Shown: positions 1-25,955 of the stretch, in pieces | Layout: every line of letters begins with the position of its first letter | Position numbering within the stretch: position 1 is the first letter of the stretch | Virus record (IMG/VR): IMGVR_UViG_2737471869_000024 | Location: 1-25,955 of that record | Reading direction: 5' to 3' (one strand) | From: a virus | Lineage: Duplodnaviria > Heunggongvirae > Uroviricota > Caudoviricetes | DNA: 25,955 bases | The notes under the pieces: model-generated | The model's input: only the letters and a program-made list of their open reading frames with translations | Told to the model about the DNA's origin: nothing | Databases searched by the model: none | Position numbers and translations under genes: made by a program

Positions 1-1842
1 ATGACAGTTACAACAAAGTTCAGAAATGACATTAATGGCCTAAGAGCTATAGCTGTTATAAGTGTTGTTTTGTTTCATTTTTCATCTTCTATAATTCCAG
101 GCGGATTTATTGGTGTAGACGTGTTTTTCGTCATATCTGGATACTTGATGACATCAATTATATTCAGAGGGATAGAATCTAATTCTTTTTCGGTTATTGA
201 CTTCCTGAAAGCAAGGGCGAGACGTATAGTTCCTGCTCTCGTTGCAGTTGTATTCCTTACACTGATTATTGGTTATATGTTCTTTGAGCCTATGACATTA
301 CAGATCATAGGAAAACATTCTGCGGCAAGTCTAACATTTATTTCCAATATTATTTATCAGTCTGAATCAGGTTATTTTGATGATACATCAAAGCAAAAAT
401 TTTTACTGCATACATGGTCGCTATCAGTTGAATGGCAATTCTATATAATTTACCCGATAGTGTTACTTGCACTGTCAAAGATATTGTCAATAAAAAATCT
501 TAAAATATTTGTTGTTGCGATTGCTGTTGTTTCTTTTGCATGGTGCATTTACATAACCAGAACTGATCCCGTGTCATCATACTTCAGCATCGCATCAAGA
601 GGTTGGGAAATGATGCTGGGAGGCATTGCTTTTCTGTTCCCGTTTAAAGGTAGCGATAAATCAAGACGAGTTTTGGAATCAGCAGGGCTAATATTGATCG
701 CGCTGTCTCTCGCGTTCATGAGCGAAAGCTTGGCGTGGCCTGGCTACATTGCGTTTATTCCAGTATTCGGGGCCTATATCTGCATTCTTGCTGACAATAA
801 AAGAACCATTCTTTCTGGTAAGATCATTGGAAAGCTTGGGCTCTGGTCCTATTCAATATACTTGATCCACTGGCCGGTAATCGTCTTTTGCGAGAAGACG
901 GGAATTGAGTTAAATATTTTCTGGTATCTGGCTGGTGTAGTGTCAGCCTCAGCACTACTTTATAGCCTTGTAGAGAAGCGTCGTGGTTATGGATGGGGAT
1001 TGCTTTTCTGTTATTGTGTATGTCTCGCAGCCGCTTTGTATGTCAATGTCGACGGGGTAAGTAGTCGCATTAAGAATCCTGATTACCATCTTAATAAAGA
1101 CCTGTTCCGCCGGGCTTACGAAGGACATTTATGGATGCAGCCTGGAGAGAATGTAGACTACTTCAACGCTACAGAAAAAGACTTTGACTACATCATACTT
1201 GGTGACAGCCATGCAAGACACTATTTCGCTTTCTTCAAACAAAGCGGTCTTAAAGTAGCATCGCTAGCTGCGGATGGTTGTAAAGTTACAAAGCATTTTA
1301 TGGGGCCGCTAAACTATTCTGAAAAACTCAGAAAGATTTGCGAAGGAAGATATAAGAAGGCCGTTGAATTCATTAATGCCCATCCTGGCAAGAAAGTCGT
1401 ATGGTTGCAAGCGTGGTATACTGGAAAGGTTGGAAACCCGCTAACGACTGACAATTCTTATAAAAATGATTTCATCAGTGAAATGAAATATTTTCTTGAT
1501 GATATTAAAGGCTCTAACAGCCAGATATATATTGTTGGTGATACCCAGGGAAGCAAGGAAATCATGTATCAATGCCTGGCATCACAAGACCTTCCTATTA
1601 ATAAATTATTCAGAAAATGCAATGAGTTTCAGGATTATATAGAGCCTGCAATGAATAGCAGATTTAAAATATTTGCTGAGCAATATCAAAAAGTTCATTT
1701 CGTTGACCCTAGCCCAGCAATATGCAGTGATGGCAAATGTAGAGTGGTTGATGGAGATATGCCTGTTTACACGGATAACTCTCATCTTACAAAGGTATGG
1801 TCAGTTAAGGTTGGTGAATATATCTTTAGCAAGATAAAGTAG
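1..1842 (+). CDS. O-antigen acyltransferase: N-terminal membrane acyltransferase-3 domain fused to C-terminal SGNH hydrolase domain (OafA/Oac-like lysogenic conversion enzyme)
   Basis: 613 aa ORF. The N-terminal ~350 aa are highly hydrophobic with multiple predicted TM helices and the acyltransferase-3 signature near the N-terminus (NGLRAIAVISVVLFHF). The C-terminal ~250 aa carry a GDSH block (ILGDSHARHY) and a distal D-x-x-H block (TDNSHLT), typical of SGNH hydrolases. The ATG is at window position 1, so no upstream context is visible and the start is unverified. A terminator hairpin follows directly. Confidence 0.8.
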   Translation: MTVTTKFRNDINGLRAIAVISVVLFHFSSSIIPGGFIGVDVFFVISGYLMTSIIFRGIESNSFSVIDFLKARARRIVPALVAVVFLTLIIGYMFFEPMTLQIIGKHSAASLTFISNIIYQSESGYFDDTSKQKFLLHTWSLSVEWQFYIIYPIVLLALSKILSIKNLKIFVVAIAVVSFAWCIYITRTDPVSSYFSIASRGWEMMLGGIAFLFPFKGSDKSRRVLESAGLILIALSLAFMSESLAWPGYIAFIPVFGAYICILADNKRTILSGKIIGKLGLWSYSIYLIHWPVIVFCEKTGIELNIFWYLAGVVSASALLYSLVEKRRGYGWGLLFCYCVCLAAALYVNVDGVSSRIKNPDYHLNKDLFRRAYEGHLWMQPGENVDYFNATEKDFDYIILGDSHARHYFAFFKQSGLKVASLAADGCKVTKHFMGPLNYSEKLRKICEGRYKKAVEFINAHPGKKVVWLQAWYTGKVGNPLTTDNSYKNDFISEMKYFLDDIKGSNSQIYIVGDTQGSKEIMYQCLASQDLPINKLFRKCNEFQDYIEPAMNSRFKIFAEQYQKVHFVDPSPAICSDGKCRVVDGDMPVYTDNSHLTKVWSVKVGEYIFSKIK

Positions 1843-1844
1843 TT

Positions 1845-1872
1845 AAAAAGCCTCTACTCAGAGGCTTTTTCT
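1845..1872. terminator. Bidirectional rho-independent terminator shared by the convergent acyltransferase and tailspike genes
   Basis: Perfect 9-bp stem (AAAGCCTCT / AGAGGCTTT) with a 4-nt loop, flanked by an A-run on one side and a T-run on the other, lying between the two convergent stop codons. Confidence 0.6.
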
Positions 1873-3675
1873 TTATATCACCATATATCTGAAGCTTGCT
1901 CCGCCTGCAGCTGGAGAACCTGACTGCGTAGCAAGGACAAGACTTCCGTTTGATTGACTTAAAACATATGCATTTGCTGCTGCAGCTGAAGCATTTGCTG
2001 GGTGAATCACAACTTGTGAATAAGGTGTTATATTTTCATCAACTAGTGTTGCTGAAGCTACACCACTCAATCCATTGAATGACTTCATCACCATCTTTTC
2101 AGTTGCAGAAAGAAGGACGTTTCTTATTGTAAATGTACCTCCTCCAGTTGGGTTTAGCTTTGGAATGAGTGCACTTGTTACGGTTGTAAGATTGCAATTT
2201 GTCAGGACAAGATTATTTTGATAACTGGTAACCTGTGCAATACCTGAATTAACAACAGTGGCATTATTCACGGTGTTATCTGTAGCACCATCCGATTGGT
2301 TAACACCACTTTGTCCTGCAGCATTAATATAAGCTGAAAGAACTCTGGTATTTGCCGATCCTGCCGCAAAGTTAATACCGTTTTGCCCGCAAGTATTAAC
2401 ATAAACACTCTCAATTGTGGATCCTGTTGTTGGCAGTCCAGCATGTCCAAAGTTAATACCGTGGAAAAATTGCGTGTTGGTAGATATCAACTTTCCTGCC
2501 ATGCTCCAGCGGCAATCAAAACCAATGCCTGATGCTGATGCAAGATCCACAGATGCATAAAGCAAACGGTTATAATCACCACTAAATTGAATACCAGAAT
2601 AAGCGTCATCACCAGAAGCGCCTTGTGCATGCCCTAGTGCCGCAATACTTCTATTAGTTTTGTAAATATAAAACGCTTCATGCCCCCACGATTCAATCCG
2701 ATCAACGATAAACTTTGAGTAATGGCACTGATAGAAAAACAGGCAACCAGAGCCGTCATTGCGGATTCCATCTGGTGATGGTGCACTTATAAAAGTGCGA
2801 GGGTAGTAATGGTCATGGACATAATGAGCGTAAAAATCTACGTTCTGACACTCTGTCAGATAGACAAGATGGGTTCCAATCTGTCCTGATTGTCCTGCTT
2901 TATTACCATCAATCTCATTAATGTGAATTATTAGACCAGAGTTATTACCTGCTGCGTAAAGTAATCTGTCAAAGTCGACACATCCAGACGGTAATTTGAG
3001 CTTCCCCTTTACAATCACTTTTTTTGCTGAAGAAAGGTTGAGATTTTTTGCAACGAGAGTAAACCCTTCGGGAACAATCAGCATACCTGTATCGTCAATC
3101 ATCTTCTGAGCTGAGATTGATGATTCAACTTCGCTCACAGCTCCCCAATCTGCAACTGTAAGATTCTCTGCATTTTTTTCATGCTGAGTCCTTTTTACTG
3201 CTCCGGTATAAGGTTGAATAACAGGTATCATTGCATCTCCGTCGCTGATACCTGCACCAATCAAATCTGCAACAGTGTGACCAGGACAAAGACCTATTAA
3301 TGAGGCTCCATCATCACCAGACAACTCCTGTCTTAGCTGATCTGGATCATACTTCAACACGTTTGGATAGTTGAACTGCTGTGTACCATAAGCATCGTAC
3401 ACAGCCATAGAATGGCCTTGCACGGTAACGAATTTGGCAATCTGTCCGTTATATACAGGGTAACCAGCAGCGTTAATGATGATTGGTTGCGAAACAGGAA
3501 CGTGAGAGCCGTCTTCATTCTCCACATAAACCTGAATCTGGTTTTCAGGATTTACCGGGTCAGTGTCAATTTTACCGATATAAATTTTGCCATTGGCTAC
3601 GGCTTTAAAAGAACGCGCCATAGTGAAGAGTTGCGAAGGCATGCTTACCACAACATTTGCGGTGATATCTGTCAT
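1873..3675 (-). CDS. Tailspike protein (P22 gp9-type N-terminal head-binding domain fused to a different receptor-binding/O-antigen-cleaving beta-helix domain)
   Basis: 600 aa. The first ~110 residues ([46 protein letters not shown]...NVLKYDPDQ) closely match the P22 tailspike head-binding domain as I recall it. The remainder is Gly/Ser/Asn/Thr-rich and beta-helix-like but does not resemble the P22 receptor domain. GGAG RBS upstream. Last gene of the virion module. Confidence 0.9.
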
Positions 3676-3744
3676 TTAATTTGCTCCAGATACAAGGAAT
3701 CGCCGCAGCATGGCTACGGTGAATTTTGGGCATAAAAAAAAACC

Positions 3745-3770
3745 AGCCGAAGCTGGGTCGTTGCGTTGGT
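3745..3770 (-). terminator. Rho-independent terminator downstream of ant
   Basis: Minus-strand hairpin CCAGC-TTCG-GCTGG followed by a run of nine T, immediately after the ant stop codon and upstream of the tailspike RBS. Confidence 0.6.
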
Positions 3771-3776
3771 TATCTG

Positions 3777-4712
3777 TCAGTAGTTATGTACTGAAGGAGG
3801 TAATTCTTTATTCTTAAGTCTCATCCATGCGGAAAGATTCGTTGGTCCGTCTGGCTCATTGATATCAACATCTCGTGTGTGGTTTATTAAAACGTCTCTC
3901 GCCATTCCGATAACATACGAGAATTCATGACCGTAGTCGTAGCATCTGCCGGAATAGTTCGATTGAATTTGTTTTAGCGCCGGATACAGTTCGCGGAATA
4001 ATGCCTGTGAGCGGTTGGCATAATCCCATAACCATACAAGGCTGTTTGCTTCTTTTGCAGAAAGCTCGTTGGTTCTCTTCTCTTGTTTTCCAATGAACTC
4101 ACCTTCAAGTGGAACTCGAGCTGCAAGTGATAGTGCTTCGGTAAACTGCTCATCACTGATTTCTTTGTACGAACATCCAAAATGGGATTTTAGTGACGAC
4201 CACATGGTGATCATCGCCTTAGCCTGTTTTTCTTTTGGCAGAGACTGACCGCGACTCATGACGAGTTGTTTAATGGCTTCCTGCTGTTCAGTGGTGATTT
4301 TACCCGGCAACGCCTTTTTAGCTTTGCGTGGGTTAAATACATGACCTTTAGTCCAGTAGTCATGCAGCACGCTAAAGCATTCTTCCTGGTACTGAATCAG
4401 TTTATCACGGATGTCAGCACGAACTTTCTCAGGGTTGATGCTGAACAGCCATCCATTTAACTTCTTCAGCGGGATGCATAAAAGCTTACGTAACTTGCCA
4501 TCAGCAGCAACCATAGAGATATCTCTACAGTTGAATTTGTCCTTCATTTTACGCAACTTAACAGATTGACCAGTCCAGTCGATACCAATGTTTTCCACAA
4601 TTTGACGCATCGCTACATAAGTCACTCCGGCAGCCATAGCGGTTAAAATCTGCTGACCATTGAAAGGCACGTAAGAGGTGTTCACTGCTTCTAAAATTGC
4701 TATACTATTCAT
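3777..4712 (-). CDS. ant: Antirepressor Ant (immI region)
   Basis: The protein from the internal ATG at 4712 ([30 protein letters not shown]...) matches the P22 Ant N-terminus as I recall it. GGAG-type RBS upstream of that ATG. The supplied ORF extends 22 codons further upstream, which is probably not translated. Confidence 0.9.
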
Positions 4713-4780
4713 GTTGGTTTTTCTCCACGAATTTACCGACAACCGAAGCCCTGACTGTTCCAGCAGTTGGGGCTTCAACT

Positions 4781-4942
4781 TTACGCGCCAATGCGCCCTT
4801 CCTTCTTAAAGCTGTCCATTACTCTCTGATAAATCTCAGAGTTAACAGACCGACCATTCTCTTCCGCCACCTTGCGTACCAAATCCAATACTTCTTTAGG
4901 CCACCGCAAATTGAACTGCGGCATTTTTCTTGCGCCTTGCAT
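4781..4942 (-). CDS. arc: Arc repressor (ribbon-helix-helix)
   Basis: The 53-aa product from the ATG at 4942 ([53 protein letters not shown]) is near-identical to P22 Arc. GGAG lies 7 nt upstream. Confidence 0.88.
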
Positions 4943-5035
4943 ATTCCACTCCATTCCATTAAATGATAGCACCGTACTACTATTGAAAGCGTACTACTAC
5001 CGTTCTAGCATGTCAACAAATAACAGGAGAGCGAC
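4943..5035. promoter_or_regulatory. Divergent Pant/Pmnt control region with an Oarc-like operator and tandem direct repeats
   Basis: The 21-mer ATGATAGCACCGTACTACTAT (4963..4983) shares both arms (ATGATAG ... CTACTAT) with the P22 arc operator as I recall it. A perfect TTGACA -35 hexamer lies on the minus strand (5011..5016), and a TTGAAA -35-like hexamer on the plus strand (4983..4988). A 10-bp direct repeat CGTACTACTA occurs at 4973..4982 and 4990..4999. Confidence 0.45.
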
Positions 5036-5275
5036 GTGGCTAGAAACGATCCACAATTTAACGTAAGAATGCCAAGTGAAATCAAGCAGCAGCTTACTCA
5101 CATTGCGGCAACAAACAGGCGCTCTATCAATGCTGAAATCATAGCTGCAATACAGCTATGGATTAAGATTAACAGAGAAAAGGTCATACCATCGACATCT
5201 CAAGATCTCACAAAAACAGAGAAGGAAGCAATGGATATTGCAATTAGCGTACTTAAGAAGATTCGAGGCCAATAA
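5036..5275 (+). CDS. mnt: Mnt-like ribbon-helix-helix repressor (divergent variant)
   Basis: 79 aa with a GTG start preceded by AGGAGA. The N-terminus MARNDPQFNVRMPSEIKQQL resembles P22 Mnt (MARDDPHFNFRMP...), but the DNA-contacting beta-strand (His to Gln) and the whole C-terminal half differ. It is divergent from arc, as in P22 immI. Confidence 0.8.
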   Translation: MARNDPQFNVRMPSEIKQQLTHIAATNRRSINAEIIAAIQLWIKINREKVIPSTSQDLTKTEKEAMDIAISVLKKIRGQ

Positions 5276-5622
5276 TGAGCAGTAAGGAGCAATACTTAAA
5301 AGTTACTTTTGAGTCTTTTAGTAATTACTTGACTTCATTCAAAAAAACTTATGTATGCCCAATATGCAGCAATACAAACTGGACTCTTTTAGCACCGGAG
5401 CATCTTAAAAAAGATGATGGTGTTGAAGTTATAGGCCCATCCATACCAGGTAAAAGCTTGCCTAATAATCCTGTTAATCAAGATACTTATAGCAACGATA
5501 GTCTTAACATGGTAGCCATGCAATGCACCACTTGCGGTTTCTTCCACTTTTTTAGTTTAAACAAAGTTAGTGAAAATATCTCTTCTGGAAAATTCGTAAA
5601 GGGTGATGGAGATAATGTTTGA
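5275..5622 (+). CDS. Hypothetical Cys4 zinc-ribbon protein (cargo gene, translationally coupled to mnt)
   Basis: 115 aa. Its ATG overlaps the mnt TAA (TAATG), with GAGG 7 nt upstream. Two CxxC pairs (C28/C31, C84/C87). The region looks AT-rich compared with the flanking structural genes. No recognisable family. Confidence 0.6.
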   Translation: MSSKEQYLKVTFESFSNYLTSFKKTYVCPICSNTNWTLLAPEHLKKDDGVEVIGPSIPGKSLPNNPVNQDTYSNDSLNMVAMQCTTCGFFHFFSLNKVSENISSGKFVKGDGDNV

Positions 5623-6115
5623 CCAACATGTTCACAATAAATCACCTAGTATTTATGGAGATGCTCAAAGCCAACATGAAAACCTTGACTTTGACAAATC
5701 GTTATGGAGTTCAATAGAAAACGCTAAATATTCAGAGTATTACAGACCAACTGGCAGAAATCCGTCAAAGGAACCACAAATATTTAGCCTACAAGAAGAG
5801 CAACACAAAGAAGAAGGTCGTGATACCGTGAAACGTTTAGAGCTATACGGGGTTGCAGTTGCTATCATTGGTTCTATCGTTGCCGCCACATGGACGATTC
5901 GAGGCACTATAGATGATAAAGTTGAATCATCACGACAAGAGCTAACAGGAAACATCCAAACCAGTAAGGCAGAGATAATGGCTACTATCCAAAACAACCA
6001 ATCAGTATTACAGTCAAGGATTGATAACACTGATCAAAAATTAGACTCGACAAACCAATCTCTTTATAAGGTATTGGCTATATTAGAGTCTCAAAAAGAC
6101 AAACGTTCTCAATAG
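5606..6115 (+). CDS. Hypothetical single-pass membrane protein with C-terminal coiled-coil-like domain (cargo gene)
   Basis: About 166-170 aa. Possible starts are GTG 5603, ATG 5606 and ATG 5615, all overlapping the end of the upstream ORF. One strongly hydrophobic segment (LELYGVAVAIIGSIVAATWTI) is flanked by K/R. The C-terminal ~70 aa are Q/S/T/N-rich with heptad-like spacing. Confidence 0.6.
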   Translation: MEIMFDQHVHNKSPSIYGDAQSQHENLDFDKSLWSSIENAKYSEYYRPTGRNPSKEPQIFSLQEEQHKEEGRDTVKRLELYGVAVAIIGSIVAATWTIRGTIDDKVESSRQELTGNIQTSKAEIMATIQNNQSVLQSRIDNTDQKLDSTNQSLYKVLAILESQKDKRSQ

Positions 6116-6136
6116 TTTCTTGATTTATTACCTATA

Positions 6137-6171
6137 GCTGCATGATTGATGTCTGTTGAAAATCATGCAGC
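6137..6171 (+). repeat. Perfect 11-bp inverted repeat (GCTGCATGATT ... AATCATGCAGC) with 13-nt spacer in the intergenic gap
   Basis: Read directly from the sequence; lies between the second and third cargo ORFs, 25 bp upstream of the AAGGAG RBS of the third. No clear U-tract follows. Confidence 0.4.
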
Positions 6172-6195
6172 ATTGATAAATCTAAGGAGATCGGC

Positions 6196-6516
6196 ATGTA
6201 CATATCGCTCTCTACCATTTTTTTCATCTGCTTAGCTATTTGGCTTTTAAGAATATGGCAGGATTGCTCTGTCAGCCATGCTGCTGCGGTGAGAAATAAA
6301 AACGCCCTCATAAAAGAAGCTGAAAACGTTGTCTTATCAATGGATCACCTTTCATGGACCGAGATGACTACAGGGCAACAAGAGGTTTATGAGTGTGCGA
6401 TTGAGCGGTTAAGGCTGCTTAAATCGTACAAAAAGAACCACGCTCCCGACTCATTCCCATTCCTGAAAGAATGGCCGAGATGGTATGACCCGAAAAAAGC
6501 AACCATCAACCGCTAA
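6196..6516 (+). CDS. Hypothetical small membrane-anchored protein (cargo gene)
   Basis: 106 aa with a strong RBS (AAGGAG, 7 nt spacing). N-terminal hydrophobic segment MYISLSTIFFICLAIWLLRIW, either a signal anchor or a signal peptide (possible AxA-like site SHA-AAV). The stop codon lies 8 bp from the convergent gp16 stop. Confidence 0.6.
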   Translation: MYISLSTIFFICLAIWLLRIWQDCSVSHAAAVRNKNALIKEAENVVLSMDHLSWTEMTTGQQEVYECAIERLRLLKSYKKNHAPDSFPFLKEWPRWYDPKKATINR

Positions 6517-6524
6517 CCAACTTT

Positions 6525-8531
6525 TTACTGCTGGGCTTTCTCACTTGAAGCCTGAATTAGAGGTGTAAGAGTTTCAGATACCCGTCTGATCGCTCTATCA
6601 TAAGCAGTACTTCCTTTTGGCGTGTTTGCTAACTTTAGTAATGCGTTCCTCATCGCGCGTGACTCATAGCCCCTGCCAGCCATACCGATACCAGCTCCTA
6701 CTGCCGCAACTTTTGCAAACATTGGATTTGTAACAGACGCAAGAGCTGTTATCAGCGCTGCTGGACCAGCTACCATTTGCCCTGTTAGTGGGCTTGCGGC
6801 AGCAGTAGCTGCCTGTCTAGTGGAATCAAGATATTTCATTATCCCATCAAGCTGTTTCCCATGCTCTCCTCTGAAGAACGTCTCAGCCTGCTTCCGATTC
6901 CTTTTCATTTCATTAATAAACTTCTCAACGCTAAGCTTTCCTGAATCGCTTGTCGCCTTATCCATTGCACGCTGAACAAGTGCTGCTCTAGCATTTTGAC
7001 GCCCACTATCATCAAGCAATCGATAAAGTTGCGCCCTTTCCGCTGGGCTTTGGCTGAATACTAGTTTAGTGACATCTTCTGGCGTTGTTTTACCACTCTG
7101 AATAGCTTTTTGGACACGTGTATTGCTCATCATGTCGTTGAACTTTGCCCAAGAACGATCAACACGCGACATGTTTTGCGCTTCCTTCGCACCTAGTTTT
7201 GCGCCAACCGCTTTTTTCATGTCTGTTGTGTATGCGTTATAAACAGACTGCGCAGCTTTCTCCAGCGTATCTCTATCGACCTCGTCAGGTGCTGCCATAA
7301 AGCGCTTACGTAAGTTTGTACGGTTTTCTCTAGCTAATTGCAGGTTATTTGGACCGCTGGTGATGTCATTTCTAAACTGTTGAAGGACAGAAACAGCTGA
7401 GCGGTCTTGCGATACTCCTGGGCGAGTTAACTTGGAAATCTGCTCATCAATTGCTTTCACTGTTCCAGTGATGTCAACAGGAGTATCCCCCATCAAACTG
7501 ATGATCCTGTCGTACCGCTTGCCAGCAGCCTGAATAAATTGCTGCTGACCACGAGTAGCTGATTGGTAAAGTTGTGCGTCAGATATTCCACCAACATTAT
7601 CGCTAAATGTTCTAACTAAATCTTCCCTGGCCTTTTGCTGTGCATTTCTTATCCCACCTGTTCCGGCTATTGGGATTCGCTCAGCCATAGCTCGTGCTTG
7701 CTTACCAATATTTGTTCCCGGTTCCACAAGATCTGTTGTCATCAGTGGCAAGTTGTTCTGCTTGGCAAAGTCAATCTGAGCTTGTTTTTCAGGAGCAATC
7801 TTACCCATAGCAGAACGAGACACTGCGCTTGCGGTGTTTTCTACACCCTTCAGTACCCCACCAAGACCAGCAGAAATTGCAGTTTGAACTGGATTAACAT
7901 TCTCACCGCCAGCGATCTTAGTGGCACCCTGTAAAGCTAAATCAGTAGCGCCTGATTTTAGTGTTGCACCTACAACAGACGCAGCTCTACCTGCTGGAGT
8001 GAATGCAAGAGCATTTGCCAAGAATGACGTTATATCCTGCGGTGACAAACCAGGCTTGTTAAGTGCATATTCCCCTGAAGGAAGGGTGACTATGGAATTT
8101 CCCTTCTCATCCTTCCGGATTTTCCCGCCAATACTTTGCAGTATTTTCTCCTGTGAAGCGTCGGAACCAAATAGCTGCCCCAATCCAGCACGCAGCGCAT
8201 CAGTGCTTAAGCTATTAAGCTCTGGAGCAGACCCAACATTTTGCAGTCTCTCCATTTCTGGTGTCATTCGGCTTTCACCGGTAACGGCATCGCGCATTGC
8301 AGCACCTAAAACAGCCCCTTGCTCAGCAGAGCGATCTAGTCCTTCCTTCTGCTGAGTGGCAAGCTGTGCATATCCTGATGCAAGTGAGTTGTCTGCTGGC
8401 GATTGCTGAACACCTTGTTGTGTTGGTGCTGACTGACCAGCAAAATACTCATCAATGGCGGCGCCAATATCTTCGGTGCTCGTACCATCAGGAAAGGTAA
8501 ATGTCTTACCGTTTGCAGTAACTTTCATCAT
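6525..8531 (-). CDS. Ejection (internal/E) protein, P22 gp16 homolog
   Basis: 668 aa, last of the three ejection genes in conserved P22 order (7-20-16). Start overlaps the upstream gene stop. Confidence 0.8.
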
Positions 8532-9943
8532 TCCACCGTAAATTGAATGCCTGATTTTGAGGTATATGATCCAACCTGATTCCGTGGTTCTCCTGAAGGT
8601 GTCGAATCTTGTGCTGGCGCTGCGTCAGTATTCATTGACATATACCGCTTAACGGCACTCCCCAATGATTCACCTTTTTTAACATCCAACCCCAATATCT
8701 GACCGCCATTACGCGATTGTCCAGGGTTGCCATTCGCGCTCATCCACTCAGCTTTAAACTCATTAAACTGCGCGTTTCGTCGCTCAAGGTTTGCCATTGC
8801 ATCAAGCCATCTTGCGACCGTCTCAGGGTTATCCATGTCAGTTGGCGCACCCTGACGAACGATCTCAACGTCTTTATCCGTTGCTGGGCCGGGAGGTAGG
8901 AATTTAAGGACCTGACTGTTAACAAGGGCATTTTGGCGAATGCGCAAATCACGCAATGTTGTATCGCTTCCGGTAAGTTTTGCGAACATGTTCTGTGCGT
9001 TACCGAACAAACCTGTCGTTGGTTTTTCTGCTCTGAACTGTTGAGCAAGCGCACTCATAGAATTGGCTGAGTTTGATGATGCTGTAGCATTGTTTACAGC
9101 CGTCTCGATGCCTTTTTCCATGTTTACTGACAGCTTAGGTGCTTCGCTAATCAACTGCTGAGCCTTTTCCTGCGCTTGCTGCATCTTAAACCCGAACTCT
9201 TGCTGATCCAGAGCCAAGCGTTGTGCTGCGATATTGTGCCCAGTCATTGCTGACTGATAGGAAAGGTTTTGCCCTCTCGCCTGAAGTGCCTCGCCAGCCT
9301 GATTGCTGCGGATTGTCTCTGCCAGTCTGCCTCGGTCAATCTCACGACCAGCCATCTTGTCCTGAACAGCAAACGCCTTTTCTGGTCCAAGCGCACCGAG
9401 AGACATAGTAGTCAGCATGTGTGATAGCTGCTCTGGATTCTGGATACCTGTCTGAATCATCCAGTCAGCATTCGCCCCCACGCGATTTAACCTGTCCTTG
9501 TTGTCAGTAATGAATTTACTGTAGGCTTCCGGTCCCTGGGAAAGAGCGACGTTAGCCCTCATGGCTAAATCGCCCATATCGTTGCGTTGCTGCTCATTAA
9601 GACCGGAAAACGCCTGTTGTGCCTGTGCAACAAACGCTGGATTTTCCTGGGCAAACTTAAATAGTCCAGATGGATCACCAGAAGCCCATGCATCAGCGTG
9701 AACCTTATTGAACGCACTAATAGCTTTCTGTTGCTGTTCCTGATTGTAAATATCAGCAACTCCAGCCAGACCACGTAACGCGGTCAGACCAATGTTATTT
9801 GCACCTGAGCGAGCCAGTTCATTGTTTTCGCGGATCAGACCAAGCGTTGCGTTAATGTCGCTTGCCTTTGGCGCATTCTCATTTTGCGTACCGATGCCAG
9901 CCAGAAAACCACCAGAATTAATACCCTGTTGCCACGTAGCCAT
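8528..9943 (-). CDS. Ejection protein, P22 gp20 homolog
   Basis: 471 aa, the size I recall for P22 gp20. Synteny between gp7 and gp16. Confidence 0.8.
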
Positions 9944-9953
9944 TGATTACCCC

Positions 9954-10646
9954 TTAAAACAACGAGCCAAGCAGACCAAGACCGCCGCCGATCGCAGCCC
10001 CCCACGGAGTTGATGAACCAATTAATTTCGCAAGTCCAGCCCCAGCAATAGCACCAGACGCACCTCCGCCAATAGCAGATTGCATTGCTGATGGTCTGTT
10101 GGCATTTGCCGCTGCAAGAGCCGCACTTTGCTGCGAAATCTGACTCATGTTGTTGGCATATGTCTGCCCTGCGTTTGCCTGACCTTGCAGAGCACCAAGC
10201 CCAACGTTTGCCAGATTCTGGTAGTTGTTCATCTGACCAGACAGCCACTGCTGACCAAGCGTTGGTGCGATTGTTGCTAACTGATTACCGGTTGCAGTGG
10301 AACCCAATCCACCTGTTGCTTCCGCTGCCGCCAGACTCTGATAGCGAGCCTGACCAGCAAGATCTTTGTACTGCTGAGAGTTGTAATACTGGTTAAGTGC
10401 CTGACCTTGCCCTTCCAGAGACGATAAGTTCTCGAGGCTGCCGACATACTTATCAGCCAGAGGAGTAAACGGCTTCAGGTTGTTCATGATGGTGTTGAAC
10501 TGCTGATTTTGCAGGTTTGCTGCATACTTCTGAGCTTCTGCTGCATACTTTGCGCTTTTATCAGAGCTGCCACCTTTCCCGCCTTTTTCATGGCACCAAG
10601 GTTCCTCGCCGCGCAGTTTTCTGCCCAGCTTAAATGCATATAACAT
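9954..10646 (-). CDS. Ejection protein, P22 gp7 homolog
   Basis: 230 aa with a Gly/Ala-rich hydrophobic C-terminus. Synteny after gp14. Confidence 0.78.
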   Translation of the reverse strand: MLYAFKLGRKLRGEEPWCHEKGGKGGSSDKSAKYAAEAQKYAANLQNQQFNTIMNNLKPFTPLADKYVGSLENLSSLEGQGQALNQYYNSQQYKDLAGQARYQSLAAAEATGGLGSTATGNQLATIAPTLGQQWLSGQMNNYQNLANVGLGALQGQANAGQTYANNMSQISQQSAALAAANANRPSAMQSAIGGGASGAIAGAGLAKLIGSSTPWGAAIGGGLGLLGSLF

Positions 10647-10648
10647 GG

Positions 10649-11104
10649 CTATCTCCCGTGATTCAGGAAGTCGATTAGTTCTTCGCGCGTGGCGCTGTAA
10701 AAAGTCACGTCATCCACGCCTTTGAAGTATTTCTTGATGGTTCCTACACGCTTAAGGCCAATCATTGCGCAGTACATCTGACCGTGGCGGAATTTGCGCG
10801 CAGCGAACGATGTGACGCACTGAACGGTGGTGTTAGTCAGAATGTATCGCCAGAACGCCAGCCCGATTTCCTTGCTGAATCCACGAACCTCTGGCAGGTA
10901 CATGGCGTGGCAATCGAATGTAAGCGGCTGAATTTCCTGATAGTAAACAATGCCGCCAAACTGACCGTACACGTTAACCTCAAAGTAACGGCATTCAGGC
11001 TTGTAGTCGTATCCATCACCGTTGTTGCTTCCGGCAATAATGTCAGGGTGATTTCCGACTGCTTCTATCAGGTCGATGTTTCGCGTTGGTTTGAACTGAA
11101 TCAT
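10649..11104 (-). CDS. P22 gp14-like virion/assembly protein
   Basis: 151 aa in the gp14 position between tail needle and gp7. Assigned by synteny only. Confidence 0.65.
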   Translation of the reverse strand: MIQFKPTRNIDLIEAVGNHPDIIAGSNNGDGYDYKPECRYFEVNVYGQFGGIVYYQEIQPLTFDCHAMYLPEVRGFSKEIGLAFWRYILTNTTVQCVTSFAARKFRHGQMYCAMIGLKRVGTIKKYFKGVDDVTFYSATREELIDFLNHGR

Positions 11105-11952
11105 TACTGCTCCGCGATTATCTTGATGGTTGTGGCAGTAAACGCCGCACCATTTGACTGAATGGTTAACGTGCTGCCATTTGTGGCAAGAAAGCCGTCT
11201 TTATCCACGCTGAATAACGTAGCTAACAGGATGTTATCGGTCGTTGTCGCCGAGTTGCGACTGCTTACCAGTGTGTCAGGAACAGAGCCGGAAAATGTTA
11301 GTTGCATTGACCTGTTGGCGGTTCCGCTGGGCCACGTCCCGACGATCGACAGCTTGAAGAACAGGGTTTTGTTCTCGTTGAACACAACCATCTTGTTGTT
11401 AACGGTGTCGAAGAATGGTGCCAACGTGCCGGATGACGGCGTGAGCGTTTTCAGCAGGCTAACAAGGTTGGTCGGCGCTGTCGGGATGGTTACAGATACG
11501 CCAGAGTAAACAACCTCTGACTTCTTGCGAGTAGTGGCATACTCCAGAGCATCGATGCGCGTTTCATGGTCTGAAACCTGCGACTCCAGCGACTGAACTC
11601 TGGTATCAAGCGACGCAATATCGCTTTCATTCTGAGTGATTCGTGTTTCATGTTCCTGAAGAGTTGATTCTGCCTGGCTGATTCGCTCCTCATGATTAAC
11701 AAGCGTTGCTTCTGCAGCAGAAATTCGCTGCTCATGGTCAGCGAGAATCACATCCTGCTCATCGTTCCTGACTTGTGCATCATAAGCGCCCTGTCCGGCC
11801 TCGTTGGCCTTGTTAGCCACGTTACCAACATCAGTACCCTGTGCGATAACGTACAGCAGATACGACTGCGAGAAGATATTGCGTGGAAGGATTGATGTGT
11901 CGAGCCGTGTAGCCTGAATGATTACCGGCACATTGAGATTCGAATCCGCCAT
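11104..11952 (-). CDS. Tail needle (P22 gp26 family) with Sf6-type C-terminal knob domain
   Basis: 282 aa. N-terminus [43 protein letters not shown] closely matches P22 gp26; a central heptad-rich coiled coil follows, then a ~100-aa C-terminal extension absent from P22, as in the Sf6 needle. Confidence 0.88.
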
Positions 11953-13370
11953 TACTCAATCCTTATCTGGCAACCAGACAGAGTGACAGGTGACTTCGTG
12001 ATAACGCGCAATTTGAAGCCGACATTTTTCCTGATGCGCCCGACACGCTTCCACAAAACGCGTTTGTCGTAAACGAACGGTTCATTCTGCTCAATCATCT
12101 GCTCACGTCCGTAATTGATGCCGTCAGTGGTTGCAGAGAGAAAAAGGCGGTCGGCGTACTGCGCAACGCCAGTTGACGATTCAACCTCAAGATCAAAACA
12201 TCTGGCGTTCTCAGCTTTGAACAACGGAGTAAACAACAGGTGTTCTTGCTGTAGCCCATACTGGCTGCTGATATCGAACTGCAGTTTCCCGGTCACGGAT
12301 TCCAGCTTATCGCCGCACGTTATCTGATTGCCTTCGTAAATGAAGTCGATAGCGCGGTACACATCGTCATACAAGCCTGTTTTCAGCACACACCATTGCG
12401 GACCATTGGCGCTTGAAGATGCGTCGTACACGAGAACATGGCGCGGAAGGTGGATAATCAGCAACTCATGAGCATCAAAGCGCAGAGACTCCATCACGCC
12501 ATCAGCCAGTTCATCAGCAGTGTAGGAGCGGAGTATTTTCTCAATGCTCGCGCTGGCGATTGGTGACACCTGACCGGAGCCGATGATGTATACAGATGGC
12601 GCACCAGTTGCCGGATTGCTGATAAACGCATACGAATCAGCGAATGGCGTTTTGCAGTAAGTTCCGGCAATGCCTTTCTGCACCATCAGCGATGGTTGTG
12701 CAACATACAAAGCGGCACCAACGGTGGTTGCACCTGTCAGGGAAAAATATTCAATCGTCGATGAACCAAAGCAGACAATGAAGTCTCGCCATGTTCCGAT
12801 TCCGATGATTCCGTCCGGCTGCGATTCTGCCCGATATTGTGCGCTGTAGCGGTCAGGATGCGATTCGTCTCCAAGGTCAGTGATAAACCATGAATCAGTT
12901 CCGTCTTTTGACCACGCATAACGCCCACGTAAGCGCGTAATGTCGCGAACCGAACCTAACTCATACTGCGTGAATCCGCTGTCTGTAGGCCAGTTTGAGA
13001 CGGTTTTAACCGTGCCATCATAACGATACTCGACCAGTTGACCATTAACGCCTACTGCCTGTGATGTCCTACCGTGCGCCATTGATACGCGGCCACTTCC
13101 GGCGACGTCACCGACTTCACTTTCGCCTTTGTAGAGCTTTCCACCACACACACGATAAACAGCATTCTGCGCCATGTTGTACTCGACGCCGCGCGATATA
13201 CCGTTCACATCAGAACGTTTGGCAATGCCCGGGAATGAGCGAAGATATCCGCTGCTGTTGAGTATTTCTTTGGGTGTAGCCAACATATTCACTGGCAGAT
13301 AGTCGATATAGTCAGCGTTTCTAAAGTCTTTGCCGACACCTTTCATAAGCGGAAGTTGCTGAATCGGCAT
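11952..13370 (-). CDS. Tail hub/accessory protein, P22 gp10 homolog
   Basis: 472 aa, the size I recall for P22 gp10. Synteny between gp4 and gp26. Confidence 0.85.
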
Positions 13371-13379
13371 TTATTCACC

Positions 13380-13841
13380 TCACGTACTCGGATCATCTTT
13401 CTCGATGTAAAACCGATTCCACGTAAACGCGCTTTTGTTACCACTACCGCGAGGCATGTCATTTCGCCGCTCAAGTGGTGGTATTTTGGTTAAAGCGATG
13501 CAGATTGTCTGATATGCACTGTCAGCAGCGGTAAGGAGAGCGTCTGACGGCTGAATGACGTTATCCATGCACACCTGCACAGCGAGCTTCAAAGCGACGC
13601 CATCATTTGCCCATGCAGGGATACCTGAATCATCGTCAGGTAACGGCATGATGCCGTTTTCTGTATCAGCAAACTGATATCCAAGCTCGATACCTTTAGC
13701 CTGCCATGCTGCCATCATGTCTTCGAGGTCATTAATGGCATCTTCAATTGCCTGAGGGTCAGCATCTGTCAACGTGGCATTGGAATACAGCCCGGCTTTT
13801 CGTAAAGCCTTAAGAACGAGATCACCCTTCGTTTTCGCCAT
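13380..13841 (-). CDS. Head-completion / tail adaptor protein, P22 gp4 homolog
   Basis: 153 aa. N-terminus MAKTKGDLVLKALRKAGLYSNATLTDADPQAIEDAINDLEDMMAAW parallels P22 gp4. Confidence 0.88.
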   Translation of the reverse strand: MAKTKGDLVLKALRKAGLYSNATLTDADPQAIEDAINDLEDMMAAWQAKGIELGYQFADTENGIMPLPDDDSGIPAWANDGVALKLAVQVCMDNVIQPSDALLTAADSAYQTICIALTKIPPLERRNDMPRGSGNKSAFTWNRFYIEKDDPST

Positions 13842-14010
13842 CTTCTTCCGCCTTAGCCACTTTATGCTTCGTTGCGGTTTCTTCAGGAGTTTTTACCCAG
13901 CCTTTTTTCAGGTGAGATTTAACTTCTTCGTCATCAACAATGATGTAATCGACAGCAAACTGACCACAGGTGATCATGTTGCCAGGCTTATAGAGCATTG
14001 TTCGTGCCAT
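13822..14010 (-). CDS. Small hypothetical protein between coat and gp4
   Basis: 62 aa from the internal ATG at 14010, with GGGAGA RBS 5 nt upstream; the supplied ORF's longer start is unlikely because it would begin inside the terminator hairpin. Sf6 has a small ORF in this position. Confidence 0.5.
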   Translation of the reverse strand: MARTMLYKPGNMITCGQFAVDYIIVDDEEVKSHLKKGWVKTPEETATKHKVAKAEEDGENEG

Positions 14011-14021
14011 TGTCTTCTCCC

Positions 14022-14048
14022 AATAAAAATGGGGCCGAAGCCCCACCA
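14022..14048 (-). terminator. Rho-independent (probably partial) terminator after the coat gene
   Basis: Minus-strand hairpin GGGGCTTCGGCCCC followed by ATTTTTATT, immediately after the coat stop codon. Confidence 0.55.
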
Positions 14049-14051
14049 AAA

Positions 14052-15305
14052 TTACTGCCCGGCAATAACGATGCCCGTATATTCAGGAACAAGTACAGAG
14101 CAACCGTACAGAGTGGTGAAACGAGCAGTGGTTACGCCTTTGATGTGGTCGAAGGCGTAAGACATGATCAGCGTAGCGCCCTGCTCGGTGGTTGCTGTCA
14201 TTACCTGTGGACCCTGACCAGTCGGGAACGCCAGTTTTCCGTACATCAGTTCAACAGAACCATCAGCCCAGAACAGGTTAGCCGGTGCTGCATTTTTGTT
14301 GAGAATGGTAATTGCTGCACCATTTGCCGCGTTAGCATCAACGTTTGCATATGGACGGCTGGCAACATCTGCGTTGTCAGGCGGCAGAATTTTCGGGGAG
14401 ATAGTTACTGTCGTTCCGCTTACTGCCAGAACGCGGAATACCTGCGGCTGCCCGGTGGTGTCTTTGGTGATCTGGTGTACAGAATTCACGCCAGCAATGG
14501 TGAACGCATCGCCAACCTGCAAACCAGATGCAGATACCGTAATGGTCCCCTGTCGGTTATCCACTGGCATATCGTTGGCATCTTTCGCTTCAACCTTGTG
14601 CGCAGGTTCAGCCGCCAGCGTCAGGGAAGTTGCTGTACCTTTCGGAACACGACCAGAAATATCGGTCTTGTAGCTATCGAAGGACGCAACCGGAGGGATC
14701 TGCGCTTTTTCGTATGCTGTCAGGGTTGCGCCCTGAGCATAGGCACGGTGACCAAGCTCGCCAGCAAGGTCTTTGTAGTTGAAGGGGTTCCAGAAAGAGC
14801 GACGGTTGATACCCTGAGGTACACCAATCGCCGTCATGGTGGCATCAATATCTGCCGCACCATTCCACAAGGCAAGGCCCCGTGAGCCATTTTCTGAGGC
14901 AGGAATTGCGACCACGTTAGTAGCACGCTGCGTAACCATGGAAATCAGGTCAGAGTCAATCTGTGCAGCAAGGCGCATACCTGCGGCGCGACCAGCTTCA
15001 GTTTTATGTTCCGGGTCACGCATTTCACGCGCATCCAGAGTGTACAGAATGTTTTTCGGCTCCTTGAACACAGAAGGAACAAGGCGCTGAACCAGTGCTG
15101 TTGGCGTTTTGCTGCTGAGGTCGAGGCCTTCCTCAATATTCATGTGGTAATGCTGCGGACGATACAGAACATCACCTGCTCGCTGCATTGCTGTATCACC
15201 GGGACGGAATTTTTTAGCGTTACGGGAAACTACGCAGGCGGCCTCAAAGCCTTCAACGTAGTTTTCGAACATGATTTCAAGGTCTTTTGCTAATTGGTTA
15301 GCCAT
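14052..15305 (-). CDS. Major capsid (coat) protein, P22 gp5-like
   Basis: 417 aa in the expected position after the scaffold gene; size and position fit a P22-type coat. Followed by a terminator hairpin. Confidence 0.88.
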   Translation of the reverse strand: MANQLAKDLEIMFENYVEGFEAACVVSRNAKKFRPGDTAMQRAGDVLYRPQHYHMNIEEGLDLSSKTPTALVQRLVPSVFKEPKNILYTLDAREMRDPEHKTEAGRAAGMRLAAQIDSDLISMVTQRATNVVAIPASENGSRGLALWNGAADIDATMTAIGVPQGINRRSFWNPFNYKDLAGELGHRAYAQGATLTAYEKAQIPPVASFDSYKTDISGRVPKGTATSLTLAAEPAHKVEAKDANDMPVDNRQGTITVSASGLQVGDAFTIAGVNSVHQITKDTTGQPQVFRVLAVSGTTVTISPKILPPDNADVASRPYANVDANAANGAAITILNKNAAPANLFWADGSVELMYGKLAFPTGQGPQVMTATTEQGATLIMSYAFDHIKGVTTARFTTLYGCSVLVPEYTGIVIAGQ

Positions 15306-15323
15306 GCTTAATGCTCCGATAGG

Positions 15324-16217
15324 TTATTTTTTTGCCTTTTTAGCGGCGAAATACGGCGTCCAGTCACCAGTTTCCAGCGCCTTGGCTTTCAATTTGTCGA
15401 TGTTGTTGATTACTGCGCCGTTGCTCCCCTTAACTGTCGGGGTTGTGGCTGCCGTGGTTTTTGCTTTTGGCATGATTCTGGCCTTCGATTCGATACGTTC
15501 CAGCAGACGACCAATTGCTACGGGGTTGGTAGCTTCTGCCAGTTGCTTGCGCAGTTCAGCGTTGCGACCGAGTGCCAGAACAACGATTTCCGGCTTCTCT
15601 GACTCAAACAGGATCGCGTTTTGTGTCTCGATGGGGATTTCCTCGAGTACGGCCTGCTCAGCTTCCTGATAGCCAGGAACTTTGAGAGCCTTAACACGTT
15701 GCTGATATTTGGATAATCGCTCTTGATAGGCAGCCTGAAGCTCCTGCTCCTTCTGCTTGCGAGCCATCTCCTGTTGCTGGTACTTGCCGTTATCCTCTGC
15801 CCACTTAGCCATGCGTTGCTGGTAGATTTCTTCATCGAAACCGATGTCCTCATCGTCCAGTTTTGGCATTCGCGGTGGTTGAGTAATTACCGGCTGCTGC
15901 TCGACGGGTTTCTGAGACTGACGCATCAGCTCTTTCAGCTCGCGGTCTTTCTCTTTAATCGTCTTGCGCAGGTGTTTTACCAGTCCATGCTCTGCGCCAT
16001 CTTCGCTGGTTGGCGAATCCAGCTTTTCGTCACCAAAGTAGAATTCCTGTTCTGATTCGTCGTCATCAGTTTCAGTAGCTTCCTCTGCATCATTGCCGGA
16101 GGACTCACTGCCATCTTCTGTTTCGACTTCTTCAGCCAGTTCGACATCATCAGGAATCTGCTCTGACGCGTCGGTTTCGATTTCAACTTCTGGTGTGTTT
16201 TCTGCCATCTGGTCCAT
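15324..16217 (-). CDS. Scaffolding protein (P22 gp8-like)
   Basis: 297 aa, highly acidic N-terminus, charged helical coiled-coil-like composition, located between portal and coat. Confidence 0.85.
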   Translation of the reverse strand: MDQMAENTPEVEIETDASEQIPDDVELAEEVETEDGSESSGNDAEEATETDDDESEQEFYFGDEKLDSPTSEDGAEHGLVKHLRKTIKEKDRELKELMRQSQKPVEQQPVITQPPRMPKLDDEDIGFDEEIYQQRMAKWAEDNGKYQQQEMARKQKEQELQAAYQERLSKYQQRVKALKVPGYQEAEQAVLEEIPIETQNAILFESEKPEIVVLALGRNAELRKQLAEATNPVAIGRLLERIESKARIMPKAKTTAATTPTVKGSNGAVINNIDKLKAKALETGDWTPYFAAKKAKK

Positions 16218-16307
16218 TTGTTACCCCTGTTTACTCGATGTTCAGCCCATCGGAAGGCAATAGGTTGCCAGGCCTCATAAAGACAGCCATTGCACGTTAT
16301 GGGTTAA

Positions 16308-18506
16308 TTACTGCTGTGGTTGTTTCTGAGTTGATTTTTGCAGGATGCTGCTGATGTCCATGCGCTGCGCATGGCCCTGTGCCTGACTTTTCAGGACAAG
16401 CTCTGCATCAGCACGGGCATTGTCTCCTTGCTGTTGCTGGAACTGTCCGAGCAGTTTCAGAGCCTCGCGGATATCAGATTTCTGCTGGCTATCGGCAGAT
16501 GCGAGGATTTTCACAACATTTGCCGCTGCAACCTGAGCATCAGTCTGTGCCTGGAATGCTTTAACCTGAATGGCTGCCTGTTCGTTCTGAGCTTTCTGCA
16601 ATTCAGCCTGACCAGCAAGAAGCTGACCTTGCGCTGCAACCATAGCCGGATCTGGCTGACTGGCCTGTTGTTGTTTCGCCTGTTCAAACATCTGCTGTTC
16701 TTCAGGCGTTCTCGGCTTGATAACGCCAGACAGAAGCAACTGATTGCGGTTGTATTCTTTAAGGTCGTCCATCCCTTCGCCGTCCATATTGTCGAGAATC
16801 ATCGACGATACAAGGTCATGCTTCGGCGTTCCTGGCGGGATAAGTGCCAGCATGGAAAGTAACGACTTAACCGTTGCATCACGGCGAGTAGCGAACGACT
16901 GACCGACATCGACAGTCACTTCATAGTTACCCTGCGAAAGGTCGTTAAGCGCGATAACCTGCCCTGTCTGACGGTCAACCACTTCACCAGTCATCAGCGC
17001 CACGTCATCGCTGCCGTCCTCATTAACGATGCGCATTGGCGTATCGCTGCCATAGACTTCACGAGCCATAGAAAGCCACACGACGCCAGCACGGCGCATG
17101 GATTTAGCCATGTTGTCCATGTAGATATATGACTGCGTGTCCATCCTGTTAAAGATGCTATCAACGGTATCGGTGGCGACGTTGCTCGGCATGTTCTCAA
17201 GCTGCGACGCACCTGTAATTTGCTGAATAGCCGTTCCGGTGTACTGCAATAGCCCGGCAAGAGCTGGAGGCATTTGTGTTGGAGGGGTCCAGCCAGCAAC
17301 CTGAGCCTCTGAAATGACTGTTCCGTTTTTGTCCTTCTTGCTGGTCATAGGAAGAACTGCAGGTCTTTTCTTATTCCTCTCTGCCCAGTGATTCATTAAT
17401 GGACCGGGAATGAAATCAACATCCACGATAGGAATGCCATCACCGCCAGCCTGAGTAGCGTTATCTGCAATCATGGAAACCATAAGGTTCTCAAGACGCT
17501 GTGCATCCATCGCTTTTGCAGCGTGGCCTTCGATTCGCTCCTGATTATCAACAAATGAGCGACGCCCATATACCGGGATGAGAGGAATATGTTCACCCGG
17601 AATACGCTTCGGTTCTTCCAGCCATTCAGCGCCAGACAGAAGGCCGCAATAAACGCGGCGTTTCTTCACTGTCCGCTCGCCAATCAGTTCGAATGCGCCA
17701 TCGGTCAGCTCGTCAACAACATCTTTGATTTGCTCTTCATCATAGATTGCCGTTTCTCCGCTAACAGGGTTGCGCCACGCCGTGAGCTTCACCTTCTCTA
17801 TGCGAACTTCGTAGTAGCGTCCAACATAGATGGCATCGGGCGTTGACCAGTCATACTGAGTACCAGTGTCATCACGAGAAAGGCTTGCCGCGATGGAATC
17901 AGGGTATTCAGCCTCGAACGCTTTAGGCGTCATGGAGAACATTTCCATAGCCCACATAGCATCAGAGCGGTCATATTGCTTGCTGTCCTGATCGAAGAAA
18001 ACGCATGTCGCTGGGTCGTAAACAGGAAGAAGGCTGATGCGTCGCTGCTCGTTACTTGGGTCCATTTCATCTTCGTAATCGGCACACATGCGGAAACAAC
18101 CGAATCCGCCCGTTACAGCATCATCAAATGCGTTATCACACGCTTCGCCACCGGATGTTTCCTGATAGTCAGCGCGGAATTTGCCGTTCATCTTTTCGGC
18201 TAACGCTTCCGATGCCTTGTCATCCTTCGGCCTGAATTTAACGCTGATGCGATTCTGTCGATACTCGCCAATGATGCGATCACATTCACGGGCAATCTTA
18301 TTCAGTTCAAAGCGCGGGTAATGCTCAAACCTGCCTTCATCAAATGAGTAACCAGCGTTTGTGCTGCCTTCCCACTGTGCGCCGGACACACGTACGAAAC
18401 GTTGAGCCTCAATAATCTGCTCACGCATATCCTGCGTTGCTGACCAGGCATTATCAAAGTTGCACAGCACCTTGCGATGCCAGTCAGTCATCTTTTTTTC
18501 TGCCAT
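16308..18506 (-). CDS. Portal protein (P22 gp1 family)
   Basis: 732 aa immediately downstream of the large terminase; long Q/A-rich helical C-terminal tail as in the P22 portal barrel. Confidence 0.9.
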   Translation of the reverse strand: MAEKKMTDWHRKVLCNFDNAWSATQDMREQIIEAQRFVRVSGAQWEGSTNAGYSFDEGRFEHYPRFELNKIARECDRIIGEYRQNRISVKFRPKDDKASEALAEKMNGKFRADYQETSGGEACDNAFDDAVTGGFGCFRMCADYEDEMDPSNEQRRISLLPVYDPATCVFFDQDSKQYDRSDAMWAMEMFSMTPKAFEAEYPDSIAASLSRDDTGTQYDWSTPDAIYVGRYYEVRIEKVKLTAWRNPVSGETAIYDEEQIKDVVDELTDGAFELIGERTVKKRRVYCGLLSGAEWLEEPKRIPGEHIPLIPVYGRRSFVDNQERIEGHAAKAMDAQRLENLMVSMIADNATQAGGDGIPIVDVDFIPGPLMNHWAERNKKRPAVLPMTSKKDKNGTVISEAQVAGWTPPTQMPPALAGLLQYTGTAIQQITGASQLENMPSNVATDTVDSIFNRMDTQSYIYMDNMAKSMRRAGVVWLSMAREVYGSDTPMRIVNEDGSDDVALMTGEVVDRQTGQVIALNDLSQGNYEVTVDVGQSFATRRDATVKSLLSMLALIPPGTPKHDLVSSMILDNMDGEGMDDLKEYNRNQLLLSGVIKPRTPEEQQMFEQAKQQQASQPDPAMVAAQGQLLAGQAELQKAQNEQAAIQVKAFQAQTDAQVAAANVVKILASADSQQKSDIREALKLLGQFQQQQGDNARADAELVLKSQAQGHAQRMDISSILQKSTQKQPQQ

Positions 18507-18507
18507 A

Positions 18508-19986
18508 TCAACCTACACCACAAGGAATTGAGTAACTGGAATAGTCGGGTTGCGCAGCCGACTCCGGGCAATGCATACACATCATCAGCGCATCAGCCAG
18601 GTTAGGAGATGGAATACCGAGCTTTTGCTTCATCTCGACTTTGGTCATCAGCTCAAGCTTTCCGTTACCGTTGAATTTGCGTTGGATCTGCGTGAGCTCT
18701 GCGAATAGCTTGTTGAGGATATTCTCTCCAATAGCCTCTTTGTCAAAGCTAAGCATTTCATCAGGGTCGGCGTATTCGCCATGCTCTACCGCCCGGTATG
18801 TTCGATAAAGCCTGTCAGCCAGCGTGTAATAGAACTGCGCTCGCTTGTTTCGGAATACATCTCCAATAGTGCGGACGTTATCACCCTGCACAACTTCATC
18901 AGTCCATGCCCCAGCCTGATATGGAGCATCTTCGTCGAATGGCGATTCACTACCTTTAAACATTGTTACGGTGACTTTCTTTCCACTGAAATAGTCTGTT
19001 ATCTGTCGACGAAGCCCTGCTCCAAGTCCATCTCCATCAAACAGGAAATGATCAACATCATCGATTACCGCCAATGAAGATGCCCAATCAGCACCCTCGT
19101 TTATATCCATGAGCAGCCCTTCACATACGCGCTTAACAACTGATCCATGTCGCACTGCATATCCTTTGGCATCTGGGCCGGTGTCTGACGGGTCATGCGC
19201 TGCAATCACTGCACCTTTAGCTTTCCATCCGAGCTTAATGTGGGCGTCTGTTGCAGCCTCTAACCATGCAAACTTGATAATAGCCATTTCTGATGCCCCC
19301 ACCGGTTCACCAAGATACACATGCCGATAAAGCTCGTGATTAGCCTTCTTCATAATCTCCATATCCCTGCGGAGAGTTTCCGGGAACCATGGATTAGCTG
19401 TGTAGTTGATCTGCTTGACGATGCAGTAGCGATTACCGTTTTCGTCATAGTCGGGGTATATGCGATTCGTAACAAAGCGCTGATGTGTATCGCTGAGTCT
19501 GTTCTTCGGGTTGTATGCAACCCATATTTCCGACTCAACTACTCGACCATACTCAGCGCTGTAGAACTCTTTACGTACCGTTGGGATAAGCGTTTCCCAT
19601 GAGTCCTTTGATACGTTTTCTGCTTCCTCTACAAGGGCGGCATCGAAGTTTGCGTAACCTTTGATATTTTCCACGTTAAGGCGCAGAAAGTCGAAACTGA
19701 TACGTCCGCCGCTATTGGCAAATATCTCTGTCTTATTGATGGTCACCAGTGAGTGGAGGTTTCGGCGGTTAATCTCTTCAACAATTTCCGCATAGCATGA
19801 TTCCTTGATGGACTTCATGTACTCACGAAAACAGATAAGCTTCCATCCGTGATAGATGACGTTATTGAGGAGGATTGTTATGAACGTTCGCGTCTTGGCG
19901 GAACCTCGCCCGCCATAAGCTACCTTGAATCTGGCTGGCTGCAGGTATTCCTCAAACGCTTCAGGAATGCTGCATTGCTCTGTCAT
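18508..19986 (-). CDS. Terminase large subunit
   Basis: 492 aa with a Walker A-like motif (GGRGSAKT) near the N-terminus; positioned between small terminase and portal. Confidence 0.9.
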   Translation of the reverse strand: MTEQCSIPEAFEEYLQPARFKVAYGGRGSAKTRTFITILLNNVIYHGWKLICFREYMKSIKESCYAEIVEEINRRNLHSLVTINKTEIFANSGGRISFDFLRLNVENIKGYANFDAALVEEAENVSKDSWETLIPTVRKEFYSAEYGRVVESEIWVAYNPKNRLSDTHQRFVTNRIYPDYDENGNRYCIVKQINYTANPWFPETLRRDMEIMKKANHELYRHVYLGEPVGASEMAIIKFAWLEAATDAHIKLGWKAKGAVIAAHDPSDTGPDAKGYAVRHGSVVKRVCEGLLMDINEGADWASSLAVIDDVDHFLFDGDGLGAGLRRQITDYFSGKKVTVTMFKGSESPFDEDAPYQAGAWTDEVVQGDNVRTIGDVFRNKRAQFYYTLADRLYRTYRAVEHGEYADPDEMLSFDKEAIGENILNKLFAELTQIQRKFNGNGKLELMTKVEMKQKLGIPSPNLADALMMCMHCPESAAQPDYSSYSIPCGVG

Positions 19987-20426
19987 TGCGTCTCGCTTTT
20001 TACAATGTTATACACTGGAGCTTTTGGAGTCATGGAGCCGTCATCAGATGTATGGTTGACGTCCTGCTTCTCTCGCCATTTATCTTTCTGTCTGTTCTTG
20101 AGCCAGAAGATGGCGGCAGTTGTATCAGGCGGGTAATACTTCTTAAGCGGAGTTTCGACAATTCTGTTTTCAATAACACGAATATCGATGTCTGGAGCCA
20201 CGAAGCCCATAGCGCGTTGATAAAGACGGTCACTAACTTCTGCATCAGCAACGGCCTTACCCTTTTTTATGGACTCCGAAAACTTAGGATAATCAAGCTT
20301 CCACTTGTTAATAGTTGACTCACTGACTTCGAAGAAATCAGCAAGCTCTGCATCGGTGTAGCCCAGCAAGCACAGTTTGCGTGCCTGTTCGGCGTACGCC
20401 TCTTGATACTTTGTTGGGCGCGCCAT
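19983..20426 (-). CDS. Terminase small subunit
   Basis: 147 aa with an N-terminal HTH-like segment (YTDAELADFFEVSESTINKWK); 4-bp overlap with the large terminase start. Confidence 0.7.
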   Translation of the reverse strand: MARPTKYQEAYAEQARKLCLLGYTDAELADFFEVSESTINKWKLDYPKFSESIKKGKAVADAEVSDRLYQRAMGFVAPDIDIRVIENRIVETPLKKYYPPDTTAAIFWLKNRQKDKWREKQDVNHTSDDGSMTPKAPVYNIVKSETQ

Positions 20427-20428
20427 GT

Positions 20429-20671
20429 TTATGCTCCGGTAGTGAACAGGTCTAACGATTCCTTCGATTTACGCACCGCTTCGATAGTGCGAGATGTGAA
20501 GTCTGGATTTGCACCGCCATCGTTGTAGTGCAACTTGAACAATTCCAGTTTCAGTTGGTCAGCACCAATGAATGCAAAAGCTTCCTCTGCCGCTGAATTG
20601 TTCTTAGATAGCAGTCGGTAAATTTCTAACTTGAATTTCTGTTCTTCAGTCATGGGAATAATCTCTGCCAT
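20429..20671 (-). CDS. Hypothetical small protein upstream of terminase
   Basis: 80 aa with GGAG RBS 6 nt upstream of the ATG; abuts the small terminase gene. Confidence 0.5.
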   Translation of the reverse strand: MAEIIPMTEEQKFKLEIYRLLSKNNSAAEEAFAFIGADQLKLELFKLHYNDGGANPDFTSRTIEAVRKSKESLDLFTTGA

Positions 20672-20966
20672 TGTTGGCTCCGTTTATCCGTTAAAAGGGA
20701 TATCAGTTAAGTTATCCCGTGTAGGGTATAAGCCATTGTCGAGACCACTCATTGAATGGTCTCTGCAATAACCGATGTCTTTCCATCAGTCCGCCACCAC
20801 AAAGAATCTTTTTTGCCATAAGGCAGGAGGTTCATCTTTCAGTGGCTGCCAGTGTTATTTCCCCACTTACTGGCTTGGGTTGTTTCGCTGTACTGCCGTA
20901 ACTGGTTGCCCAGAATAAATTCCGGTTTCATTATCAAGCCCACCCGTAGATAGGCTTTGTAATGAC

Positions 20967-21155
20967 TTACCCCAGCTTTGCTCGCACCAGCGCATCTTTA
21001 GCTTCGAGCAGCTTGCGGAGACCTGCTGACTTTTCAGCACTGTCCGGCAGTGATTCATCCATCAGTGTCGCAAGGTCACCGATTGGCTTACTTATTTCCT
21101 GCAGATGCGCAGGGAGGTGTTGATAAGCGAAATACTTCATGATTGGAGATGACAT
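20967..21155 (-). CDS. Hypothetical small protein downstream of lysis cassette
   Basis: 62 aa with GAGGG RBS upstream of the ATG. No family recognised. Confidence 0.45.
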   Translation of the reverse strand: MSSPIMKYFAYQHLPAHLQEISKPIGDLATLMDESLPDSAEKSAGLRKLLEAKDALVRAKLG

Positions 21156-21172
21156 TATTTACCCTCGGTTAG

Positions 21173-21197
21173 TAAAAAGCCTCGCTATTACGAGGCT
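21173..21197 (-). terminator. Terminator-like hairpin after Rz
   Basis: Minus-strand stem AGCCTCG / CGAGGCT with a 6-nt loop, followed by TTTTT, just past the Rz stop. Confidence 0.4.
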
Positions 21198-21205
21198 ATG
21201 ATTGT

Positions 21206-21673
21206 TCATTTCAGGCACTGCGTGTTGATGTATTCCTGCAGCGCTCTCAGTGATGTTTGGTCGCTGATGATTCCGGATCTGATACTGAGAACGTTTCGTC
21301 CAGCAACTGGAGAGAGTTCGACGGTGGCATCATTGCCCATGCCGGAGGTGCGGGAGGTTTCGGTTGAGGCTGGCACTTGACACTTTCCTTTGACGAGCAC
21401 CCTGCCACCATTATCAAGCTTGCGCCGAAGAGCATCATTTTCAGCTTTCGCATCAGCTAACTCCTTCGTGTATTTTGCATCGAGCGCAGCAACATCACGC
21501 TGACGCTGCTGCATGTCAGAGATGGTGGCGGTCGCCTGCTTCAGCTCACTGACTTTTTTATCGCGCTGCTCTTTGTAGGCGATTGCGTTATCACGGTAAT
21601 GATTAACAGCCCATGACAGACAGACGATGATGCAGATAACCAGAGCGGAGATAATCGCGGTTACTCTGCTCAT
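21206..21673 (-). CDS. Rz: Spanin inner-membrane subunit Rz
   Basis: 155 aa. N-terminus [31 protein letters not shown] matches lambda Rz (N-terminal TM plus coiled coil). Confidence 0.9.
21247..21453 (-). CDS. Rz1: Spanin outer-membrane lipoprotein Rz1 (embedded in Rz in the +1 frame)
   Basis: Nested ORF with signal peptide and lipobox (LIMVAGC) and a Pro-rich mature region ([11 protein letters not shown]), as in lambda Rz1. Confidence 0.8.
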
Positions 21674-22146
21674 ACCTCAATCTCTCTGACCGTTCCGCCA
21701 GCTTCTTTGAATTTTGCAATCAGGTTGTCAGCCTTATGCTCGAACTGACCATAACCAGCGCCCGGCAGTGAAGCCCAGATATTGCTGCAACGGTCGATTG
21801 CCTGACGAATATCACCGCGATCAATCATCGGTAAAGCGCCACGCTCTTTAATCTGCTGCAATGCCACAGCGTCCTGGCTTTTCGGAGAGAAATCTTTCAG
21901 GCCAAGCTGCTTACGGTAGGCATCCCACCAACGGGAAAGAAGCTGGTAACGTCCGGCTGCTGTTGATTTGAGTTTGGGGTTTAGCATGACAAGTTTGCGA
22001 GGGTGATCGGAGTAATCAGTGAATAGCTCTCCGCCTACAATGACGTCATAACCATGATTTCTGGTTTTCTGTCGTCCGTTATCAGTTCCCTCTGACCACG
22101 CCAGCATATCGAGGAACGCCTTACGTTGATTATTGATTTCCACCAT
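21670..22146 (-). CDS. R: Endolysin R (lytic transglycosylase)
   Basis: 158 aa, [39 protein letters not shown]... essentially lambda R. Confidence 0.95.
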
Positions 22147-22453
22147 CTTCTACTCCGGCTTTTTTAGCAGCGAAGCGTTTGATAAGCGAACCAATCGAGT
22201 CAGTACCGATGTAGCCGATAAACACGCTCGTTATATAAGCGAGATTGCTACTTAGTCCGGCGAAGTCGAGAAGGTCACGAATGAACCAGGCGATAATGGC
22301 GCACATCGTTGCGTCGATTACTGTTTTTGTAAACGCACCGCCATTATATCTGCCGCGAAGGTACGCCATTGCAAACGCAAGGATTGCCCCGATGCCTTGT
22401 TCCTTTGCCGCGAGAATGGCGGCTAACAGGTCATGTTTTTCTGGCATCTTCAT
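22130..22453 (-). CDS. S: Holin/antiholin S (dual start Met1-Lys2-Met3)
   Basis: 107 aa, [62 protein letters not shown]... essentially lambda S. The upstream CCCC-TTATT-GGGG hairpin is in the position of the lambda sdi structure. Confidence 0.95.
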
Positions 22454-22695
22454 GTCTTACCCCCAATAAGGGGATTTGCTCTATTTAATTAGGAATAAGG
22501 TCGATTACTGATAGAACAAATCCAGGCTACTGTGTTTAGTAATCAGATTTGTTCGTGACCGATATGCACGGGCAAAACGGCAGGAGGTTGTTAGCGCAAC
22601 CTCTTGCCGCCCGCTTTCACGAAAGTCATGTGTAGAAGGCTGCAGCATAACTATCACTGATGAGTTCAGGATAGCCAGTGGCTACGGCTCAGTTA

Positions 22696-22771
22696 TGGTG
22701 CTGGTTAACGGACTTGAACCGCTACCCATTCGCTTACAAGGCGACTGCTCTACCATTGGAGCTAAACCAGC
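22696..22771 (-). tRNA. tRNA-Thr(UGU)-like gene
   Basis: Manual fold of the 76-nt minus-strand sequence GCTGGTTTAGCTCCAATGGTAGAGCAGTCGCCTTGTAAGCGAATGGGTAGCGGTTCAAGTCCGTTAACCAGCACCA. Perfect 7-bp acceptor stem, 4-bp D stem with GG in the loop, anticodon loop CTTGTAA, T-loop TTCAAGT and an encoded CCA. Confidence 0.55.
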
Positions 22772-22776
22772 ATATT

Positions 22777-22851
22777 TGGCGGGACAGCGTGGACTCGAAC
22801 CACGATAAGAAGGTTAACAGCCTTCCGTAATGACCTTTATACGACTGACCC
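22777..22851 (-). tRNA. tRNA-Asn(GUU)-like gene (imperfect)
   Basis: 75-nt minus-strand sequence with T-arm CGTGG-TTCGAGT-CCACG, anticodon arm GAAGG-CTGTTAA-CCTTC and a CCA end, but one mismatch in the acceptor stem and a weak D stem. Could be a degenerate tRNA. Confidence 0.4.
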
Positions 22852-22854
22852 AAA

Positions 22855-22914
22855 TAAAAAATCCCGAAACCGTTATGCAGGCTCTAACTATTACCTGCGA
22901 ACTGTTTCGGGATT
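22855..22914 (-). terminator. tR'-like terminator ending the short late leader (6S) RNA
   Basis: Long minus-strand hairpin (CCCGAAAC ... CAGG ... CCTG ... GTTTCGGG) followed by ATTTTTTAT, about 190 nt downstream of the PR'-like promoter. Confidence 0.65.
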
Positions 22915-23047
22915 GCATTTTACAGACCTCTCAGCCTGCGATGGTTGGAGTTCCAGACGATACGTCGAAGTGACCAACTAGGCGGAATCGGTAGTAAGCG
23001 CCGCCTCTTTTCATCTCACTACCACAACGAGCGAATTAACCCATCGT
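22915..23047 (-). ncRNA. Body of the lambda 6S-like late leader transcript (PR' start to tR')
   Basis: Inferred from the promoter at 23055..23083 and the terminator at 22855..22914. The full transcript would span about 23047 to 22855 (~190 nt), close to the 194-nt lambda 6S RNA. Confidence 0.5.
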
Positions 23048-23054
23048 TGAGTCA

Positions 23055-23083
23055 AATTTACCCAACTTTATTCAAAAAGTCAA
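23055..23083 (-). promoter_or_regulatory. PR'-like late promoter with overlapping Q-utilisation (qut) region
   Basis: Minus strand has TTGACT, a 17-bp spacer and TAAATT, located 43 bp downstream of the Q stop. Arrangement matches lambda PR'. Confidence 0.65.
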
Positions 23084-23125
23084 TATCATGCCGTTAATAT
23101 GTTGCCATCCGTGGCAATCATGCTG

Positions 23126-23749
23126 CTAACGTGTGACCGCATTCAAAATGTTGTCTGCAATTGACTCTTCCTTGTGGCATTGCACCACCAGAGCGTCATA
23201 CAGCGGCTTAACAGTGCGTGACCAGGTGGGTTGGGTAAGGTTTGGGATTAGCATCGTTACAGCGCGATATGCGGCGCTTGCTGGCATCCTGGAATAGCCG
23301 ACACCTTTGCATCTTCCGCATTCTTTCTCAACAACTCTCCCCCACTGCTCTGTTTTTGCTATATCAACCGCACGGCCTGTACCGTGACAATCTCTGCATC
23401 TTGCGCCCGGCGTCGCGGCACTACGGCAATAATCCGCATAAGCGAATGTTGCGAGCACTTGCAGTACCTTTGCCTTAGTATTTCCTTCAAGCTTTGCAAC
23501 GCCACGGTATTTCCCCGATACCTTGTGTGCAAATTGCATCAGATAGTTGATAGCCTTTTGTTTGTCATTCTGGCTGAGTTCGTGCTTACCACAGAATGCA
23601 GCCATTCCGAATCCGGCTTGTGATTGCGCCATCCCCATAGCAGCCATCACATCAGTACCGGAAAGAGAGTCAGAAGCCGTGGCCCGTGGTGAGTCGCTCA
23701 TCATCGGGCTTTTTGGTGAATGAAATTTGGCTACGCTTTCGAGTCTCAT
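23126..23749 (-). CDS. Q: Late-gene antiterminator Q
   Basis: 207 aa, [60 protein letters not shown]..., matching lambda Q as I recall it, including the Cys-rich zinc-binding region (CRDCHGTGR...CGRCKG). Confidence 0.95.
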
Positions 23750-24411
23750 GCGCCTTCTCCCTGTACCTGAATCAATGTGAGGTTTCCGCAGAACACTGCG
23801 CCGGTATCGATATACATCTGGTTGGCAAATTTGAGTGGTTTCACTGCTGGCGTATGACCAAAGATGAACGTGTCCGCGCCTTTAATTTCTTTCACGATCC
23901 CGTCTTGTGAGTTGCTGATTCGTTCGCGGTTCCAGATTACCTGCTGATGATCAACTGGCTTTCCGAACTCGTATTCATCACAGGGATAATCGGCGTGGCA
24001 GATGACGTATTTTTTATCTTTGCTCACCAGTTCGATGATTAACGGAAGTTCATCTGCTTTATGGGCAAGAGCTTTAGCCAGAATTTCTTTGTCGTAATCG
24101 AGATTAAAGAACCAGCCACCGCCATTAAGCAGCCAGTGATTGACGTTTCCGCGCTCTGATAAGCCATCAATCATCATTTGCTCATGGTTTCCACGTACAG
24201 CTCTGAACTAGGGGAATGTGATTAATTCCAGGCATTCAACGTTCTCTGCACCACGATCAACCAAATCGCCAACCGAGATAAGCAGGTCTTTTTTGGTGTC
24301 GAATCCTATCGTCTCCAGTTTTTTCATCAGGTTCGTGTAGCATCCGTGCAGATCGCCAACTACCCAAATATTTCGGTATTTGCTGCCATCAATTTTTTCG
24401 TAATAGCGCAT
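23746..24411 (-). pseudogene. Ser/Thr protein phosphatase (lambda PP / ORF221 type) interrupted by an in-frame amber codon
   Basis: Two adjacent same-frame ORFs: an N-terminal fragment [25 protein letters not shown]...ECLELITFP ending in TAG (24208..24210), and a C-terminal fragment resuming ...[24 protein letters not shown]... In lambda the interrupting codon is Trp (TGG). Together the span is exactly 221 codons plus stop. Confidence 0.85.
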
Positions 24412-24595
24412 CTCTTTCACTCCATCCGCGATGAACCATAAGAACGTCGTTGACGATGGCGTGCATTTTCCCGTCTTTATCATCAACGTATTTTCTGACC
24501 GTGCCGCGACTACATTTCAGTCTGCGTGCTACTTCTGTCTGGCTTCCGTATGCTTCAACGAGCATGTCTGGAATGGTTTTTACTGAGAACGTCAT
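24389..24595 (-). CDS. ninH: NinH
   Basis: 68 aa, [68 protein letters not shown], matching lambda NinH. Confidence 0.85.
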
Positions 24596-25203
24596 GCGGC
24601 CTCACTTCTGCTATTTCGCAGGTCTTTGAGTTTCTGCTGATACTCCGCCTTGATGGCCCTGCACTCTTCGACAGTCCAGCGATGGCGGCTATGGTTTGAT
24701 TCGATTTCGTCTACTGCTTCCTGCCCGATGCGGTTAATCAGTTCGACGCGATACGGAACGAGATTTCCGCTTTTATGTTGGTTGCACACCACGCATTGCT
24801 TGTGAATATTGCGTTCATCAAATCGGAGTTGAGGTGCCGCAGCAGTTGTCCGGTAATGTCCGGCATCCCACTGAGCAGACGTGAGCGTTCCGCACGAGAT
24901 ACATGGTAAGTCGCGGTCTCTTTCTCTGATGAAGGCGTTTACGGCTTGTTGGGCTTGTTTAATCCAGTAACTGCGGGGCTTTAAGGCGAGTTTTCGAATC
25001 TTAATTTTATCTTTCTGTTTCTGCTCCTCTCGTCGTCGTTTCTTCTCTGCTGCCTTTTCCGCTTTTTCGCGTTCTTTGCTTCGTCGTTCGAGTGCTATCT
25101 TGGTTCCACACTCTGGAGAGCACCACCACTGATTGGCGAATGCAGGGTGAAACCATTCCCGACATTCATCGTTTTTACATCGTCTTCGCGCTGGTTTAGC
25201 CAT
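24592..25203 (-). CDS. ninG: NinG (Rap recombination-associated endonuclease)
   Basis: 203 aa, [41 protein letters not shown]..., matching lambda NinG with its Cys-rich N-terminus. Confidence 0.9.
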
Positions 25204-25366
25204 CGTCTTCTTCCTCGTGCATCGAGCTATTCGGATCGCTCATCAGTTCTGCGCAGCAGTACTCACACACGTGAACTTCCAGCACATGCAGCTTCTGACC
25301 GCAATTAGCGCACGTTAAAGCCCGCTCGACGCTTTCTTGTTCGTAACTTCGATTTGGGTCAATCAC
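25196..25366 (-). CDS. ninF: NinF
   Basis: About 56 aa from a GTG at 25366 (GAGGAA RBS upstream; GTGA overlap with the ninE stop). C-terminus ...[46 protein letters not shown] matches lambda NinF. Start codon choice is uncertain. Confidence 0.7.
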
Positions 25367-25545
25367 CTTGTATTCCTCGCACGATGTCTTAGCCACCGGA
25401 TATCCCACAGGTGAGCCGTGTAGTTGAAGGTTTTTACGTCAGATTCTTTTGGGATTGGCTTGCGTTTATTTCTGGAGCGTTTCGTTGGAAGGTATTTGCA
25501 GTTTTCGCAGATGATGTCGGTGATACTTCGTCGCTGTCGTCTCAT
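25363..25545 (-). CDS. ninE: NinE
   Basis: 60 aa from the ATG at 25545 ([60 protein letters not shown]). ATGA overlap with the upstream methyltransferase stop. Confidence 0.8.
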
Positions 25546-25955
25546 GCTGCCCTCCTGACGCCCTGCCCGATCGCCATCAATGCCGCTTTGGATACGGTAG
25601 TAAACATCCGTCGAGGACTGATGAACGGTCGCCAAATCAGCAGCATGGAACCTTTGCTGTTTCCCTTCTTCTCCAGCCCTGTCGATGGTTCGATAAAATT
25701 AATCCGTCCATCAGTAATGATGCGAACTTCGTCAACACTCTCCAGAGCCTTGCTGAACCATCCGACAGACATATCCTCTGGCACAAGCATCACTATCGTC
25801 TGTCGCTGTTGTATGCACTGCTCAGCGGCTTTTTCCACCCACGGCCTGATATTGCTGTACGGTGGGTTATTCCAGATTGCACCGTGGCTTATCCACTCAG
25901 AATTTAGCGCGTCGTCGGCCTCAGTTAACCAGTGAGCGCACAGAGCATTTTTGTC
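25542..25955 (-). CDS. DNA N6-adenine methyltransferase (Dam-like), 5'-partial at window edge
   Basis: The minus-strand frame is open from the window edge to the stop at 25542. It contains the catalytic NPPY motif ([15 protein letters not shown]). The N-terminus lies beyond the window. Confidence 0.8.

Follow-up and report, generated by a model that had tools for sequence, protein, structure and literature searches.

Results

The window (the whole stretch of DNA analyzed here, 25,955 nucleotides) opens with a gene for an AT3-SGNH acyltransferase of 613 amino acids (positions 1 to 1842, plus strand), which was delineated from its open reading frame (ORF), Pfam and PHROG matches, and an AF2 model. 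Beside it lies a P22-type tailspike gene of 600 amino acids (positions 1873 to 3675, minus strand), with which the late operon ends; the genes converge, and their stop codons are 30 nt apart. An earlier interpretation made without database searches, here referred to as the sequence-only reading, had described an AT-rich gene for an AT3-SGNH fusion that is convergent with the tailspike gene and shares a bidirectional terminator with it, and the results given below bear out this description. The ATG of the acyltransferase ORF is base 1 of the window, which holds no DNA upstream of it, and the TAG stop codon occupies positions 1840 to 1842. In three other copies of the gene (at loci L001, L003, and L004), an in-frame TAA directly precedes the ATG and an AGGA sequence lies 8 nt 5' of it, which indicates that the ORF is complete. 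PHROG 6705, annotated as "O-antigen acetylase," matches the protein over its full length (1.4e-147), and in the AF2 model (pLDDT 93.8, pTM 0.85) eleven helices lead into an alpha/beta domain.

The AT3 domain (residues 9 to 319; positions 25 to 957, plus strand) was assigned by Pfam and by the positions of its motifs. The Acyl_transf_3 profile (PF01757) matches these residues with an E value of 1.2e-29 and a score of 103.9 bits, for a cutoff of 31, and the match spans profile positions 2 to 320 of 326. Ten long helices are located between residues 9 and 325 in the AF2 model, helix 10 ending at about residue 325, and the hydropathy peaks are concordant, so that a ten-helix transmembrane core is predicted. 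AT3 proteins are defined by R/K-X10-H and FFXISG motifs, carried by helices 1 and 2, respectively, and by an RXXR motif that lies within helix 3 or precedes it, and AT3-SGNH fusions have in addition a GG-F/Y-XGV-D/P/V motif in the loop between helices 1 and 2 and a conserved Ser in the loop between helices 3 and 4 (PMC7448272). The general motifs are found here as R15-X10-H26, FFVISG (residues 42 to 47), and R72ARR75, and those specific to the fusions are found as GGFIGVD (residues 34 to 40) and S115. R15/H26, GGFIGVD, FFVISG, R72/R75, and S115 are all unvarying in a family alignment of 76 sequences.

The AT3 domain is followed by an eleventh transmembrane helix (residues 331 to 351, coinciding with a hydropathy peak at residues 329 to 354) and a linker, the "SGNH extension" (about residues 352 to 395), which together cover positions 991 to 1185 on the plus strand according to AF2 and hydropathy. 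The linker, about 40 residues long, is structured in the AF2 model, and the same arrangement of helix and linker is seen in OafA and OafB (PMC7448272). The predicted periplasmic SGNH domain (positions 1180 to 1839, plus strand; putative triad Ser403/Asp592/His595) was identified by Pfam, motifs, a family profile, and Foldseek. PF19040, an SGNH family described as "fused to AT3 domains," matches residues 394 to 601 with an E value of 2.8e-26 and 93.2 bits (cutoff, 27). The sequence-only reading had suggested profile searches against AT3 and SGNH models as a check, and with both models matching above their Pfam cutoffs the fusion stands. The predicted triad residues lie in a GDS motif (residues 401 to 403, block I) and a DNSH motif (residues 592 to 595, block V); among the 76 homologues, S403 and H595 are unvarying, and D592, like E325 at the end of the AT3 helices, is at least 90% conserved. 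The C-terminal domain also contains three conserved Cys pairs (427/447, 525/540, and 575/580), which would be compatible with an oxidizing compartment and hence with the predicted periplasmic location.

A single-sequence search of the PDB with the acyltransferase gave no credible match, designed "Cake" propellers aligned with residues 567 to 608 being spurious; instead, the SGNH structure of OafB (PDB 6SE1) was reached via the family profile (8e-5), in which the GDS and DNSH motifs align with the corresponding blocks of 6SE1. The same structure, the periplasmic domain of OafB, is the top Foldseek match of the SGNH domain (E value, 5.9e-6; TM score, 0.61, normalized to the target), with an identity of about 15% in the fold alignment, followed by the peptidoglycan O-acetyltransferase PatB (1.5e-3), while the OatA SGNH domain (5UFY) has an E value of 0.26. 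The SGNH domain is only remotely similar to characterized ones, and neither its acceptor nor its acyl specificity would be readable from homology.

The hairpin shared by the two genes is located at positions 1845 to 1870 and was found by scanning and folding. Its sequence, AAAAAGCCTCT-ACTC-AGAGGCTTTTT, folds with -14.7 kcal/mol on the plus strand and -14.3 kcal/mol on the minus strand (z scores of -4.5 and -3.7), and none of 200 shuffled sequences folded as well. The A-run of the 5' side of the stem pairs with the T-run of the 3' side. On the plus strand, further T-rich sequence (TTTTTCTTT) follows the stem, whereas the minus strand has only a TTTTT that is itself inside the predicted stem; the element therefore looks like a two-way intrinsic terminator that would be weaker in the minus direction. 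The diverged copy at locus L009 has a hairpin with a longer stem and a different loop, and convergent gene pairs in relatives likewise have strong hairpins that are unrelated in sequence.

The tailspike was classified by Pfam, PDB matches, AF2, and Foldseek. Its head-binding domain (residues 1 to 113; positions 3337 to 3675, minus strand) matches Pfam Head_binding at 4.7e-66, and in a sequence search the N terminus matches those of the Sf6 and P22 tailspikes in the PDB. The remainder (about residues 116 to 600; positions 1873 to 3330, minus strand) is a predicted beta-helix receptor-binding domain (AF2 pLDDT, 91) for which Foldseek returned Sf6 as the best match (1.6e-9), followed by HK620 and CBA120 TSP3. 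A search of the fold matches for a clue to the glycan, such as a pseudaminic-acid depolymerase, yielded generic beta-helix tailspikes alone, and no relative of the receptor-binding domain was found among 50,697 phage records. Judged from the model, the fold is that of a generic beta-helix depolymerase, by which O-antigen and capsule would not be separable as receptors.

Within the tailspike gene, positions 1890 to 3180 (minus strand) form an exchangeable receptor-binding cassette, as defined by a 100-nt identity profile and junction alignment. Among carriers of the same acyltransferase allele, tailspike identity is 100% up to about nt 1889, where it falls to about 55%, and it rises again between about 3180 and 3280. 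The receptor-binding part is swapped, with sharp breakpoints, among types A, B, and C, which are 57 to 83% identical. At loci L003, L021, L022, and L141, the identical acyltransferase allele is accompanied by a receptor-binding domain that is 57 to 58% identical to the one here, which rules out that the acyltransferase and a particular receptor domain travel as one unit. The coupling between enzyme and tailspike is hence not one-to-one, and the specificities of the two proteins, as far as sequences tell, need not match exactly.

The acyltransferase gene has a GC content of 0.389, compared with 0.472 for the whole window and 0.48 to 0.52 for the coat, portal, and terminase genes, and the 313-bp leader that precedes it in other copies has a GC content of 0.365, compared with about 0.50 in structural genes. 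Gene and leader are of foreign composition, as is typical of a moron. The ORF is undamaged in all copies seen (at least 17 loci), and the codon differences from the L009 allele, 52 synonymous and 15 nonsynonymous, point to purifying selection. The leader of another copy contains a promoter-like site (GTGCCA, 16 nt, TG-CATAAT) that is a weak match to the consensus. The Dam/OxyR signature of Salmonella gtr operons, four GATC sites in OxyR half-sites, was not found in the 313-bp leader, which has a GATC site at -43 and, except in L003, another at -90, for a chance expectation of about 1.2.

The gene order argW-intS-313 bp-acyltransferase-tailspike is found at loci L001, L021, L022, L137, L141, L142, L144, and L145, and in the dacD and bio contexts the acyltransferase gene is the outermost gene of the prophage. 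It is thus located at the prophage end, between the integrase/att region and the tailspike gene and outside the late operon. The allele is nearly constant, with 0 to 3 nt differences over many assemblies and three integration sites, and at the sites other than argW the module retains the 3' end of intS as a scar. Sibling argW prophages carry known O-antigen modification cassettes in the same slot: in E. coli EC23HZZ201, the order is argW-intS-yfdG (gtrA)-yfdH (gtrB)-glucosyltransferase followed by a convergent tailspike gene, and in E. coli strain ERP001 the equivalent position is taken by an acyltransferase with an AT3 domain alone. After tailspikes with a homologous receptor-binding domain come genes of the gtrB/gtrC type or one for an AT3-only protein. 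The slot is therefore interchangeable with such cassettes, and with gtrC of phage BTP1 as a further case (PMC4413052), the proposal in the sequence-only reading that P22-like phages place O-antigen modification genes here is supported.

The nearest relatives examined (46 to 62% identity) are mostly phage borne and tailspike adjacent, and the four closest homologue clusters (51 to 62%; from Morganella, Enterobacter, Citrobacter, and E. coli) all adjoin a tailspike gene in prophages. A census of neighbors, which covered IMG/VR relatives, found a large adjoining ORF for 8 of the 11 closest ones (42 to 62% identity); among the 16 large neighbors scanned over all IMG/VR relatives, 4 matched Tail_spike_N, 2 Head_binding, and 1 a T7 tail model. 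With the family alignment as query, species-representative genomes gave distant relatives, with at most 33% full-length identity among the matches listed.

Discussion

On the evidence of domains, motifs, and genomic position, the acyltransferase very likely resides in the inner membrane and belongs with OafA and OafB among the two-domain transferases of O-acyl (most likely O-acetyl) groups, its gene being a moron of a P22-like temperate phage. It would most likely acetylate the surface sugar chain that serves as phage receptor, and this serotype conversion reading is supported by position and precedent. We infer the steps of the mechanism from work on OafA and OafB, including the model of an acetyl relay from AT3 to SGNH (PMC7448272). 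Transcription would start from the gene's own promoter in the 313-bp AT-rich leader, which moves with the gene, and end at the shared hairpin. The ten-helix AT3 domain would bind cytoplasmic acetyl-coenzyme A (via R15/H26 and R72/R75) and hand the acetyl group across the membrane to the SGNH domain, which the eleventh helix and the structured linker would hold in the periplasm and whose Ser403-Asp592-His595 triad would pass it to a specific hydroxyl of the repeat unit of a surface polysaccharide. The target would most likely be the O-antigen, whether already ligated to lipid A-core or not, and the modified glycan would be the one bound and cleaved by the adjacent tailspike. Lysogens would have an altered serotype and be resistant to adsorption of this phage and similar ones, and they would be shielded from the tailspikes of virions released by the culture.

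A close characterized counterpart is OafB, the family 2 GtrC of Salmonella, which includes the GtrC of BTP1. This protein has the same succession of AT3 domain, eleventh helix, linker, and SGNH domain, an RXXR motif, and a Ser-Asp-His triad, in 640 amino acids as against 613 here; its SGNH domain (6SE1) is the best fold and profile match of the one here, and its gene, too, lies at one end of a P22-like prophage and converges with the tailspike gene. Members of the OafB/family 2 GtrC family, which share 77 to 99% identity, are 2/3-O-acetyltransferases of O-antigen rhamnose (PMC4413052). For the 640-amino-acid gtrC product of BTP1, O-antigen acetyltransferase activity was established by experiment, and the protein is necessary and sufficient for protection against BTP1 infection (PMC4413052). 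However, the identity of the acyltransferase to OafB is 45% over the AT3 domain only (residues 6 to 326), the SGNH halves cannot be aligned by BLAST, and remnants of gtrA and gtrB are absent upstream of the gene here, unlike in OafB/family 2 GtrC. By sequence, the acyltransferase would accordingly be a relative of OafB and family 2 GtrC but no orthologue. With E. coli as the host here and a tailspike whose receptor-binding domain is unrelated to that of the OafB system, the acceptor sugar is expected to differ from that of OafB.

OafA, the abequose 2-O-acetyltransferase that produces the O:5 antigen of Salmonella Typhimurium, has the same architecture, including the conserved Cys pairs. Using motif positions, without direct alignment to the OafA sequence, all residues needed for OafA activity have equivalents here: OafA R14/H25 correspond to R15/H26; G34, F35, and D39 to G35, F36, and D40; R69/R72 to R72/R75; S112 to S115; E325 to E325; and S412/D587/H590 to S403/D592/H595. 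Mutation of the equivalents of R15, H26, G35, D40, R72, R75, S115, E325, S403, or H595 abolished OafA activity, and a D587A mutation (D592 here) reduced it to about 10% (PMC7448272). The oafA gene is described as chromosomal and separate from the O-antigen gene cluster (PMC9558356), whereas the gene described here is prophage borne, and abequose, the acceptor sugar of OafA, is absent from E. coli O136.

The closest homologues in phage records are the O-antigen acetylases (PHROG 6705) of the podophages vB_EcoP_PAS61 and Tyrion, of E. coli and Enterobacter, which are 56.7% and 46.1% identical over the full length, have the same two domains, and adjoin a tailspike gene. PAS61 belongs to the Uetakevirus (epsilon15-like) phages and has a serogroup O146 host and a tailspike annotated as O146 binding; its acyltransferase gene is located downstream of the tailspike gene in the same direction, while the two are convergent here. 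Oac of Sf6 and OacB to OacD of Shigella flexneri phages, as well as gtrABC of P22 and E. coli argW prophages, occupy the same slot between integrase/att and tailspike and follow the logic proposed here, in which serotype conversion closes off the receptor used by the phage itself. Oac-type enzymes are, however, AT3-only proteins of about 330 amino acids that lack the SGNH domain, and gtrABC adds glucose via a different, three-protein pathway. Sf6 Oac and PhiV10 are further precedents for phage-borne conversion genes (PMC9558356). The acyltransferase is hence a fresh example of a well-known kind of phage serotype conversion gene and nothing conceptually new.

A transferase of the same kind could act on a glycan other than the O-antigen, such as a capsule (K-antigen), colanic acid, or the enterobacterial common antigen, if this were the true receptor of the tailspike. 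We consider this improbable, even if capsule-directed tailspikes can share the P22-like slot, as illustrated by CUS-3 with its K1 endosialidase tailspike, a phage that carries a capsule O-acetyltransferase as well. The best full-length PHROG of the tailspike is "tail spike protein with colonic acid degradation activity," but this score may derive mostly from the head-binding domain; similarly, the receptor-binding fold also matches capsule depolymerases, though weakly, and the top matches, from Sf6 to HK620 and CBA120 TSP3, are O-antigen tailspikes. In addition, OafA and OafB, the closest characterized enterobacterial enzymes of this architecture, target the O-antigen, and the closest phage homologue adjoins the O146-annotated tailspike of PAS61. 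There is a very small chance that the enzyme transfers a nonacetyl group, for example, succinyl or propionyl, to its glycan. Such transferases exist among AT3 proteins, and the best NCBIfam match here is SucT, with a weak match to MdoC, a glucan succinylation protein; nevertheless, both are well under their cutoffs (115.7 bits against 1275 for SucT), and the phage-borne and O-antigen AT3-SGNH enzymes characterized so far are all acetyltransferases.

It is extremely improbable that the protein is an OatA-like peptidoglycan O-acetyltransferase that alters sensitivity to lysozyme or endolysin instead of the receptor. OatA shares the AT3-SGNH architecture (PMC7448272), and PatB ranks second among the fold matches of the SGNH domain; against this, the match to OatA itself is far weaker than that to OafB, the long structured linker is an OafA/OafB feature, and the constant pairing with tailspike genes and the gtr slot indicate a phage receptor. 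Finally, we give almost no weight to the gene being a silent or decaying passenger without current function. The prophage around the gene has decayed to a remnant in E. coli Tig228, but the gene and its leader are kept there, as they are at three integration sites, a pattern expected of a gene useful to the host, and the undamaged ORFs, the conserved catalytic residues, and the excess of synonymous over nonsynonymous differences from L009 also argue against decay.

Acetylation of the O-antigen alters phage host range as well as serotype and vaccine epitopes. If the preferred reading, an O-antigen acetyltransferase, is confirmed, the acyltransferase would account for a variant, in serology or phage typing, within a rare E. 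coli serogroup (possibly O136) and would be an E. coli addition to the few characterized AT3-SGNH O-antigen acetyltransferases. As its acceptor-binding half is distant from those of OafA and OafB, it could help show how SGNH domains choose their sugar. The fixed modifier, the exchangeable tailspike receptor domain, and the integrase scar offer a small, naturally occurring model in which to study the reassortment of receptor recognition and masking by temperate phages. It is conceivable, though on balance unlikely, that O-acetylated O136, or a few related O-antigens, is an undescribed variant and that the constant acyltransferase with its swapped tailspike cassettes records an arms race over the receptor. 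In such a race, the acetyl group would block one tailspike type and another would be recruited for the modified or a neighboring receptor, with the acyltransferase gene and the head-binding domain acting as homology arms for cassette exchange.

The pseudaminic-acid-containing O136 O-antigen is put forward as a candidate substrate, as a lead only, since it rests on one genome: the acyltransferase module is present in 1 of 5426 complete genomes, and this E. coli genome is of serogroup O136, to which 4 of the 5426 belong. Prophage-free O136 strains include WCHEC025985, B1W1, and 08-00022. This count could suggest a very rare gene, an idea that was dropped, as the exact protein is found in 211 index blocks of an assembly collection.

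A putative AT3-SGNH O-acetyltransferase gene convergent with the tailspike gene

The acyltransferase open reading frame spans positions 1..1842 of the plus strand (613 codons), and its ATG is the first base of the window, so that the upstream DNA of the gene is absent from the window. The frame is nevertheless complete, since in three other copies, namely those of E. coli Tig228 (L001) and of the Logan contigs L003 and L004, the ATG is directly preceded by an in-frame TAA, with an AGGA located 8 nt upstream. The sequence-only reading had described a long, AT-rich gene for a fusion of an AT3 and an SGNH domain, immediately beside and convergent with the tailspike gene and sharing a bidirectional terminator with it, and this description was confirmed throughout. 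The GC content of the gene is 38.9%, compared with 48-52% in the coat, portal, and terminase genes. The profile searches proposed in that reading placed Acyl_transf_3 at residues 9-319 (E 1.2e-29) and PF19040, "SGNH domain fused to AT3 domains," at residues 394-601 (E 2.8e-26), both far over the curated Pfam cutoffs, and PHROG 6705 ("O-antigen acetylase") matched the protein end to end (1.4e-147).

The residues needed for the function of Salmonella OafA are known from mutagenesis (PMC7448272), and these have conserved counterparts here, most of which are invariant in an alignment of 76 homologues (39-62% identical; 54 invariant columns). In this alignment, R15 and H26, forming the R-X10-H motif of helix 1, FFVISG at 42-47, R72 and R75 (RXXR), and S115 are invariant; G35, F36, and D40 lie within the fusion-specific GGFIGVD sequence, of which F36 is at least 90% conserved but not invariant, and E325 is likewise at least 90% conserved. 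In the C-terminal domain, catalytic S403 (GDS) and H595 are invariant, D592 (DNSH) is at least 90% conserved, and there are three conserved Cys pairs. An AlphaFold2 model built with the same alignment is confident (pLDDT 93.8, pTM 0.85) and predicts ten helices within the first 325 residues, then an eleventh (331-351) that leads through a structured linker into an alpha/beta domain. The periplasmic domain of OafB (PDB 6SE1) was matched by the family profile at 8e-5, in an alignment covering blocks I and V as well as the C-terminal Cys pair, and was also the top Foldseek match (5.9e-6, TM 0.61), followed by PatB; no solved AT3 domain was retrieved for the acyltransferase. Judged by its sequence and modeled structure, the protein shows all the hallmarks of the AT3-SGNH carbohydrate O-acetyltransferases. 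It is, however, not an orthologue of OafB, with which it shares 45% identity in the AT3 half only.

The P22-type tailspike gene (1873..3675, minus strand; 600 amino acids) encodes the P22 head-binding domain in residues 1-113 (Pfam 4.7e-66). Beyond it, minus-strand homologues of ant, arc, and mnt lead into P22-type genes for ejection, the head, the portal, terminase, and lysis, which have the same orientation. By this gene order, the late operon ends with the tailspike gene, which converges on the acyltransferase gene. The two stop codons are 30 nt apart on opposite strands, and between them lies a putative hairpin terminator for both strands at 1845-1870 (AAAAAGCCTCT-ACTC-AGAGGCTTTTT), with folding energies of -14.7 kcal/mol on the plus strand (z -4.5) and -14.3 kcal/mol on the minus strand (z -3.7); none of the shuffled sequences folded as well. 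A flanking A-run pairs with a T-run in the stem, and the plus strand has additional T-rich sequence beyond it. In a diverged copy of the pair (L009), the hairpin is retained, its stem being longer and its loop different, and the convergent pairs of relatives each have their own strong intergenic hairpin of unrelated sequence. Antiterminated lambdoid late transcripts may cross the shared hairpin during lytic growth and would then be antisense to the acyltransferase gene.

The same slot in other genomes

In Tig228 (NZ_CM196107.1 1521049-1542737), tRNA-Arg (argW) and intS are followed by a 313-bp AT-rich leader, the acyltransferase gene, the convergent tailspike gene, and a decayed P22-like prophage. 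We noticed that this remnant, which consists further of an HNH gene, arc, two ejection genes, and lysis genes ahead of dsdC, retains an intact tailspike gene and an acyltransferase gene nucleotide identical to that of the window. The claim that O-antigen modification genes occupy this position also held: in sibling argW prophages, the slot is taken in one case by gtrA(yfdG)-gtrB(yfdH)-glucosyltransferase genes ahead of the convergent tailspike gene and in another by a gene for a 363-amino-acid AT3-only acyltransferase.

The receptor-binding domain of the tailspike (window 1876-3330, minus strand) belongs to a very rare family, with 41 relatives (P0121 to P0161) among 5.8 billion proteins and none among 50,697 phage records. 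The domain is predicted to fold as a right-handed beta-helix and has its closest fold matches in the O-antigen tailspikes of Sf6 and HK620, although this fold is generic. Members are grafted onto three N-terminal anchors (P22 Head_binding, Tail_spike_N, and the T7 tail fiber N terminus), and their hosts include Escherichia, Enterobacter, and Providencia. Of the four distinct contexts that were examined, three had a glycan-modifying neighbor: an AT3-SGNH gene 98% identical to the one studied here (L009), gtrB/gtrC-type genes in a siphovirus-like prophage (L010), and an AT3-only gene plus an integrase gene in Enterobacter ludwigii (L011). In the fourth, from Providencia (L023; receptor domain 52% identical), ABC transporter genes take its place.

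All four nearest acyltransferase homologue clusters, from Morganella (62% identity), Enterobacter kobei (61%), Citrobacter (58%), and E. coli (51%), adjoin a tailspike gene in prophages, three convergently and one codirectionally. The gene for the closest homologue in a phage record (PAS61, 56.7% identity) immediately follows that of a tailspike with an O146-binding annotation. In IMG/VR, a large open reading frame is adjacent in 8 of the 11 closest relatives; Pfam scans of 16 large neighbors across all relatives found Tail_spike_N in four, Head_binding in two, and the T7 tail fiber N terminus in one, and PHROG tail fiber or tailspike families matched up to 8 of the 16. Taken together, this genomic context is the strongest computational support available that the acyltransferase gene functionally belongs with the tailspike.

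Spread of the allele and exchange of the receptor-binding domain

The allele is almost clonal: over 1,842 nt, the copies in the window, Tig228, L003, L004, L021, L022, and ten more NCBI assemblies show 0-3 nt differences. In the assembly collection, 211 index blocks contain the exact protein, and among 5,426 complete RefSeq E. coli genomes only one carries it. The gene was found in at least three chromosomal contexts (argW-intS, bioA-ybhB, and dacD-sbmC-yeeA), and the window is similar to the dacD type, represented by L143, with a 100% identical receptor-binding domain and equal local gene order. In the dacD and bioA-ybhB contexts, 60-84 nt from the 3' end of the argW-type intS remain in the cassette together with the same 313-bp leader (L143 3627-4000 and L138 3604-4000, upstream of the gene and outside the window), which indicates that it was transplanted by recombination from an argW-type phage.

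From the acyltransferase gene across the terminator to the final ~15 nt of the tailspike gene, carriers are 100% identical. Nucleotide identity then drops to ~55% from window position ~1890 to ~3180 and is again at least 95% in the region encoding the head-binding domain, with sharp recombination breakpoints at ~1889 and ~3180-3280 (L003, L021, L022, L141, and L009). Type A of the receptor domain occurs in the window, Tig228, and nine of the ten further assemblies, type B (57-58% amino acid identity) in L003, L021, L022, and L141, and type C (83%) in L009, where the acyltransferase is 97.6% identical, with 52 synonymous versus 15 nonsynonymous codon differences. Thus, the receptor-binding domain beside this gene is exchangeable, three types being paired with one acyltransferase.

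Proposed function

We propose that the gene encodes a phage-borne O-antigen acetyltransferase of the AT3-SGNH type in a conversion slot beside the tailspike gene. As far as computation can tell, the interpretation of the locus as a lysogenic conversion module was right as well. The kind is well known, with experimentally studied precedents in BTP1 GtrC/OafB (PMC4413052) and Sf6 Oac and PhiV10 (PMC9558356), and this member is uncharacterized. Of modest additional interest are the pairing of a fixed modifier gene with an exchangeable receptor domain cassette, the intS scar, which documents transfer of the acyltransferase gene between phages with different integration modules, and a possible pseudaminic acid-containing substrate.

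A target other than the O antigen, such as capsule, colanic acid, or enterobacterial common antigen, is less likely, as the closest characterized enzymes and the top fold matches point otherwise. Peptidoglycan O-acetylation is unlikely, given that the OatA SGNH domain ranked far lower in Foldseek (E 0.26) than the OafB domain. Transfer of an acyl group other than acetyl is possible, its sole support being NCBIfam matches far under the cutoffs. That the gene is a dead passenger is contradicted by its conservation and its retention in a decayed prophage.

For O-antigen acetylation, a mechanism can be proposed wholly by analogy with OafA/OafB (PMC7448272) and BTP1 GtrC (PMC4413052). The gene would be transcribed in the lysogen from its own leader, which in the L003 copy has a weak extended -10 promoter-like site ~100 nt upstream of the gene. 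The AT3 domain would take acetyl from cytoplasmic acetyl coenzyme A and present it at the periplasmic face, where the tethered SGNH domain would use Ser403 to pass it on to a single hydroxyl group in the O-antigen repeat. Such acetylation would be expected to change the serotype and to sterically hinder the tailspike, resulting in superinfection exclusion and protection from released virions. The 313-bp leader has no Dam/OxyR phase variation signature, as is also the case for BTP1, whereas most gtr operons differ in this respect (PMC4413052).

A possible substrate is the O136 O antigen, which contains Pse5Ac7Ac (PMC7685785). Tig228 belongs to serogroup O136, having pseudaminic acid genes and the O136 wzx/wzy genes, and the sole carrier of the module among the 5,426 complete genomes is thus one of only four O136 genomes, for which the chance probability is about 7 in 10,000. 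As a single observation, this is a lead and not a result.

Other genes of the window

The ant (antirepressor) open reading frame at 3777..4778 (minus strand) is listed from a TTG (333 amino acids); the products in related prophages are called at 292-302 amino acids, and hence translation probably begins at an internal ATG. A low-GC block (0.38-0.40; 5036-6516, plus strand) located between immI and the gp16-like ejection gene is transcribed against the late operon. It comprises an mnt/arc-like gene (5036..5275) and three plus-strand open reading frames of unassigned function, at 5275..5622 (115 amino acids, phrog_4293), 5603..6115 (170 amino acids, phrog_24865), and 6196..6516 (106 amino acids, phrog_10450). 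Since the related prophage L022 has a SieA domain gene at the equivalent position, the block may represent a second moron or an exclusion block. In the carrier prophage L142, a 111-amino-acid Rap1a domain (PF18602) gene at 9304-9639 directly follows the mnt-like gene, where the window has the 115-amino-acid frame, and the immI-adjacent slot therefore seems to hold variable cargo too.

Follow-up and report, generated by a model that had tools for sequence, protein, structure and literature searches.

HK620 and epsilon34 tailspikes are textbook cases of a domain swap, i.e., a P22-type head-binding domain joined to a different receptor-binding domain. Because the principle is textbook knowledge, one more chimera adds little by itself. 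Tailspike sharing across phage morphotypes is also known, e.g., for P22, 9NA, and Det7, and serogroup-specific, horizontally transferred tailspike subtypes were described in genera that include the Lederbergviruses (Pas et al. 2023, PMC10408124). Modification of the receptor by the lysogen has precedents as well. In Sf6, O-acetylation hinders the phage's own endorhamnosidase tailspike (PMC9558356), and GtrC of BTP1 gives protection from the tailspike of this phage and from the phage itself (PMC4413052). The value of the locus described here is a concrete assignment, i.e., an uncharacterised tailspike family that tracks a rare serogroup with a pseudaminic acid (Pse) O-antigen.

The window, i.e., the whole stretch of 25,955 nt that was analysed, corresponds to the late region of a prophage of the P22 type. 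The genes were arranged in the order of nin genes, gene 23, lysis genes, terminase, portal, scaffold, coat, tail genes, and ejection proteins, followed by three small unknown ORFs, mnt, arc, ant, the tailspike, and a convergent acyltransferase. The tailspike had the place usual in Lederbergviruses, with the immI region (mnt-arc-ant) and the late virion genes ahead of it and the conversion genes and int behind. The integrase followed the acyltransferase in Escherichia coli Tig228 and Escherichia sp. WS436, and the Tig228 copy of the locus sits in a degraded prophage. The Ant antirepressor of immI (3777..4778, minus strand; PF10547 and PF10548; phrog_245) was directly upstream of the tailspike, as in P22. 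Between them, the terminator scan found a terminator-like hairpin with a T-run (3743..3756, minus strand) in the t_ant position, where the ant terminators of P22, epsilon34, and HK620 are annotated. Another hairpin, with flanking A-run and T-run, was recognized from the sequence and the terminator scan between the two convergent stop codons (1845..1870, no strand assigned). Its position is that of annotated terminators of Sf6, P22, and epsilon34, and it is probably a bidirectional intrinsic terminator.

The tailspike gene (1873..3675, minus strand) was identified from the ORF list, Pfam, and an exact protein look-up. The ORF was intact with an ATG start and a 600-aa product, and RefSeq already holds the identical protein, WP_052521281.1, named 'phage head-binding domain-containing protein [Escherichia coli]'. 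In the Pfam scan of the 600-aa protein, no domain was found besides PF09008 Head_binding, which covered aa 1-113 with all 113 model positions (E = 4.7e-66). This tail-hub attachment domain of the P22 family (3337..3675, minus strand) also matched the PDB head-binding chains 1lkt, 2vky, 8eb7, and 7sg7. The initial annotation had described the N-terminus as nearly that of P22 gp9. The domain is indeed P22-type, but it is nearer to those of HK620 (96% identity), Sf6 (91%), and epsilon34 (90%) than to that of P22 (76%).

Past the motif NVLKYDPDQ, of which YDPDQ is aa 109-113, the identity to the four reference tailspikes dropped to about 20%. For P22, Sf6, HK620, and epsilon34, respectively, the identities were 21, 14, 28, and 14% in aa 114-142; 23, 40, 19, and 40% in aa 143-199; 19, 22, 25, and 23% in aa 200-500; and 18, 15, 23, and 9% in aa 501-600. 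Because the region identities break there, the joint lies where the initial annotation had put it. The PDB chains of P22 gp9 were aligned to aa 1-117 only, and no similarity was detected in the PDB chain alignment over the catalytic beta-helix of gp9 (gp9 residues ~125-666), so full-length similarity to the P22 tailspike was not found. The Sf6 gp14 match in PDB was strong to ~aa 112 and weak to aa 209. Over the Sf6 gp14 beta-helix, including the inter-subunit catalytic residues, only the cap at aa 143-199 matched, and the helix body was 22% identical. The rest of the protein had been called unrelated to the P22 receptor-binding domain. This holds for the low identity of 18-23%, but not for the cap, which is homologous to those of Sf6 and epsilon34, nor for the predicted fold class, which is that of P22.

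The joint was also visible in DNA. The linker, or recombination joint zone (aa 114-142; 3250..3336, minus strand), was delimited by the ends of DNA similarity, mismatch densities, and the alignment of homologues. When the window was compared by megablast with 50,697 phage records, 713 of them matched, with alignments beginning at window positions 3323-3337, i.e., gene nt 339-353 or codons 113-118. From there, the alignments extended through the virion genes of E. coli P22-like phages with 92-96% DNA identity, and window positions 1-3322 had no megablast match among these records. In 1,150 of the 5,426 complete E. coli genomes, the shared part was limited to gene nt 1 to ~350-384. The whole tailspike gene was found in one of the 5,426, i.e., Tig228. 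When the module was searched by distant blastn and the WS436 variant by megablast in complete E. coli genomes, no diverged copies were found beyond Tig228.

Compared with Tig228, 25 mismatches were counted in gene nt 9-309, whereas nt 310-3675 (3,366 nt, i.e., the remaining gene and the acyltransferase gene) had 7, and the mismatch density shifted at nt 309/310. Therefore, the head-binding alleles in front of one receptor-binding module can differ, and the DNA upstream of them is unrelated. Compared with WS436, gene nt 310-415 were identical, nt 416-1786 were ~45% mismatched, and nt 1787-3675 had 3 mismatches. The breakpoints, at gene nt 416 and 1786, were sharp. The two patterns therefore indicate at least three exchange points, of which one follows the head-binding domain, one follows the linker, and one lies shortly ahead of the stop codon. 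The cassette with the beta-helix (aa ~139-596), whose 3' boundary is at gene nt ~1786, can be exchanged independently. The GC content was 48% in the phage backbone, but lower in the cassette (42%) and lowest in the acyltransferase gene (39%).

The same module was found behind another anchor. Homologues with PF18668 in place of PF09008 showed 84%, 71%, and ~52% identity over aa ~115-600, and their similarity began at the linker motif LRxxL...DGAxxxG. In the closest of them, P0003 (84% over aa 115-600), the similarity began at aa ~114. The genes of P0003, P0009, and P0018 lie directly after tape-measure and GpJ-like genes, i.e., in siphovirus-type prophages, and the hosts of such carriers include Enterobacter ludwigii and Providencia. 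The slot after the spike in these prophages held gtr genes, a short Oac-like AT3 gene, or nothing. The cassette is exchanged between podovirus prophages of the P22 type and siphovirus-type prophages with the PF18668 anchor. The modular swap at the domain linker, which had been proposed from the window itself, was thus shown directly by these homologues together with the mismatch shift against Tig228.

The receptor-binding module was divided into a neck or cap (aa 143-199; 3079..3249, minus strand), a predicted right-handed parallel beta-helix body (aa 200-500; 2176..3078, minus strand), and a C-terminal beta-strand region (aa 501-600; 1876..2175, minus strand), which ends in a conserved FRYMVI and was assigned from the model secondary structure (pLDDT 83-92). 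The cap (~55 aa) was aligned with Sf6 residues 132-190 and is the sole part of the module homologous to solved tailspikes, with hhalign probabilities of 96.6% for Sf6 and 93.6% for epsilon34. A family profile of 18 sequences hit only the Sf6 cap in PDB (aa 143-199, E = 1.6e-8). The helix body had no sequence match in that search, and aa 200-600 had no tblastn match at E ≤ 1e-3 in the 50,697 phage records. Because the body has no sequence match in PDB, its catalytic residues are not assignable by homology. Among 1.84 billion representative proteins, the family is small, with 133 matches at E ≤ 1e-3, of which 40 reached E ≤ 1e-30.

Structure prediction had been suggested for this part of the protein, and AlphaFold2 with 34 sequences gave pLDDT > 90 across most of aa 170-600. 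The model strands were short and regularly spaced, typical of a right-handed parallel beta-helix, the fold expected of the receptor-binding domain of a P22-like tailspike, and were followed by the C-terminal beta region. The N-terminal domain was modelled poorly as a monomer, which is expected because this domain is a trimeric dome. In Foldseek, Sf6, P22, HK620, CBA120 TSP3, and Klebsiella depolymerases were ranked, with Sf6 as the best receptor-domain match. The top structural neighbour was gp47 of Acinetobacter phage APK16 (PDB 8OPZ), a K16 capsule depolymerase. The cassette is thus a predicted beta-helix without a characterised or solved relative. The family-invariant residues included D234 and D236 (DFDR), E254 and D256 (INEIDGN), H269, D302, E333, D387, H411, and D462. 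Eight of them are carboxylates, invariant in a family that diverges down to 36% identity. These residues are compatible with a glycosidase groove, without proving one.

The convergent gene (1..1842, plus strand) encodes a 613-aa AT3-SGNH acyltransferase (PF01757 and PF19040), predicted to be an O-antigen O-acetyltransferase and a lysogenic-conversion gene. It matched phrog_6705, 'O-antigen acetylase', at E = 1.4e-147. The motifs of AT3-SGNH fusions were all intact, i.e., RX10H at aa 15-26, GDSH at 401, and DNSH (DxxH) at 592. The protein was 57% identical to the O-antigen acetylase of phage PAS61, and its AT3 half was 45% identical to BTP1 GtrC. The SGNH half had no PDB match. PDB matches of the acyltransferase to designed repeat proteins were rejected as spurious.

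The same 613-aa gene was found behind the spike in every P22-like context seen, where the spikes had 99%, 81%, and 65% overall identity. Across these contexts, the acyltransferase was 96-100% identical, and the identity of the neighbouring helix ranged from 99% to 54%. The co-inheritance of the receptor-binding module and the acyltransferase as one unit was considered and rejected on the WS436 comparison, in which the breakpoints at nt 416/1786 enclose a beta-helix of 54% identity and the acyltransferase is 99.4-100% identical. Because the enzyme is constant while the WS436 beta-helix differs by 46%, the coupling of enzyme and substrate is not strict. A constant acyltransferase beside diverged helices suggests either continued activity of the variants on O136-type chains or a loose coupling. 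The initial annotation had also proposed that the spike acts on the glycan modified by the neighbouring acyltransferase, which is plausible by analogy to Sf6 and BTP1. No record of an O-acetylated O136 O-antigen was found in the literature searched.

For the host receptor, the carriers of the tailspike pointed to one serogroup. Tig228 carries pseBCFGI and wzx/wzy annotated as O136 family. Among the 5,426 complete E. coli genomes, only 4 have the O136 wzy. GCA_026134525.1 has one contig of 5,167,313 bp that holds both the tailspike (3.86-3.88 Mb) and the O136 wzy (3.92-3.94 Mb). In GCA_047262175.1, a contig of 5,322,936 bp was the longest for the tailspike variant P0247 and likewise for the O136 Wzy, Wzx, and glycosyltransferase. 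The O136 cluster was thus present in all three chromosome-scale E. coli carriers checked. Further lysogens were placed by their flanks. The flank of the L015 lysogens had its sole perfect match among 5,422 genomes in the O136 strain 08-00022, in which the dacD|sbcB junction is empty, and that of the L016 lysogen differed from the flank of the O136 lysogen GCA_026134525.1 by 1 mismatch in 7,503 nt. The best complete-genome match of the L016 flank was G3/10 with an O13/O129/O135 cluster, which had seemed to speak against O136 before the GCA_026134525.1 flank was compared. Host typing by flank alone is weak, and the O136 link rests on the direct co-occurrences. The association comprises three chromosomes and two flank inferences and is possibly partly clonal. 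The O136 hosts showed at least three flank or insertion-site types, i.e., argW in Tig228 and two dacD flanks (69 mismatches in 3,958 nt).

Lysogeny records a past infection of an O136 host and does not identify the molecule bound by the spike. With this reservation, the O136 O-antigen is the likely target, judging from the co-occurrences. Staaf et al. 1999 reportedly described the O136 repeat as a Pse-Gal-GlcNAc trisaccharide. The galactosyltransferase of the O136 cluster is named beta-1,4-Gal:GlcNAc-PP-Und transferase by one source, and the antigen contains Pse5Ac7Ac (PMC7685785). O136 is absent from the 14 serogroups assigned by Pas et al. 2023 (PMC10408124) and from its supplements, and none of the literature searched pairs O136 with a tailspike. 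The O136 specificity is thus a new and specific hypothesis relative to that literature.

On balance, it is rather probable that the locus, from a temperate phage of E. coli, encodes a Lederbergvirus-type modular tailspike whose beta-helix hydrolyses the O136 O-antigen, and an acyltransferase that masks the same glycan in the lysogen. By analogy to P22, Sf6, and HK620, the spike would form a trimer, and six trimers would dock on the tail hub through aa 1-113. The beta-helix would bind the host O-antigen, likely the O136 repeat with Pse5Ac7Ac, and probably hydrolyse it, with D234/D236, E254/D256, E333, and D387 as candidate carboxylates, and the cleavage would give the virion access to the outer membrane. 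In the lysogen, following the models of Sf6 Oac and BTP1 GtrC, the convergent AT3-SGNH enzyme would attach O-acetyl groups to this O-antigen in the periplasm. Once acetylated, the glycan would be a poor substrate for the phage's own tailspike, by which superinfection would be blocked and the serotype altered. A bolder version is offered tentatively, and we lean slightly against it. In that version, the cassette would found a glycosidase family depolymerising O136, with its receptor switched off by the AT3-SGNH enzyme, traded among podovirus- and siphovirus-type prophages in hosts of the genera Escherichia, Enterobacter, and Providencia, and it might share recognition with the depolymerase of Acinetobacter K16 (Pse-Gal-GalNAc).

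The chemistry and the target of the spike could each be otherwise. The module may recognise the O-antigen without hydrolysing it, by binding only or by lyase or deacetylase chemistry. We consider this unlikely, since the eight carboxylates invariant down to 36% identity are as in hydrolytic tailspikes, and to our knowledge the characterised P22-like tailspikes are all endoglycosidases. The O136 repeat described by Staaf et al. 1999 reportedly lacks a uronic acid of the kind needed by beta-eliminating lyases, and neither an SGNH nor an esterase fold was seen in the spike by Pfam and in the predicted model. The spike may instead target another glycan, e.g., capsule, colanic acid, or ECA, and the O136 co-occurrence would then reflect the clonal spread of a few lysogenic lineages. 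The best PHROG label, 'tail spike protein with colanic acid degradation activity', would suit such a target, and the chromosomes checked are few, with some flanks common to several. However, it is the N-terminal domain and the cap that give the PHROG match. Of its members, epsilon34 can be aligned no further than aa ~265 and SEN22 no further than ~150, and with hhalign of the full protein, the limit is aa ~291. The label was rejected for this reason, as the helix body has no part in the match. Given also the distinct flank and insertion-site types of the O136 hosts and the O-antigen-type acetyltransferase adjoining the spike, another target is quite improbable.

The acyltransferase may also be independent of the tailspike, as a generic conversion moron between the tailspike and int/att, or it may even create the receptor of the spike. 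The gene that stays the same (>99% identical) beside beta-helices of 99%, 87%, and 54% identity speaks for this independence, as do the siphovirus-type homologues of the spike, behind which gtr genes, a short Oac-like AT3 gene, or nothing is found. However, P22, epsilon34, Sf6, and BTP1 use this slot for genes that modify the O-antigen of their own spike, and the acyltransferase gene matches the spike in rarity, i.e., it occurs in one of the 5,426 complete E. coli genomes, which is the same Tig228 genome. An unrelated or receptor-creating enzyme is improbable on this evidence, and masking of the spike's own glycan by the acyltransferase is preferred.

Enzymes and binders specific to Pse glycans are scarce, and they are wanted for typing, glycan analysis, and the engineering of phage host range. 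In addition, the locus offers a clear case from nature of three independent exchange points, in which the anchor, linker, beta-helix, and acyltransferase are separable. One conversion enzyme with diverged spikes gives a handle on the co-evolution of receptor-destroying and receptor-masking enzymes.

Of the known systems, Sf6 gp14 with oac is similar in the head-binding domain (91%), the homologous cap, and the right-handed beta-helix, which is predicted here. The locus is similar too, i.e., tailspike, terminator, convergent O-antigen acetyltransferase, and then integrase in some relatives. However, the helix body, with only 22% identity, escapes profile search, the Sf6 Oac is an AT3-only protein of 333 aa whereas an AT3-SGNH fusion of 613 aa is present here, and the Sf6 glycan is the rhamnose-based S. 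flexneri backbone whereas it is probably O136 here. P22 gp9 shares the head-binding domain (76%), the gene position after mnt-arc-ant, and the overall architecture, but no sequence similarity past aa ~117, and the P22 tailspike is followed by gtrABC, not by an acyltransferase. HK620 and epsilon34 come closest in the N-terminal domain (96% and 90%), and the cap is common to epsilon34, whereas both have their own receptor-binding domains (19-25% identity). The OafA/OafB-type enzymes and BTP1 GtrC share AT3 and SGNH with the RX10H, GDSH, and DxxH motifs, but the acyltransferase here has no close characterised homologue. The subtypes of Pas et al. 2023 do not cover O136, but they show the same arrangement as this tailspike, i.e., an anchor with an exchangeable receptor-binding domain that follows the O-serogroup across phage genera.

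The tailspike-acyltransferase module was found in prophages at different chromosomal sites. In most lysogens (loci L015-L020 and L030; for comparison, L013 and L022), the prophage site was the sbcB/dacD interval, with dacD adjoining the acyltransferase end of the prophage. On the same chromosome, wzy of the O136 antigen cluster lay approximately 57 kb from this end. The module was also present in the argW/intS prophages of E. coli Tig228 and Escherichia sp. WS436, and in a prophage adjoining ybhB-bioA (L006). Therefore, one module occupies three attachment sites and differing phage backbones.

The Tig228 copy (L001; NZ_CM196107.1, 1.52-1.54 Mb) is placed in a degraded prophage at argW that lacks most virion genes. 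Its ejection-protein genes are directly adjoined by holin and lysozyme genes, and an HNH endonuclease gene was found upstream of the tailspike gene. Despite this degradation, both the tailspike and acyltransferase ORFs were intact, and the acyltransferase was 100% identical to that of the window. The GC content was 39% in the acyltransferase gene and 42% in the receptor-binding cassette of the tailspike, versus 48% in the phage backbone (window 1-3322 vs. 3800-25955). Because the cassette and acyltransferase gene are clearly AT-richer than the backbone, their composition is consistent with a foreign, moron-like origin.

Four distant tailspike homologs (P0020, P0021, P0022, and P0038) showed a C-terminal region with an insertion of approximately 55-90 aa that contains a tandemly repeated motif, i.e., ...SGTFxxGExxTGGTSGATAxV.... 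This insertion is absent from the window tailspike.

Four complete genomes are O136, and the O-antigen cluster is disrupted in two of them, i.e., E. coli 08-00022 (L022) and WCHEC025985 (L029). In 08-00022, wzx has a frameshift, and pseI is annotated with a product of unusual length, which extends over the region that holds separate pseG and pseI genes in Tig228. In WCHEC025985, wzx is truncated and preceded by an IS element. Both strains may be rough or semi-rough, which, if true, bears on the choice of O136 test strains.

The Ant ORF (3777-4778, minus strand) was called mechanically from a TTG start as 333 aa, versus 302-311 aa in relatives. The length of the relatives agrees with a putative start at an internal ATG, 22 codons downstream of the TTG.

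The interval from mnt to gene 16 contains three short ORFs on the plus strand (5275-6516), encoding 115, 170, and 106 aa. Their PHROG matches (phrog_4293, 24865, and 10450) are all of unknown function; the ORFs may be genes for exclusion or accessory functions that the prophage expresses. The same slot is occupied by sieA/orf59a in P22 and by hkcB/hkcC in HK620.

Follow-up and report, generated by a model that had tools for sequence, protein, structure and literature searches.

The Arc and Mnt repressors of phage P22 are textbook models of beta-sheet DNA recognition, and their specificity determinants have been mapped with engineered hybrids. Arc/Mnt hybrids and Mnt residue-6 variants, reportedly described by Knight and Sauer in 1989, by Raumann, Knight and Sauer in 1995 and by Silbaq et al. 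in 2002, are said to show that operator choice is set by a short stretch at the N-terminus, made up of arm and beta-strand, and above all by residue 6. Mnt Arg2 reportedly also makes a base contact, as attributed to Knight and Sauer in 1992. Both proteins act in the P22 immI region, described by Sauer et al. (1983) and annotated in BK000583. In RHH proteins, bases are contacted by strand positions 2, 4 and 6 (PMC3413123), and a single residue change in Mnt is enough to alter its site preference (PMC1184061).

Here we examined the second immunity switch (immI) of a P22-like E. coli phage, and in particular its control region. The region lies in a DNA stretch of 25,955 bp, analysed as a whole and referred to as the window, which is 99.8% identical to the Escherichia phages N7 and HZ41 (both Lederbergvirus). 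The 93-bp control region (P22-type, ~90 bp) separates the divergent mnt and arc-ant transcription units. The P22 gene order of ant, sar, arc, control region and mnt is kept, with arc, ant, mnt and sar each intact:

3777..4712, minus strand: ant, the antirepressor and regulated output of the switch (Pfam P22_AR_N and P22_AR_C; the N7 GenBank annotation agrees)
4713..4780, plus strand: sar antisense RNA, between arc and ant (Rfam RF00262, 90.6 bits against a gathering score of 43)
4781..4942, minus strand: arc, 53 aa (Pfam PF03869, 106.4 bits)
5036..5275, plus strand: variant mnt, 79 aa, GTG start, RHH domain (PF03869, 49.2 bits)

The control region was found in 74 of 5,426 complete E. coli genomes, with identical sequence in 41. 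Current annotations list both repressor genes only as "Arc family DNA-binding protein", or Mnt alternatively as "partition protein ATPase", and in the N7 GenBank entry mnt begins at Met12 and so lacks the DNA-reading strand. A PADLOC search of the three ORFs downstream of mnt returned no match.

Arc is nearly that of P22, with 48 of 53 residues identical (substitutions K2Q, M4A, S5R, R16K and E43D). Its DNA-reading strand PQFNLRW (Gln9, Asn11, Arg13), encoded in the first gene of the ant operon, is identical to the P22 strand, as an earlier note on this DNA had stated. The arm encoded by codons 1–6 reads MQGARK, compared with MKGMSK in P22. Nucleotide identity to P22 is 97% over arc codons 7–53, 67% over codons 1–6, 59% in the intergenic region and 58%/44% in mnt, and the mosaic junction lies within arc, between codons 6 and 7. 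Among 80 Arc loci, 11 combine MQGARK with a Gln6 Mnt and the two operator sites described below (A and B), while 69 combine MKGMSK with a His6 Mnt and the P22 operators; no recombinants between the two cassette types occurred among these 80 loci. The mosaic cassette consists of mnt, both operators and Arc codons 1–6.

The variant Mnt carries the reading head ARNDPQFNVRM (ARDDPHFNFRM in P22), bearing out the His-to-Gln change, at residue 6, that had been noticed in its beta-strand. Only residues 1–40 can be aligned to P22 Mnt (48% identity by BLASTP), and the nearest solved structure, 1MNT, was matched over residues 2–41. The C-terminal half had been called unrelated to that of P22, and no similarity between the two was detected by BLASTP, Pfam or hhalign. 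PF11423, the Mnt C-terminal tetramerisation domain, scores 72.9 bits in P22 Mnt and has no match in the variant Mnt or its relatives, and hhalign of the C-terminal alignments of variant and P22 Mnt gave a probability of 0.2%. Remote kinship of this half with the P22 tetramerisation domain was therefore discarded. A single-sequence AF2 model of low confidence (pLDDT 59, pTM 0.30), informative on secondary structure at most, places a C-terminal helix at residues 57–78, and the variant Mnt may oligomerise through another helix of this kind. Relatives of the variant Mnt came from scans of viral contigs; the genome contig scan yielded two distant loci only (L010 and L011).

The Ala4-Arg5 arm of Arc aligns with Ala1-Arg2 of Mnt, and Mnt Gln6 resembles Arc Gln9. 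Because of this Ala-Arg arm and Gln6, both repressors present R/Q/N/R at the four positions aligned to the reported contacts of Mnt. Their reading heads are identical at 7 of 11 positions in the window and at 4 of 11 in P22.

The two promoters of the control region, leftward Pant (TTGACA-17-TACGCT) and rightward Pmnt (TTGAAA-17-TAGCAT), overlap face-to-face at the P22 positions. Two 21-bp dyads lie among them, both of the form TANNAC-G-GTNNTA with an AC-G-GT centre in common:

4963..4983, centre 4973, no strand: site B, predicted operator of the variant Mnt (positional homologue of P22 Omnt, same centre)
4983..4988, plus strand: Pmnt -35 hexamer TTGAAA (promoter scan; homologous to the annotated P22 Pmnt, TTGAGA-17-TATCAT)
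4988..4993, minus strand: Pant -10 hexamer TACGCT, 17-bp spacer (positional homology to P22, TATATT there)
4991..5011, centre 5001, no strand: site A, predicted Arc operator (positional homologue of the annotated P22 Oarc)
5006..5011, plus strand: Pmnt -10 hexamer TAGCAT (promoter scan and P22 alignment)
5011..5016, minus strand: Pant -35 hexamer TTGACA (column-for-column alignment with the annotated -35 of the P22 arc/ant promoter)

The TTGACA, which had been singled out as a perfect hexamer, is confirmed on the minus strand (5016..5011) in alignment with the annotated P22 Pant -35. The Pant -10 was missed by the consensus scan because it matches only 3 of 6 consensus positions. A distance of 28 bp separates the two dyad centres, and likewise those of P22 (868 and 896 in our P22 reference locus, L001). 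Across the whole window the pattern TANNACSGTNNTA has two matches only, sites A and B, where 0.07 are expected. All four 10-bp subsites fit one consensus, (A/G)T-RR-TA-KY-AC, and the sequence from TTGACA through the centre of site B is nearly invariant across diverged lineages. The operator assignments rest on position, co-occurrence and conservation among related, non-independent loci.

On the arc strand, site B reads ATAG TAGTAC G GTGCTA TCAT and is located over the Pant start, downstream of the Pant -10. Every one of the 28 loci that encode ARxDPQFNVRMP, which comprise 16 distinct control regions, keeps it. In one of these (L018) the arc gene is absent and site A is lost, and site B is kept as TATTAC-G-GTGATA; site B is likewise kept where the partner protein has no Arc-like N-terminus (L035, L036/L038). 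The window's TAGTAC-G-GTGCTA corresponds in phage Emek to a perfect palindrome (TAGTAC-G-GTACTA), and over the symmetric positions site B is near-perfect in Emek and L032 (7/10 and 9/10). The P22-type Omnt (GGTCCAC-G-GTGGACC), which the earlier note had not found evident, is indeed absent: its best match in the whole window is 13/21, and site B, at the homologous position, matches it at 11/21. What is not supported is the suggestion that there is no palindromic Mnt operator, as a dyad stands at the Omnt position and is kept with this type of Mnt, arc-less loci included. As had been suggested, the operator recognised by the variant Mnt is almost certainly not that of P22, and position and co-occurrence predict site B in this role.

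Site A reads ATGC TAGAAC G GTAGTA GTAC on the arc strand and lies between the -35 and -10 hexamers of both promoters. It matches P22 Oarc at 12 of 21 positions and holds a single TAGA box, while P22 Oarc (TAGA-N5-TCTA) has one in both halves. All 13 distinct control regions that contain Arc have the same left half of site A, TAGAAC, which is absent or altered in the 3 regions without Arc. Within the Arc-containing regions, the right half of site A and site B vary while the left half stays fixed. The right half, GTAGTA (TACTAC on the other strand), is without a TAGA box and resembles a Mnt-type subsite, so that binding of Arc to site A as a symmetric tetramer is not assured. Half-site position 8 is A in the invariant left half of site A and a pyrimidine in the Mnt-type subsites.

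By these comparisons the region is an immI control region of P22 architecture fitted with another specificity cassette, in which Mnt probably acts on site B and Arc on site A. The variant Mnt, made from the prophage, would bind site B over the Pant start, blocking Pant, and hence ant, in the lysogen while leaving Pmnt free. Arc would bind site A within the spacers of both promoters and shut both. Arc and Mnt might be told apart at half-site position 8, A in the TAGA box against a pyrimidine, although this is only a weak inference. The architecture is that of P22, as the logic would be, and the cassette is a new specificity variant of a known system.

The earlier note had recognised the immI control region, and this part of its reading stands; alignment to the annotated P22 immI indicates that it assigned the operators the wrong way round. 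It took the 21-mer at 4963..4983 (ATGATAGCACCGTACTACTAT) for a conserved Arc operator and pointed, in place of a P22-type Mnt operator, to two direct repeats of CGTACTACTA; in the model that follows from this, the variant Mnt would have no palindromic operator and would bind these repeats, 17 bp apart:

4973..4982, plus strand: direct repeat copy 1, CGTACTACTA; left subsite of site B (arc-strand TAGTAGTACG)
4990..4999, plus strand: direct repeat copy 2, CGTACTACTA; right subsite of site A, overlapping the Pant -10

Both copies are exact, as claimed, and the window contains no further exact copy. Chance seldom yields an exact 10-mer repeat (80 of 20,000 shuffles of the 93-bp region), and the corresponding stretches, positions 13–22 of site A and 2–11 of site B, are 7–10/10 identical in 15 of 16 distinct control regions. 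An initial impression from two loci (L017 and L033) that the direct repeat is not conserved was softened by this count. The Oarc-like 21-mer also exists, matching P22 Oarc on its plus strand at 16 of 21 positions, including both outer arms (ATGATAG and CTACTAT), and thus more closely than site A does. Nevertheless, a match of at least 16/21 arises somewhere in 20 of 200 shuffles of the 26-kb window, so the resemblance is informative only because of where the 21-mer lies, and that place is the position of Omnt, whose dyad centre it shares, outside the -35/-10 spacer. Moreover, it persists in the arc-less L018 and beside non-Arc partners, while G7 of its box is changed to T in two Arc-containing loci (L020 and L033) in which the TAGA of site A is constant. 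The 17-bp offset would place the repeats on different helix faces, and L018 retains a single copy, with 5/10 identity at the other position. Both repeats are accounted for as subsites of dyads that share one consensus; the 10-mers are one subsite from each dyad operator and no separate kind of operator. The arrangement drawn from the earlier note is quite improbable. We also regard as very unlikely indeed a reading in which the repeat and dyads arose by chance, or are left over from an immI region in decay, and play no part in regulation. That reading could draw on the weak Pant -10 and on the frequent degradation of the "ant morons" of P22-like phages, such as phage L/ST64T, HK620 and Scho1 (PMC2629481; PMC8022706). 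It is opposed by the intact arc, ant, mnt and sar, by the identity of the region in 41 complete E. coli genomes, by the near-invariance, in diverged lineages, of the stretch between TTGACA and the centre of site B and by a motif count far above chance.

A more serious, if still unlikely, alternative is that specificities overlap: Arc and Mnt would each bind both sites usefully, with site A serving Mnt, for instance, as an additional and weaker operator for autoregulation of Pmnt, or site A would be a hybrid operator of an Arc-type left and a Mnt-type right subsite, giving a logic unlike the strictly separate recognition of P22. It partly overlaps the explanation preferred above and does not exclude it. 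The two operators of the window are identical at 13–15 of 21 positions (6–7 of 21 between Oarc and Omnt in P22), in parallel with the similarity of the reading heads and the shared residues at all four positions aligned to the contacts. The Mnt subsite consensus also accommodates the right half of site A, which has a pyrimidine at position 8 and is the 10-mer found in the left half of site B, and the Mnt-type AC-G-GT centre is common to both sites. Distant Mnt-like genes with Q/N/R (L010, L011/L040, L037, L041) have 2–3 upstream copies of TAnnAC-S-GTnnTA, and L036/L038 keep a second site (TCGCAC-G-GTACTA) even though the partner has its own palindrome, GACTATAGTC. Conversely, Arc and Mnt differ at non-contact residues (ARKMP against ARNDP, and, in the strand core, L/W against V/M), which could keep their specificities distinct, and the invariance of TAGAAC in site A only points to some discrimination. 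A bolder form, also unlikely, holds that Arc and Mnt, RHH paralogues within a single switch, have undergone convergence, with nearly the same operators and with site A a composite of Arc-type and Mnt-type subsites. If Arc and Mnt cross-bind, or discriminate by one base pair per subsite together with non-contact residues, this would be a differently wired natural immI circuit, in which, for example, Mnt would control its own promoter Pmnt through site A; it would also offer a natural test of how close RHH proteins keep or lose orthogonality.

The cassette is a natural counterpart of the engineered Arc/Mnt hybrids and would define a new immI immunity specificity. The junction inside arc splits the N-terminal arm from the beta-strand. 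The arm moves as one unit with the partner repressor and both operators. In both resulting repressors the aligned contact positions hold identical residues, and the two operators on which they are predicted to act are similar. The P22, ST64T, N7/Emek and CUS-3 types together provide natural protein-operator pairs for testing an RHH recognition code.

Compared with P22 immI, the locus shares the gene order, the position of TTGACA, the overlapping face-to-face promoters, two 21-bp dyads at the same positions, sar and an Arc body that is 97% identical in nucleotides. It differs in both operators (A against Oarc, 12/21; B against Omnt, 11/21), which are alike here and unlike in P22, in a Mnt with Gln6 in place of His6, without PF11423 and with a dissimilar C-terminal half, in the Arc arm (MQGARK, not MKGMSK) and in the Pant -10 (TACGCT, not TATATT).

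The Mnt of the ST64T/phage L/Gally type (GRDDPQFNLRLP) likewise has Gln6, Asn8 and Arg10, and a dyad with an AC-S-GT centre, AAGACCAC-C-GTGGTCTT, occupies the corresponding position upstream of mnt. Its half-site box, however, is GACCAC instead of TAKYAC, and these phages are without arc and ant. The C-terminal half of the ST64T-type Mnt is visibly P22-like (…GYRDDAER…LVFEKLKDFY…), even though Pfam does not report PF11423 for ST64T Mnt. A hybrid site, GACCAC-G-GTGATA, in Proteus phage Brookers links the GACCAC and TAKYAC half-site types. A code in which Gln6 specifies the TAG box was considered and rejected, as the ST64T/L/Gally Mnt and that of L039 have Gln6 yet adjoin GACCAC-type sites. Since the Gln6 Mnt of the ST64T/L type adjoins GACCAC-C-GTGGTC, the Q/N/R head alone does not predict the operator, and any simple recognition code is further complicated by L039, in which ARNDPQFNLRM is found together with TATTAC-G-GTGGTA at position A and an ST64T-like site at position B.

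The CUS-3/SEN22-type immI (Mnt MSDRKYKNPQVNLRLP, partner MKVKTLRMP) also has divergent RHH genes and a -35 of TTGACT. A 9-bp direct repeat, ATGCGTACC, is present there in two copies 21 bp apart: one falls within the promoter spacer and the other follows the -10, the same layout as that of the 10-bp repeat in the window. Its proteins and site sequences are different, and it has no Arc-type TAGA box. The engineered hybrids, finally, are laboratory constructs on P22 operators, whereas the window holds a natural variant in which the N-terminal Arc segment (codons 1–6) is exchanged together with the operators.

Between 4700 and 5300 the window shares 99.8% identity with Escherichia phages N7 (MH717096) and HZ41, and phage P22 aligns at 82.5% identity across the first 385 bases of this stretch; these phages and the window are P22-like and belong to Lederbergvirus. 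Genes follow the order of P22 immI, the second immunity switch of such phages, and with the antisense RNA sar also present the window holds a complete switch:

1873..3675, minus strand, tailspike gene, in P22 order
3777..4712, minus strand, ant
4713..4780, plus strand, sar antisense RNA between ant and arc (Rfam RF00262, 90.6 bits)
4781..4942, minus strand, arc
93 bp between arc and mnt, the control region discussed in the earlier note
5036..5275, plus strand, mnt-like gene with a GTG start

The sar sequence fills the arc-ant spacer exactly and is 93% identical to its P22 counterpart, which leaves this antisense layer of immI control intact.

To locate the operators, we aligned the window and Salmonella phage Emek with the P22 record (BK000583), in which the arc/ant promoter Pant, the mnt promoter Pmnt, Oarc and Omnt are marked. 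On the arc strand (minus strand of the window) the control region reads TTGACATGCTAGAACGGTAGTAGTACGCTTTCAATAGTAGTACGGTGCTATCAT, compared with TTGACATGATAGAAGCACTCTACTATATTCTCAATAGGTCCACGGTGGACCTGT in P22. The perfect TTGACA reported earlier is present and coincides with the P22 −35 hexamer, and two dyads occupy the P22 operator positions:

5016..5011, minus strand, TTGACA, −35 of Pant (TTGACA-17-TACGCT; the −10, TACGCT, fits 3/6 consensus positions)
4983..5011, Pmnt (TTGAAA-17-TAGCAT), recognisable in a promoter scan
4991..5011, site A, arc strand ATGC TAGAAC G GTAGTA GTAC, where P22 has Oarc, in the spacer between −35 and −10
4963..4983, site B, arc strand ATAG TAGTAC G GTGCTA TCAT, where P22 has Omnt, over the start of Pant

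The dyad centres lie 28 bp apart in both phages (896/868 in the P22 locus, 5001/4973 here). The pattern TANNACSGTNNTA matches only sites A and B in the 25,955-bp window (0.07 expected), and the longer ATNNTANNACSGTNNTANNAT fits site B with no mismatch and site A with one. The earlier note had taken the 21-mer at 4963..4983 for a conserved Arc operator. Its resemblance to P22 Oarc is genuine (16/21), but since the alignment places it at the Omnt position it is site B, and the site at the Oarc position matches Oarc at only 12/21. A P22-type Omnt was found nowhere in the window (best match 13/21), in agreement with the suggestion, almost certainly right, that this Mnt uses another operator; the accompanying statement that no palindromic Mnt operator is evident holds for the P22 type, but dyad site B stands in its place.

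The direct repeat described earlier, CGTACTACTA at 4973..4982 and 4990..4999, is exact; no third exact copy occurs in the window, and shuffling the 93-bp region 20,000 times gave an exact 10-mer repeat in 80 cases. Two 10-bp subsites flanking a central G/C make up each 21-bp operator, and all four subsites of A and B fit (A/G)T-RR-TA-KY-AC. Read on the arc strand as TAGTAGTACG, the repeated 10-mer corresponds to the left subsite of B with the B centre, and to the right subsite of A with the next base, overlapping in that position with the Pant −10. Being itself near-palindromic (GTAGT-AGTAC; GTAAT-ATTAC in the related locus L017), the right subsite of A reads as a forward copy too. Among relatives, the two 10-mers are 7–10/10 identical in 15 of 16 distinct control regions, and 5/10 in the arc-less locus L018. 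The repeat is real and non-random, and it arises from two adjacent dyad operators sharing one subsite type; a reading in which Mnt recognises the direct repeats as such is not supported. We likewise rejected a new class of tandem-repeat operator, the 10-mers being subsites of two adjacent dyads. Their 17-bp offset would set two dimers on different helix faces.

Searching IMG/VR with the two repressor proteins returned 31 loci for Mnt and 80 for Arc. Site B was present in all 28 loci encoding the window type of Mnt (ARxDPQFNVRMP; 16 distinct control regions), including L018, which lacks both arc and site A and keeps B as TATTAC-G-GTGATA, and L035 and L036/L038, whose divergent partner lacks an Arc-like N-terminus. 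In Emek the core of B is a perfect palindrome (TAGTAC-G-GTACTA), and in L032 it is symmetric at 9/10 positions. Because B is kept with this Mnt even in arc-less loci, we count it as the Mnt site, and it is probably the operator of the variant Mnt. The TAGA box that P22 Oarc has in both halves lies in the left half of A, TAGAAC; this half is unchanged in every Arc-containing control region and changed or lost in the three regions without Arc, and we therefore count it as Arc's. In eight distinct control regions with Arc, half-site positions 1, 2, 5, 6, 9 and 10 (AT..TA..AC) are invariant and positions 3, 4, 7 and 8 vary in all halves but the left of A, a pattern that represents conservation among loci related by descent and not independent replication. 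With slightly less assurance than for B, we favour site A as the Arc operator.

This assignment is least secure at the right half of A, which lacks a TAGA box and resembles a Mnt subsite. Arc and Mnt might cross-bind, or A might be a composite operator; we consider this unlikely, and it would overlap with the assignment of A to Arc and B to Mnt, not exclude it. Sites A and B are identical at 13/21 positions (15/21 in opposite orientation), versus 6–7/21 for P22 Oarc and Omnt, and both have the Mnt-type AC-G-GT centre, compared with AG-C-AC in P22 Oarc. Distant Q/N/R Mnt-like genes (e.g. in Acinetobacter) have two or three TAnnAC-S-GTnnTA sites upstream, which suggests that multi-site binding by a single such protein is common.

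The comparison establishes the architecture, positions and linkage of the switch. With A assigned to Arc and B to Mnt, Mnt made in the prophage via Pmnt would bind B over the Pant start; as in P22, this would silence arc-ant and leave Pmnt free. Arc, made from Pant upon infection or derepression, would bind A within both promoter spacers and close both, and sar would supply additional antisense control of ant.

The reading head of the variant Mnt, ARNDPQFNVRM versus ARDDPHFNFRM in P22, contains the His-to-Gln change noticed earlier; the P22 Mnt contact residues are reportedly Arg2, His6, Asn8 and Arg10 (Knight and Sauer, 1992). Its C-terminal half, described earlier as unrelated, shows no detectable similarity to that of P22 Mnt, which aligns only with residues 1–40 (48% identity), Pfam PF11423 (Mnt C-terminal domain) had no match in this half but scored 72.9 bits in P22 Mnt, and profile-profile comparison of variant and P22-kind C-termini gave a probability of 0.2%. 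By homology to P22 Mnt and Arc, GTG 5036 (mnt) and ATG 4942 (arc) are the likely starts. In the N7 GenBank record the mnt-like CDS (locus L002 2870..3076) begins at Met12 (window 5069), cutting off the DNA-reading beta-strand, and arc begins upstream of the P22-homologous ATG (174 nt versus 162). Databases name both genes 'Arc family DNA-binding protein'; the label 'partition protein ATPase' on Mnt homologues (RefSeq phage records, PHROG 2685/795) looks like a propagated misannotation of an 80-aa ribbon-helix-helix (RHH) repressor.

Arc is identical to P22 Arc at 48/53 residues and retains the PQFNLRW strand, as first read, and its arm holds three of the five substitutions (K2Q, M4A, S5R). Aligned with Mnt, Ala4-Arg5 fall on Ala1-Arg2, Pro8 on Pro5 and Gln9 on residue 6. 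Nucleotide identity to P22 places a mosaic junction within arc, with the N-terminal arm on one side and the beta-strand on the other:

sar/arc-ant spacer, 93%
4781..4924, arc codons 7–53, 97%
4925..4942, arc codons 1–6, 67%
intergenic region, 59%
mnt codons 1–40, 58%
rest of mnt, 44%

Among the 80 Arc loci, arm MQGARK accompanies a Gln6 Mnt and sites A/B in 11 and arm MKGMSK a His6 Mnt and P22 operators in 69, with no recombinants between the two combinations. The Arc and Mnt reading heads are identical at 7/11 positions in this cassette (mnt, both operators and arc codons 1–6), versus 4/11 in P22; its two repressors have an unusually similar recognition apparatus in common. Passages in two papers give RHH strand positions 2, 4 and 6 as base contacts (PMC3413123) and describe how changing one Mnt residue alters site preference, chiefly at two neighbouring positions (PMC1184061).

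Further features of the window are:

4904..4931, plus strand, terminator-like hairpin and T-run (CCGCAAATTGAACTGCGG CATTTTTCTT), antisense to arc codons 8–14
5275..5622, plus strand, ORF overlapping the mnt stop (ATGA)
5603..6115, plus strand, ORF
6196..6516, plus strand, ORF
22696..22771, minus strand, tRNA-Thr(TGT)
22777..22851, minus strand, tRNA-Asn(GTT), adjoining the former

The codons for PQFNLRW form an inverted repeat by themselves, and P22 has the stem sequence of the hairpin too; the hairpin may be due to chance, as the scan found one against 0.6 expected. The three ORFs match PHROGs of unknown function (phrog_4293, 24865, 10450), had no match in PADLOC, occupy the place of the P22 sieA-region genes and may be prophage-expressed morons. 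One encodes a 115-aa protein whose CxxC...CxxC motif resembles a zinc ribbon, and L018 also has a homologue after mnt.

Related immI types limit any simple residue-to-operator code. The Mnt of ST64T/L/Gally has Gln6 like the window Mnt but adjoins GACCAC-C-GTGGTC, and Proteus phage Brookers (L008) combines an ST64T-type and an N7-type half (GACCAC-G-GTGATA). In L039, Mnt (ARNDPQFNLRM) goes with an ST64T-type site in the place of Omnt; the Oarc position holds TATTAC-G-GTGGTA, and the partner, MKDARKLPVFNIRMP, is Arc-like. L042 has a perfect palindrome, TAGAAC-G-GTTCTA. Brookers, L042 and L039 are natural variants useful for decoding RHH specificity. In the few lineages compared, Gln6 proteins, including Arc, share A at half-site position 6, where P22 (His6) has T. 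CUS-3 (L004) and SEN22 (L005) carry another immI type, with Mnt MSDRKYKNPQVNLRLP and partner MKVKTLRMP. Upstream of mnt they have their own 9-bp direct repeat, ATGCGTACC, at a distance of 21 bp; one copy falls within the promoter spacer and the other beyond the −10, the layout also seen for the window repeat.

This 'ant moron' is known to vary, and experiments have addressed only its P22 version (PMC2629481; PMC8022706), and our literature search found no paper on N7/Emek-type operators. Among 5,426 complete E. coli genomes, 41 have the identical region and 33 more a variant at 80–90%. Given this frequency and the lack of a paper, the cassette is a common specificity variant, so far uncharacterised, of a familiar switch: it keeps the architecture and logic of P22 and has new operators, a new Mnt C-terminal half and a new Arc arm.

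Follow-up and report, generated by a model that had tools for sequence, protein, structure and literature searches.

The locus described here lies in a virus record of 25,955 nucleotides (IMGVR_UViG_2737471869_000024, analysed over its full length and referred to as the window), where three small plus-strand genes, ORF1 to ORF3, fill the interval between a mnt-like repressor gene and a gene 16-type ejection gene (Table 1). The plus-strand operon opens with the mnt-like gene. At the DNA level this gene shares 85.6% identity with the arc/mnt region of Salmonella phage Emek, where it is annotated as mnt, and its product carries the RefSeq name 'Arc family DNA-binding protein'. In a consensus scan, the Pmnt-like site 5' of this gene was the sole plus-strand promoter-like site before the block, and we take its position to be that of the divergent Pmnt/Pant region of P22-like immI. 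A terminator scan called no terminator-like site inside the three-gene block. The mnt stop and the ORF1 start have one base in common (TAATG, 5273-5277), and the end of ORF1 overlaps the start of ORF2 over 8 nt (ATGTTTGA). Both overlaps had been pointed out in a first-pass annotation of this DNA, and together with the upstream promoter-like site and the lack of an internal terminator-like site they bear out its proposal that ORF1 and ORF2 are coupled to mnt. The same annotation had placed all three genes in the position of sieA. In P22, the gene order is mnt - ORF59 - sieA - gene 16, and the locus does correspond to this region, but only ORF3 holds the place of sieA itself. The gene 16-type gene anchors the position of ORF3 as a neighbour and does not belong to the cargo; in the annotation of phage N7 it is followed by ejection genes of the gene 20 and gene 7 types.

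Table 1 Features of the mnt-gene 16 interval and its borders, with positions as in the window
Feature	Position	Strand	Basis or identifier
Pmnt-like sigma-70 promoter, TTGAAA-17-TAGCAT (putative)	4983..5011	+	consensus scan, consensus match only
mnt-like gene, Arc/ribbon-helix-helix repressor, 79 aa, GTG start	5036..5275	+	Pfam Arc 4.8e-13
ORF1, 115 aa, soluble Cys4 zinc ribbon (predicted)	5275..5622	+	phrog_4293, WP_024203682
ORF2, 166 aa, single-pass membrane protein (predicted)	5615..6115	+	phrog_24865, WP_024222613
Perfect 11-bp inverted repeat, GCTGCATGATT / AATCATGCAGC, 13-nt loop	6137..6171	+	RNA fold
ORF3, 106 aa, N-terminal membrane anchor (predicted)	6196..6516	+	phrog_10450, WP_000275950
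Gene 16-type ejection (DNA transfer) protein gene	6525..8531	-	homologues with Pfam PF26808 Phage_P22_gp16

The three reading frames are real genes and not chance ORFs, because each of them has diverged protein-level homologues. Each matches a PHROG family of unknown function, with full-length profile E-values of 4.7e-31 for ORF1, 2.8e-116 for ORF2 and 3.2e-52 for ORF3. Their GC content is 0.351, 0.381 and 0.436, respectively, compared to 0.496 for positions 6525-20426, and an AT content as high as that of the block is reached by only 1.6% of the 1242-bp segments in the whole window. The low GC of ORF1 and ORF2 may be counted as a sign of foreign origin. The earlier suggestion of an AT-rich, acquired block thus fits these two genes, while ORF3 falls outside the AT-rich cargo.

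ORF1 has no transmembrane (TM) segment as judged from hydropathy. It contains two CxxC motifs (residues 28-31 and 84-87), and C28, C31, C84 and C87, along with G88, are invariant among 13 family members, as expected for the Cys4 zinc ribbon that had been proposed for this protein; its homologues are 25-35% identical. In the AlphaFold2 (AF2) model, the core adopts a zinc-ribbon fold (pLDDT 80-90 there, 69 overall), and strands 36-39, 79-84 and 90-94 flank the CxxC knuckles. In this model the two family-conserved knuckles, a putative metal-binding site, are carried on beta-hairpins. Fold searches against the PDB and BFVD gave nothing significant besides generic zinc ribbons; the best BFVD match was a 'putative zinc binding domain' protein (E = 9.5e-3, probability 0.90), and a resemblance to MqsA was noise. 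The CxxC...CxxC knuckle pair and the beta-hairpins are shared with generic zinc-ribbon proteins (TFIIS-type, Lar/restriction-alleviation-like), from which ORF1 differs by an insert of about 52 residues between its knuckles and by a conserved F..F..YL motif in its N-terminal helix.

The RefSeq start of ORF2 is the ATG at 5615; alternative starts at ATG 5606 or GTG 5603 would yield 169-170 residues. The protein had been described as bitopic with a coiled-coil C-terminus and a length of about 168 residues. A single TM segment (aa 77-95, hydropathy) and a heptad pattern agree with this description; the length from the RefSeq start is 166 residues. In ORF2, a variable N-tail of 76 residues is followed by a conserved TM helix and by a helical C-terminal domain with a heptad pattern and about 70 residues; a juxtamembrane motif (ATWTI..I.DK..SRQEL.GNIQ) is conserved. 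Homologues of ORF2 share 32-46% identity. The charge distribution in 11 relatives favours an N-in/C-out topology, and the conserved domain of about 70 helical residues is probably periplasmic. Neither ORF2 nor six of its relatives matched the XhlA profile (PF10779) or holin PHROGs above threshold, and ORF2 did not significantly resemble RexB either. CyanoTRADDas_TM matched five of seven ORF2 relatives at E 0.018 or worse and was rejected as sub-threshold.

ORF1 and ORF2 are a conserved overlapping pair and form a unit apart from ORF3. The type-A loci examined (the window, L002, L010-13, L021-23, L052-54 and L056-60) comprise about 11 diverged lineages at roughly 30-45% identity. Every ORF1 relative among them is followed by an ORF2-type gene as the next gene downstream, and the ORF2 gene is invariably located directly 3' of an ORF1-family gene. 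The spacing ranges from a 29-nt overlap to abutment at 0 nt, with a 200-nt gap in L054/L055 as the sole exception. The partner protein of L054 has no cytoplasmic N-tail, so that an obvious docking site for ORF1 would be gone if the C-terminal domain is periplasmic.

About nine of the approximately 11 type-A lineages are located directly 3' of a same-strand repressor gene. Two of these lie behind Mnt/Arc, the window and L059 (with an ATGA overlap), and the remaining repressor-linked lineages follow at least six different CI/HTH repressors, upstream of N, at distances of 28-337 nt (less than 110 nt except in L056). No promoter- or terminator-like site was found between cI and the pair in L002, where the stop codon of the pair is followed by a hairpin and then, ahead of N, by the next promoter-like site on the plus strand, an arrangement resembling cI-rexA-rexB. 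ORF3 is missing from L059 and from every CI-linked locus. Protective cargo is also known from the slot between mnt and ORF3, which elsewhere carries a Rap1a-like immunity lipoprotein; sieA of P22 is a precedent.

A sister branch of the ORF1 family, type B, is present in 70 IMG/VR contigs and falls into the same phrog_4293 (E = 8.7e-29; hhalign 85%). In 62 of the 65 scorable type-B loci in IMG/VR, the zinc-ribbon gene is overlapped on its downstream side by an ORF with a TM segment at the C-terminus. These membrane partners match phrog_689 ('holin', 5.4e-6) and phrog_1193 ('hemolysin', 3.2e-4) as well as Pfam XhlA at 5.8e-5, the latter below the curated cut-off. Most type-B pairs sit 3' of antirepressor genes in a moron cluster and not behind a repressor; the linkage to repressors is therefore confined to the type-A branch. 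The membrane partners of the two branches have no detectable relation by hhalign (0.6%). A locally similar motif in one pairwise alignment (probability 26%) vanished in this profile-profile comparison, and we rejected homology between the two, a circular permutation included. The holin hint is thus not transferable to ORF2 by homology.

The third gene, ORF3, has a Shine-Dalgarno sequence (AAGGAG) 7 nt upstream of its start. The N-terminal anchor noted in the first-pass annotation was recovered as a single TM segment at aa 3-21 (hydropathy). The AF2 model (pLDDT 84) consists of a long helix (5-48) and a second helix (59-77), the charge pattern predicts an N-out/C-in topology, and the helical-hairpin domain is probably cytoplasmic. 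A cleavable signal peptide at the N-terminus is unlikely, as the n-region has no positive charge and the -1 residue is unconserved (arginine in P0018); the continuous AF2 helix 5-48 also disfavours it. Homologues of ORF3 share 38-77% identity. The gene is convergent with gene 16 at a distance of 8 nt, exactly where P22 has sieA. Gene 16 adjoins ORF3 in all 24 IMG/VR contigs that carry ORF3, while the pair is present in only five of them; the other 19 contigs, L004 and an additional 16 E. coli genomes have ORF3 without the pair. ORF3 and gene 16 diverge in parallel (99%/99%, 66%/87% and 41%/37%). A remote homologue, mEp043_049, is encoded directly downstream of cI in the unrelated siphovirus mEp043. 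ORF3 is a module that is independent of ORF1 and ORF2, backbone-like and tied to gene 16.

The pair module is set off from ORF3 by the inverted repeat in the ORF2-ORF3 spacer, a predicted hairpin (RNA fold -25.9 kcal/mol, z = -2.97) whose extended fold spans about 6115-6190 and reaches as far as the Shine-Dalgarno region of ORF3. We rejected it as an intrinsic terminator because it has no U-tract and was not called by the scan. Upstream of ORF3, sequence conservation across loci starts only about 20 nt before the start codon.

All three genes occur together in 41 E. coli genomes, five IMG/VR contigs and the phages N7 and HZ41, and in L003 a zinc-ribbon pair is likewise followed by ORF3. The pair family is rare (41 of 5426 complete E. 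coli genomes and two isolated phages), and as the 41 E. coli copies are all at least 99% identical, they probably represent largely one prophage lineage. The pair-carrying genomes come from human, bovine and beef isolates. At megablast level, none of the 5426 complete E. coli genomes contained the CI-linked variant of the L002 type, and no confirmed relatives of the ORF1 and ORF2 families emerged when the species-representative genomes of GTDB and the metagenome contigs of JGI were scanned by pattern.

Profile scans of ORF1-3 against Pfam and NCBIfam returned nothing above threshold; weak matches to DUF4407, Lar-like proteins and CapR were rejected as sub-threshold, and no DNA-binding or signalling domain was detected in the three proteins. 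When the family profiles were searched against PDB sequences, no match had an E-value under 0.01. With the 5027 models of PADLOC-DB v2.0.0, a catalogue that predates the post-2023 ones, neither mnt nor ORF1-3 produced a single match at E up to 1. The RefSeq accessions of ORF1-3 were absent from searchable paper text and from the DefensePredictor supplements, and a keyword search found no literature description of a prophage pair of zinc-ribbon and TM protein, Brenes and Laub 2025 and Casjens and Grose 2016 being outside its scope. ORF1-3 are uncharacterised and resemble neither SieA of P22 (type A) nor any PADLOC model, Pfam/NCBIfam family or solved structure. The initial impression of proteins without a recognisable family accordingly held against Pfam, NCBIfam, PADLOC, the PDB and BFVD.

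We favour the reading that the block encodes a lysogen-expressed Rex-like module, made up of a cytoplasmic regulator and a membrane effector, together with a separate membrane-anchored candidate exclusion protein, ORF3; we would give this a probability of roughly 45%. The block would then represent two independent prophage accessory modules that are expressed from the mnt (immI) operon. In the first module, the translationally coupled ORF1 and ORF2 combine a soluble Cys4 zinc ribbon with a predicted single-pass inner-membrane protein and move as a unit among slots behind repressor genes, that is, mnt in P22-like phages and cI (the rexAB slot) in lambdoid phages. From this movement among slots directly behind repressors we infer that the pair is made in the lysogen. 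It may act like lambda RexAB or like an abortive-infection module of membrane toxin and antitoxin, with ORF1 as the cytoplasmic sensor or restraint (a regulator or antitoxin-like partner) of ORF2, and ORF2 as the effector that would compromise the inner membrane once a superinfecting phage is detected. The second module, ORF3 with its predicted N-terminal anchor in the inner membrane, is inherited along with its neighbour gene 16 in the place of sieA and would act as a stand-alone lysogen-expressed membrane protein, most plausibly as an exclusion factor. The location of pair relatives directly behind CI-type repressors in the rexAB slot strengthens the case for a protective role of the pair. 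A lysogen-expressed protective role is plausible, and the term 'defence system' used in the first-pass annotation would apply in this conditional sense. It appears doubtful, in turn, that the phrog_4293 zinc ribbons constitute a new Enterobacterales-wide class of two-gene immunity modules in temperate phages, in which a small cytoplasmic sensor would be combined with interchangeable single-pass effectors (ORF2-like or holin/XhlA-like) in repressor operons and moron clusters to kill or depolarise on superinfection, and that ORF3 is a second, SieA-unrelated exclusion protein travelling with gene 16.

It is also conceivable, if unlikely, that ORF3 and/or ORF2 block injection by obstructing the gp7/gp20/gp16 conduit of a superinfecting P22-like phage as SieA does, with ORF1 as an accessory. 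The exact sieA position of ORF3, kept in every contig that carries it, and the divergence that tracks gene 16 are in line with such a role, but the co-divergence is expected from physical linkage alone, and the ORF3 relative behind cI resides in a siphovirus without P22-type ejection proteins. SieA acts in the inner membrane, and sieA is carried by only 22 of 66 P22-like phages (PMC10883804), so that other proteins may fill this role; the probably periplasmic domain of ORF2 would be suitably placed. However, neither protein has any sequence or architectural likeness to P22 SieA. The first-pass annotation had argued for an injection blocker from the nearness to the ejection genes, an argument that is weak for the pair because most ORF1/ORF2 relatives reside in lambdoid immunity regions, far from such genes. 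Furthermore, we know of no injection blocker with a cytoplasmic zinc-ribbon partner.

We consider it quite unlikely that the genes are conversion or regulatory cargo outside phage-phage conflict, acting as modulators of envelope stress, division or signalling or as an input into the immunity switch, with ORF2 tethering ORF1 as a regulator. The same prophage has other conversion genes nearby, such as that for an AT3-SGNH acyltransferase at 1-1842, and secreted proteins and lipoproteins occupy the same slot in other phages. Bitopic proteins with a coiled coil, moreover, resemble divisome and spanin-type architectures, and the adjacency to a repressor could reflect a regulatory link. Yet the pair is found behind two unrelated repressor classes with different targets, RHH Mnt and HTH/S24 CI, which speaks more for joint expression in the lysogen than for a specific partnership in regulation, and the domain searches lend no support to a regulator. 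There is a slim chance that ORF1-ORF2 is an addiction or toxin-antitoxin-like module of membrane toxin and zinc-ribbon antitoxin, which would stabilise the prophage or lysogeny and have no dedicated anti-phage function. A small soluble gene followed by an overlapping small membrane gene is typical of type II systems in size and coupling, loss of the linked repressor genes would be penalised, and the partners in the sister branch are holin/hemolysin-like; however, the pair resembles none of the known toxin or antitoxin families, and since prophage toxin-antitoxin modules frequently act in abortive infection too, this possibility overlaps with the Rex-like reading. An obligate three-component system, the 'cassette' of the first-pass annotation, is already contradicted by the distribution and hardly credible: the genes are contiguous on one strand with no terminator-like site between them, and the trio recurs as listed above, but ORF3 mostly stands without the pair, the pair stands without ORF3 in L059 and at all CI-linked loci, GC differs between the units (0.37 versus 0.44), and homology upstream of ORF3 breaks off shortly before its start.

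The repressor operons of temperate phages house classic exclusion systems such as rexAB, sieA and bstA. In this setting, an anonymous trio of hypothetical genes becomes two defined units, a zinc-ribbon/single-pass pair hopping between mnt and cI operons and an ORF3 locked to an ejection gene. If either unit protects lysogens, it would add a new protein family to prophage-encoded immunity, and the pair, at about 0.8 kb, might serve as a compact system in which to study how a cytoplasmic sensor gates a membrane effector. As 41 complete E. coli genomes have the pair on a prophage, it could influence the phage susceptibility of these strains. If neither unit is protective, both would be ordinary morons.

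Compared to known systems, ORF3 shares with P22 SieA a gene on the strand and in the operon of mnt, convergent with gene 16, and both are small inner-membrane proteins (predicted for ORF3). SieA, however, has several predicted TM helices and a conserved motif, FxRYPxEAxxFNK (PMC10883804), whereas ORF2 and ORF3 have a single TM segment each and the motif is absent from the ORF1-3 translations. Comparison of the ORF3 and ORF2 families with P22 SieA (type A) by hhalign revealed no similarity (probability 0.1% for ORF3, 0.4% for ORF2), and ORF3 differs from SieA also in having a relative behind cI in a siphovirus. XhlA-like and other small holin-like proteins (PF10779, phrog_689, phrog_1193), which the type-B partners match weakly, are small and single-pass with a coiled-coil segment like these partners; the arrangement of ORF2, with the TM segment ahead of the helical domain, is the opposite. 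With type II toxin-antitoxin systems, the pair shares the small bicistronic operon of overlapping, coupled genes (8 nt in the window). The bstA gene is placed downstream of cI. BstA, a prophage-encoded abortive-infection protein, has the same lysogen-expressed slot in P22-like/lambdoid prophages as the pair but is unrelated, being a large soluble DNA-binding protein as opposed to the small membrane-associated modules found here. With respect to lambda RexA/RexB, the upstream repressor in the window is Mnt (immI) and not CI, and no PADLOC, Pfam or NCBIfam match relates ORF1 or ORF2 to either protein. RexA has about 279 residues and RexB is a 4-TM protein, compared to a 115-residue zinc ribbon and a single-pass protein in the pair. 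Nevertheless, both consist of two genes with the soluble product first and the membrane product second, directly 3' of a same-strand repressor gene with which they are presumably co-expressed in lysogens, and the slot of lambda RexAB, 3' of the repressor, on the same strand and upstream of PL/N, is exactly that of most type-A relatives.

The window covers the late/immI region of a prophage of the P22-like (Lederbergvirus) type, in which positions 4700-6700 share 99.8% identity with Escherichia phages N7 and HZ41. For this region, the first-pass annotation had described a three-gene, lysogen-expressed cassette at the position of P22 sieA and proposed it as a candidate superinfection-exclusion or defence system. 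The gene overlaps that it reported are present, with one base common to the mnt stop and the ORF1 start (TAATG) and 8 nt shared by ORF1 and ORF2, given the RefSeq start of ORF2 (ATG at 5615). Likewise, the four cysteines of ORF1 form CxxC motifs at residues 28-31 and 84-87, and ORF2 and ORF3 have one hydrophobic segment each (residues 77-95 and 3-21, respectively). The block is also AT-rich, with a GC content of 0.351 (ORF1), 0.381 (ORF2) and 0.436 (ORF3) versus 0.496 in the virion genes; only 1.6% of block-sized windows are equally AT-rich. A site scan found no terminator-like site inside the block. Between ORF2 and ORF3 lies a perfect 11-bp hairpin without a U-tract, the extended fold of which reaches -25.9 kcal/mol (z = -3.0).

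Coordinates of predicted features in the window
Feature	Position	Strand	Remark
AT3-SGNH ORF	1-1842	plus	613 aa, open from the first base of the window
Tailspike gene	1873-3675	minus	
ant	3777-4778	minus	
arc	4781-4972	minus	
Pmnt-like promoter	4983-5011	plus	predicted site
mnt-like gene	5036-5275	plus	
ORF1	5275-5622	plus	
ORF2	5615-6115	plus	
Antisense ORF	5740-6030	minus	96 aa, within ORF2
Hairpin	6137-6171		
ORF3	6196-6516	plus	
Gene 16-type ejection gene	6525-8531	minus	convergent with ORF3

The ORF converging on the tailspike gene codes for a fusion of an AT3 acyltransferase with an SGNH domain (Pfam, 1.2e-29 and 2.8e-26), which is the architecture of lysogenic-conversion O-antigen acetyltransferases. 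Phage N7 differs at this place: it has an integrase, and its tailspike is another and longer one.

All three block proteins are annotated as hypothetical in RefSeq and in the N7 record. That they belong to no recognisable family was borne out: Pfam, NCBIfam and PADLOC (v2, 2023) gave no above-threshold match, and the corresponding PHROGs (phrog_4293, phrog_24865 and phrog_10450 for ORF1, ORF2 and ORF3, respectively) are all listed as of unknown function. Family profiles of the three proteins retrieved no relative among solved structures, and fold searches with the predicted models returned no significant match. The AF2 model of ORF1 (pLDDT 69) combines a zinc-ribbon core with an insertion of about 40 residues at positions 40-78 that is poorly defined, and that of ORF3 (pLDDT 84) shows a long membrane helix running on into a helical hairpin.

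When 1.84 billion cluster representatives were searched in full with HMMER, only about 12 genuine relatives of ORF1 emerged; these are 104-159 aa long, and the four cysteines are invariant among them. Genomic surroundings were recovered for about 11 diverged lineages of type A, i.e. ORF1 relatives with an ORF2-type partner. This family is rare, and in every lineage examined the gene downstream of the ORF1-type one encodes an ORF2-type single-pass membrane protein. The partners are 32-46% identical to ORF2 across the transmembrane helix and the following helical domain and share the motif (A/T)TW(T/A)IS.NI..K...SRQE. The two genes overlap or abut, with the sole exception of a CI-linked locus (L054/L055, 4378-4581), where 200 nt separate the zinc-ribbon gene from a membrane partner of only 99 aa. 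This gap was translated in one frame, which is closed, and the partner lacks the N-terminal tail of about 70 residues that is usual elsewhere, 10 residues being left in L054; either this tail is dispensable or the copy is decaying. Most of the type-A relatives listed (L002, L010-L012, L021-L023) also have an ORF of 90-132 aa antisense to the partner gene, like that in ORF2, which, rather than being a gene, probably mirrors the bias of a sense strand that encodes coiled coil.

In about nine of the 11 type-A lineages, the pair is located immediately downstream of a same-strand prophage repressor gene. Two such pairs, in the window and in locus L059, are Mnt/Arc-linked and reside in P22-like phages; in L059, the start of the pair overlaps the mnt stop as in the window, and ORF3 is absent. 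The remaining repressor-linked pairs lie behind at least six different CI-type/HTH repressors and upstream of the N gene, which in lambda is the rexAB slot. In one of these loci (L002), no promoter- or terminator-like site separates the pair from cI; the pair's stop codon is trailed by a hairpin, and the next plus-strand promoter-like site is found further downstream, before N. Outside this pattern are L052/L053, where the contig ends, and L060, at the edge of an island by ssrA.

Three features suggest that the pair serves an accessory function expressed in lysogens: the two genes are strictly paired, they are translationally coupled, and they have repeatedly been captured behind repressors of two unrelated classes. 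As the genomic signature and the soluble-then-membrane gene order are shared with lambda rexAB and with membrane-toxin TA/Abi modules, we favor, at a probability of roughly 45%, a model in which ORF1 would sense or restrain in the cytoplasm and ORF2 would be the membrane effector. A pure addiction module remains as a rival, and so does an unrelated role in lysogenic conversion or regulation.

The charge distribution predicts the topology of the membrane proteins. The N-terminal tails of the type-A partners comprise 54-79 residues with 5-12 Lys/Arg, which makes their export unlikely as judged from sequence, and slightly more positive charge is found on the N-side of the transmembrane helix. This implies an N-in orientation, by which the conserved helical domain would be periplasmic. 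Vice versa, the relatives of ORF3 have an N-terminus of 1-2 residues and 3-6 positive residues just past the helix, implying N-out/C-in.

Indirect support for the sensor/effector model comes from the membrane partners in a sister branch of zinc-ribbon genes, type B. In a P22-like prophage (L003), the order is mnt - zinc-ribbon gene - partner - ORF3 - gene 16, and the zinc-ribbon protein falls into the same phrog_4293 (8.7e-29; hhalign to the ORF1 family 85%, E = 6e-6). This branch is commoner than type A, with 70 IMG/VR contigs and 14 phage records that include SPN3UB-like Salmonella, Klebsiella and Enterobacter siphoviruses. An overlapping downstream ORF for a coiled-coil protein with a C-terminal transmembrane helix is present in 62 of 65 scorable loci. 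These partners have no detectable relationship to ORF2; they match phrog_689 'holin' (5.4e-6), phrog_1193 'hemolysin' (3.2e-4) and, under the curated cut-off, Pfam XhlA (5.8e-5). Type-B pairs mostly follow antirepressor genes amid lipoprotein/secreted-protein morons, not a repressor, and, as read from the sequence, are preceded by a terminator-like hairpin. In the SPN3UB-like siphoviruses (L061, which is SPN3UB, 2456-3859; L062; L063), the pair comes first in a small group of morons that also holds one or two lipoprotein/secreted-protein genes and is wedged between an antirepressor module and the tape-measure gene.

ORF3 shows a different distribution. As the P22 gene order is mnt - ORF59 - sieA - gene 16, ORF3 sits exactly at the place of sieA, convergent with gene 16, and ORF1/ORF2 occupy that of ORF59. 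Relatives of ORF3 occur in 24 IMG/VR contigs, in all of which they converge with gene 16 within a few tens of bases, and the similarity upstream starts only about 20 nt before the start codon. Only five of the 24 carry ORF1/ORF2; the others have different cargo or nothing between mnt and ORF3. Such cargo may be a 193-aa protein (L030, L031 and L034, about 4202-4783; L035, 3414-3995) or a 69-aa protein with a 74-aa membrane protein. The gene for the 193-aa protein lies behind a different mnt allele and overlaps its stop codon as does ORF1 in the window; the protein falls into phrog_23516, a family of unknown function, and has no match in Pfam or PADLOC. In two P22-like contigs (L040 and L045, 4299-4940), the mnt-linked cargo is replaced by a complete second HTH+S24 (LexA/CI-type) repressor gene directly upstream of ORF3. 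A distant P22-like phage (L047, 3024-3383) encodes here a protein of 119 aa that is lipoprotein-like and contains a Rap1a domain (Pfam, 9.1e-18). Rap1a confers immunity to the amidase effectors of type VI secretion, which suggests that cargo in this slot can protect against attack by bacteria and not only by phages.

Hairpins before ORF3 differ between phages (the window; L004, about 5955-6000; L039/L043), and that of L004, which lies between mnt and ORF3 and has TTTTGTT after a GC-rich stem, appears terminator-like by eye. ORF3 may thus be transcribed by read-through, after processing or from cargo-specific promoters. Among 5426 complete E. coli genomes, ORF3 was found in 57 and the pair in 41, always at 99% identity or more; W284 is one E. 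coli strain with the prophage. Three ORF3 matches are on E. coli 'plasmid' records (NZ_CP081694.1 and two others, one only 29.7 kb), which may represent P22-like phage genomes that are unintegrated or were misassembled. In siphovirus mEp043, cI is directly followed by a relative of ORF3 that is 38% identical and falls into the same PHROG (E = 2.5e-54). Together with the distribution of ORF3, this indicates a stand-alone gene, the family of which is also found in a repressor-adjacent slot; most simply, ORF3 is a separate membrane-anchored lysogen protein.

An exclusion role for ORF3 is plausible, since it takes the position of sieA and segregates together with gene 16, the identities of the two falling in parallel among the IMG/VR contigs (99%/99%, 66%/87% and 41%/37%). 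A block of the injection type is nevertheless unlikely: linkage alone explains the co-divergence, and the mEp043 relative speaks against specificity for P22-type ejection proteins. A single three-gene system, which adjacency in the window had suggested, is contradicted by the gene distribution, with ORF3 mostly lacking the pair and L059 having the pair alone; two modules are present instead. The initial interpretation is therefore only partly supported: the cargo and lysogen-operon reading is strengthened, whereas the three-gene unit and the argument from the neighboring ejection gene are not.

Compared to known systems, ORF3 shares with SieA the locus, but differs by sequence, as P22 SieA resembles neither the ORF2 nor the ORF3 family, and by not being a multi-TM protein. 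The pair fails every test of homology, yet resembles RexAB in slot, gene order and the combination of a soluble with a membrane protein. Going by sequence and PADLOC v2 of 2023, both would file as prophage repressor-operon accessory/exclusion modules built from new protein families.

Follow-up and report, generated by a model that had tools for sequence, protein, structure and literature searches.

A zinc-ribbon gene and a membrane-protein gene paired behind prophage repressors: a mobile cassette with a possible role in superinfection exclusion

Does a small gene that begins within the stop codon of a phage repressor gene serve the repressor, or is it part of a unit of its own? The question is raised by an ORF coding for 115 amino acids (ORF115, positions 5275-5622, plus strand), which directly follows mnt in the virus record IMGVR_UViG_2737471869_000024 of IMG/VR. 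The whole stretch of DNA analysed, 25,955 nucleotides long, is referred to below as the window. From the letters of the sequence it had been predicted that ORF115 encodes a zinc-ribbon protein, that its expression tracks that of Mnt and that it has a regulatory or sensing role in the immunity cassette, with two downstream membrane proteins among the conceivable interaction partners.

The mnt to gene 16 interval

The window comes from a P22-like E. coli prophage, and over its segment 4700-6600 it shares 99.7% identity with Escherichia phage N7 (Lederbergvirus) and with phage HZ41. It begins with a conversion gene for an AT3-SGNH O-antigen acyltransferase (1-1842), followed on the minus strand by the genes for the tailspike (1873-3675), ant (3777-4778) and arc (4781-4972). 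The gene order of the P22 immI region is canonical, and the assignment to immI is supported by the sar antisense RNA, which was detected on the plus strand at 4713-4780 (Rfam, 90.6 bits). The mnt gene (5036-5275, plus strand, GTG start) codes for a ribbon-helix-helix repressor of 79 amino acids. It is a genuine Mnt homologue: it matches Pfam Arc at 4.8e-13, with translation started at the GTG at 5036 it shares 48% identity with P22 Mnt in residues 1-40, and PGAP places the start at the same codon. A promoter-like site (TTGAAA, 17 nt, TAGCAT; 4983-5011, plus strand) lies between arc and mnt in the position of Pmnt; it was found by a consensus scan alone, and its place in the immI layout was inferred from P22. 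In a P22 lysogen Mnt is made from Pmnt and holds ant off.

ORF115 is followed, in the same direction, by an ORF coding for 166 amino acids (5615-6115; ORF166, called the partner below), by a hairpin 22 nt past the partner stop codon (6137-6171, plus strand; z = -2.4), which has a perfect stem of 11 bp and a loop of 13 nt, and by ORF106 (6196-6516, plus strand, 106 amino acids). The genes for the ejection proteins 16 and 20 (6525-9943, minus strand; gene 16 occupies 6525-8531) are convergent with the pair. The two genes are situated between genes 16 and 9 of the P22-like prophage, in the order tailspike, ant, arc, mnt, pair, ORF106, gene 16.

A zinc-ribbon protein and its obligatory partner

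The junction between mnt and ORF115 could be read in the sequence as it had been described. The stop codon of mnt (TAA, 5273-5275) and the start codon of ORF115 (ATG, 5275-5277) share one base (TAATG), and a GAGG Shine-Dalgarno-like motif is located on the plus strand within the 3' end of mnt (5265-5268), 6 nt ahead of the ATG. The two predicted CxxC pairs are also there: the sole cysteines of the protein are C28, C31, C84 and C87, and 52 residues separate C31 from C84. A membrane segment is absent, the best 19-residue Kyte-Doolittle mean being 1.09 (1.92 for the partner). ORF115 is a real gene; the identical ORF is annotated in GenBank (phage N7, AYR02207) and in RefSeq by PGAP (WP_024203682).

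Relatives of the ORF115 protein are few. It matches PHROG 4293, an unannotated phage family, at 4.7e-31 over residues 1-112. When the single sequence was used for a word-indexed search of proteins, its own cluster alone was recovered, and an exhaustive scan with HMMER, covering 1.84 billion representatives, yielded 16 matches, about 14 of which are genuine relatives or fragments; the other two were discarded as repeat proteins. The family is rare, with approximately 14 clusters distributed over Escherichia, Providencia, Morganella, Klebsiella and Pantoea. Alignments were made with 13 and later with 17 members. In the 17 homologues, which are 23-34% identical to the window protein, C28, C31, C84, C87, G88 and F93 are invariant, and F12, L19, W36, L38, P58 and M82 are nearly so. 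Because the cysteines, G88 and F93 are invariant at this level of identity, the reading frame must be more than a chance ORF.

An AlphaFold2 (AF2) model calculated from the 13-sequence alignment was of moderate confidence, with an overall pLDDT of 68.6 and values of 84-91 around the second knuckle. It contains a helix (residues 12-21), three strands (36-39, 79-84 and 90-94) and a C-terminal helix (95-104). One strand follows the first CxxC and two strands flank the second, while the motifs are connected by a poorly ordered loop of some 40 residues. Since the four cysteines are invariant and the model places strands after both CxxC motifs, the product of ORF115 is very probably a zinc-binding ribbon, and the zinc ribbon is well supported as its structural class. 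Fold searches with the model returned TFIIS-, NrdR-, L44e- and MqsA-type ribbons only, none of them significant (best E 0.0095, TM below 0.35).

The ORF115 protein belongs to no described family. Its matches to zinc fingers and ribbons in Pfam remained below the gathering scores (best 16.3 bits, cut-off 27), no zinc-ribbon family of NCBIfam was matched, a sequence-profile search of the PDB gave a best E of 0.016, which is not significant, and there was no convincing match among solved structures and viral models. For ORF115, the partner and ORF106 alike, nothing exceeded the thresholds in Pfam, NCBIfam or PADLOC, and no defence model of PADLOC-DB 2.0 was matched even at E <= 1. Neither protein of the pair carries an enzymatic or pore-forming signature, and a literature search by accession, PHROG identifier and architecture found nothing relevant to either of them.

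The partner (WP_024222613) matches PHROG 24865, also unannotated, at 2.8e-116 over positions 5-170. A search started from this side found 17 clusters, distributed over Providencia, Morganella, Pantoea, Klebsiella and E. coli. The homologues are 148-186 amino acids long and share a common layout, in which a variable N-terminal part of about 70-90 residues is followed by one membrane helix and a coiled-coil-like C-terminal half that tolerates large changes in length. The helix corresponds to residues 77-95 or so of the window protein and has Kyte-Doolittle values of 1.9-2.45 in the family; at its end, or just after it, there is an invariant Trp inside a conserved TW(T/S)xSNxI motif. The 15 residues on the N-terminal side of the helix contain 42 Lys and Arg residues and those on the C-terminal side 23, summed over 17 homologues, and the N-terminal side has the higher count in 17 of 17. 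By the positive-inside rule, applied here as a crude charge-count heuristic, this points to a partner with the N-terminus inside the cell and the coiled coil on the periplasmic side. Pfam searches with eight partner homologues gave weak matches of coiled-coil type (MG280, COG6_N, XhlA, DUF2959), which were treated as compositional.

The two genes were always found together. In all 12 loci that could be placed on DNA, representing at least nine lineages, a partner homologue directly follows the zinc-ribbon gene, and in every context examined from the partner side a gene for a four-cysteine zinc ribbon is immediately upstream. Their reading frames overlap as well. In the window the stop codon of the zinc-ribbon gene (TGA, 5620-5622) lies within the partner gene, whose ATG is at 5615, giving an overlap of 8 nt (ATGTTTGA); in the 11 loci measured the overlaps range from 1 to 23 nt, and from the coordinates the overlap in locus L025 is 47 nt. 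Moreover, pairwise identities of the zinc-ribbon proteins and of the partners co-vary (r = 0.81, 66 pairs). The functional unit is the pair, neither the zinc-ribbon gene alone nor Mnt plus a zinc ribbon, and across the family the zinc-ribbon gene is coupled to the partner gene and not to Mnt. The original prediction had made no mention of this second stop-start overlap.

What it had said about Mnt applies in part. The genes of the window are placed for joint production, and in the other Mnt-linked locus (IMG/VR locus L014) the zinc-ribbon ATG overlaps the mnt stop codon too (ATGA). The link to Mnt does not, however, define the gene: homologues stand behind unrelated cI repressors or at prophage edges free of a repressor. 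In the loci with cI, an intergenic gap and an AAGGAG Shine-Dalgarno sequence of its own precede the zinc-ribbon gene, and coupling of its translation to that of the repressor is therefore confined to the versions linked to Mnt.

Genomic settings and mobility of the cassette

Every context in which the pair was seen is a prophage. The arrangement mnt, zinc ribbon, partner occurs in two P22-like lineages, represented by the window and by L014; no arc or ant was found in L014 within 8.8 kb around the pair. In Providencia, Morganella and E. coli lineages the pair follows a repressor of cI type (HTH plus S24 peptidase), and where an N gene was called in these cI-linked loci it comes after the pair, which is the slot of rexAB in lambda. 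In Klebsiella the repressor ahead of the pair consists of an HTH only and is divergent from ydaS/ydaT. Wherever it is adjacent to a repressor, the pair is directly downstream of the repressor and has the same direction. In three further lineages it is at the edge of the prophage, adjoining ssrA, a tRNA cluster after the integrase, or host genes.

The slots occupied by the pair are known for other cargo. The region between cI and N has been recognised as a cargo hotspot (PMC8585504), and the residents rexAB and bstA have the use of the repressor promoter in common (PMC8585504, PMC11077077): the rex genes are transcribed with cI from PRM (PMC11077077), and bstA is downstream of cI and presumably on the promoter of cI (PMC8585504). 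In P22-like prophages the slot between genes 16 and 9 belongs to sieA (PMC10883804). The slot behind mnt appears as a hotspot in our material, too: it holds orf59 and sieA in P22, and toxin-antitoxin-like Panacea/DUF4065 pairs were seen in locus L011 and in phage Emek. Behind the Mnt of Emek, which is 77% identical to that of the window, come different small genes and a DUF4065 pair; this ruled out that this type of Mnt always travels with the cassette. The idea that ORF115, ORF166 or ORF106 could be a diverged orf59 or SieA was likewise ruled out by sequence comparison (BLASTP against P22 SieA gave E = 4.3 or no alignment). The SieA motif FxRYPxEAxxFNK is missing from all six frames of the window, and the window has no sieA homologue.

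The limits of the cassette are best seen in comparison with related prophages. In 10 other loci the partner gene is followed by a canonical intrinsic terminator. The hairpin at 6137-6171 of the window stands in the same place but is devoid of a U-run, and its function as a terminator is uncertain. Just past the hairpin, at about position 6178, there is a mosaic joint: E. coli prophages free of the cassette are homologous to the window only from there on. They keep ORF106 beside gene 16, and the place of the cassette is taken by a Panacea-domain pair or by another repressor. These observations divide the two downstream membrane proteins that had been proposed as interaction candidates. The product of 5615-6115 does belong with the zinc ribbon, whereas ORF106 lies beyond the joint and occurs without the pair.

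The G+C content of the cassette is 37% as compared with 47% for the window, and in all loci it is 4-10 points under that of the flanks. The pair has the features of a moron, namely low G+C, a mosaic boundary, terminators (in the 10 other loci) and presence or absence among sister prophages. The same 1.6 kb is present, at an identity of at least 99%, in 41 of 5,426 complete E. coli genomes, always inside prophages, and the carriers were isolated from human, bovine, veal, ground-beef and pig sources. The E. coli variant linked to cI (L021) was not found in the complete E. coli genomes by megablast. A tblastn search of 50,697 phage records detected the pair in N7 and HZ41 only, the remaining 50,695 being without it; tblastn against plasmids gave no match, nor did two single-protein scans of viral contigs. 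Overall, the cassette is a mobile accessory unit without an obvious promoter of its own that is inserted behind the maintenance repressors of prophages.

Possible function and relation to known systems

How such a unit could work can be sketched as follows. The cassette, with no 5' transcription signals of its own, would ride on the promoter of the repressor, in this case Pmnt, and the transcription unit would consist of mnt as the first gene, the zinc-ribbon gene, the partner gene and the hairpin. If transcription starts at the repressor promoter, the cassette is therefore expected to be expressed in the lysogen. Translation would pass from mnt to the zinc-ribbon gene through TAATG and from there to the partner through ATGTTTGA, and coupling of this kind would lead to roughly matched amounts of the two proteins. 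ORF115 would supply the soluble zinc-ribbon subunit and 5615-6115 its single-pass inner-membrane partner with the coiled-coil C-terminal half. The membrane partner may then act as effector in protecting the lysogen from superinfecting phages, and the zinc-ribbon protein may sense or regulate in the cytoplasm; the division of labour would be that of RexA and RexB, in the sieA slot of P22.

The reading as lysogen protection is based on the position of the pair, on the logic of its expression and on the combination of a soluble with a membrane protein. We estimate the probability that the pair is a two-part superinfection-exclusion or abortive-infection module expressed in the lysogen, with the membrane protein as effector and the zinc ribbon as cytoplasmic sensor or regulator, at roughly 45 per cent. 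More tentatively, the pair may represent a previously unrecognised two-component anti-phage family, in which a zinc-ribbon sensor in the cytoplasm and a membrane effector of single-pass type, its coiled coil in the periplasm, move together between the sieA and rexAB slots. It speaks against the exclusion reading that neither protein matches a PADLOC defence model or bears the signature of an enzyme or pore former, that the pair has no kinship with the Rex proteins in size or fold, the analogy being positional and architectural only, that repressor-linked cargo can also serve switch control (RexA, 434 Hex), addiction or host-envelope traits, and that known entry blockers, SieA for example, are single proteins. 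ORF115 may have the regulatory or sensing role of the original prediction, but within a two-protein module, of which it would be the soluble subunit, and not as an adjunct of the Mnt/Arc/Ant circuit.

Several other functions have to be weighed against exclusion. The two small overlapping genes, the soluble product encoded first, recall type II toxin-antitoxin operons, and Panacea/DUF4065 pairs fill the same slot in related prophages and in Emek; the pair could be an addiction module that stabilises the prophage, with an envelope-toxic membrane/coiled-coil partner neutralised by the zinc ribbon coupled upstream of it. Zinc-ribbon antitoxins exist, MqsA being one, and the top fold matches of ORF115 include ribbons of the MqsA and NrdR type, none at a significant level. 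We consider addiction unlikely: the proteins do not resemble any toxin or antitoxin family in Pfam, PADLOC or NCBIfam, the zinc-ribbon protein lacks a DNA-binding domain, HTH or other, that could serve autoregulation, a partner of 150-190 amino acids with a long coiled coil is unlike the small hydrophobic membrane toxins, and the promoter is that of a foreign repressor instead of an autoregulated one. A module of this sort might double as an abortive-infection system, and to that extent it would overlap with the exclusion reading. A simpler blockage of phage entry in the manner of SieA, where the periplasmic coiled coil would disturb the gp7/gp20/gp16 conduit of incoming P22-like phages and the zinc ribbon would serve as an assembly or stability factor, would suit the window in particular, as the pair fills exactly the mnt-to-gene-16 slot of P22 orf59 and sieA (PMC10883804), no SieA is encoded, and the predicted N-in/C-out topology would expose about 70 coiled-coil residues in the periplasm. 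The family as a whole makes this doubtful, since most of its members are in the lambdoid cI-N slot, away from the ejection-protein genes; the known injection blockers consist of one protein, and the conserved cytoplasmic zinc protein would be left unexplained.

The reading closest to the original prediction, in which the zinc ribbon and a membrane sensor modulate the activity of repressor or antirepressor, or induction, appears quite improbable to us. The tight physical and translational linkage to several kinds of repressor would agree with it, and there are precedents: RexA and RexB aid the transition from lysogeny to lysis (bioRxiv 10.1101/2021.04.19.439022; PMC11077077), and 434 Hex is translated off the repressor mRNA (PMC3564112). 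The repressors concerned, however, are mutually unrelated (RHH Mnt, HTH-S24 cI and a short HTH protein), the Mnt of L014 has neither arc nor ant nearby, the pairs at the edges in three lineages are far from any repressor, the closely related Mnt of Emek works without the pair, and ORF115 had no significant match to a nucleic-acid-binding family. As to a conversion factor unrelated to phages (an envelope, stress or host-interaction trait), or cargo without a selectable function here, the acyltransferase gene at 1-1842 is a second conversion gene in the same window, and the nearly identical cassettes in E. coli from varied human, animal and meat sources would fit. Strict co-conservation of the two genes, with residues invariant across five genera at about 30% identity, argues for a specific function under selection, and the restriction to prophages also weighs against such a trait, which we regard as rather unlikely.

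Prophage genes that share a transcript with the maintenance repressor belong to the small set of phage genes that are on in every lysogenic cell, and those repressor-linked cargo genes that have been tested (rexAB, sieA, bstA) shield the host against other phages; the pair has the genomic hallmarks of this class. Unrelated to every system described so far and with a total of about 280 codons, it is carried by clinically relevant E. coli, Providencia, Morganella, Klebsiella and Pantoea. A role in defence or exclusion would bring in a protein architecture that is new, with possible consequences for the typing of carrier strains by phages and for phage therapy against them, and an anti-phage family of this kind would offer a small and tractable model for the cytoplasmic triggering of a membrane effector. 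Should the function not be defence, the pair would still be a clean case of a mobile cassette that borrows the promoters of different repressors.

Among known systems, lambda RexA/RexB comes close in organisation, both being two genes for a soluble and an inner-membrane protein that accompany a repressor, in the case of the pair presumably also on its maintenance promoter (PMC11077077, PMC8585504). Most homologues of the pair are in the cI-N slot as well, a position that holds for those of Providencia, Morganella and E. coli but not for the window, where the carrier operon is mnt instead. In sequence and fold the proteins themselves are unrelated. RexA, of 31 kDa, has two domains, binds DNA and lacks a zinc ribbon, and RexB spans the membrane with four helices and is free of a coiled coil, whereas the partner has one helix; judged by the hit descriptions, no match in PADLOC, Pfam, NCBIfam or PHROG referred to Rex. 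With P22 SieA the window pair shares its location, downstream of mnt and in the direction of mnt, in the interval between genes 16 and 9, and SieA, as is predicted for the partner, resides in the inner membrane and is expressed by the prophage (PMC10883804). SieA is, on the other hand, a single protein of about 164 amino acids with no similarity to the zinc ribbon, the partner or ORF106, and the pair occurs also away from ejection-protein genes.

BstA of prophage BTP1 is similar in being prophage-borne, located downstream of the repressor on what is presumed to be the repressor promoter, equipped with its own terminator and mobile among prophages of Gram-negative bacteria (PMC8585504). It differs in being a single large cytoplasmic, DNA-associated abortive-infection protein with the aba self-immunity element, and it has no membrane component and no homology to the pair. 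As is predicted for the zinc ribbon, 434 Hex is a small protein made off the repressor mRNA from overlapping frames (PMC3564112), but it acts on the RecA-mediated cleavage of its own repressor; compared with Hex and RexA, the pair is found with unrelated repressors or with none, and always includes a membrane protein. MqsR/MqsA and the Panacea pairs resemble it as two small overlapping genes with a zinc-ribbon member, found in the same hotspot of sister prophages, yet the pair has neither an HTH nor an RNase-type toxin and gave no significant match to them. As the function of the pair is inferred from its genomic context, the comparison goes by analogy, and by this analogy the pair would be repressor-operon prophage cargo of the Rex/SieA/BstA type, made of unrelated proteins in a new architecture.

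ORF106 and the mnt-gene 16 interval

The 106-aa ORF lying between the zinc-ribbon cassette (the zinc-ribbon gene and its membrane/coiled-coil partner) and the ejection protein gene 16 (ORF106; window 6196-6516, plus strand; WP_000275950, PHROG 10450) encodes a protein that carries a membrane helix at its N-terminus and shows no similarity to SieA. It is separated from the cassette by a mosaic joint at about 6178, and it is retained beside gene 16 in the E. coli P22-like prophages L011 and L012, which do not carry the cassette. ORF106 is a conserved gene of the sieA neighbourhood, separate from the cassette. In L014, the second P22-like lineage in which mnt is followed by the zinc-ribbon gene and its partner, the corresponding position next to the gene 16 homologue is occupied by an unrelated 99-aa protein (4358-4657, plus strand) with a membrane helix at its N-terminus and a coiled-coil-like tail.

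Sister prophages have other genes in place of the cassette. In the slot bounded by gene 16 and the tailspike/immI genes, L011 (3201-3644) and phage Emek (L023; 4118-4991) carry pairs of Panacea/DUF4065-domain genes, which resemble toxin-antitoxin modules. The slot behaves as a cargo hotspot. Four Providencia prophages (L002, L008, L009 and L010) share a conserved 44-aa ORF (5785/5824-5958, plus strand), located after the cI-type repressor gene and before the zinc-ribbon gene; this ORF is missing from the other lineages.

The immI region

A full-length match to the sar antisense RNA (Rfam RF00262, 90.6 bits) was found at window 4713-4780 on the plus strand. The antisense target of this RNA is the arc-ant junction, and the match confirms that the P22-type immI circuit of the window is complete. 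In the GenBank record of phage N7 mnt starts at an internal ATG (window 5069, 207 nt). The GTG at 5036 (240 nt), which is preceded by AGGAG, is favoured both by PGAP, which uses this start, and by comparison with the P22 Mnt sequence in an alignment. In L014 the arc/ant place, from the tailspike gene to mnt, holds only a tiny hydrophobic ORF (about 2770-2868, minus strand; MRWNRRNAWLAVVAFCLAFWVMIILI), which might encode a small membrane peptide, and there is no nearby ant gene as a repression target for the L014 Mnt.

Phage-borne tRNAs and the acyltransferase gene

Two phage-borne tRNA genes, tRNA-Thr(TGT) and tRNA-Asn(GTT), are located at window 22696-22851 on the minus strand, flanked by the genes for the Q antiterminator (23126-23749) and the holin (22130-22453). 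The ORF adjoining the tailspike gene (window 1-1842, plus strand) encodes a fusion of AT3 acyltransferase and SGNH domains (Pfam, 1.2e-29 and 2.8e-26, respectively). The product is probably an acetyltransferase acting on the O-antigen, which would make this a serotype-conversion gene. At this place phage N7 and the window carry different genes.

What the first reader, a model, noticed from the sequence alone, without database searches (positions are those of the whole stretch)
5606..6115. Bitopic membrane protein with a probable periplasmic coiled-coil domain, candidate injection blocker
A single ~21-residue hydrophobic helix is preceded by K/R-rich sequence (positive-inside suggests N-in, C-out) and followed by ~70 residues of Q/S/T/N-rich heptad-like sequence. 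A periplasm-facing coiled coil next to genes for the trans-envelope ejection proteins gp7/gp20/gp16 could interfere with the incoming ejection channel. Three closely spaced candidate start codons (GTG 5603, ATG 5606, ATG 5615) overlap the upstream gene.
Basis: inference. Interest (0 to 1): 0.6.

Follow-up and report, generated by a model that had tools for sequence, protein, structure and literature searches.

The report
Unknown two-gene prophage membrane cassette
The flagged gene is real and encodes a single-pass membrane protein with a long helical tail, but it is not the known P22 injection blocker SieA; it is half of an unstudied two-gene cassette that always sits just after a prophage's repressor gene, where phages usually keep genes that shut out rival phages.

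Summary
The ORF is real (best start ATG 5615, 166 aa). It has one transmembrane helix (nt 5843-5899) and a 71-residue S/Q/T/N-rich C-terminal helix. Two points need correction. The flank before the helix is not clearly K/R-rich. The repeat period is 3.65 residues (11-residue repeats), not heptads.

The window is a P22-like prophage, and the gene lies where P22 keeps sieA. It has no similarity to SieA types A or B, SieB or RexB, and no hit in Pfam, NCBIfam, PADLOC or PDB.

New here: the gene is always preceded by, and overlaps, a Cys4 zinc-ribbon gene (5275-5622). The pair always lies directly downstream of a lysogeny repressor: Mnt in P22-likes, CI in lambdoids (the rexAB position), and RacR-like repressors in Rac-like prophages of Escherichia, Klebsiella, Citrobacter and Pluralibacter.

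Nearly all relatives have a conserved in-frame internal start, with a ribosome-binding site, just before the membrane helix. This suggests a long and a short isoform.

Best reading (inferred, untested): a lysogen-expressed two-component phage-exclusion module acting at the inner membrane. A SieA-like injection block remains a live rival.

The parts
4983..5011 (+). Sigma-70-like promoter (TTGAAA-17-TAGCAT) in the arc/mnt divergent control region; probable Pmnt equivalent driving mnt-orf115-orf166
   Evidence: Consensus scan, 9 of 12 matches. It occupies the same place as P22 Pmnt in the annotated P22 record. The direct repeat CGTACTACTA occurs twice around it. Function is inferred.
5036..5275 (+). 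Mnt-like Arc/ribbon-helix-helix repressor gene, first gene of the operon
   Evidence: Pfam Arc PF03869 at 4.8e-13. PGAP calls it an 'Arc family DNA-binding protein'. Its TAA stop (5273-5275) overlaps the ATG of orf115 as TAATG.
5275..5622 (+). orf115: obligate partner gene, a 115-aa Cys4 zinc-ribbon protein with an acidic C-terminal tail
   Evidence: C28, C31, C84 and C87 are invariant in 7 and in 10 homologues. It is 34% identical (E 5e-23) to the 125-aa ORF that precedes the target's relatives after cI. A homologue is present immediately upstream in every homologue locus examined. The AF2 model has low to moderate confidence (mean pLDDT 59) and only generic zinc-ribbon fold matches, none significant. 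It matches phrog_4293, function unknown.
5615..6115 (+). orf166: the flagged gene (alternative upstream starts GTG 5603 and ATG 5606); stop codon at 6113-6115
   Evidence: ORF list. PGAP protein WP_024222613.1 starts at 5615. It matches phrog_24865, function unknown, at 2.8e-116. The identical protein occurs on 760 contigs of E. coli and E. albertii, always named 'hypothetical'.
5615..5842 (+). N-terminal region of the long form (76 residues): variable and predicted disordered, presumably cytoplasmic
   Evidence: pLDDT is below 50 for residues 1-12 and 14-69. Alignment across the family is poor except for a recurrent [FY]-x-P motif near the N-terminus and a short hydrophobic stretch. dN/dS is about 0.8-1.0 in the E. 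coli cI-slot group and about 0.2 in the Klebsiella-type group. In-frame indels keep the frame open.
5828..5830 (+). In-frame GTG (codon 72), next to the position where relatives have a conserved internal ATG with a ribosome-binding site; candidate start of a short isoform of about 95 aa, MKRLELYGVAV...
   Evidence: 29 of 34 relatives have a Met 2-14 residues before the helix (17 at exactly 10), against a 1.9% Met background. In 10 loci the upstream anti-SD duplex energy is -5.4 to -12.8 kcal/mol, within the top 2-15% of codon positions in the same gene and as good as the annotated start. Gene callers used the internal start for the Pluralibacter copy (P0016). In the window the Met is missing (Thr, then GTG-encoded Val) with a weaker AGAAGG 10 nt upstream, so use of this start here is uncertain.
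5843..5899 (+). Single transmembrane helix LYGVAVAIIGSIVAATWTI
   Evidence: KD mean 1.92 with no second candidate. The same single segment occurs in all 34 relatives (KD 1.7-2.9). There is a near-invariant Trp at its C-terminal end and small residues before it.
5900..6112 (+). C-terminal 71-residue amphipathic helix built of 11-residue repeats, ending in a basic tail (KDKRSQ); the most conserved part of the family
   Evidence: AF2 gives a continuous helix with block-mean pLDDT 93-97 over roughly residues 100-160. Periodicity is 3.65. R107 is invariant and W93, I99, E109 and D137 are nearly invariant. The window subfamily carries an 11-residue insertion relative to cI-slot relatives. dN/dS is 0.09-0.25.
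6115..6191 (+). RNA hairpin at the 3' end of the cassette (core stem 6137-6147 with 6161-6171)
   Evidence: MFE is -25.9 kcal/mol, z -2.97 against shuffles. There is no T-run, so the terminator scan does not call it. The outer stem pairs 6115-6121 with 6185-6191, the AGGAG ribosome-binding site of orf106. The mosaic boundary with the orf106 module lies at about 6178. Its role is inferred.

Best explanation
orf166 is the inner-membrane subunit of a conserved two-gene prophage cassette. Its partner is the upstream, translationally coupled Cys4 zinc-ribbon protein orf115. The pair is transcribed together with the prophage's lysogeny repressor (here the Mnt-like gene, from a Pmnt-like promoter), so it is made in the lysogen.

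Most likely it is a two-component phage-exclusion module with Rex- or toxin-antitoxin-like logic:
- The cytoplasmic zinc-ribbon protein senses or restrains.
- The membrane protein is the effector. It is anchored N-in by one helix and oligomerises through its long 11-residue-repeat helix.
- On superinfection the effector is released or activated and compromises the inner membrane or a membrane-bound step of infection.
- A conserved internal start probably yields a short isoform lacking the cytoplasmic N-terminal tail, which could tune or neutralise the long form.

Shown: the gene is real; the architecture; the obligate pairing; the repressor-adjacent position; the conserved internal start codon with a ribosome-binding site; the absence of homology to known systems.

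Inferred: expression in lysogens, topology, oligomerisation, existence of two isoforms, and all of the anti-phage function.
For: Pairing:
- The zinc-ribbon gene is immediately upstream of, and overlapping, the target's homologue in every homologue locus examined.
- The overlaps are TAATG between mnt and orf115, and an 8-nt overlap between orf115 and orf166.

Position:
- The pair is always directly downstream of, and on the same strand as, a lysogeny repressor of unrelated families.
- Mnt/RHH in P22-likes: window, L012, L038.
- S24 CI followed by N, which is the lambda rexAB position.
- Other CI types.
- Short RacR/XRE-type repressors in Rac-like prophages.
- These slots hold known exclusion systems: sieA in P22 (PMC10883804), and rexAB and bstA after cI (PMC8585504, read).
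- The same P22-like slot carries other defence-type cargo, a Panacea-domain pair, in another E. coli strain.
- A promoter-like site precedes mnt, and no terminator-like site lies inside the operon.

Regulated-effector features:
- A conserved internal Met with a ribosome-binding site.
- A variable, disordered N-terminal tail carrying a short conserved motif.
- An acidic tail on the partner.
- The strongest conservation falls on polar residues of the juxtamembrane helix, which suggests a specific interface.
Against: - There is no experimental or expression evidence of any kind.
- There are no PADLOC, Pfam or NCBIfam hits, so the defence role rests on position alone.
- One hydrophobic helix plus a very polar tail is not an obvious pore former, and RexB is polytopic.
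- In this window the internal Met is replaced (Thr, then GTG-encoded Val) and the ribosome-binding site is weaker, so the two-isoform idea may not apply here.
- The N-terminal tail evolves almost neutrally in one lineage (dN/dS about 1).
- Repressor-adjacent slots also carry non-defence cargo.
Confidence: 0.4

Rival explanations
1. SieA-like injection blocker. The protein sits N-in/C-out in the inner membrane. Its helix of about 10 nm projects into the periplasm and interferes with assembly or function of the incoming phage's DNA-delivery conduit, or masks a host inner-membrane factor the conduit needs. No cell death is involved.
For: - It occupies the sieA slot next to the ejection-protein genes in P22-like prophages.
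- It is similar in size to SieA (162-164 aa, inner membrane; PMC10883804).
- The family-wide K+R bias favours N-in/C-out.
- The conserved core is the helix plus the juxtamembrane segment that would face the periplasm.
- Some cI-slot carriers are also P22-like, with P22_portal and Sf6_terminase within 10 kb (L030, L033).
- Other known injection blockers are small membrane proteins: T4 Imm (PMC11436027), and HK97 gp15 and lactococcal Sie2009 (own knowledge).
Against: - There is no homology to SieA A or B and one TM against 3-4.
- It has an obligate cytoplasmic-type zinc-ribbon partner, a cytoplasmic N-terminal tail and an internal start, none of which a passive periplasmic plug needs.
- It is also carried by Rac-like prophages of Klebsiella and Citrobacter. 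Their virion type was not seen here, but they are not obviously P22-like.
- It has no similarity to any ejection, needle or spanin protein of this prophage.
- The topology is not established.
Confidence: 0.25
2. Not a defence gene. The pair is lysogen-expressed cargo with another role, for example modulating prophage induction or immunity, host envelope physiology or cell division (an FtsB/FtsL-like bitopic coiled-coil mimic), or acting as an addiction module that stabilises the prophage.
For: - The tight linkage to repressor genes of several families would also fit a role in lysogeny control.
- The overlapping small-gene pair, with an acidic-tailed first product, resembles toxin-antitoxin operons.
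- The architecture (short N-tail, TM, coiled coil) resembles bacterial divisome proteins (own knowledge).
- No defence-library hit was found.
Against: - Linkage to unrelated repressor types argues for shared expression rather than a specific regulatory partnership.
- The slots used are the classical exclusion-gene slots (PMC8585504).
- The cassette is rare and patchy, in 41 of 5426 complete E. coli genomes and 2 of 50,697 phage records. That pattern is typical of accessory defence cargo rather than core lysogeny functions.
Confidence: 0.25
3. Spurious or decaying ORF with no function.
For: - It is annotated only as 'hypothetical protein' everywhere.
- The N-terminal third is poorly conserved.
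Against: - Purifying selection acts on the TM+C-terminal part (dN/dS 0.09-0.25).
- 50 diverged cluster representatives share the architecture.
- Synteny with the partner is conserved across genera.
- There are invariant polar residues.
Confidence: 0.01

Closest known systems
Phage P22 SieA (superinfection exclusion A; types A, B, C; Leavitt et al. 2024, PMC10883804)
   Same: - Same genomic slot in P22-like prophages: between the gene-16 homologue and the mnt/arc/ant/tailspike block, on the mnt strand.
- Similar length (162-164 against 166 aa).
- A membrane protein, presumably expressed from the prophage.
   Different: - No sequence similarity to type A or type B, although those two are readily linked to each other.
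- One TM helix instead of 3-4.
- It lacks the FxRYPxEAxxFNK motif.
- It always comes with a zinc-ribbon partner, whereas sieA alone is sufficient.
- It also occurs after cI and after RacR-like repressors, outside the immI region.
Lambda RexA/RexB abortive-infection pair
   Same: - A two-gene cassette placed directly after the repressor gene and before PL/N in relatives.
- Gene order is a soluble component first and a membrane component second.
- Expression in the lysogen is presumed, from the repressor's promoter (for rexAB: PMC8585504; PMC11436027).
   Different: - No homology and no Pfam hit.
- The components are much smaller (115 and 166 aa).
- The membrane subunit is single-pass with a long helical tail rather than polytopic (RexB's four helices are from own knowledge).
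SieB/Esc of P22, lambda and Rac (own knowledge: Ranade and Poteete 1993)
   Same: - A prophage exclusion gene from which an in-frame internal start gives a shorter product that modulates the full-length one. This parallels the conserved internal start found here.
- In Rac-like prophages the cassette lies between the racR-like repressor and ydaE/kilR, roughly where K-12 Rac carries sieB (Rac map from own knowledge).
   Different: No Pfam match of any kind, including none to a SieB model, for the window protein or for any of the 34 relatives. The pairing with a zinc-ribbon gene has no counterpart in SieB.
Small stand-alone membrane exclusion proteins: T4 Imm (PMC11436027), and HK97 gp15 and lactococcal Sie2009 (own knowledge)
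   Same: Small prophage- or phage-encoded inner-membrane proteins, some single-pass with an extracytoplasmic domain, that stop DNA entry. The lactococcal ones sit in the lysogeny module.
   Different: - No sequence relationship was tested or expected.
- Those act alone.
- None has the long 11-residue-repeat helix or a coupled zinc-ribbon partner.
i-spanin Rz, and the divisome proteins FtsB/FtsL (architecture only)
   Same: N-in single-pass anchor followed by a periplasmic coiled coil.
   Different: - This prophage has its own Rz (PF03245, 21206-21673) in the lysis cassette.
- There is no similarity between it and orf166.
- The context differs (immunity region, lysogen expression) and no o-spanin partner is present.
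- The FtsB/FtsL resemblance is from memory and was not tested.

Membership tests
SieA (P22 superinfection exclusion A, types A/B/C) | Detectable sequence homology to a SieA type | tested here: not met
   BLASTP against P22 SieA gave E 4.3 and against E. coli HS1 type B SieA E 0.21. The positive control, P22 SieA against HS1 SieA, gave E 9e-23 at 28% identity. Type C was not tested.
SieA (P22 superinfection exclusion A, types A/B/C) | Three (type A) or four (types B, C) predicted transmembrane helices (PMC10883804) | tested here: not met
   One hydrophobic segment only; the second-best 19-residue window has KD -0.05.
SieA (P22 superinfection exclusion A, types A/B/C) | Conserved motif FxRYPxEAxxFNK near the C-terminus (PMC10883804) | tested here: not met
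   The motif is visible in the P22/HS1 alignment and absent from the orf166 sequence.
SieA (P22 superinfection exclusion A, types A/B/C) | Located between the gene 16 and gene 9 homologues of a P22-like prophage | tested here: met
   Window layout compared with annotated P22 and phage N7.
SieA (P22 superinfection exclusion A, types A/B/C) | Blocks DNA injection by P22-like phages (no K+ efflux, no lysogenisation) | not testable with these tools
   Needs infection assays.
SieB (Pfam 'Super-infection exclusion protein B') | Match to the Pfam family model | tested here: not met
   No such hit for the window protein at E up to 1, nor for any of 34 relatives at E up to 0.01.
Lambda RexAB | Homology to RexA or RexB; RexB polytopic | tested here: not met
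   No Pfam, NCBIfam or PADLOC hit for either gene. The membrane subunit has one helix.
Lambda RexAB | Two-gene cassette between cI and PL/N, co-oriented with cI | tested here: met
   This is true of the relatives (L003-L008, L017-L021, L030-L033). In the window itself the equivalent repressor is Mnt.
i-spanin (Rz) | Pfam Phage_lysis match, location in the lysis cassette, and a paired o-spanin | tested here: not met
   orf166 has no Phage_lysis hit. The prophage's own Rz is at 21206-21673. The two proteins show no similarity.
Known anti-phage defence systems (PADLOC-DB v2) | Match to any component model | tested here: not met
   Zero hits at E up to 1 for orf115, orf166 and orf106.
Type II toxin-antitoxin-like module | Second gene toxic when expressed alone and neutralised by the first | not testable with these tools
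   Only the operon form is seen: small overlapping genes, with an acidic tail on the first product.

The most novel reading that the evidence does not exclude
The orf115/orf166 pair is a previously undescribed two-component superinfection-exclusion or abortive-infection system of enterobacterial lambdoid prophages. It would consist of a Cys4 zinc-ribbon sensor or regulator and a dual-start, single-pass membrane effector with an 11-residue-repeat helix. It travels as a unit between the three classical exclusion slots: sieA in immI, rexAB after cI, and the sieB neighbourhood in Rac-like elements.
Probability: 0.5. Interest if true: 0.7.

Novelty: new variant of a known kind. Interest (0 to 1): 0.52.

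Why it matters
About two thirds of sequenced P22-like phages lack sieA (PMC10883804), and what fills that slot in them is mostly unannotated. This cassette is one such filler. It also turns up in the rexAB position of other lambdoid prophages in four enterobacterial genera.

If it excludes phages, it adds a new, very compact (about 850 bp) membrane-based system to the prophage defence repertoire. That would bear on phage therapy and on phage typing of E. coli, including Shiga-toxin-producing lineages in which the cassette is found.

It would also give a second, unrelated handle on how DNA delivery or membrane integrity is policed at the inner membrane. Its obligate zinc-ribbon partner and the conserved internal start would make it a simple model for how such effectors are kept harmless in the lysogen.

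If it is not a defence system, it is still a conserved lysogen-linked membrane module of unknown role.

Tried and rejected
- SieA membership was rejected on sequence, helix number and motif.
- SieB, RexB, holin and spanin families: no Pfam hits for the window protein or 34 relatives, only scattered sub-threshold coiled-coil noise (XhlA in 2 of 34, best E 2.7e-4).
- NCBIfam and PADLOC returned nothing meaningful.
- A PDB sequence-profile search gave nothing better than E 0.009, a coiled-coil segment of WRB.
- Mimicry of this prophage's ejection, needle or spanin proteins: no similarity by phmmer or a family HMM.
- Fold search with the zinc-ribbon model found no significant match in PDB or BFVD (best E 0.79 and 0.006), only generic zinc ribbons. 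The model is low confidence, and the AFDB library was unavailable.
- No fold search was run on orf166 itself, because a single long helix matches everything.
- Cleavable signal peptide instead of an anchor: judged unlikely by inspection, because the hydrophobic stretch is 19-23 residues and the -1/-3 positions are not consistently small across the family.
- The first genome-contig scan failed for lack of a conserved block. The next scan found nothing, and the last found only Pluralibacter plus a dubious hit.
- The cI-slot version was not found in complete E. coli RefSeq genomes by megablast or blastn.
- A viral-contig scan for the distant member P0046 found nothing.
- Literature: no paper mentions the protein accessions or PHROG ids, and the DefensePredictor supplements do not list them. 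The HK97 gp15 paper is not held, and the sieB/esc search returned nothing useful.
- The virion type of the Klebsiella and Citrobacter carriers could not be seen within the 10-kb flanks.
Full report
**1. What the window is**

The window is 99.8% identical over 5000-6600 to Escherichia phage N7, a Lederbergvirus (P22-like). It is 100% identical over 5275-6520 to a prophage of E. coli W284.

The local gene order mirrors the P22 immI region:
- tailspike, 1873-3675 (-)
- ant, 3777-4778 (-)
- arc, 4781-4972 (-)
- Mnt-like Arc-family repressor, 5036-5275 (+)
- orf115, 5275-5622 (+)
- the flagged ORF, 5603/5615-6115 (+)
- orf106, 6196-6516 (+)
- ejection-protein genes on the minus strand, at the gene-16, gene-20 and gene-7 positions

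gp7 and gp20 are confirmed by Pfam. The ORF at the gene-16 position resembles P22 gp16 only in its first 34 residues. In P22 the same interval holds mnt, orf59a and sieA.

**2. Checking the observation**

The ORF and its three candidate starts (GTG 5603, ATG 5606, ATG 5615) are there, and all overlap the upstream gene's TGA at 5620-5622. ATG 5615 is best supported. PGAP uses it, the PHROG profile starts there, and the N-termini of relatives align with it. The N7 authors chose 5606.

There is a single strong hydrophobic segment, residues 77-95 of the 166-aa form (KD 1.92). No second one exists.

The flank before it is not really K/R-rich: 4 K/R but 5 D/E, against 3 K/R and 4 D/E after the helix. 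Across 34 relatives there is a modest positive-inside bias, 2.4 against 1.5 K+R, with the N-side higher in 25. N-in/C-out is therefore favoured but not established.

The C-terminal 71 residues are 41% S, Q, T and N. AlphaFold2 models them, together with the TM segment, as one continuous helix at high confidence, while residues 1-68 are disordered.

The hydrophobic period is 3.65, not 3.5, in the window protein and in 33 of 34 relatives. These are 11-residue repeats. The window subfamily also carries an 11-residue insertion relative to cI-slot relatives.

**3. It is a real, conserved gene of unknown family**

- Pfam, NCBIfam and PADLOC give nothing above noise. PHROGs gives only phrog_24865, function unknown.
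- The word-indexed search of 5.8 billion proteins found six clusters.
- The exhaustive profile search of 1.84 billion representatives found 50, of which 26 are below 1e-10. Nearly all are 148-177 aa with the same layout. The weakest hits are generic 11-mer-repeat proteins.
- A profile search of PDB sequences found nothing, and Pfam scans of 34 members gave only sporadic coiled-coil noise.
- dN/dS of the TM+C-terminal part is 0.09-0.25.
- The identical protein is on 760 contigs, all named 'hypothetical'.
- The cassette is in 41 of 5426 complete E. coli genomes and in 2 of 50,697 phage records.

**4. It is not SieA**

- P22 SieA and the type B SieA of E. coli HS1 match each other at 9e-23, with the published motif visible. 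Neither matches orf166 or orf106.
- SieA has 3-4 TM helices and suffices on its own (PMC10883804). orf166 has one.

**5. The new facts: an obligate partner and a fixed address**

Relatives about 45% identical over the TM and C-terminal part lie in lambdoid prophages directly after the S24-type CI repressor and before N. Each is preceded by an overlapping 125-aa ORF.

That ORF is homologous to orf115 (34% identity, E 5e-23). Its four cysteines (C28, C31, C84, C87) are invariant, so it is a split Cys4 zinc ribbon with an acidic tail. Its AF2 model is weak, and fold searches return only generic, non-significant zinc-ribbon matches.

Every homologue locus examined had the zinc-ribbon gene immediately upstream, and the pair lay just downstream of a repressor on the same strand:
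- Mnt in P22-likes: window, L012, L038
- several CI types: L003-8, L017-22, L026, L030-33, L035-36, L039
- short RacR/XRE-type repressors divergent from YdaS/YdaT-like genes in Rac-like prophages of Klebsiella and Citrobacter, with recET/kilR/ydaE further on: L028-29, L034, L041-47

Carriers include Escherichia coli, E. albertii and E. fergusonii, Citrobacter, Klebsiella, Raoultella and Pluralibacter. Some cI-slot carriers are P22-like in their virion genes (L030, L033).

In the window, the mnt stop overlaps the orf115 start (TAATG), and the orf115 stop overlaps the orf166 start. A promoter-like site lies upstream of mnt, and no terminator-like site lies within the operon.

The slot is a mosaic hot spot. 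19 further E. coli genomes keep only orf106 next to gene 16, with other cargo upstream, including a Panacea-domain pair.

**6. A conserved internal start**

- 29 of 34 relatives have a Met 2-14 residues before the TM helix, 17 of them at exactly 10 residues, against a 1.9% Met background.
- In ten loci with DNA, the sequence upstream of that codon binds the anti-Shine-Dalgarno sequence at -5.4 to -12.8 kcal/mol. That is in the top 2-15% of positions in the same gene and matches the annotated start.
- Gene callers sometimes use this start (P0016).
- The residues before the Met vary but are G/E/D-rich, meaning purine-rich codons.

I infer a short isoform of about 95 aa: a basic N-tail, the TM anchor and the helix. 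The long form adds a disordered tail of about 70 residues that carries a recurrent [FY]-x-P motif.

That tail is under purifying selection in one lineage (dN/dS about 0.2) and nearly neutral in another (about 1).

In the window the Met is replaced by Thr followed by GTG-encoded Val (5828), with a weaker AGAAGG 10 nt upstream. Use of the internal start here is therefore uncertain.

**7. Mechanism**

All of what follows is inference from anatomy and address. The slots concerned hold sieA (injection block), rexAB and bstA (abortive infection), and are transcribed with the repressor in lysogens (PMC10883804; PMC8585504).

I favour a two-component exclusion module with a cytoplasmic zinc-ribbon regulator or sensor and a membrane effector, possibly tuned by a short isoform (confidence about 0.4). 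The reasons are the obligate soluble partner, the cytoplasmic tail and the internal start. A passive plug needs none of these, and they echo RexA/RexB, toxin-antitoxin pairs and SieB/Esc.

The conserved core would face the periplasm, and a 71-residue helix spans about 10 nm (standard 1.5 A rise per residue). A non-defence role is also possible (0.25).

**8. Novelty**

There is no homology to any described system and no literature on it. The kind of element, lysogen-expressed exclusion cargo beside the repressor, is well known. I rate it a new variant of a known kind, of moderate interest and directly testable.

Noticed in passing
window 6196-6516 (+): orf106 is a 106-aa protein with an N-terminal hydrophobic anchor (MYISLSTIFFICLAIWLLRIW). 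It lies directly against the stop of the gene-16 homologue and matches phrog_10450, function unknown. It is a separate mosaic module: 19 more complete E. coli genomes carry only window 6178-6520 with different cargo upstream. It is unrelated to SieA A or B, and it is another candidate prophage membrane protein.
   Followed up: partly
window 6115-6191 (+): A stable RNA hairpin follows the orf166 stop (-25.9 kcal/mol, z -2.97; core 11-bp stem 6137-6147 with 6161-6171). Its outer stem pairs the nucleotides just after the stop with the AGGAG ribosome-binding site of orf106. This could couple or occlude orf106 translation. It has no T-run, so it is not a classical terminator.
   Followed up: partly
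window 1-1842 (+): ORF with an AT3 acyltransferase domain fused to an SGNH domain (PF01757 at 1e-29, PF19040 at 3e-26), next to the tailspike gene. It is probably an O-antigen acetyltransferase, that is, a lysogenic-conversion gene that changes the receptor of this kind of phage.
   Followed up: partly
window 4960-5035: The arc/mnt divergent control region holds a promoter-like site (TTGAAA-17-TAGCAT, 4983-5011) flanked by a direct repeat of CGTACTACTA (about 4973-4982 and 4991-5000). These are probably operator half-sites for the Arc- or Mnt-like repressors.
   Followed up: no
window 6525-8531 (-): The protein at the gene-16 position (668 aa) matches P22 gp16 only over its first 34 residues (88%) and has no Pfam hit. 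This prophage therefore carries a very different type of this ejection protein from P22.
   Followed up: partly
L011 2277-3144 (E. coli UTAK-1, NZ_CP157165.1): In another P22-like prophage remnant, the interval upstream of orf106 holds a Panacea-domain gene and a neighbouring 139-aa gene (a PanA-type toxin-antitoxin pair) instead of the cassette. This supports the view that the slot is a defence or accessory hot spot.
   Followed up: no
L038 4358-4657 and 4661-7141: In a diverged P22-like element without arc/ant, the cassette is followed by another small ORF (99 aa) with a hydrophobic segment and a coiled-coil-looking tail. Next comes an 826-aa protein at the gene-16 position whose N-terminal part looks like a lytic transglycosylase by eye.
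   Followed up: no
L042-L047 (Klebsiella/Citrobacter prophages), around 9400-12000: In Rac-like prophages the cassette lies between the RacR-like repressor and ydaE/kilR/recET. This is about where E. coli K-12 Rac carries sieB (Rac map from own knowledge).
   Followed up: partly
P0034, P0039, P0040, P0043, P0045 (weak hits): Unrelated small proteins are built from tandem 11-residue repeats of the type xELTGxIDxxR, some with one membrane anchor. The C-terminal domain of orf166 belongs to this wider, little-described class of 11-mer repeat helices.
   Followed up: no

Follow-up and report, generated by a model that had tools for sequence, protein, structure and literature searches.

The slot on the mnt side of the immI region and the slot behind cI are classic sites of lysogen-expressed exclusion genes. 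In P22, mnt encodes the maintenance repressor of immI and is expressed in the lysogen, and in lambda the position behind cI is occupied by rexAB. Membrane-anchored injection blockers acting at the DNA-entry step are exemplified by HK97 gp15, lactococcal Sie2009 and T4 Imm. The system closest to the locus described here is SieA of P22, the gene of which lies in the order mnt-orf59a-terminator-PsieA-sieA and is convergent with gene 16. SieA escape mutations map to the C-terminal parts of gp16 and gp20, and sieA is present in only 22 of 66 (about a third) sequenced P22-like phages (PMC10883804). In phage BTP1, 'self' phage is excluded by STnc6030, an RNA expressed in the lysogen and antisense to the gene-16 homologue at its 3' end, and exclusion-escape SNPs fall within 36 bp at the 3' end of the same gene (PMC7067206). 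The stretch on the mnt side was named the "ant moron" by Villafane et al. and is characterised by rapid genetic flux and non-morphogenetic genes (PMC2629481).

The window analysed here, by which we mean the whole 26-kb stretch (25,955 nucleotides), is a P22-like (Lederbergvirus) prophage, and the region around the gene under study, hereafter g3, is 99.8% identical to Escherichia phages N7 and HZ41. The late operon is located on the minus strand (terminase, portal, scaffold, coat, tail and ejection genes 7, 20 and 16, with the tailspike gene next), and an O-antigen acetyltransferase conversion gene is also present in the window. A complete P22-type immI region, flanked by gene 16 on one side and the tailspike gene (1873-3675, minus strand) on the other, is listed below together with g1 and g2, which follow mnt, and with gene 16 itself:

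3777-4778, minus strand: ant, immI region
4781-4972, minus strand: arc, immI region
4713-4780: sar antisense RNA (Rfam RF00262, 90.6 bits)
4983-5011, plus strand: Pmnt-like promoter (TTGAAA-17-TAGCAT), found by sequence scan at a position matching P22 Pmnt
5036-5275, plus strand: mnt-like Arc-family repressor gene, first of the rightward operon (PF03869, E = 5e-13; N7 annotation)
5275-5622, plus strand: g1, 115 aa, two CxxC motifs, phrog_4293; its start overlaps the mnt stop
about 5606-6115, plus strand: g2, 166-170 aa, phrog_24865; overlaps the end of g1
6525-8531, minus strand: gene 16 homologue, ejection/injection protein of 668 aa (PF26808, Phage_P22_gp16, in homologous loci)

The order mnt-g1-g2-hairpin-g3 matches mnt-orf59a-terminator-PsieA-sieA, and g3 holds the position of sieA, which in P22 likewise closes the mnt-side arm of the ant moron and converges with gene 16. 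Both products are small membrane proteins with a conserved aromatic/Pro-rich motif predicted to be cytoplasmic (for the SieA motif, see PMC10883804). SieA, which belongs to phrog_7745, is 162-164 aa long with three predicted transmembrane segments (four in types B and C; PMC10883804), whereas g3, which belongs to phrog_10450, encodes 106 aa with one such segment, and the SieA motif FxRYPxEAxxFNK is missing from the g3 alignment. P22 sieA has an annotated promoter, PsieA, behind the terminator, while no such promoter was found for g3; in addition to the P22-like slot, members of the g3 family are found beside cI in lambdoid phages. Homology of g3 to SieA was rejected upon alignment of P22 SieA with the family alignment A3 (hhalign probability 0.8%), a comparison of the same type between g2 and SieA found nothing, and no type-A sieA was found in the loci carrying g3.

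With HK97 gp15, Sie2009 and T4 Imm, g3 shares the pattern of a short protein, an N-terminal anchor and placement within a moron or lysogeny module. Comparison of sequence and fold did not match g3 to blockers of this type. The likeness to STnc6030 is of another kind, in that lysogen-side transcription of g3 would also converge on the 3' end of gene 16 in antisense orientation. Unlike g3, which is clearly protein-coding, STnc6030 is described as non-coding, and no small membrane ORF was found under it; BTP1 also lacks an ant moron in the interval from gene 16 to the tailspike gene.

A conserved gene next to gene 16

The coding sequence and its ribosome-binding site, both read from the sequence, are located as follows:

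6184-6189, plus strand: Shine-Dalgarno sequence AAGGAG, six nucleotides before the ATG
6196-6516, plus strand: g3 coding sequence, 106 aa, ATG start, phrog_10450 (function unknown), defined by ORF and translation

The original prediction that this ORF is a separate gene with its own strong ribosome-binding site holds: the stop and start codons of mnt, g1 and g2 overlap, while g3 stands apart after an 80-bp gap and is organisationally distinct from the pair upstream. We conclude that g3 is a genuine protein-coding gene under purifying selection, as shown by a dN/dS of about 0-0.1, a full-length match to the phrog_10450 profile (E = 3.2e-52, residues 1-103 on positions 1-98 of 98) and retention of the ribosome-binding site in most unrelated contexts. 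Compared with locus L022, synonymous differences amount to 13.6% and non-synonymous differences to 0%; relatives that are 65-66% identical give a dN/dS of about 0.1, their synonymous sites being almost saturated. A TAAGGAG(G)/AGGAGG-type motif is retained in most homologous loci although the DNA upstream is unrelated; the corresponding position reads TAAAGAGG in L015/L016, and the motif is weak or absent in L007, L008 and L036. The start codon is GTG, not ATG, in most relatives, with a similar TAAGGAG(G) motif before it. A 59-aa ORF on the minus strand (6132-6311) was rejected, since it enters the variable DNA left of ~6178 and so could not be conserved as a unit, and since the pattern of substitutions fits the plus-strand frame.

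The family is small. A word-indexed search of 5.8 billion proteins returned 14 clusters, and an exhaustive profile search of 1.84 billion representatives at 50% identity gave 13 matches, 12 of them genuine; the remaining one, P0023 (676 aa, eight matched stretches), was discarded as a repeat-inflated false positive, being leucine-rich-repeat-like and otherwise unlike the g3 family. Searches of Pfam, NCBIfam, PADLOC and PDB sequences with the protein or the family alignment gave chance-level matches only, with zero matches to PADLOC defence models or to PHROGs annotated as superinfection exclusion. No loci were confirmed by a scan of genome contigs with family patterns; the broader alignment is too divergent for pattern scanning. 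Judged by these searches, phrog_10450 is a tiny, conserved family without annotation and is not homologous to any known family.

The surroundings of g3 were compared in 34 P22-like loci, among them the window, loci from contig look-ups (L003-L005, L007, L008 and L035-L037) and 23 IMG/VR loci. In 33 of the 34, at protein identities of 37-100%, g3 lies tail-to-tail with gene 16, the exception being the decayed prophage remnant L007. The distance between the two stop codons ranges from -11 to +17 nt in the 14 loci measured and is 8 nt in the window. As sieA does, g3 is situated in the region that separates gene 16 from the tailspike gene in 33/34 loci; this region varies widely among loci, in the presence/absence manner of a moron. 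At least nine different contexts were found upstream of g3: six loci carry g1 and g2, another six carry a divergent 121-aa gene, and single examples include mnt alone behind a canonical terminator (L005), a Rap1a-like T6SS immunity gene (L036) and a homologue of phrog_4293, the PHROG of g1 (L004). Pair and neighbour are not reciprocal, since g1-g2 was never seen without g3 and g3 was often seen without g1-g2. The g2 protein, which has a central hydrophobic segment and a coiled-coil-like tail, was seen in the mnt-g1-g2-g3 arrangement only.

The same picture was obtained from complete E. coli genomes, 57 of which (out of 5,426) carry g3. The whole mnt-g1-g2-g3 block is present in 41 of these carriers, and in the other 16 similarity starts at query position 1142/1143, corresponding to window position 6177/6178, ~18 nt before the ATG. 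Every one of the 57 genomes with the gene-16 3' end of the window also carries g3, whatever lies upstream. This homology break and the co-occurrence of g3 with gene 16 define the mobile unit as follows:

6178-8531, unstranded: mosaic unit of ribosome-binding site, g3 and gene 16, its left boundary (~6178) taken from E. coli genomes without g1-g2

Therefore, the earlier description of g3 as the third cargo gene of a cassette has to be abandoned in favour of an independent module, found behind at least nine different upstream contexts and abutting gene 16 in 33 of 34 loci. In total, about 1% of complete E. coli genomes contain g3, with human, cattle, pig and food isolates among the carriers listed; in a phage collection, only two phages carry it at high identity.

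Three distant members of the family (mEp043_049, P0021 and P0019, 29-37% identical) occupy a second slot. In lambdoid phages they lie between cI (a Peptidase_S24 repressor gene ending 3-14 nt before them) and N; at least mEp043 is an Aguilavirus and not a P22-like phage. This position implies that they would be co-transcribed with the repressor in lysogens. The likeness to rexAB consists in the location directly behind cI and before N. RexB is polytopic, and rexAB is a two-gene system, whereas g3 is a single small gene; no similarity between g3 and RexA or RexB was found in PHROG or PADLOC scans.

The upstream gap and transcription of g3

Two folded elements were defined in the gap, which extends from the end of g2 (6115) to the g3 start (6116-6195, 80 bp):

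6116-6190, plus strand: whole gap folded as one long imperfect hairpin, base-paired with the Shine-Dalgarno sequence (-25.6 kcal/mol, z = -4.9)
6137-6171, unstranded: perfect 11-bp inverted repeat (arms 6137-6147 and 6161-6171, 13-nt loop), part of the upstream g1-g2 module

The perfect inverted repeat is not a chance feature, as two such repeats were observed in the whole 26-kb window compared to 0.25 expected in shuffles, and its hairpin core has a folding energy of -16.9 kcal/mol (z = -4.0). The second repeat in the window, at 1845-1870, looks like a bidirectional terminator. The repeat in the gap is present only in loci carrying g1-g2 and thus belongs to that module. While the gap and its repeat were both correctly predicted, the proposal that the repeat marks independent regulation of g3 is not supported, given this restriction to g1-g2 loci and the lack of a promoter-like site in the gap. 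The loop is long and a U-tract is missing on both strands (the tails read AUUGAUAAAUCU on the plus strand and UAUAGGUAAUAA on the minus strand), so by its sequence the repeat is not a canonical intrinsic terminator; it was also not called in a terminator scan. For comparison, L005 has a true terminator ahead of g3, and P22 has one behind orf59a. If transcription reads through it, the hairpin could be a stabiliser or a processing site, or might attenuate weakly.

A role of the longer hairpin in masking the Shine-Dalgarno sequence, as a device for translational coupling, was considered and not adopted. When the left flank alone was shuffled, -25.6 kcal/mol was reached in 122 of 2000 trials (6%) and the Shine-Dalgarno sequence was paired in 49%, so that the fold has no significance of its own outside the core repeat; all copies of the hairpin are identical. 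A match of the gap to Rfam mir-2013 (24.9 bits against a gathering score of 70) reflects the hairpin shape only.

Neither a promoter tool nor our own scan detected a sigma-70-like promoter within the gap or over the 220 bp preceding g3. The Pmnt-like sequence at 4983-5011 is the only plus-strand promoter-like site upstream of g3, and with none in the gap, read-through from Pmnt is the most economical explanation of how the gene would be transcribed. In several other g3 loci, a TGgTATCCT element is conserved at a distance of 28 nt from the start codon, on its upstream side, and may represent an extended -10 promoter; this element is missing in the window. On the downstream side, no terminator-like site was found on the plus strand between 6400 and 10000 (3.5 kb), and the g3 transcript thus probably runs antisense into gene 16.

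Membrane segment and topology of the g3 protein

The encoded protein can be divided into three parts:

6199-6258, plus strand: hydrophobic transmembrane segment, codons 2-21 (YISLSTIFFICLAIWLLRIW), mean Kyte-Doolittle score of 2.27 over 17 residues
6259-6513, plus strand: predicted C-terminal domain of ~85 aa, comprising a juxtamembrane helix, a helix at 59-77 and an extended Trp/Pro-rich tail
6280-6288, plus strand: Ala29-Ala30-Ala31, proposed as an AxA cleavage site from the sequence, not conserved and probably unused

The hydrophobic stretch extends from residue 2 to residue 18-21 with no charge before it, as was claimed in the original prediction of a segment without a positively charged n-region. 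This holds for the family, with neither K/R nor D/E before the segment in 13 of 14 members. The 15 residues following it contain 2-6 K/R against 0-2 D/E in all 14 members, K/R exceeding D/E in 13 and equalling it in one. The AxA is present as Ala29-Ala30-Ala31; it is separated from the hydrophobic core by 8-11 residues and preceded by R19 and D23, and the aligned position in relatives reads HAENI, HRAAV, HKLAV or KILAI. In an AlphaFold2 model built from a seven-sequence alignment (mean pLDDT of 86.9), an unbroken helix covers residues 5-48 and is followed by a second helix at 59-77 and an extended tail. Conserved motifs in the C-terminal part include KN-LI-EA, SW-EM, CA-ERL-L-SYKKNHAP and WP-W, and the sole conserved Cys of the family is C67, leaving no disulfide pair.

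Applying the positive-inside rule together with the AlphaFold model, we favour a single-pass inner-membrane protein with an uncleaved N-out/C-in anchor and a basic domain in the cytoplasm, based on the charge pattern of the family, the lack of conservation of the AxA and the continuity of the predicted helix. Of the two fates that had been proposed for the C-terminal domain, exported or membrane-tethered, the same three observations speak for membrane association and against export, and they make cleavage at the AxA, unconserved and distant from the core as it is, improbable.

The opposite topology, a type II signal anchor (N-in/C-out) tethering the helical domain in the periplasm, appears unlikely. 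The N-terminal tail is only 1-2 residues long, so that the charge rule is reduced to the C-terminal flank alone, and one family member (P0018) carries a Lys at position 2. A periplasmic domain could also meet the gp20/gp16 conduit or the cell-wall machinery, and the proposed targets of SieA include periplasmic gp20 (PMC10883804). Set against this are the lack of any positive charge before the segment in 13/14 members and the excess of K/R behind it (2-6 within 15 residues in 14/14, more than D/E in 13), while a basic domain with one conserved, unpaired Cys would be atypical for the periplasm. A Sec signal peptide cleaved after the AxA to release a soluble periplasmic protein of ~75 residues is very improbable, since, apart from the hydrophobic N-terminus and the Ala-Ala-Ala at 29-31, the features expected of such a peptide are missing: the family lacks a positively charged n-region, the AxA is set apart from the core by 8-11 residues, behind R19 and D23, and is absent from the aligned position in several relatives, and the predicted helix passes through the proposed site.

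Candidate functions of g3

We propose that, in the lysogen, transcription of g3 would start at the mnt promoter and continue through the hairpin in the gap, and that the gene would be translated from its own ribosome-binding site. The main argument for expression in lysogens is the occurrence of the family in two slots, on the mnt side and behind cI. The protein would be anchored in the inner membrane by its N-terminal helix (N-out), exposing the basic, helical domain of ~85 residues on the cytoplasmic face, and may protect the lysogen from superinfection by other phages, probably by acting on DNA entry at the inner membrane. We put g3 forward, tentatively and at somewhat less than even odds, as a lysogen-expressed, membrane-anchored candidate exclusion factor, which would be an analogue of SieA in position and function and not a homologue. 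The tight linkage of g3 with gene 16 can be explained by adjacency alone. A mechanism targeting only gp16 and gp20 would fail for the family as a whole, since the cI-linked relatives belong to lambdoid phages.

A further-reaching form of this proposal is possible, although more doubtful: that phrog_10450 represents an unrecognised class of exclusion proteins (N-out/C-in) that replaces SieA and is also used in the rexAB slot, and that the co-inheritance of g3 with a particular gene-16 allele is functional. Co-inheritance of this kind would mean that g3 recognises the C-terminal part of gp16 and/or acts through its antisense transcript, as with STnc6030.

Alternatively, g3 could encode a lysogen-expressed membrane protein unrelated to the blocking of DNA entry, for instance an abortive-infection or toxin-like effector (compare genes of the rexB type behind cI) or a factor modulating a membrane protein of the host (lysogenic conversion). 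We consider this rather unlikely, albeit a serious competitor of the candidate exclusion factor. The cI-adjacent slot of lambdoid phages holds abortive systems of the Rex type and not entry blockers, and the cargo of the ant moron is diverse, as illustrated by the Rap1a-like immunity gene of L036; the acetyltransferase gene of the window shows that a conversion function is carried by the same prophage. At the same time, g3 matches no known Abi, toxin-antitoxin or defence model, and the near-invariant abutment to gene 16, kept over 37-100% identity, would be left to linkage alone.

A role of g3 that is partly or wholly that of a transcript antisense to the 3' end of gene 16, similar to STnc6030, would account for several features at once: a plus strand free of terminator-like sites from 6400 to 10000, convergent stop codons -11 to +17 nt apart in all loci measured, and linkage to the gene-16 allele in 57/57 genomes. 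It also has a precedent in BTP1, where STnc6030, antisense to the gene-16 homologue at its 3' end, brings about exclusion (PMC7067206). It is nevertheless improbable as the main explanation, as strong purifying selection on the protein with saturated synonymous sites indicates that the protein matters, and the cI-linked relatives have no gene 16 opposite. With the g3 protein clearly under selection, any antisense effect would be additional to the function of the protein.

Going by its sequence, g3 looks like an ordinary hypothetical gene, yet its placement is strikingly constant. The family is compact, conserved and unannotated, and it is found in two places only, both of them classic positions of lysogen-expressed genes. 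If the candidate exclusion factor does block infection, it would represent a second, non-homologous solution to the problem solved by SieA, and would provide a small, tractable probe of the gp16/gp20 DNA-delivery conduit at the inner membrane. Otherwise, g3 would still be well defined and inexpensive to include in a screen of prophage accessory genes.

Sequence and residue conservation in g3

An extended -10-like element, TGgTATCCT, is conserved directly 5' of the RBS in many of the loci that encode g3, the 106-aa predicted membrane protein. In six P22-like loci with a g3 homologue (L003, L011, L022, L025, L029 and L030) it lies 28-36 nt 5' of the g3 start, in upstream DNA that is otherwise unrelated among the loci sharing it. 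The window's version of the g3 upstream region lacks this element and carries a 15-nt imperfect palindrome at 6187-6212 (GAGATCGGCATGTAC / GTACATATCGCTCTC), which covers the end of the Shine-Dalgarno sequence and the start codon; this palindrome is not conserved in the g3 loci with a GTG start.

In the g3 protein, His28 and Cys67 (window residue numbering) are nearly invariant across the family alignment A3. Both are replaced in the same two family members, by Tyr/Thr in P0018 and by Lys/Ile in P0020, and this joint change hints that the two residues function as a pair.

Genes upstream of g3 and its homologues, and a gene-10 homologue

The gene pair preceding g3 in the window is as follows:

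5275-6115, + strand: g1 and g2, mutually overlapping genes

The g1 product is Zn-ribbon-like, with two CxxC motifs (phrog_4293), and that of g2 combines a hydrophobic segment with a coiled coil. A second, barely similar pair of this kind, comprising a phrog_4293 protein and an XhlA/holin-like tail-anchored protein, lies upstream of the g3 homologue at L004 (2196-2886).

Another P22-like prophage (L036/L037) has the ant moron order mnt, Rap1a-family gene, g3 homologue, and bears an orphan T6SS immunity-type gene:

L036 4641-4988; L037 971-1318: Rap1a-family gene (PF18602, T6SS immunity-like)

The gene-10 (Phage_stabilise) homologue of the E. coli P22-like prophage at L003 appears to be interrupted by an HNH/NUMOD4 homing-endonuclease-like gene (15195-15779).

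The prophage and other features of the window

In E. coli 0H24 and 0H26 (NZ_CP081778, NZ_CP081786), the prophage region is found as a separate 39,448-bp record beside a chromosomal match, suggesting that these assemblies include a copy that was excised or is extrachromosomal. Three further features of the window were located:

4713-4780, + strand: sar antisense RNA, matching Rfam RF00262 with 90.6 bits and E = 3e-19
1-1842, + strand: 613-aa fusion of an AT3 acyltransferase with an SGNH domain
1845-1870: perfect 11-bp inverted repeat with a 4-nt loop, between the AT3-SGNH and tailspike genes

The sar RNA overlaps the arc/ant junction, so the immI region seems to be complete and of the P22 type. 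The inverted repeat, the only perfect 11-bp one in the window besides that upstream of g3, is probably a bidirectional terminator; the tailspike and AT3-SGNH genes are convergent. The 613-aa product is an Oac-like O-antigen acetyltransferase, encoded by a lysogenic conversion gene.

Follow-up and report, generated by a model that had tools for sequence, protein, structure and literature searches.

Tandem tRNA genes, one for Asn(GUU) and one for Thr(UGU), located downstream of the late antiterminator gene Q have been described in phage SfI, and Sf6, ST64T, PS3 and phage 21 were named in the same study as carriers of one or both tRNAs (PMC3636060). Cassette tRNAs have also been described in phage L (PMC8022706), epsilon34 (PMC2629481) and Kapi1 (PMC8787464), and the route of tRNA expression was stated to be unknown in the phage L paper (PMC8022706). 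Several genome papers document the pair, which is already known as a mobile cassette of lambdoid and P22-like phages.

The threonine member has been studied experimentally in connection with the Old protein of phage P2, a Toprim nuclease and the effector of the classic P2-lambda interference, which blocks lambda (Govande 2025; PMC12445682). Old does so, and kills, by excising the anticodon stem of host tRNA-Thr(UGU), cutting at a paired CNG motif; phage tRNA-Thr(UGU) genes rescued cells from Old, four library tRNA-Thr hits raising viability at least 1000-fold (PMC12445682). The tRNA-Thr of phage 21 (tRNA-Thr21) 'also protected'; it is partly Old-resistant, which it owes to C28U/G42A along with a shorter anticodon stem, and it suppresses Old toxicity, with the tRNA expressed from a plasmid and the rescue partial in these experiments (PMC12445682). 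Several further tRNAs were also cleaved by Old, including host tRNA-Asn(GUU) as a slower substrate (PMC12445682).

A second nuclease acting on the same host tRNAs is AriB of the PARIS system, which cleaves tRNA-Lys(UUU) as well as tRNA-Thr(UGU) and, less strongly, tRNA-Asn(GUU) at the site U36-A-A-U39-C40/A41, in which U39 is critical (Belukhina et al. 2025; PMC12409363). PARIS restricts lambda (PMC9122126), and the T5 tRNA-Lys is needed to bypass the B185 PARIS system (PMC12409363).

The locus described here is part of a 25,955-nt stretch of phage DNA, the whole of which was analysed and is referred to as the window. Overall the window is a P22-like mosaic with best matches to phiv205-1, Kapi1 and CUS-3, and a P22-type sar RNA is located at positions 4713-4780 (Rfam).

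The tRNA pair and its late-region setting

Exactly two tRNA genes were returned by ARAGORN from the whole window, both on the minus strand. The features of the late region around them are listed in their order along the region.

23126 to 23749, minus strand: gene Q, a lambda-type late antiterminator of 207 aa (open reading frame; matching records of lambda, mEp506 and Kapi1 annotate it as antitermination protein Q)
23055 to 23083, minus strand: late promoter pR' (TTGACT, 17-nt spacer, TAAATT; consensus scan; near-identical to lambda in alignment)
22852 to 22914, minus strand: intrinsic terminator tR', where the 6S RNA ends (long hairpin and U-run)
22777 to 22851, minus strand: tRNA-Asn, anticodon GUU (75 nt; CCA encoded; G73 discriminator; ARAGORN and Rfam)
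22772 to 22776, minus strand: spacer between tRNA-Asn and tRNA-Thr (5 nt, AAUAU, read from the sequence)
22696 to 22771, minus strand: tRNA-Thr, anticodon UGU (76 nt; CCA encoded; ARAGORN and Rfam)
22454 to 22695, minus strand: late leader from tRNA-Thr to the S start codon (242 nt; conserved, highly structured)
22130 to 22453, minus strand: holin gene S (107 aa; first of the late genes past the tRNAs; open reading frame; holin in the matching records)

Genes R and then Rz come after S. All of the local features are on the minus strand, with tRNA-Asn transcribed first and tRNA-Thr second. The original prediction had placed the pair right after tR' and before the holin, and the coordinates agree, as tRNA-Asn begins at 22851 and S at 22453.

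Searches with the Rfam model RF00005 (Infernal) gave 61.5 bits for tRNA-Thr (E = 2.8e-11 over the whole window) and 55.3 bits for tRNA-Asn (E = 1.4e-9 over the whole window). These scores are about twice the gathering score of 29 and far above chance expectation. The initial reading of the interval as Asn-GUU and Thr-UGU tRNA genes was thus confirmed by ARAGORN and Rfam at the positions it gave, both genes encode CCA ends as it had claimed, and the outcome that would have spoken against it, predictors returning nothing or only sub-threshold hits, did not occur.

Canonical bacterial tRNA architecture was found in both genes, with a 7-bp acceptor stem, GG in the D arm, GTTCRA in the T arm, and anticodon arms consisting of a 5-bp stem and a 7-nt loop with U33 and a purine at position 37. 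The exceptions are three mismatches, identified in the Rfam alignment as G27.A43 in tRNA-Thr, which shortens the anticodon stem, and U4.U69 and U13.U22 in tRNA-Asn. The imperfection noted earlier in the asparagine gene corresponds to its two mismatched pairs; the threonine gene has one. The minimum-free-energy structure of tRNA-Thr was a full cloverleaf; tRNA-Asn also folded as a cloverleaf, but its D arm was weak, and its thermodynamic z-score was a modest -1.7. The identity elements of AsnRS are GUU and G73, and those of ThrRS are G1-C72, C2-G71, G35 and U36. All of these nucleotides were read in the respective tRNA genes, including the G1-C72 and C2-G71 pairs of tRNA-Thr, the anticodon stem of which has no CNG motif.

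Measured between the same anchors, the Q-to-S distance was 901 nt in the window and 905 nt in lambda, so that the spacing is about that of lambda as originally noted. Identity to lambda was 98.6% over one flank of the tRNA block (277 nt) and 95.3% over the other (296 nt), and the 158-nt tRNA block between them stood opposite an unrelated 162-nt lambda segment, with 37% identity. The terminator tR' was the same as in lambda through the U-run, where lambda homology ended; it broke just past the U-run (GGGATTTTTTAT) and restarted at AACTGAGCCGTAGCC. The statement that lambda has no tRNAs also held for this locus: no tRNA was called by ARAGORN in the Q-S region of lambda, for which Rfam, run permissively (E up to 10), gave no tRNA and a single snoRNA match, spurious and located elsewhere in the locus. 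A decayed tRNA pair was considered as the origin of the lambda segment and ruled out by the ARAGORN and Rfam negatives together with the 37% identity. Because the flanks match lambda while the middle blocks are unrelated and the lambda block is devoid of a tRNA signal, the alignment presents a clean cassette swap, in which the matching length is coincidental. Of the original interpretation, the gene identity and position stand and the argument drawn from equal spacing does not: the interval, with its block of 37% identity between conserved flanks, could not be aligned over its full length with tRNA-free lambda, and the suggestion of tRNA-derived sequence rather than functional genes is contradicted by the unrelated lambda block, by compensatory changes and by the phage 21 experiments.

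A consensus scan of positions 22300-23300 on either strand identified pR' as the sole sigma-70-like site, with no other promoter-like site upstream of the tRNAs and no simple terminator-like site. The terminator scan had a loop limit of 8 nt and missed the long tR' hairpin, which was confirmed by folding (hairpin and U-run, -28 kcal/mol, z -5.5). The 242-nt leader downstream of the pair was 95% identical to lambda, is also common to BTP1, and folded at -84.7 kcal/mol (z -5.7) with a stem-loop at the S ribosome-binding site. Covariation was sought for the leader hairpin at approximately 22566-22600 in 57 variants, and the changes at its variable positions were not compensatory.

Relatives of the Asn-Thr cassette

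Comparison with the phage 21 genome record (OL657228.1, positions 39591-39746) gave 100% identity for both tRNA genes, and the spacers differ by one base (AACAU in phage 21, AAUAU in the window). The order and position are also shared, with Asn then Thr directly past the late terminator and before the holin. The surrounding modules differ, phage 21 having a 21-type Q, pR', Q-binding element and short terminator and the S21 pinholin, and the window a lambda-type Q, pR', 6S RNA/tR' and lambda S. Both genes were likewise 100% identical to those of BTP1, in which the Q, promoter, terminator and holin are different and the downstream leader of 240 nt is the same as in lambda and the window. The tRNA-Asn gene was also 100% identical to that of ST64T.

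Identity across the whole Q-tRNA-S region was 97.8-98.9% in mEp506, HK446, phiv205-1 and Kapi1, and two tRNAs are annotated in the mEp506 and Kapi1 records. The tRNA pair itself was 99-100% identical in HK446, mEp506, Kapi1, SfI, BTP1, SPN9CC and CurroJimenez and about 97.7% identical in Oslo, and an Asn-Thr pair is annotated in Sf6 too. In Sf6, SfI, BTP1, SPN9CC, Kapi1, HK446 and mEp506 the pair is likewise located between Q and the holin. The window pair belongs to this lambdoid and P22-like late-leader cassette by sequence identity and by position, and as there is no difference of substance from carriers of the HK446, mEp506, Kapi1 and SfI type, the window is one more carrier.

Of 5,426 complete E. 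coli genomes, 353 (approximately 6.5%) carried the pair, with annotation by PGAP, and a pattern scan found the cassette in at least 120 IMG/VR contigs. Among the 120 IMG/VR matches listed were 93 Asn-Thr pairs, seven Asn-Gly(UCC) pairs, six lone Asn genes and roughly twelve longer arrays, for example Asn-Phe-Thr-Arg(UCU). The Asn gene was directly behind the terminator U-run in nearly all of the 120 contigs listed, and at least three late-terminator types were represented, with approximately 80 of the phage 21/BTP1 type, approximately 15 of the lambda tR' type as found here, and several others. The sequence was retained at 99-100% identity in phages of Escherichia, Shigella and Salmonella whose Q and terminator modules differ. 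Variation in carriage was also seen: P22 had no tRNA genes by ARAGORN, and the second tRNA was degenerate in ST64T and phage L and was not called by ARAGORN in either. An odd UAA anticodon is reported by tRNAscan for this second tRNA of phage L (PMC8022706).

Three other phage tRNA arrays were compared with the window. In the Stx phage 933W the array is likewise in the late leader, past pR'/qut and terminators and ahead of late genes; it differs in content (ileZ-argN-argO, for Ile, Arg and Arg), is unrelated in sequence, is followed by the stx genes rather than a holin, and has a putative dedicated tRNA promoter, pT, annotated. Phage T5 has tRNA-Lys, tRNA-Thr and tRNA-Asn variants by which PARIS is neutralised. 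The Thr(UGU) anticodon and the Asn(GUU) anticodon recur in T5, and both sets are without U39 of the AriB motif, the threonine anticodon stem-loop being GUUGC/CUUGUAA/GCAUC in T5 and GUCGC/CUUGUAA/GCGAA in the window. Unlike the window, T5 is virulent and has 23 tRNAs, including an essential resistant tRNA-Lys, and the tRNA bodies differ. P1 and P7 have tandem tRNA-Asn and tRNA-Thr genes with the same anticodons, order and a short spacer. Their Thr genes were 78% identical to that of the window, whereas the Asn genes were 56% identical and the context is not a Q-controlled late leader. A related Thr gene was found in approximately 730 plasmid records, most of them non-mobilizable, and these non-mobilizable plasmids are probably P1-like phage-plasmids.

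Function and role of the two tRNAs

Seventeen distinct variants of tRNA-Thr had double-sided changes at 11 of 21 pairs, with 95% of cells paired compared with 24-48% when partners were slid, and the covariation score was reached by none of 500 shuffles. For tRNA-Asn, 14 distinct variants were available, gathered with a search pattern that restricted variation in the D and anticodon arms; pairs 6:67, 7:66 and 28:42 co-varied, and the score was again reached by none of 500 shuffles. The mismatches U4.U69 and U13.U22 were themselves conserved among the tRNA-Asn variants. A recent capture from the host was considered and ruled out, as tRNA-Asn was 58.7% identical to asnT and tRNA-Thr 65.8% identical to thrU of E. 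coli. Phage 21 tRNA-Thr21 expressed from a plasmid restores ACA decoding in vivo (PMC12445682). The compensatory base changes and the published work on this sequence-identical tRNA-Thr argue that the window genes are functional.

Transcription of BTP1 has been profiled by RNA-seq, in which the two tRNAs were set apart from the other prophage genes of high expression, five in number; according to the paper the lytic operon 'begins directly after' them (PMC7067206). Such an operon start agrees with the tRNAs being cut out of the late transcript. The BTP1 antisense RNA STnc6030 was considered as a neighbour of the tRNAs and set aside, being placed in that paper antisense to tailspike and ejection genes and unrelated to the pair (PMC7067206).

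The anticodon of tRNA-Thr matches that of host tRNA-Thr(UGU), the prime target of Old and a prime target of AriB, and the anticodon of tRNA-Asn matches a secondary target of both nucleases, tRNA-Asn(GUU). The anticodon stems differ from those of the host at the nuclease determinants. In tRNA-Thr the stem is GUCGC/GCGAA compared with ACUGA/UCAGU in the host, and U28, A42, the G27.A43 mismatch and the lack of CNG on either strand are the features described for tRNA-Thr21. In tRNA-Asn the stem is GAAGG/CCUUC, with no CNG, compared with the host stem GCGGA/UCCGU, which has a paired CNG. At the AriB positions, G39 and G41 in tRNA-Thr and C39 and U41 in tRNA-Asn occur in place of U39 and A41, and tRNA-Asn is without both the Old and the AriB cleavage motifs. 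Judged from the gene sequences, both tRNAs appear to have lost the anticodon-stem cleavage determinants. The complete set of tRNA-Lys, tRNA-Thr and tRNA-Asn for bypass of B185 PARIS was not found, with no tRNA-Lys detected in the window by ARAGORN or among the 120 related cassettes listed, and the cassette alone cannot defeat B185 PARIS because tRNA-Lys(UUU) is absent.

The best explanation, and in our judgement a likely one, is that the locus holds two functional phage tRNA genes forming a late-leader Asn(GUU)-Thr(UGU) cassette that would serve chiefly to provide nuclease-resistant replacement tRNAs. The cassette is read chiefly as a replacement supply because the identical tRNA-Thr21 partly resists Old and rescues cells. 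As to expression, pR' fires constitutively, and RNA polymerase from it would halt at tR' unless modified by Q. With Q, the polymerase would pass tR' and the tRNAs would make up the 5' portion of the late transcript, from which host RNase P, RNase E and 3' exonucleases would excise both. The tRNA supply would then coincide with the synthesis of lysis and virion proteins, and excision would part the 6S leader from the lysis mRNA. The decoding of ACA, a codon three times more frequent than in E. coli genes, would be a secondary benefit. It is plausible from the layout and the absence of another promoter-like site that the tRNAs are transcribed only upon Q antitermination, and leak through tR' could give basal tRNA expression.

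This arrangement has a timing problem, in that the tRNAs are downstream of tR' yet gene Q itself holds four ACA codons. Because of these codons, Q synthesis would be impaired if the host tRNA had already been destroyed, and protection from the native position may depend on tR' leak or on the host tRNA being depleted only in part.

The tRNA-Asn probably has the same replacement role, its host counterpart being targeted by Old and AriB and the phage copy lacking both motifs. The tRNA-Asn of P7 keeps a host-like perfect AriB site (UAAUCA), an observation against such a role.

A role in codon supply without any anti-defence function, in which the tRNAs would only boost ACA and AAC/AAU decoding during the late burst, is the strongest of the alternatives, although we consider it unlikely as a full account; codon supply is the explanation put forward in the SfI (PMC3636060) and phage L (PMC8022706) papers. 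In the window genes ACA occurred at 17.2 per 1000 codons and made up 30% of threonine codons, compared with 5.4 per 1000 and 10% in 42 E. coli K-12 genes, an approximately 3-fold enrichment (Fisher p about 1e-12), and asparagine codons were enriched 1.3-fold over the same 42 genes. The SfI figures for ACA, 17.3 compared with 7.1, are in line with those of the window (PMC3636060), and thrU is the sole UGU tRNA in MG1655 (PMC12445682). Arg(UCU) and Gly(UCC) tRNAs, readers of classic rare codons, occur in other forms of the cassette. Yet P22, which has no tRNAs, was nearly as biased in its late genes (ACA 12.9 and Asn 52.9 per 1000), and because of this, codon bias cannot explain which phages carry the cassette and fails as a predictor of carriage. 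Lambda does without the cassette in a Q-S region that is otherwise 95-99% identical. E. coli has four asn tRNA genes, and with these tRNA-Asn is unlikely to be limiting. The SfI authors also found no bias that would account for tRNA-Asn (PMC3636060). Codon supply gives no account of anticodon stems that differ at the exact nuclease determinants, nor of the Old resistance of tRNA-Thr21.

Less probable still, and in our view a remote prospect, is expression independent of Q, from a promoter of the tRNAs' own or by tR' leak in the lysogen, with the tRNAs serving host or prophage maintenance. In its favour, pR' is constitutive and terminators are never fully efficient, the equivalent region of 933W has the putative tRNA promoter mentioned above, and the question was left open by the phage L authors (PMC8022706). 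High read counts for both tRNAs were also recorded in BTP1 lysogen cultures, but the high spontaneous induction of BTP1 can account for them (PMC7067206). Against it, the coding strand of 22300-23300 holds no promoter-like site other than pR', tRNA-Asn begins 1 nt past the U-run and leaves no room for a promoter, and in at least 120 contigs the cassette abuts the late terminator of whatever type.

The weakest reading, that of decayed tRNA-derived DNA or attachment-site leftovers carried passively, could draw on the two mismatched pairs and modest z-score of tRNA-Asn and on the decay that does occur at this site in ST64T and phage L, but it is scarcely credible and largely refuted by the Rfam scores, the intact CCA and identity nucleotides, the compensatory substitutions that keep the stems in both tRNAs, the conservation of the Asn mismatches across contexts, the 99-100% identity behind differing Q and terminator modules in phages of three host genera, a lambda counterpart that is unrelated rather than a decayed tRNA, and the ACA decoding restored in vivo by the sequence-identical phage 21 tRNA-Thr (PMC12445682).

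Significance for lambda-like phages

Published work already covers the cassette and its position as well as the threonine member's protective role, and the current understanding is unchanged by this locus. For annotation, the 156 bases are two tRNA genes and not a lambda-like non-coding leader. With replacement supply as the preferred reading, the locus would be a further natural case in which a temperate phage brings its own substitutes for the host tRNAs that anti-phage nucleases destroy. The phage 21 tRNA pair, the threonine member of which has been studied experimentally, circulates unchanged behind lambda-type late control signals, and lambda compared with HK446 or mEp506 offers a natural comparison for the benefit of the cassette against P2 Old or PARIS.

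It is possible rather than probable that the pair forms a coherent counter-defence cassette, in which the asparagine member would also be a resistant replacement for host tRNA-Asn(GUU) and not a passenger. If so, the alleles with and without tRNAs of a Q-S region that is 95-99% identical (the window, HK446 and mEp506 on one side and lambda on the other) would constitute a natural near-isogenic polymorphism, and this polymorphism would set the sensitivity of lambda-like phages to P2 interference and to the related Toprim tRNases of P2 and P4 elements.

The tRNA slot and the late leader

The position held in the window by tRNA-Asn(GUU) together with tRNA-Thr(UGU), between the tR' terminator and the holin gene S, was occupied by other sequence in several relatives and was followed in the window by a late leader that was analyzed by sequence comparison and folding.

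L001 ~748-909 (lambda ~44782-44943): lambda segment in the tRNA slot, 162 nt
22454-22695, minus strand: late leader from tRNA-Thr to the S start codon, 242 nt

The lambda segment gave no tRNA or Rfam signal, and its sole overlap was with the terminal part of orf-64, a hypothetical gene. IME10 and E212 carried inserts of different lengths in the same slot. The late leader was approximately 95% identical between lambda and the window and its predicted fold (-84.7 kcal/mol, z of -5.7) was far more stable than that of shuffled sequence. In approximately 17 of the 74 distinct leader variants from IMG/VR contigs, among the matches listed, only the initial ~60 nt, which form a stem-loop, were kept with the cassette and the sequence diverged thereafter. 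Compensatory changes were not found in the terminator-like hairpin at ~22566-22600 across 57 variants. Other than for its stem-loop at the ribosome-binding site of S, the late leader is not known to have an assigned function. The 242-nt leader was also common to the window and the Salmonella phage BTP1, although Q, the late antiterminator, and the holin of BTP1 differ.

A clear antisense signal across both tRNAs of the related phage Kapi1 has been described from RNA-seq of lysogens (PMC12922286). This signal could be a strand artefact of abundant tRNA or it could be a genuine antisense RNA, and a scan of the equivalent stretch of the window found no promoter-like site on the antisense strand.

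The NinI homologue and the immunity region

Two further features of the window were located outside the late leader.

24208-24210, minus strand: in-frame stop in the homologue of lambda NinI, between the ORFs 24486-24208 and 24177-23746
4713-4780, plus strand: sar antisense RNA of P22 (Rfam RF00262)

This one in-frame stop codon split the window's homologue of NinI, the serine/threonine phosphatase of lambda, at a position where lambda NinI has Trp. A pseudogene is therefore the probable state of this gene, or else its product is made as two fragments. The match to RF00262 was full-length and scored 90.6 bits, the gathering score being 43. It identifies an immI (ant/arc/mnt) region of the P22 type, combined in this phage with a late control region of the lambda type.

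Cassette tRNAs in other phages

Altered or recurring forms of the cassette tRNAs were identified in the following records.

ST64T (L004) 786-870: degenerate second cassette tRNA, same in phage L
L007 625-778: Asn-then-Thr tandem of phage P7, plus ~730 plasmid records with a related Thr gene
L126 extracted segment 481-556: chimeric tRNA-Thr in one relative, an IMG/VR contig

The second cassette tRNA of ST64T and phage L had approximately 74% identity to the Thr gene and was missing part of the D/anticodon region. ARAGORN made no call for it, and the phage L paper describes it as an odd tRNA-Leu(UAA) by tRNAscan (PMC8022706). This second tRNA may be a copy that is in decay or has taken on another use.

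The same tandem order, Asn then Thr, occurred in P1/P7-type phage-plasmids. Compared with the window, the Thr gene of P7 was 78% identical while the Asn gene was only 56% identical, and the P7 tRNA-Asn contained the host-like site UAAUCA of the PARIS nuclease AriB. That this particular pair recurs in temperate phages that are not related to each other is consistent with selection by nucleases directed at both tRNAs.

The chimeric tRNA-Thr was of the phage type over its first ~25 nt and identical to E. coli thrU, the host tRNA-Thr(UGU) gene, over the remainder including the anticodon stem. It was located in the late leader, followed by tRNA-Gly(UCC), and looks like a product of gene conversion in which the host gene was the donor. 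Its thrU-type anticodon stem would bring back the CNG motif that is cleaved by the P2 nuclease Old.

Follow-up and report, generated by a model that had tools for sequence, protein, structure and literature searches.

Dcm methylates the inner cytosine of CCWGG motifs, and the 5-methylcytosine produced in this way deaminates to thymine. Coulondre and Miller reportedly located amber hotspots of lacI at Dcm cytosines in 1978, and Lieb is said to have described a hotspot in the cI gene of lambda, where the mutation am6 was used to define very-short-patch (VSP) repair. E. coli as a species is normally dcm+. The gene that concerns us here, ninI, is best known from phage lambda, where it encodes the Ser/Thr/Tyr phosphatase also called Nin221 (PDB 1G5B). 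Lambda ninI is nonessential for plaque formation when Q is supplied or when the polarity on Q is bypassed, and the entire nin region of this phage can be deleted (PMC10695390). For the motif, it has been shown that dcm is present in E. coli K-12 (PMC4924334) and that the T:G mismatch in CTWGG/CCWGG is a substrate of Vsr very-short-patch repair (PMC2715241).

Here, we analyzed a 25,955-nt stretch of viral DNA (hereafter the window), in which a lambda-type ninI gene is interrupted by an in-frame amber codon. With a probability of roughly 0.78, we read this locus as a genuine, heritable null allele of ninI, wherein a single C-to-T change at a Dcm site (position 24209, plus strand) has turned Trp68 into an amber codon.

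An interrupted ninI gene in a lambda-type nin module

The window represents a temperate E. coli phage or prophage of the P22-like (Lederbergvirus) type with a lambda-type nin-Q module, and the contigs related to it belong to E. coli as well. None of its large phage genes is broken. The best match for its left end, E. coli Tig228, carries a prophage remnant only, which lacks the nin region. The features of the window that matter here are the following, with the basis for the assignment in brackets where it was recorded:

1-1842: acyltransferase with AT3 and SGNH domains (domain match)
1873-3675: tailspike with a P22 head-binding domain (domain match)
Minus strand: late operon with terminase, 732-aa portal, scaffold, coat, gp4/10/26-type genes and ejection proteins
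Minus strand: lambda-type nin module with dam', ninE, ninF, ninG, ninH and ninI
25203..24592, minus strand: ninG
24389..24595, minus strand: ninH, the upstream neighbor of ninI (PF06322, 145.9 bits)
23746..24411, minus strand: ninI, homologue of lambda Nin221/the lambda Ser/Thr/Tyr phosphatase, pseudogene by prediction (translation, 221 codons plus the natural stop)
24211..24411, minus strand: N-terminal fragment, residues 1-67, which keeps GDLHG (19-23) and GDLVDRG (48-54) (translation)
24208..24210, minus strand: in-frame amber TAG in place of Trp68 (TGG) (translation plus alignments with lambda and homologues)
23749..24207, minus strand: remainder, codons 69-221, predicted to be untranslated, which encodes GNHE (74-77), H139 and H186 (translation)
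23126..23749, minus strand: lambda-type antiterminator Q, the downstream neighbor of ninI (PF03589, 192.3 bits)
22851..22696, minus strand: tRNA-Asn(GTT) and tRNA-Thr(TGT)
After the tRNAs: lysis genes

Translation of 24411..23746 begins with MRYYEK, finishes with QGEGA* and contains one internal stop only, at codon 68. Around this codon lambda NinI reads TTCCCCTGGTTC, with W68 encoded by TGG, while the window reads TTCCCCTAGTTC. Compared to lambda, the gene differs at 18 of 666 nucleotides (97.3% nucleotide identity), comprising 12 synonymous changes, the replacements N30K, D33E, N39T, F144C and N170D, and W68*, such that 215 of the 220 comparable residues match. All five amino acid differences represent the majority state among natural alleles. 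In the aligned ninI homologues codon 68 is TGG in 118 out of 119 cases and TAG in the one remaining, that of E. coli PE164. If W68 is restored, the protein matches 1G5B with E = 1.4e-150 over residues 1-221, and the Metallophos profile PF00149 with 63.5 bits (cutoff 21.5). Given this match of the restored protein and the TGG codon of nearly all homologues, the split reading frame is not a chance pattern and can be regarded, by its sequence, as a genuine broken phosphatase homologue.

The order ninH-ninI-Q and the gene overlaps are the same as in lambda: the start of ninI overlaps ninH by 23 nt, and the ninI stop and the Q start share the sequence ATGA. Two hallmarks of the lambda-type NinI proteins of the PPP family are therefore present, namely full-length homology and a nin-region location flanked by ninH and Q, while a reading frame for one uninterrupted polypeptide carrying motifs I-III plus the distal His ligands is absent, given the TAG at codon 68. 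What could be made from the two sides of the stop matches little of the family profile. The 67-residue fragment covers only positions 2-54 of the 191 positions of the Metallophos profile, and a possible restart ORF of 143 aa, from M79 (24177), gave no Pfam match when searched alone. Since the TAG ends the product ahead of GNHE, H139 and H186, and since the 143-aa ORF carries no Pfam domain, the window's ninI is predicted to be a pseudogene of the lambda-type phosphatase family and no functional member of it.

A sequence-only reading of the window had already described two intact, in-frame halves of a 221-codon gene that are parted by a single TAG at a codon where lambda has Trp (TGG), which agrees with both the translation and the alignments. 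Other parts of that description need to be adjusted. The stop had been placed immediately before GNHE; it does lie upstream of this motif, but the adjacency is only rough, as it precedes GNHE by 5 codons. The gene had been given an end coordinate of 24486, whereas on the minus strand it begins at 24411, and 24486 marks where a mechanical TTG ORF extending into ninH begins. Lastly, the nin region had been called otherwise identical to lambda, while ninI is 97.3% and the 2.2-kb ninG-Q block 97.2% identical to it; for the same block, identity reaches at most 98.0% with any phage record and 98.5% with the best complete E. coli genome.

Copies of the amber allele and its intact sisters

Three NCBI draft assemblies (GCA_025600215.1, GCA_000819375.1 and GCA_014630935.1) contain an identical ninI with the TAG, and the second of them may be the window's own source. 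These drafts were found via exact look-ups of the neighboring NinG and NinH proteins, and they leave the stretch between ninH and Q without a protein call. The contigs JANJYO010000032.1 (GCA_025600215.1) and JWZR01000039.1 (GCA_000819375.1) match the window with 100% identity across 4,364 nt, TAG included; the end of the window lies 2 nt from that of the latter contig, hence its possible role as the source. In DABTMJ010000053.1 (GCA_014630935.1) the ninG-ninH-ninI(TAG) block is the same as in the window, and each of its 25 mismatches lies from window position 23729 downwards, that is, in or beyond Q, so that this contig carries a different Q allele. Given its occurrence in several assemblies, including this different-Q recombinant, the TAG allele is judged to have been sequenced independently more than once and to sit in two or more recombinant backgrounds.

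For the two fragments of 143 aa and 67 aa, exact look-ups were tried as well and returned look-alikes only, none of them with the TAG: contig-end truncations (L005-L009), a run of Ns (L002) and deletions (L003 and L004). These look-ups missed the NCBI drafts, where the pseudogene has no called protein.

Intact sister alleles were found at a distance of one base. For L159 (GCA_032180165.1), L164 and L167, the latter two being Logan contigs of SRR26639498 and SRR26639348 (with the same contigs in 10 and 8 runs, respectively), ninI is the same as in the window at 665 of 666 nt, and the sole difference is at nt 203, where they carry G and the window carries A. In L164, this is the one mismatch across 1,839 nt. 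All three sisters have TGG at codon 68 and a called 221-aa Metallophos protein, and 38 contigs of E. coli and further Enterobacteriaceae encode the protein in exactly this W68 form. A203 is the only private nucleotide of the window's ninI, which, by this comparison, is a one-step pseudogene that appears free of further decay. Comparing other copies of the prophage had been proposed in the sequence-only reading as a check, and it brought up TAG copies and TGG sisters one base apart, in line with the single-base natural inactivation considered there. That this inactivation was very recent is true insofar as no further decay has followed, but the allele has existed long enough to reach several isolates and one recombinant.

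A Dcm site at codon 68

Codon 68 and a nearby stretch of ninI contain the following motifs:

24208..24212, plus strand: mutated Dcm site, CTAGG (CCAGG in homologues; CCTGG on the gene strand) (homologue consensus)
24228..24232, plus strand: second Dcm site, intact CCAGG, gene nt 180-184 (sequence)

The changed base, 24209, is T on the plus strand, and the ancestral C is the inner cytosine of the motif, corresponding to a G-to-A change at gene nt 203. Of 123 homologues, 122 have C at this position and the remaining one has T, and the ancestral context on the gene strand is CC-CCTGG-TTC. Both features expected of a Dcm mutation, an ancestral CCWGG and a C-to-T change at its inner cytosine, are therefore found at this site. 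The restored ninI has two Dcm sites, equivalent to four methylated positions. The gene allows 95 different nonsense substitutions, including 19 transitions, and the observed change is the only one of them to affect a Dcm-methylated position; it is its Dcm-site context that would explain why codon 68 is the one hit. When the whole window was compared with the homologue consensus, 3 of 24 Dcm sites were altered, and the site at codon 68 was the only one altered by C-to-T at the methylated cytosine. The sequence-only reading had overlooked the Dcm-site context.

We propose the following path to the null allele. Dcm would methylate the inner cytosine of CCAGG/CCTGG, and spontaneous deamination of this 5-methylcytosine would leave a T:G mismatch, which would escape Vsr very-short-patch repair and then be fixed by replication. 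The outcome would be a change of CCAGG/CCTGG to CTAGG/CCTAG and of TGG to TAG. Such an escape from repair is the classical origin of amber hotspots like those of lacI and lambda cI. The deamination step itself is invisible in the sequence, and a plain replication error, G to A at the same base, has an identical outcome.

A Dcm motif is also the kind of place where an error of sequencing or basecalling might be suspected, such as a nanopore consensus error. Indeed, with older ONT models about 70% of the consensus errors were within Dcm motifs (PMC6591954). Moreover, the exact TAG pattern (47-mer and 24-mer) was not found in GTDB species representatives, nor was the exact TAG pattern found in IMG/VR or in JGI metagenome contigs. 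Against an artefact, the TAG stands in three NCBI assemblies, one of them the different-Q recombinant, as well as in PE164, and the nonreproducibility that an artefact should show was thus not observed. Furthermore, no other Dcm site in the window has a C-to-T at the methylated cytosine, and the large genes are unbroken, with no hint of an assembly prone to homopolymer errors. A systematic basecalling error at Dcm sites was rejected after the window-wide Dcm comparison and after counting motifs in the host flank of PE164 (76 CCWGG versus 1 CTAGG/CCTAG). We give an artefact next to no chance, and the sequencing error that the sequence-only reading had listed is refuted for practical purposes.

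The second TAG at codon 68, that of E. coli PE164 (NZ_CP114128.1), lies in LZG51_RS07500, which is annotated with an 'internal stop', and no other was found among the 1,799 ninI places of 5,426 complete E. coli genomes. The PE164 TAG came from a megablast with an SNP-centered 55-mer, which alleles with extra variants up to 27 nt from the site could escape; the same type of search gave no TAG allele among 73 phage records with ninI. The lambdoid prophage at the PE164 locus is heavily degraded, lacks ninH and carries nleA/nleG effector genes. Its ninI differs from that of the window at 15 of 656 other sites (21 of 666 if the 5' end is included) and is the same at all 656 sites as in eight IMG/VR viral contigs that carry TGG. 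There are therefore two TAG haplotypes, each with its own TGG twin, as expected for recurrence at a hotspot, although two events carry modest statistical weight only. The chance that a second event would fall on the same site is about 1/95 if all nonsense substitutions are considered, or 1/19 for transitions. With an intact twin for either TAG allele, the most economical reading would be that one base was hit twice independently.

Alternatively, the nonsense mutation could be real but due to an ordinary replication error, or could have a single origin, with the TAG having reached PE164 through short-patch gene conversion. Among spontaneous substitutions, G:C to A:T transitions are the most frequent, and no difference separates the two TAG alleles in the 86 nt around the site (between the differing gene nt 174 and 261), such that a tract of less than 87 nt could in principle move the TAG. 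The otherwise identical TGG twin of each TAG allele nevertheless fits two single-step events better, and VSP repair of a T:G heteroduplex would restore C and not spread T (PMC2715241). An ordinary replication error would, for its part, have had to strike the one nonsense substitution in 95 that lies on a 5-methylcytosine. We therefore regard replication error or a single origin as unlikely.

Consequences of the stop and comparison with known systems

In the null allele, translation would stop after 67 residues, so that D20, H22, D49 and R53 would be kept and N75, H76, H139 and H186 lost. Without these last four residues the binuclear metal center would not form, and the Mn-dependent phosphatase activity is predicted to be lost. 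The 67-residue product is thus almost certainly inactive as a phosphatase, as far as its sequence can tell.

This prediction would not hold if the amber codon was read by a suppressor tRNA (supE/supF-like), by programmed readthrough or, at a low level, by natural readthrough, giving rise to the full-length phosphatase, as had been suggested in the sequence-only reading for an amber-suppressor host. The 153 codons downstream of the stop are perfectly intact, and the allele has persisted in several isolates; however, a young pseudogene would be equally intact, and with TGG in 118 of 119 homologues there is no conserved readthrough site. No amber-suppressor tRNA was found in the 25,955-nt window, whose only tRNAs are Thr(TGT) and Asn(GTT), and no other coding-strand gene of the window is split by an in-frame TAG. 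A phage-borne suppressor tRNA was rejected on account of these two tRNAs. Natural amber suppressors are, in addition, rare in wild E. coli. Within the window nothing speaks for conditional expression, and we consider it scarcely credible.

The loss of the phosphatase would probably be of little consequence to the phage. In its closest structural relatives, Kapi1 and phiv205-1, ninH leads directly to Q without any ninI, and the gene is also missing from 6 of 10 contigs with an identical Q protein among the matches listed, out of roughly 30,000 collection blocks that encode this Q. Based on these absences, ninI is best described as an accessory, mosaic gene. As Q has its own Shine-Dalgarno sequence, GGGAGAAGG, upstream of its ATG, the phage with the TAG allele is probably still viable. 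Late gene expression should survive by means of this Shine-Dalgarno sequence and of N-antiterminated transcription from pR, and the loss of ninI would be tolerated, as the gene is dispensable for lytic growth and missing from many related prophages.

The frequency of intact and broken copies is in line with such a status. The wild-type (TGG) pattern was present in at least 120 IMG/VR contigs, and 109 of 111 full-length IMG/VR copies of ninI were intact, in a set that was retrieved by a TGG-containing pattern and in which TAG alleles are therefore uncountable. Other lesions of ninI comprise a frameshift (L017), a 1-nt deletion (L004) and a 117-nt deletion (L003). Taken as a sequence-based profile, these frequencies fit the sporadic decay of a weakly selected accessory gene and not a conserved feature.

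Recurrence could also mean that the loss is adaptive, with NinI inactivation benefiting the lysogen or the phage, and the null allele being selected and recurring for that reason. The two independent TAG events, the independent lesions in L017, L004 and L003 and the many related prophages without ninI would all be compatible with this idea. On the other hand, 109 of the 111 full-length copies are intact (with the above-mentioned restriction that this TGG-pattern set cannot count TAG), and one TAG in 1,799 ninI places is the frequency that sporadic decay would be expected to produce. Adaptive loss is therefore, in our opinion, quite improbable. A further speculation, which we hold to be highly improbable, is that ninI might be turned off time and again in lysogens through a built-in 'soft spot', the Dcm site at Pro67-Trp68, with loss of the enzyme being favored in some hosts. 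During recombination, VSP repair would then bias heteroduplexes back toward the intact allele, so that a methylation-driven on/off polymorphism of a phage signaling enzyme would result; in a milder version, a leaky amber codon might tune the dosage of NinI or the translation of Q.

What we favor instead is simpler. The locus is an ordinary young pseudogene, all elements of which are already known, with no new biological feature. The nonsense mutation is of the textbook kind, it affects an accessory gene that a temperate phage can do without, and its biological weight is small. For annotation, the locus should be given as a ninI pseudogene and not as a pair of small ORFs (67 and 143 aa). It also serves as a clean example from nature of how the Dcm/5-methylcytosine amber hotspot recurs in prophage genes, and it suggests that, whenever in-frame CTAGG/CCTAG stops are met in enterobacterial genes, the relatives should be compared for CCWGG before recoding or suppressors are considered.

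Compared to lambda NinI (Nin221, PDB 1G5B), the window has the same gene at the same position between ninH and Q, and all motifs as well as H139 and H186 are encoded in both; the window differs by the TAG at codon 68, which would leave residues 1-67 alone producible, and by the location of its ninI within a P22-like virion module, while that of lambda lies within a lambda-like one. The sister alleles (GCA_032180165.1 and the Logan contigs), alike at 665/666 nt, stand closest to the window and are set apart by TGG versus TAG. The ninI pseudogene of PE164 shares with the window the TAG at codon 68 and the motif, but it is a different allele with a probably independent origin. Finally, the reported hotspots of lacI (CCAGG to CTAGG) and lambda cI (am6) involve the same motif and the same inner-cytosine change to amber as seen in this lambdoid gene in E. 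coli. Unlike those laboratory-selected mutants, the window's TAG is a natural allele in wild isolates, and, unlike the lacI and cI hotspots, it hits a Trp codon via the opposite strand, with a dependence on Dcm and Vsr that we infer for the window.

The amber ninI allele and other ninI lesions

Aligned to window positions 25937..22854, the draft E. coli contig L147 (GCA_014630935.1), which carries the same TAG in ninI, is free of mismatches from ninG through ninI, and all 25 of its mismatches lie at window position 23729 or lower, that is in Q and beyond. Recombination has thus left a junction where ninI meets Q, and it brings the amber ninI allele into a second Q background.

A TAG-bearing ninI on a different allele occurs in E. 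coli PE164, where its host element is a decayed lambdoid prophage (NZ_CP114128.1, 1546347-1586401). In this prophage also lie nleA and nleG, which code for type III effectors; an IS3 element has inserted into it, and several of its phage genes are truncated or frameshifted. Further, independent ninI lesions were found in two contigs:

L003, 1-200: ENA metagenome contig with a 117-nt internal ninI deletion (codons ~39-78)
L017: IMG/VR contig with a ninI frameshift leading to a stop at codon 158

The deletion in L003 is flanked by short AACAAA/GCAAA repeats.

Damage at the ninI Dcm pentamer

The ninI Dcm pentamer (CCTGG on the ninI strand) is a break point or damaged spot in several unrelated metagenome contigs:

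L008 and L009: contig ends at ...CCCCT, within the pentamer
L007: contig ends at ...CCCCTG, within the pentamer
L002, 5687-5712: run of 26 Ns over the pentamer, 7 nt above the expected length
L004, near nt 83: CCTGG shortened to CC-GG

These breaks and damage, which are partly a selection effect because the contigs were found by exact-fragment look-up, may hint at within-sample polymorphism at this site.

Other genes of the window

Four further features were located in the window:

1-1842, plus strand: AT3+SGNH acyltransferase of the O-antigen-modifying type, convergent with the tailspike gene
1873-3675, minus strand: tailspike of 600 aa with a P22 head-binding domain
22696-22851, minus strand: tRNA-Thr(TGT) and tRNA-Asn(GTT) pair, between Q and the holin gene
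25542-25955, minus strand: phage Dam, an N6-adenine methyltransferase (PF05869), cut by the window end

Identical copies of the acyltransferase protein are on record in 211 collection blocks. The E. coli prophages bearing it are integrated at three or more distinct places in the chromosome, among them one beside intS and one beside a Peptidase_S11 (PBP5-type) carboxypeptidase gene. A prophage remnant in E. coli Tig228 also carries the acyltransferase, at 99.1% identity. Sister contigs have the full-length Dam gene, which encodes 175 aa, in the interval from ninB to ninE.

Relative to a handful of aligned homologues, window-private substitutions are tightly clustered at 20458-20632, close to the small terminase/DUF2560 region; this cluster is probably a mosaic patch derived from an unsampled relative.

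Neither tRNA of the window pair qualifies as a suppressor tRNA, and the same tRNA-Thr(TGT)/tRNA-Asn(GTT) pair is annotated in phage Kapi1.
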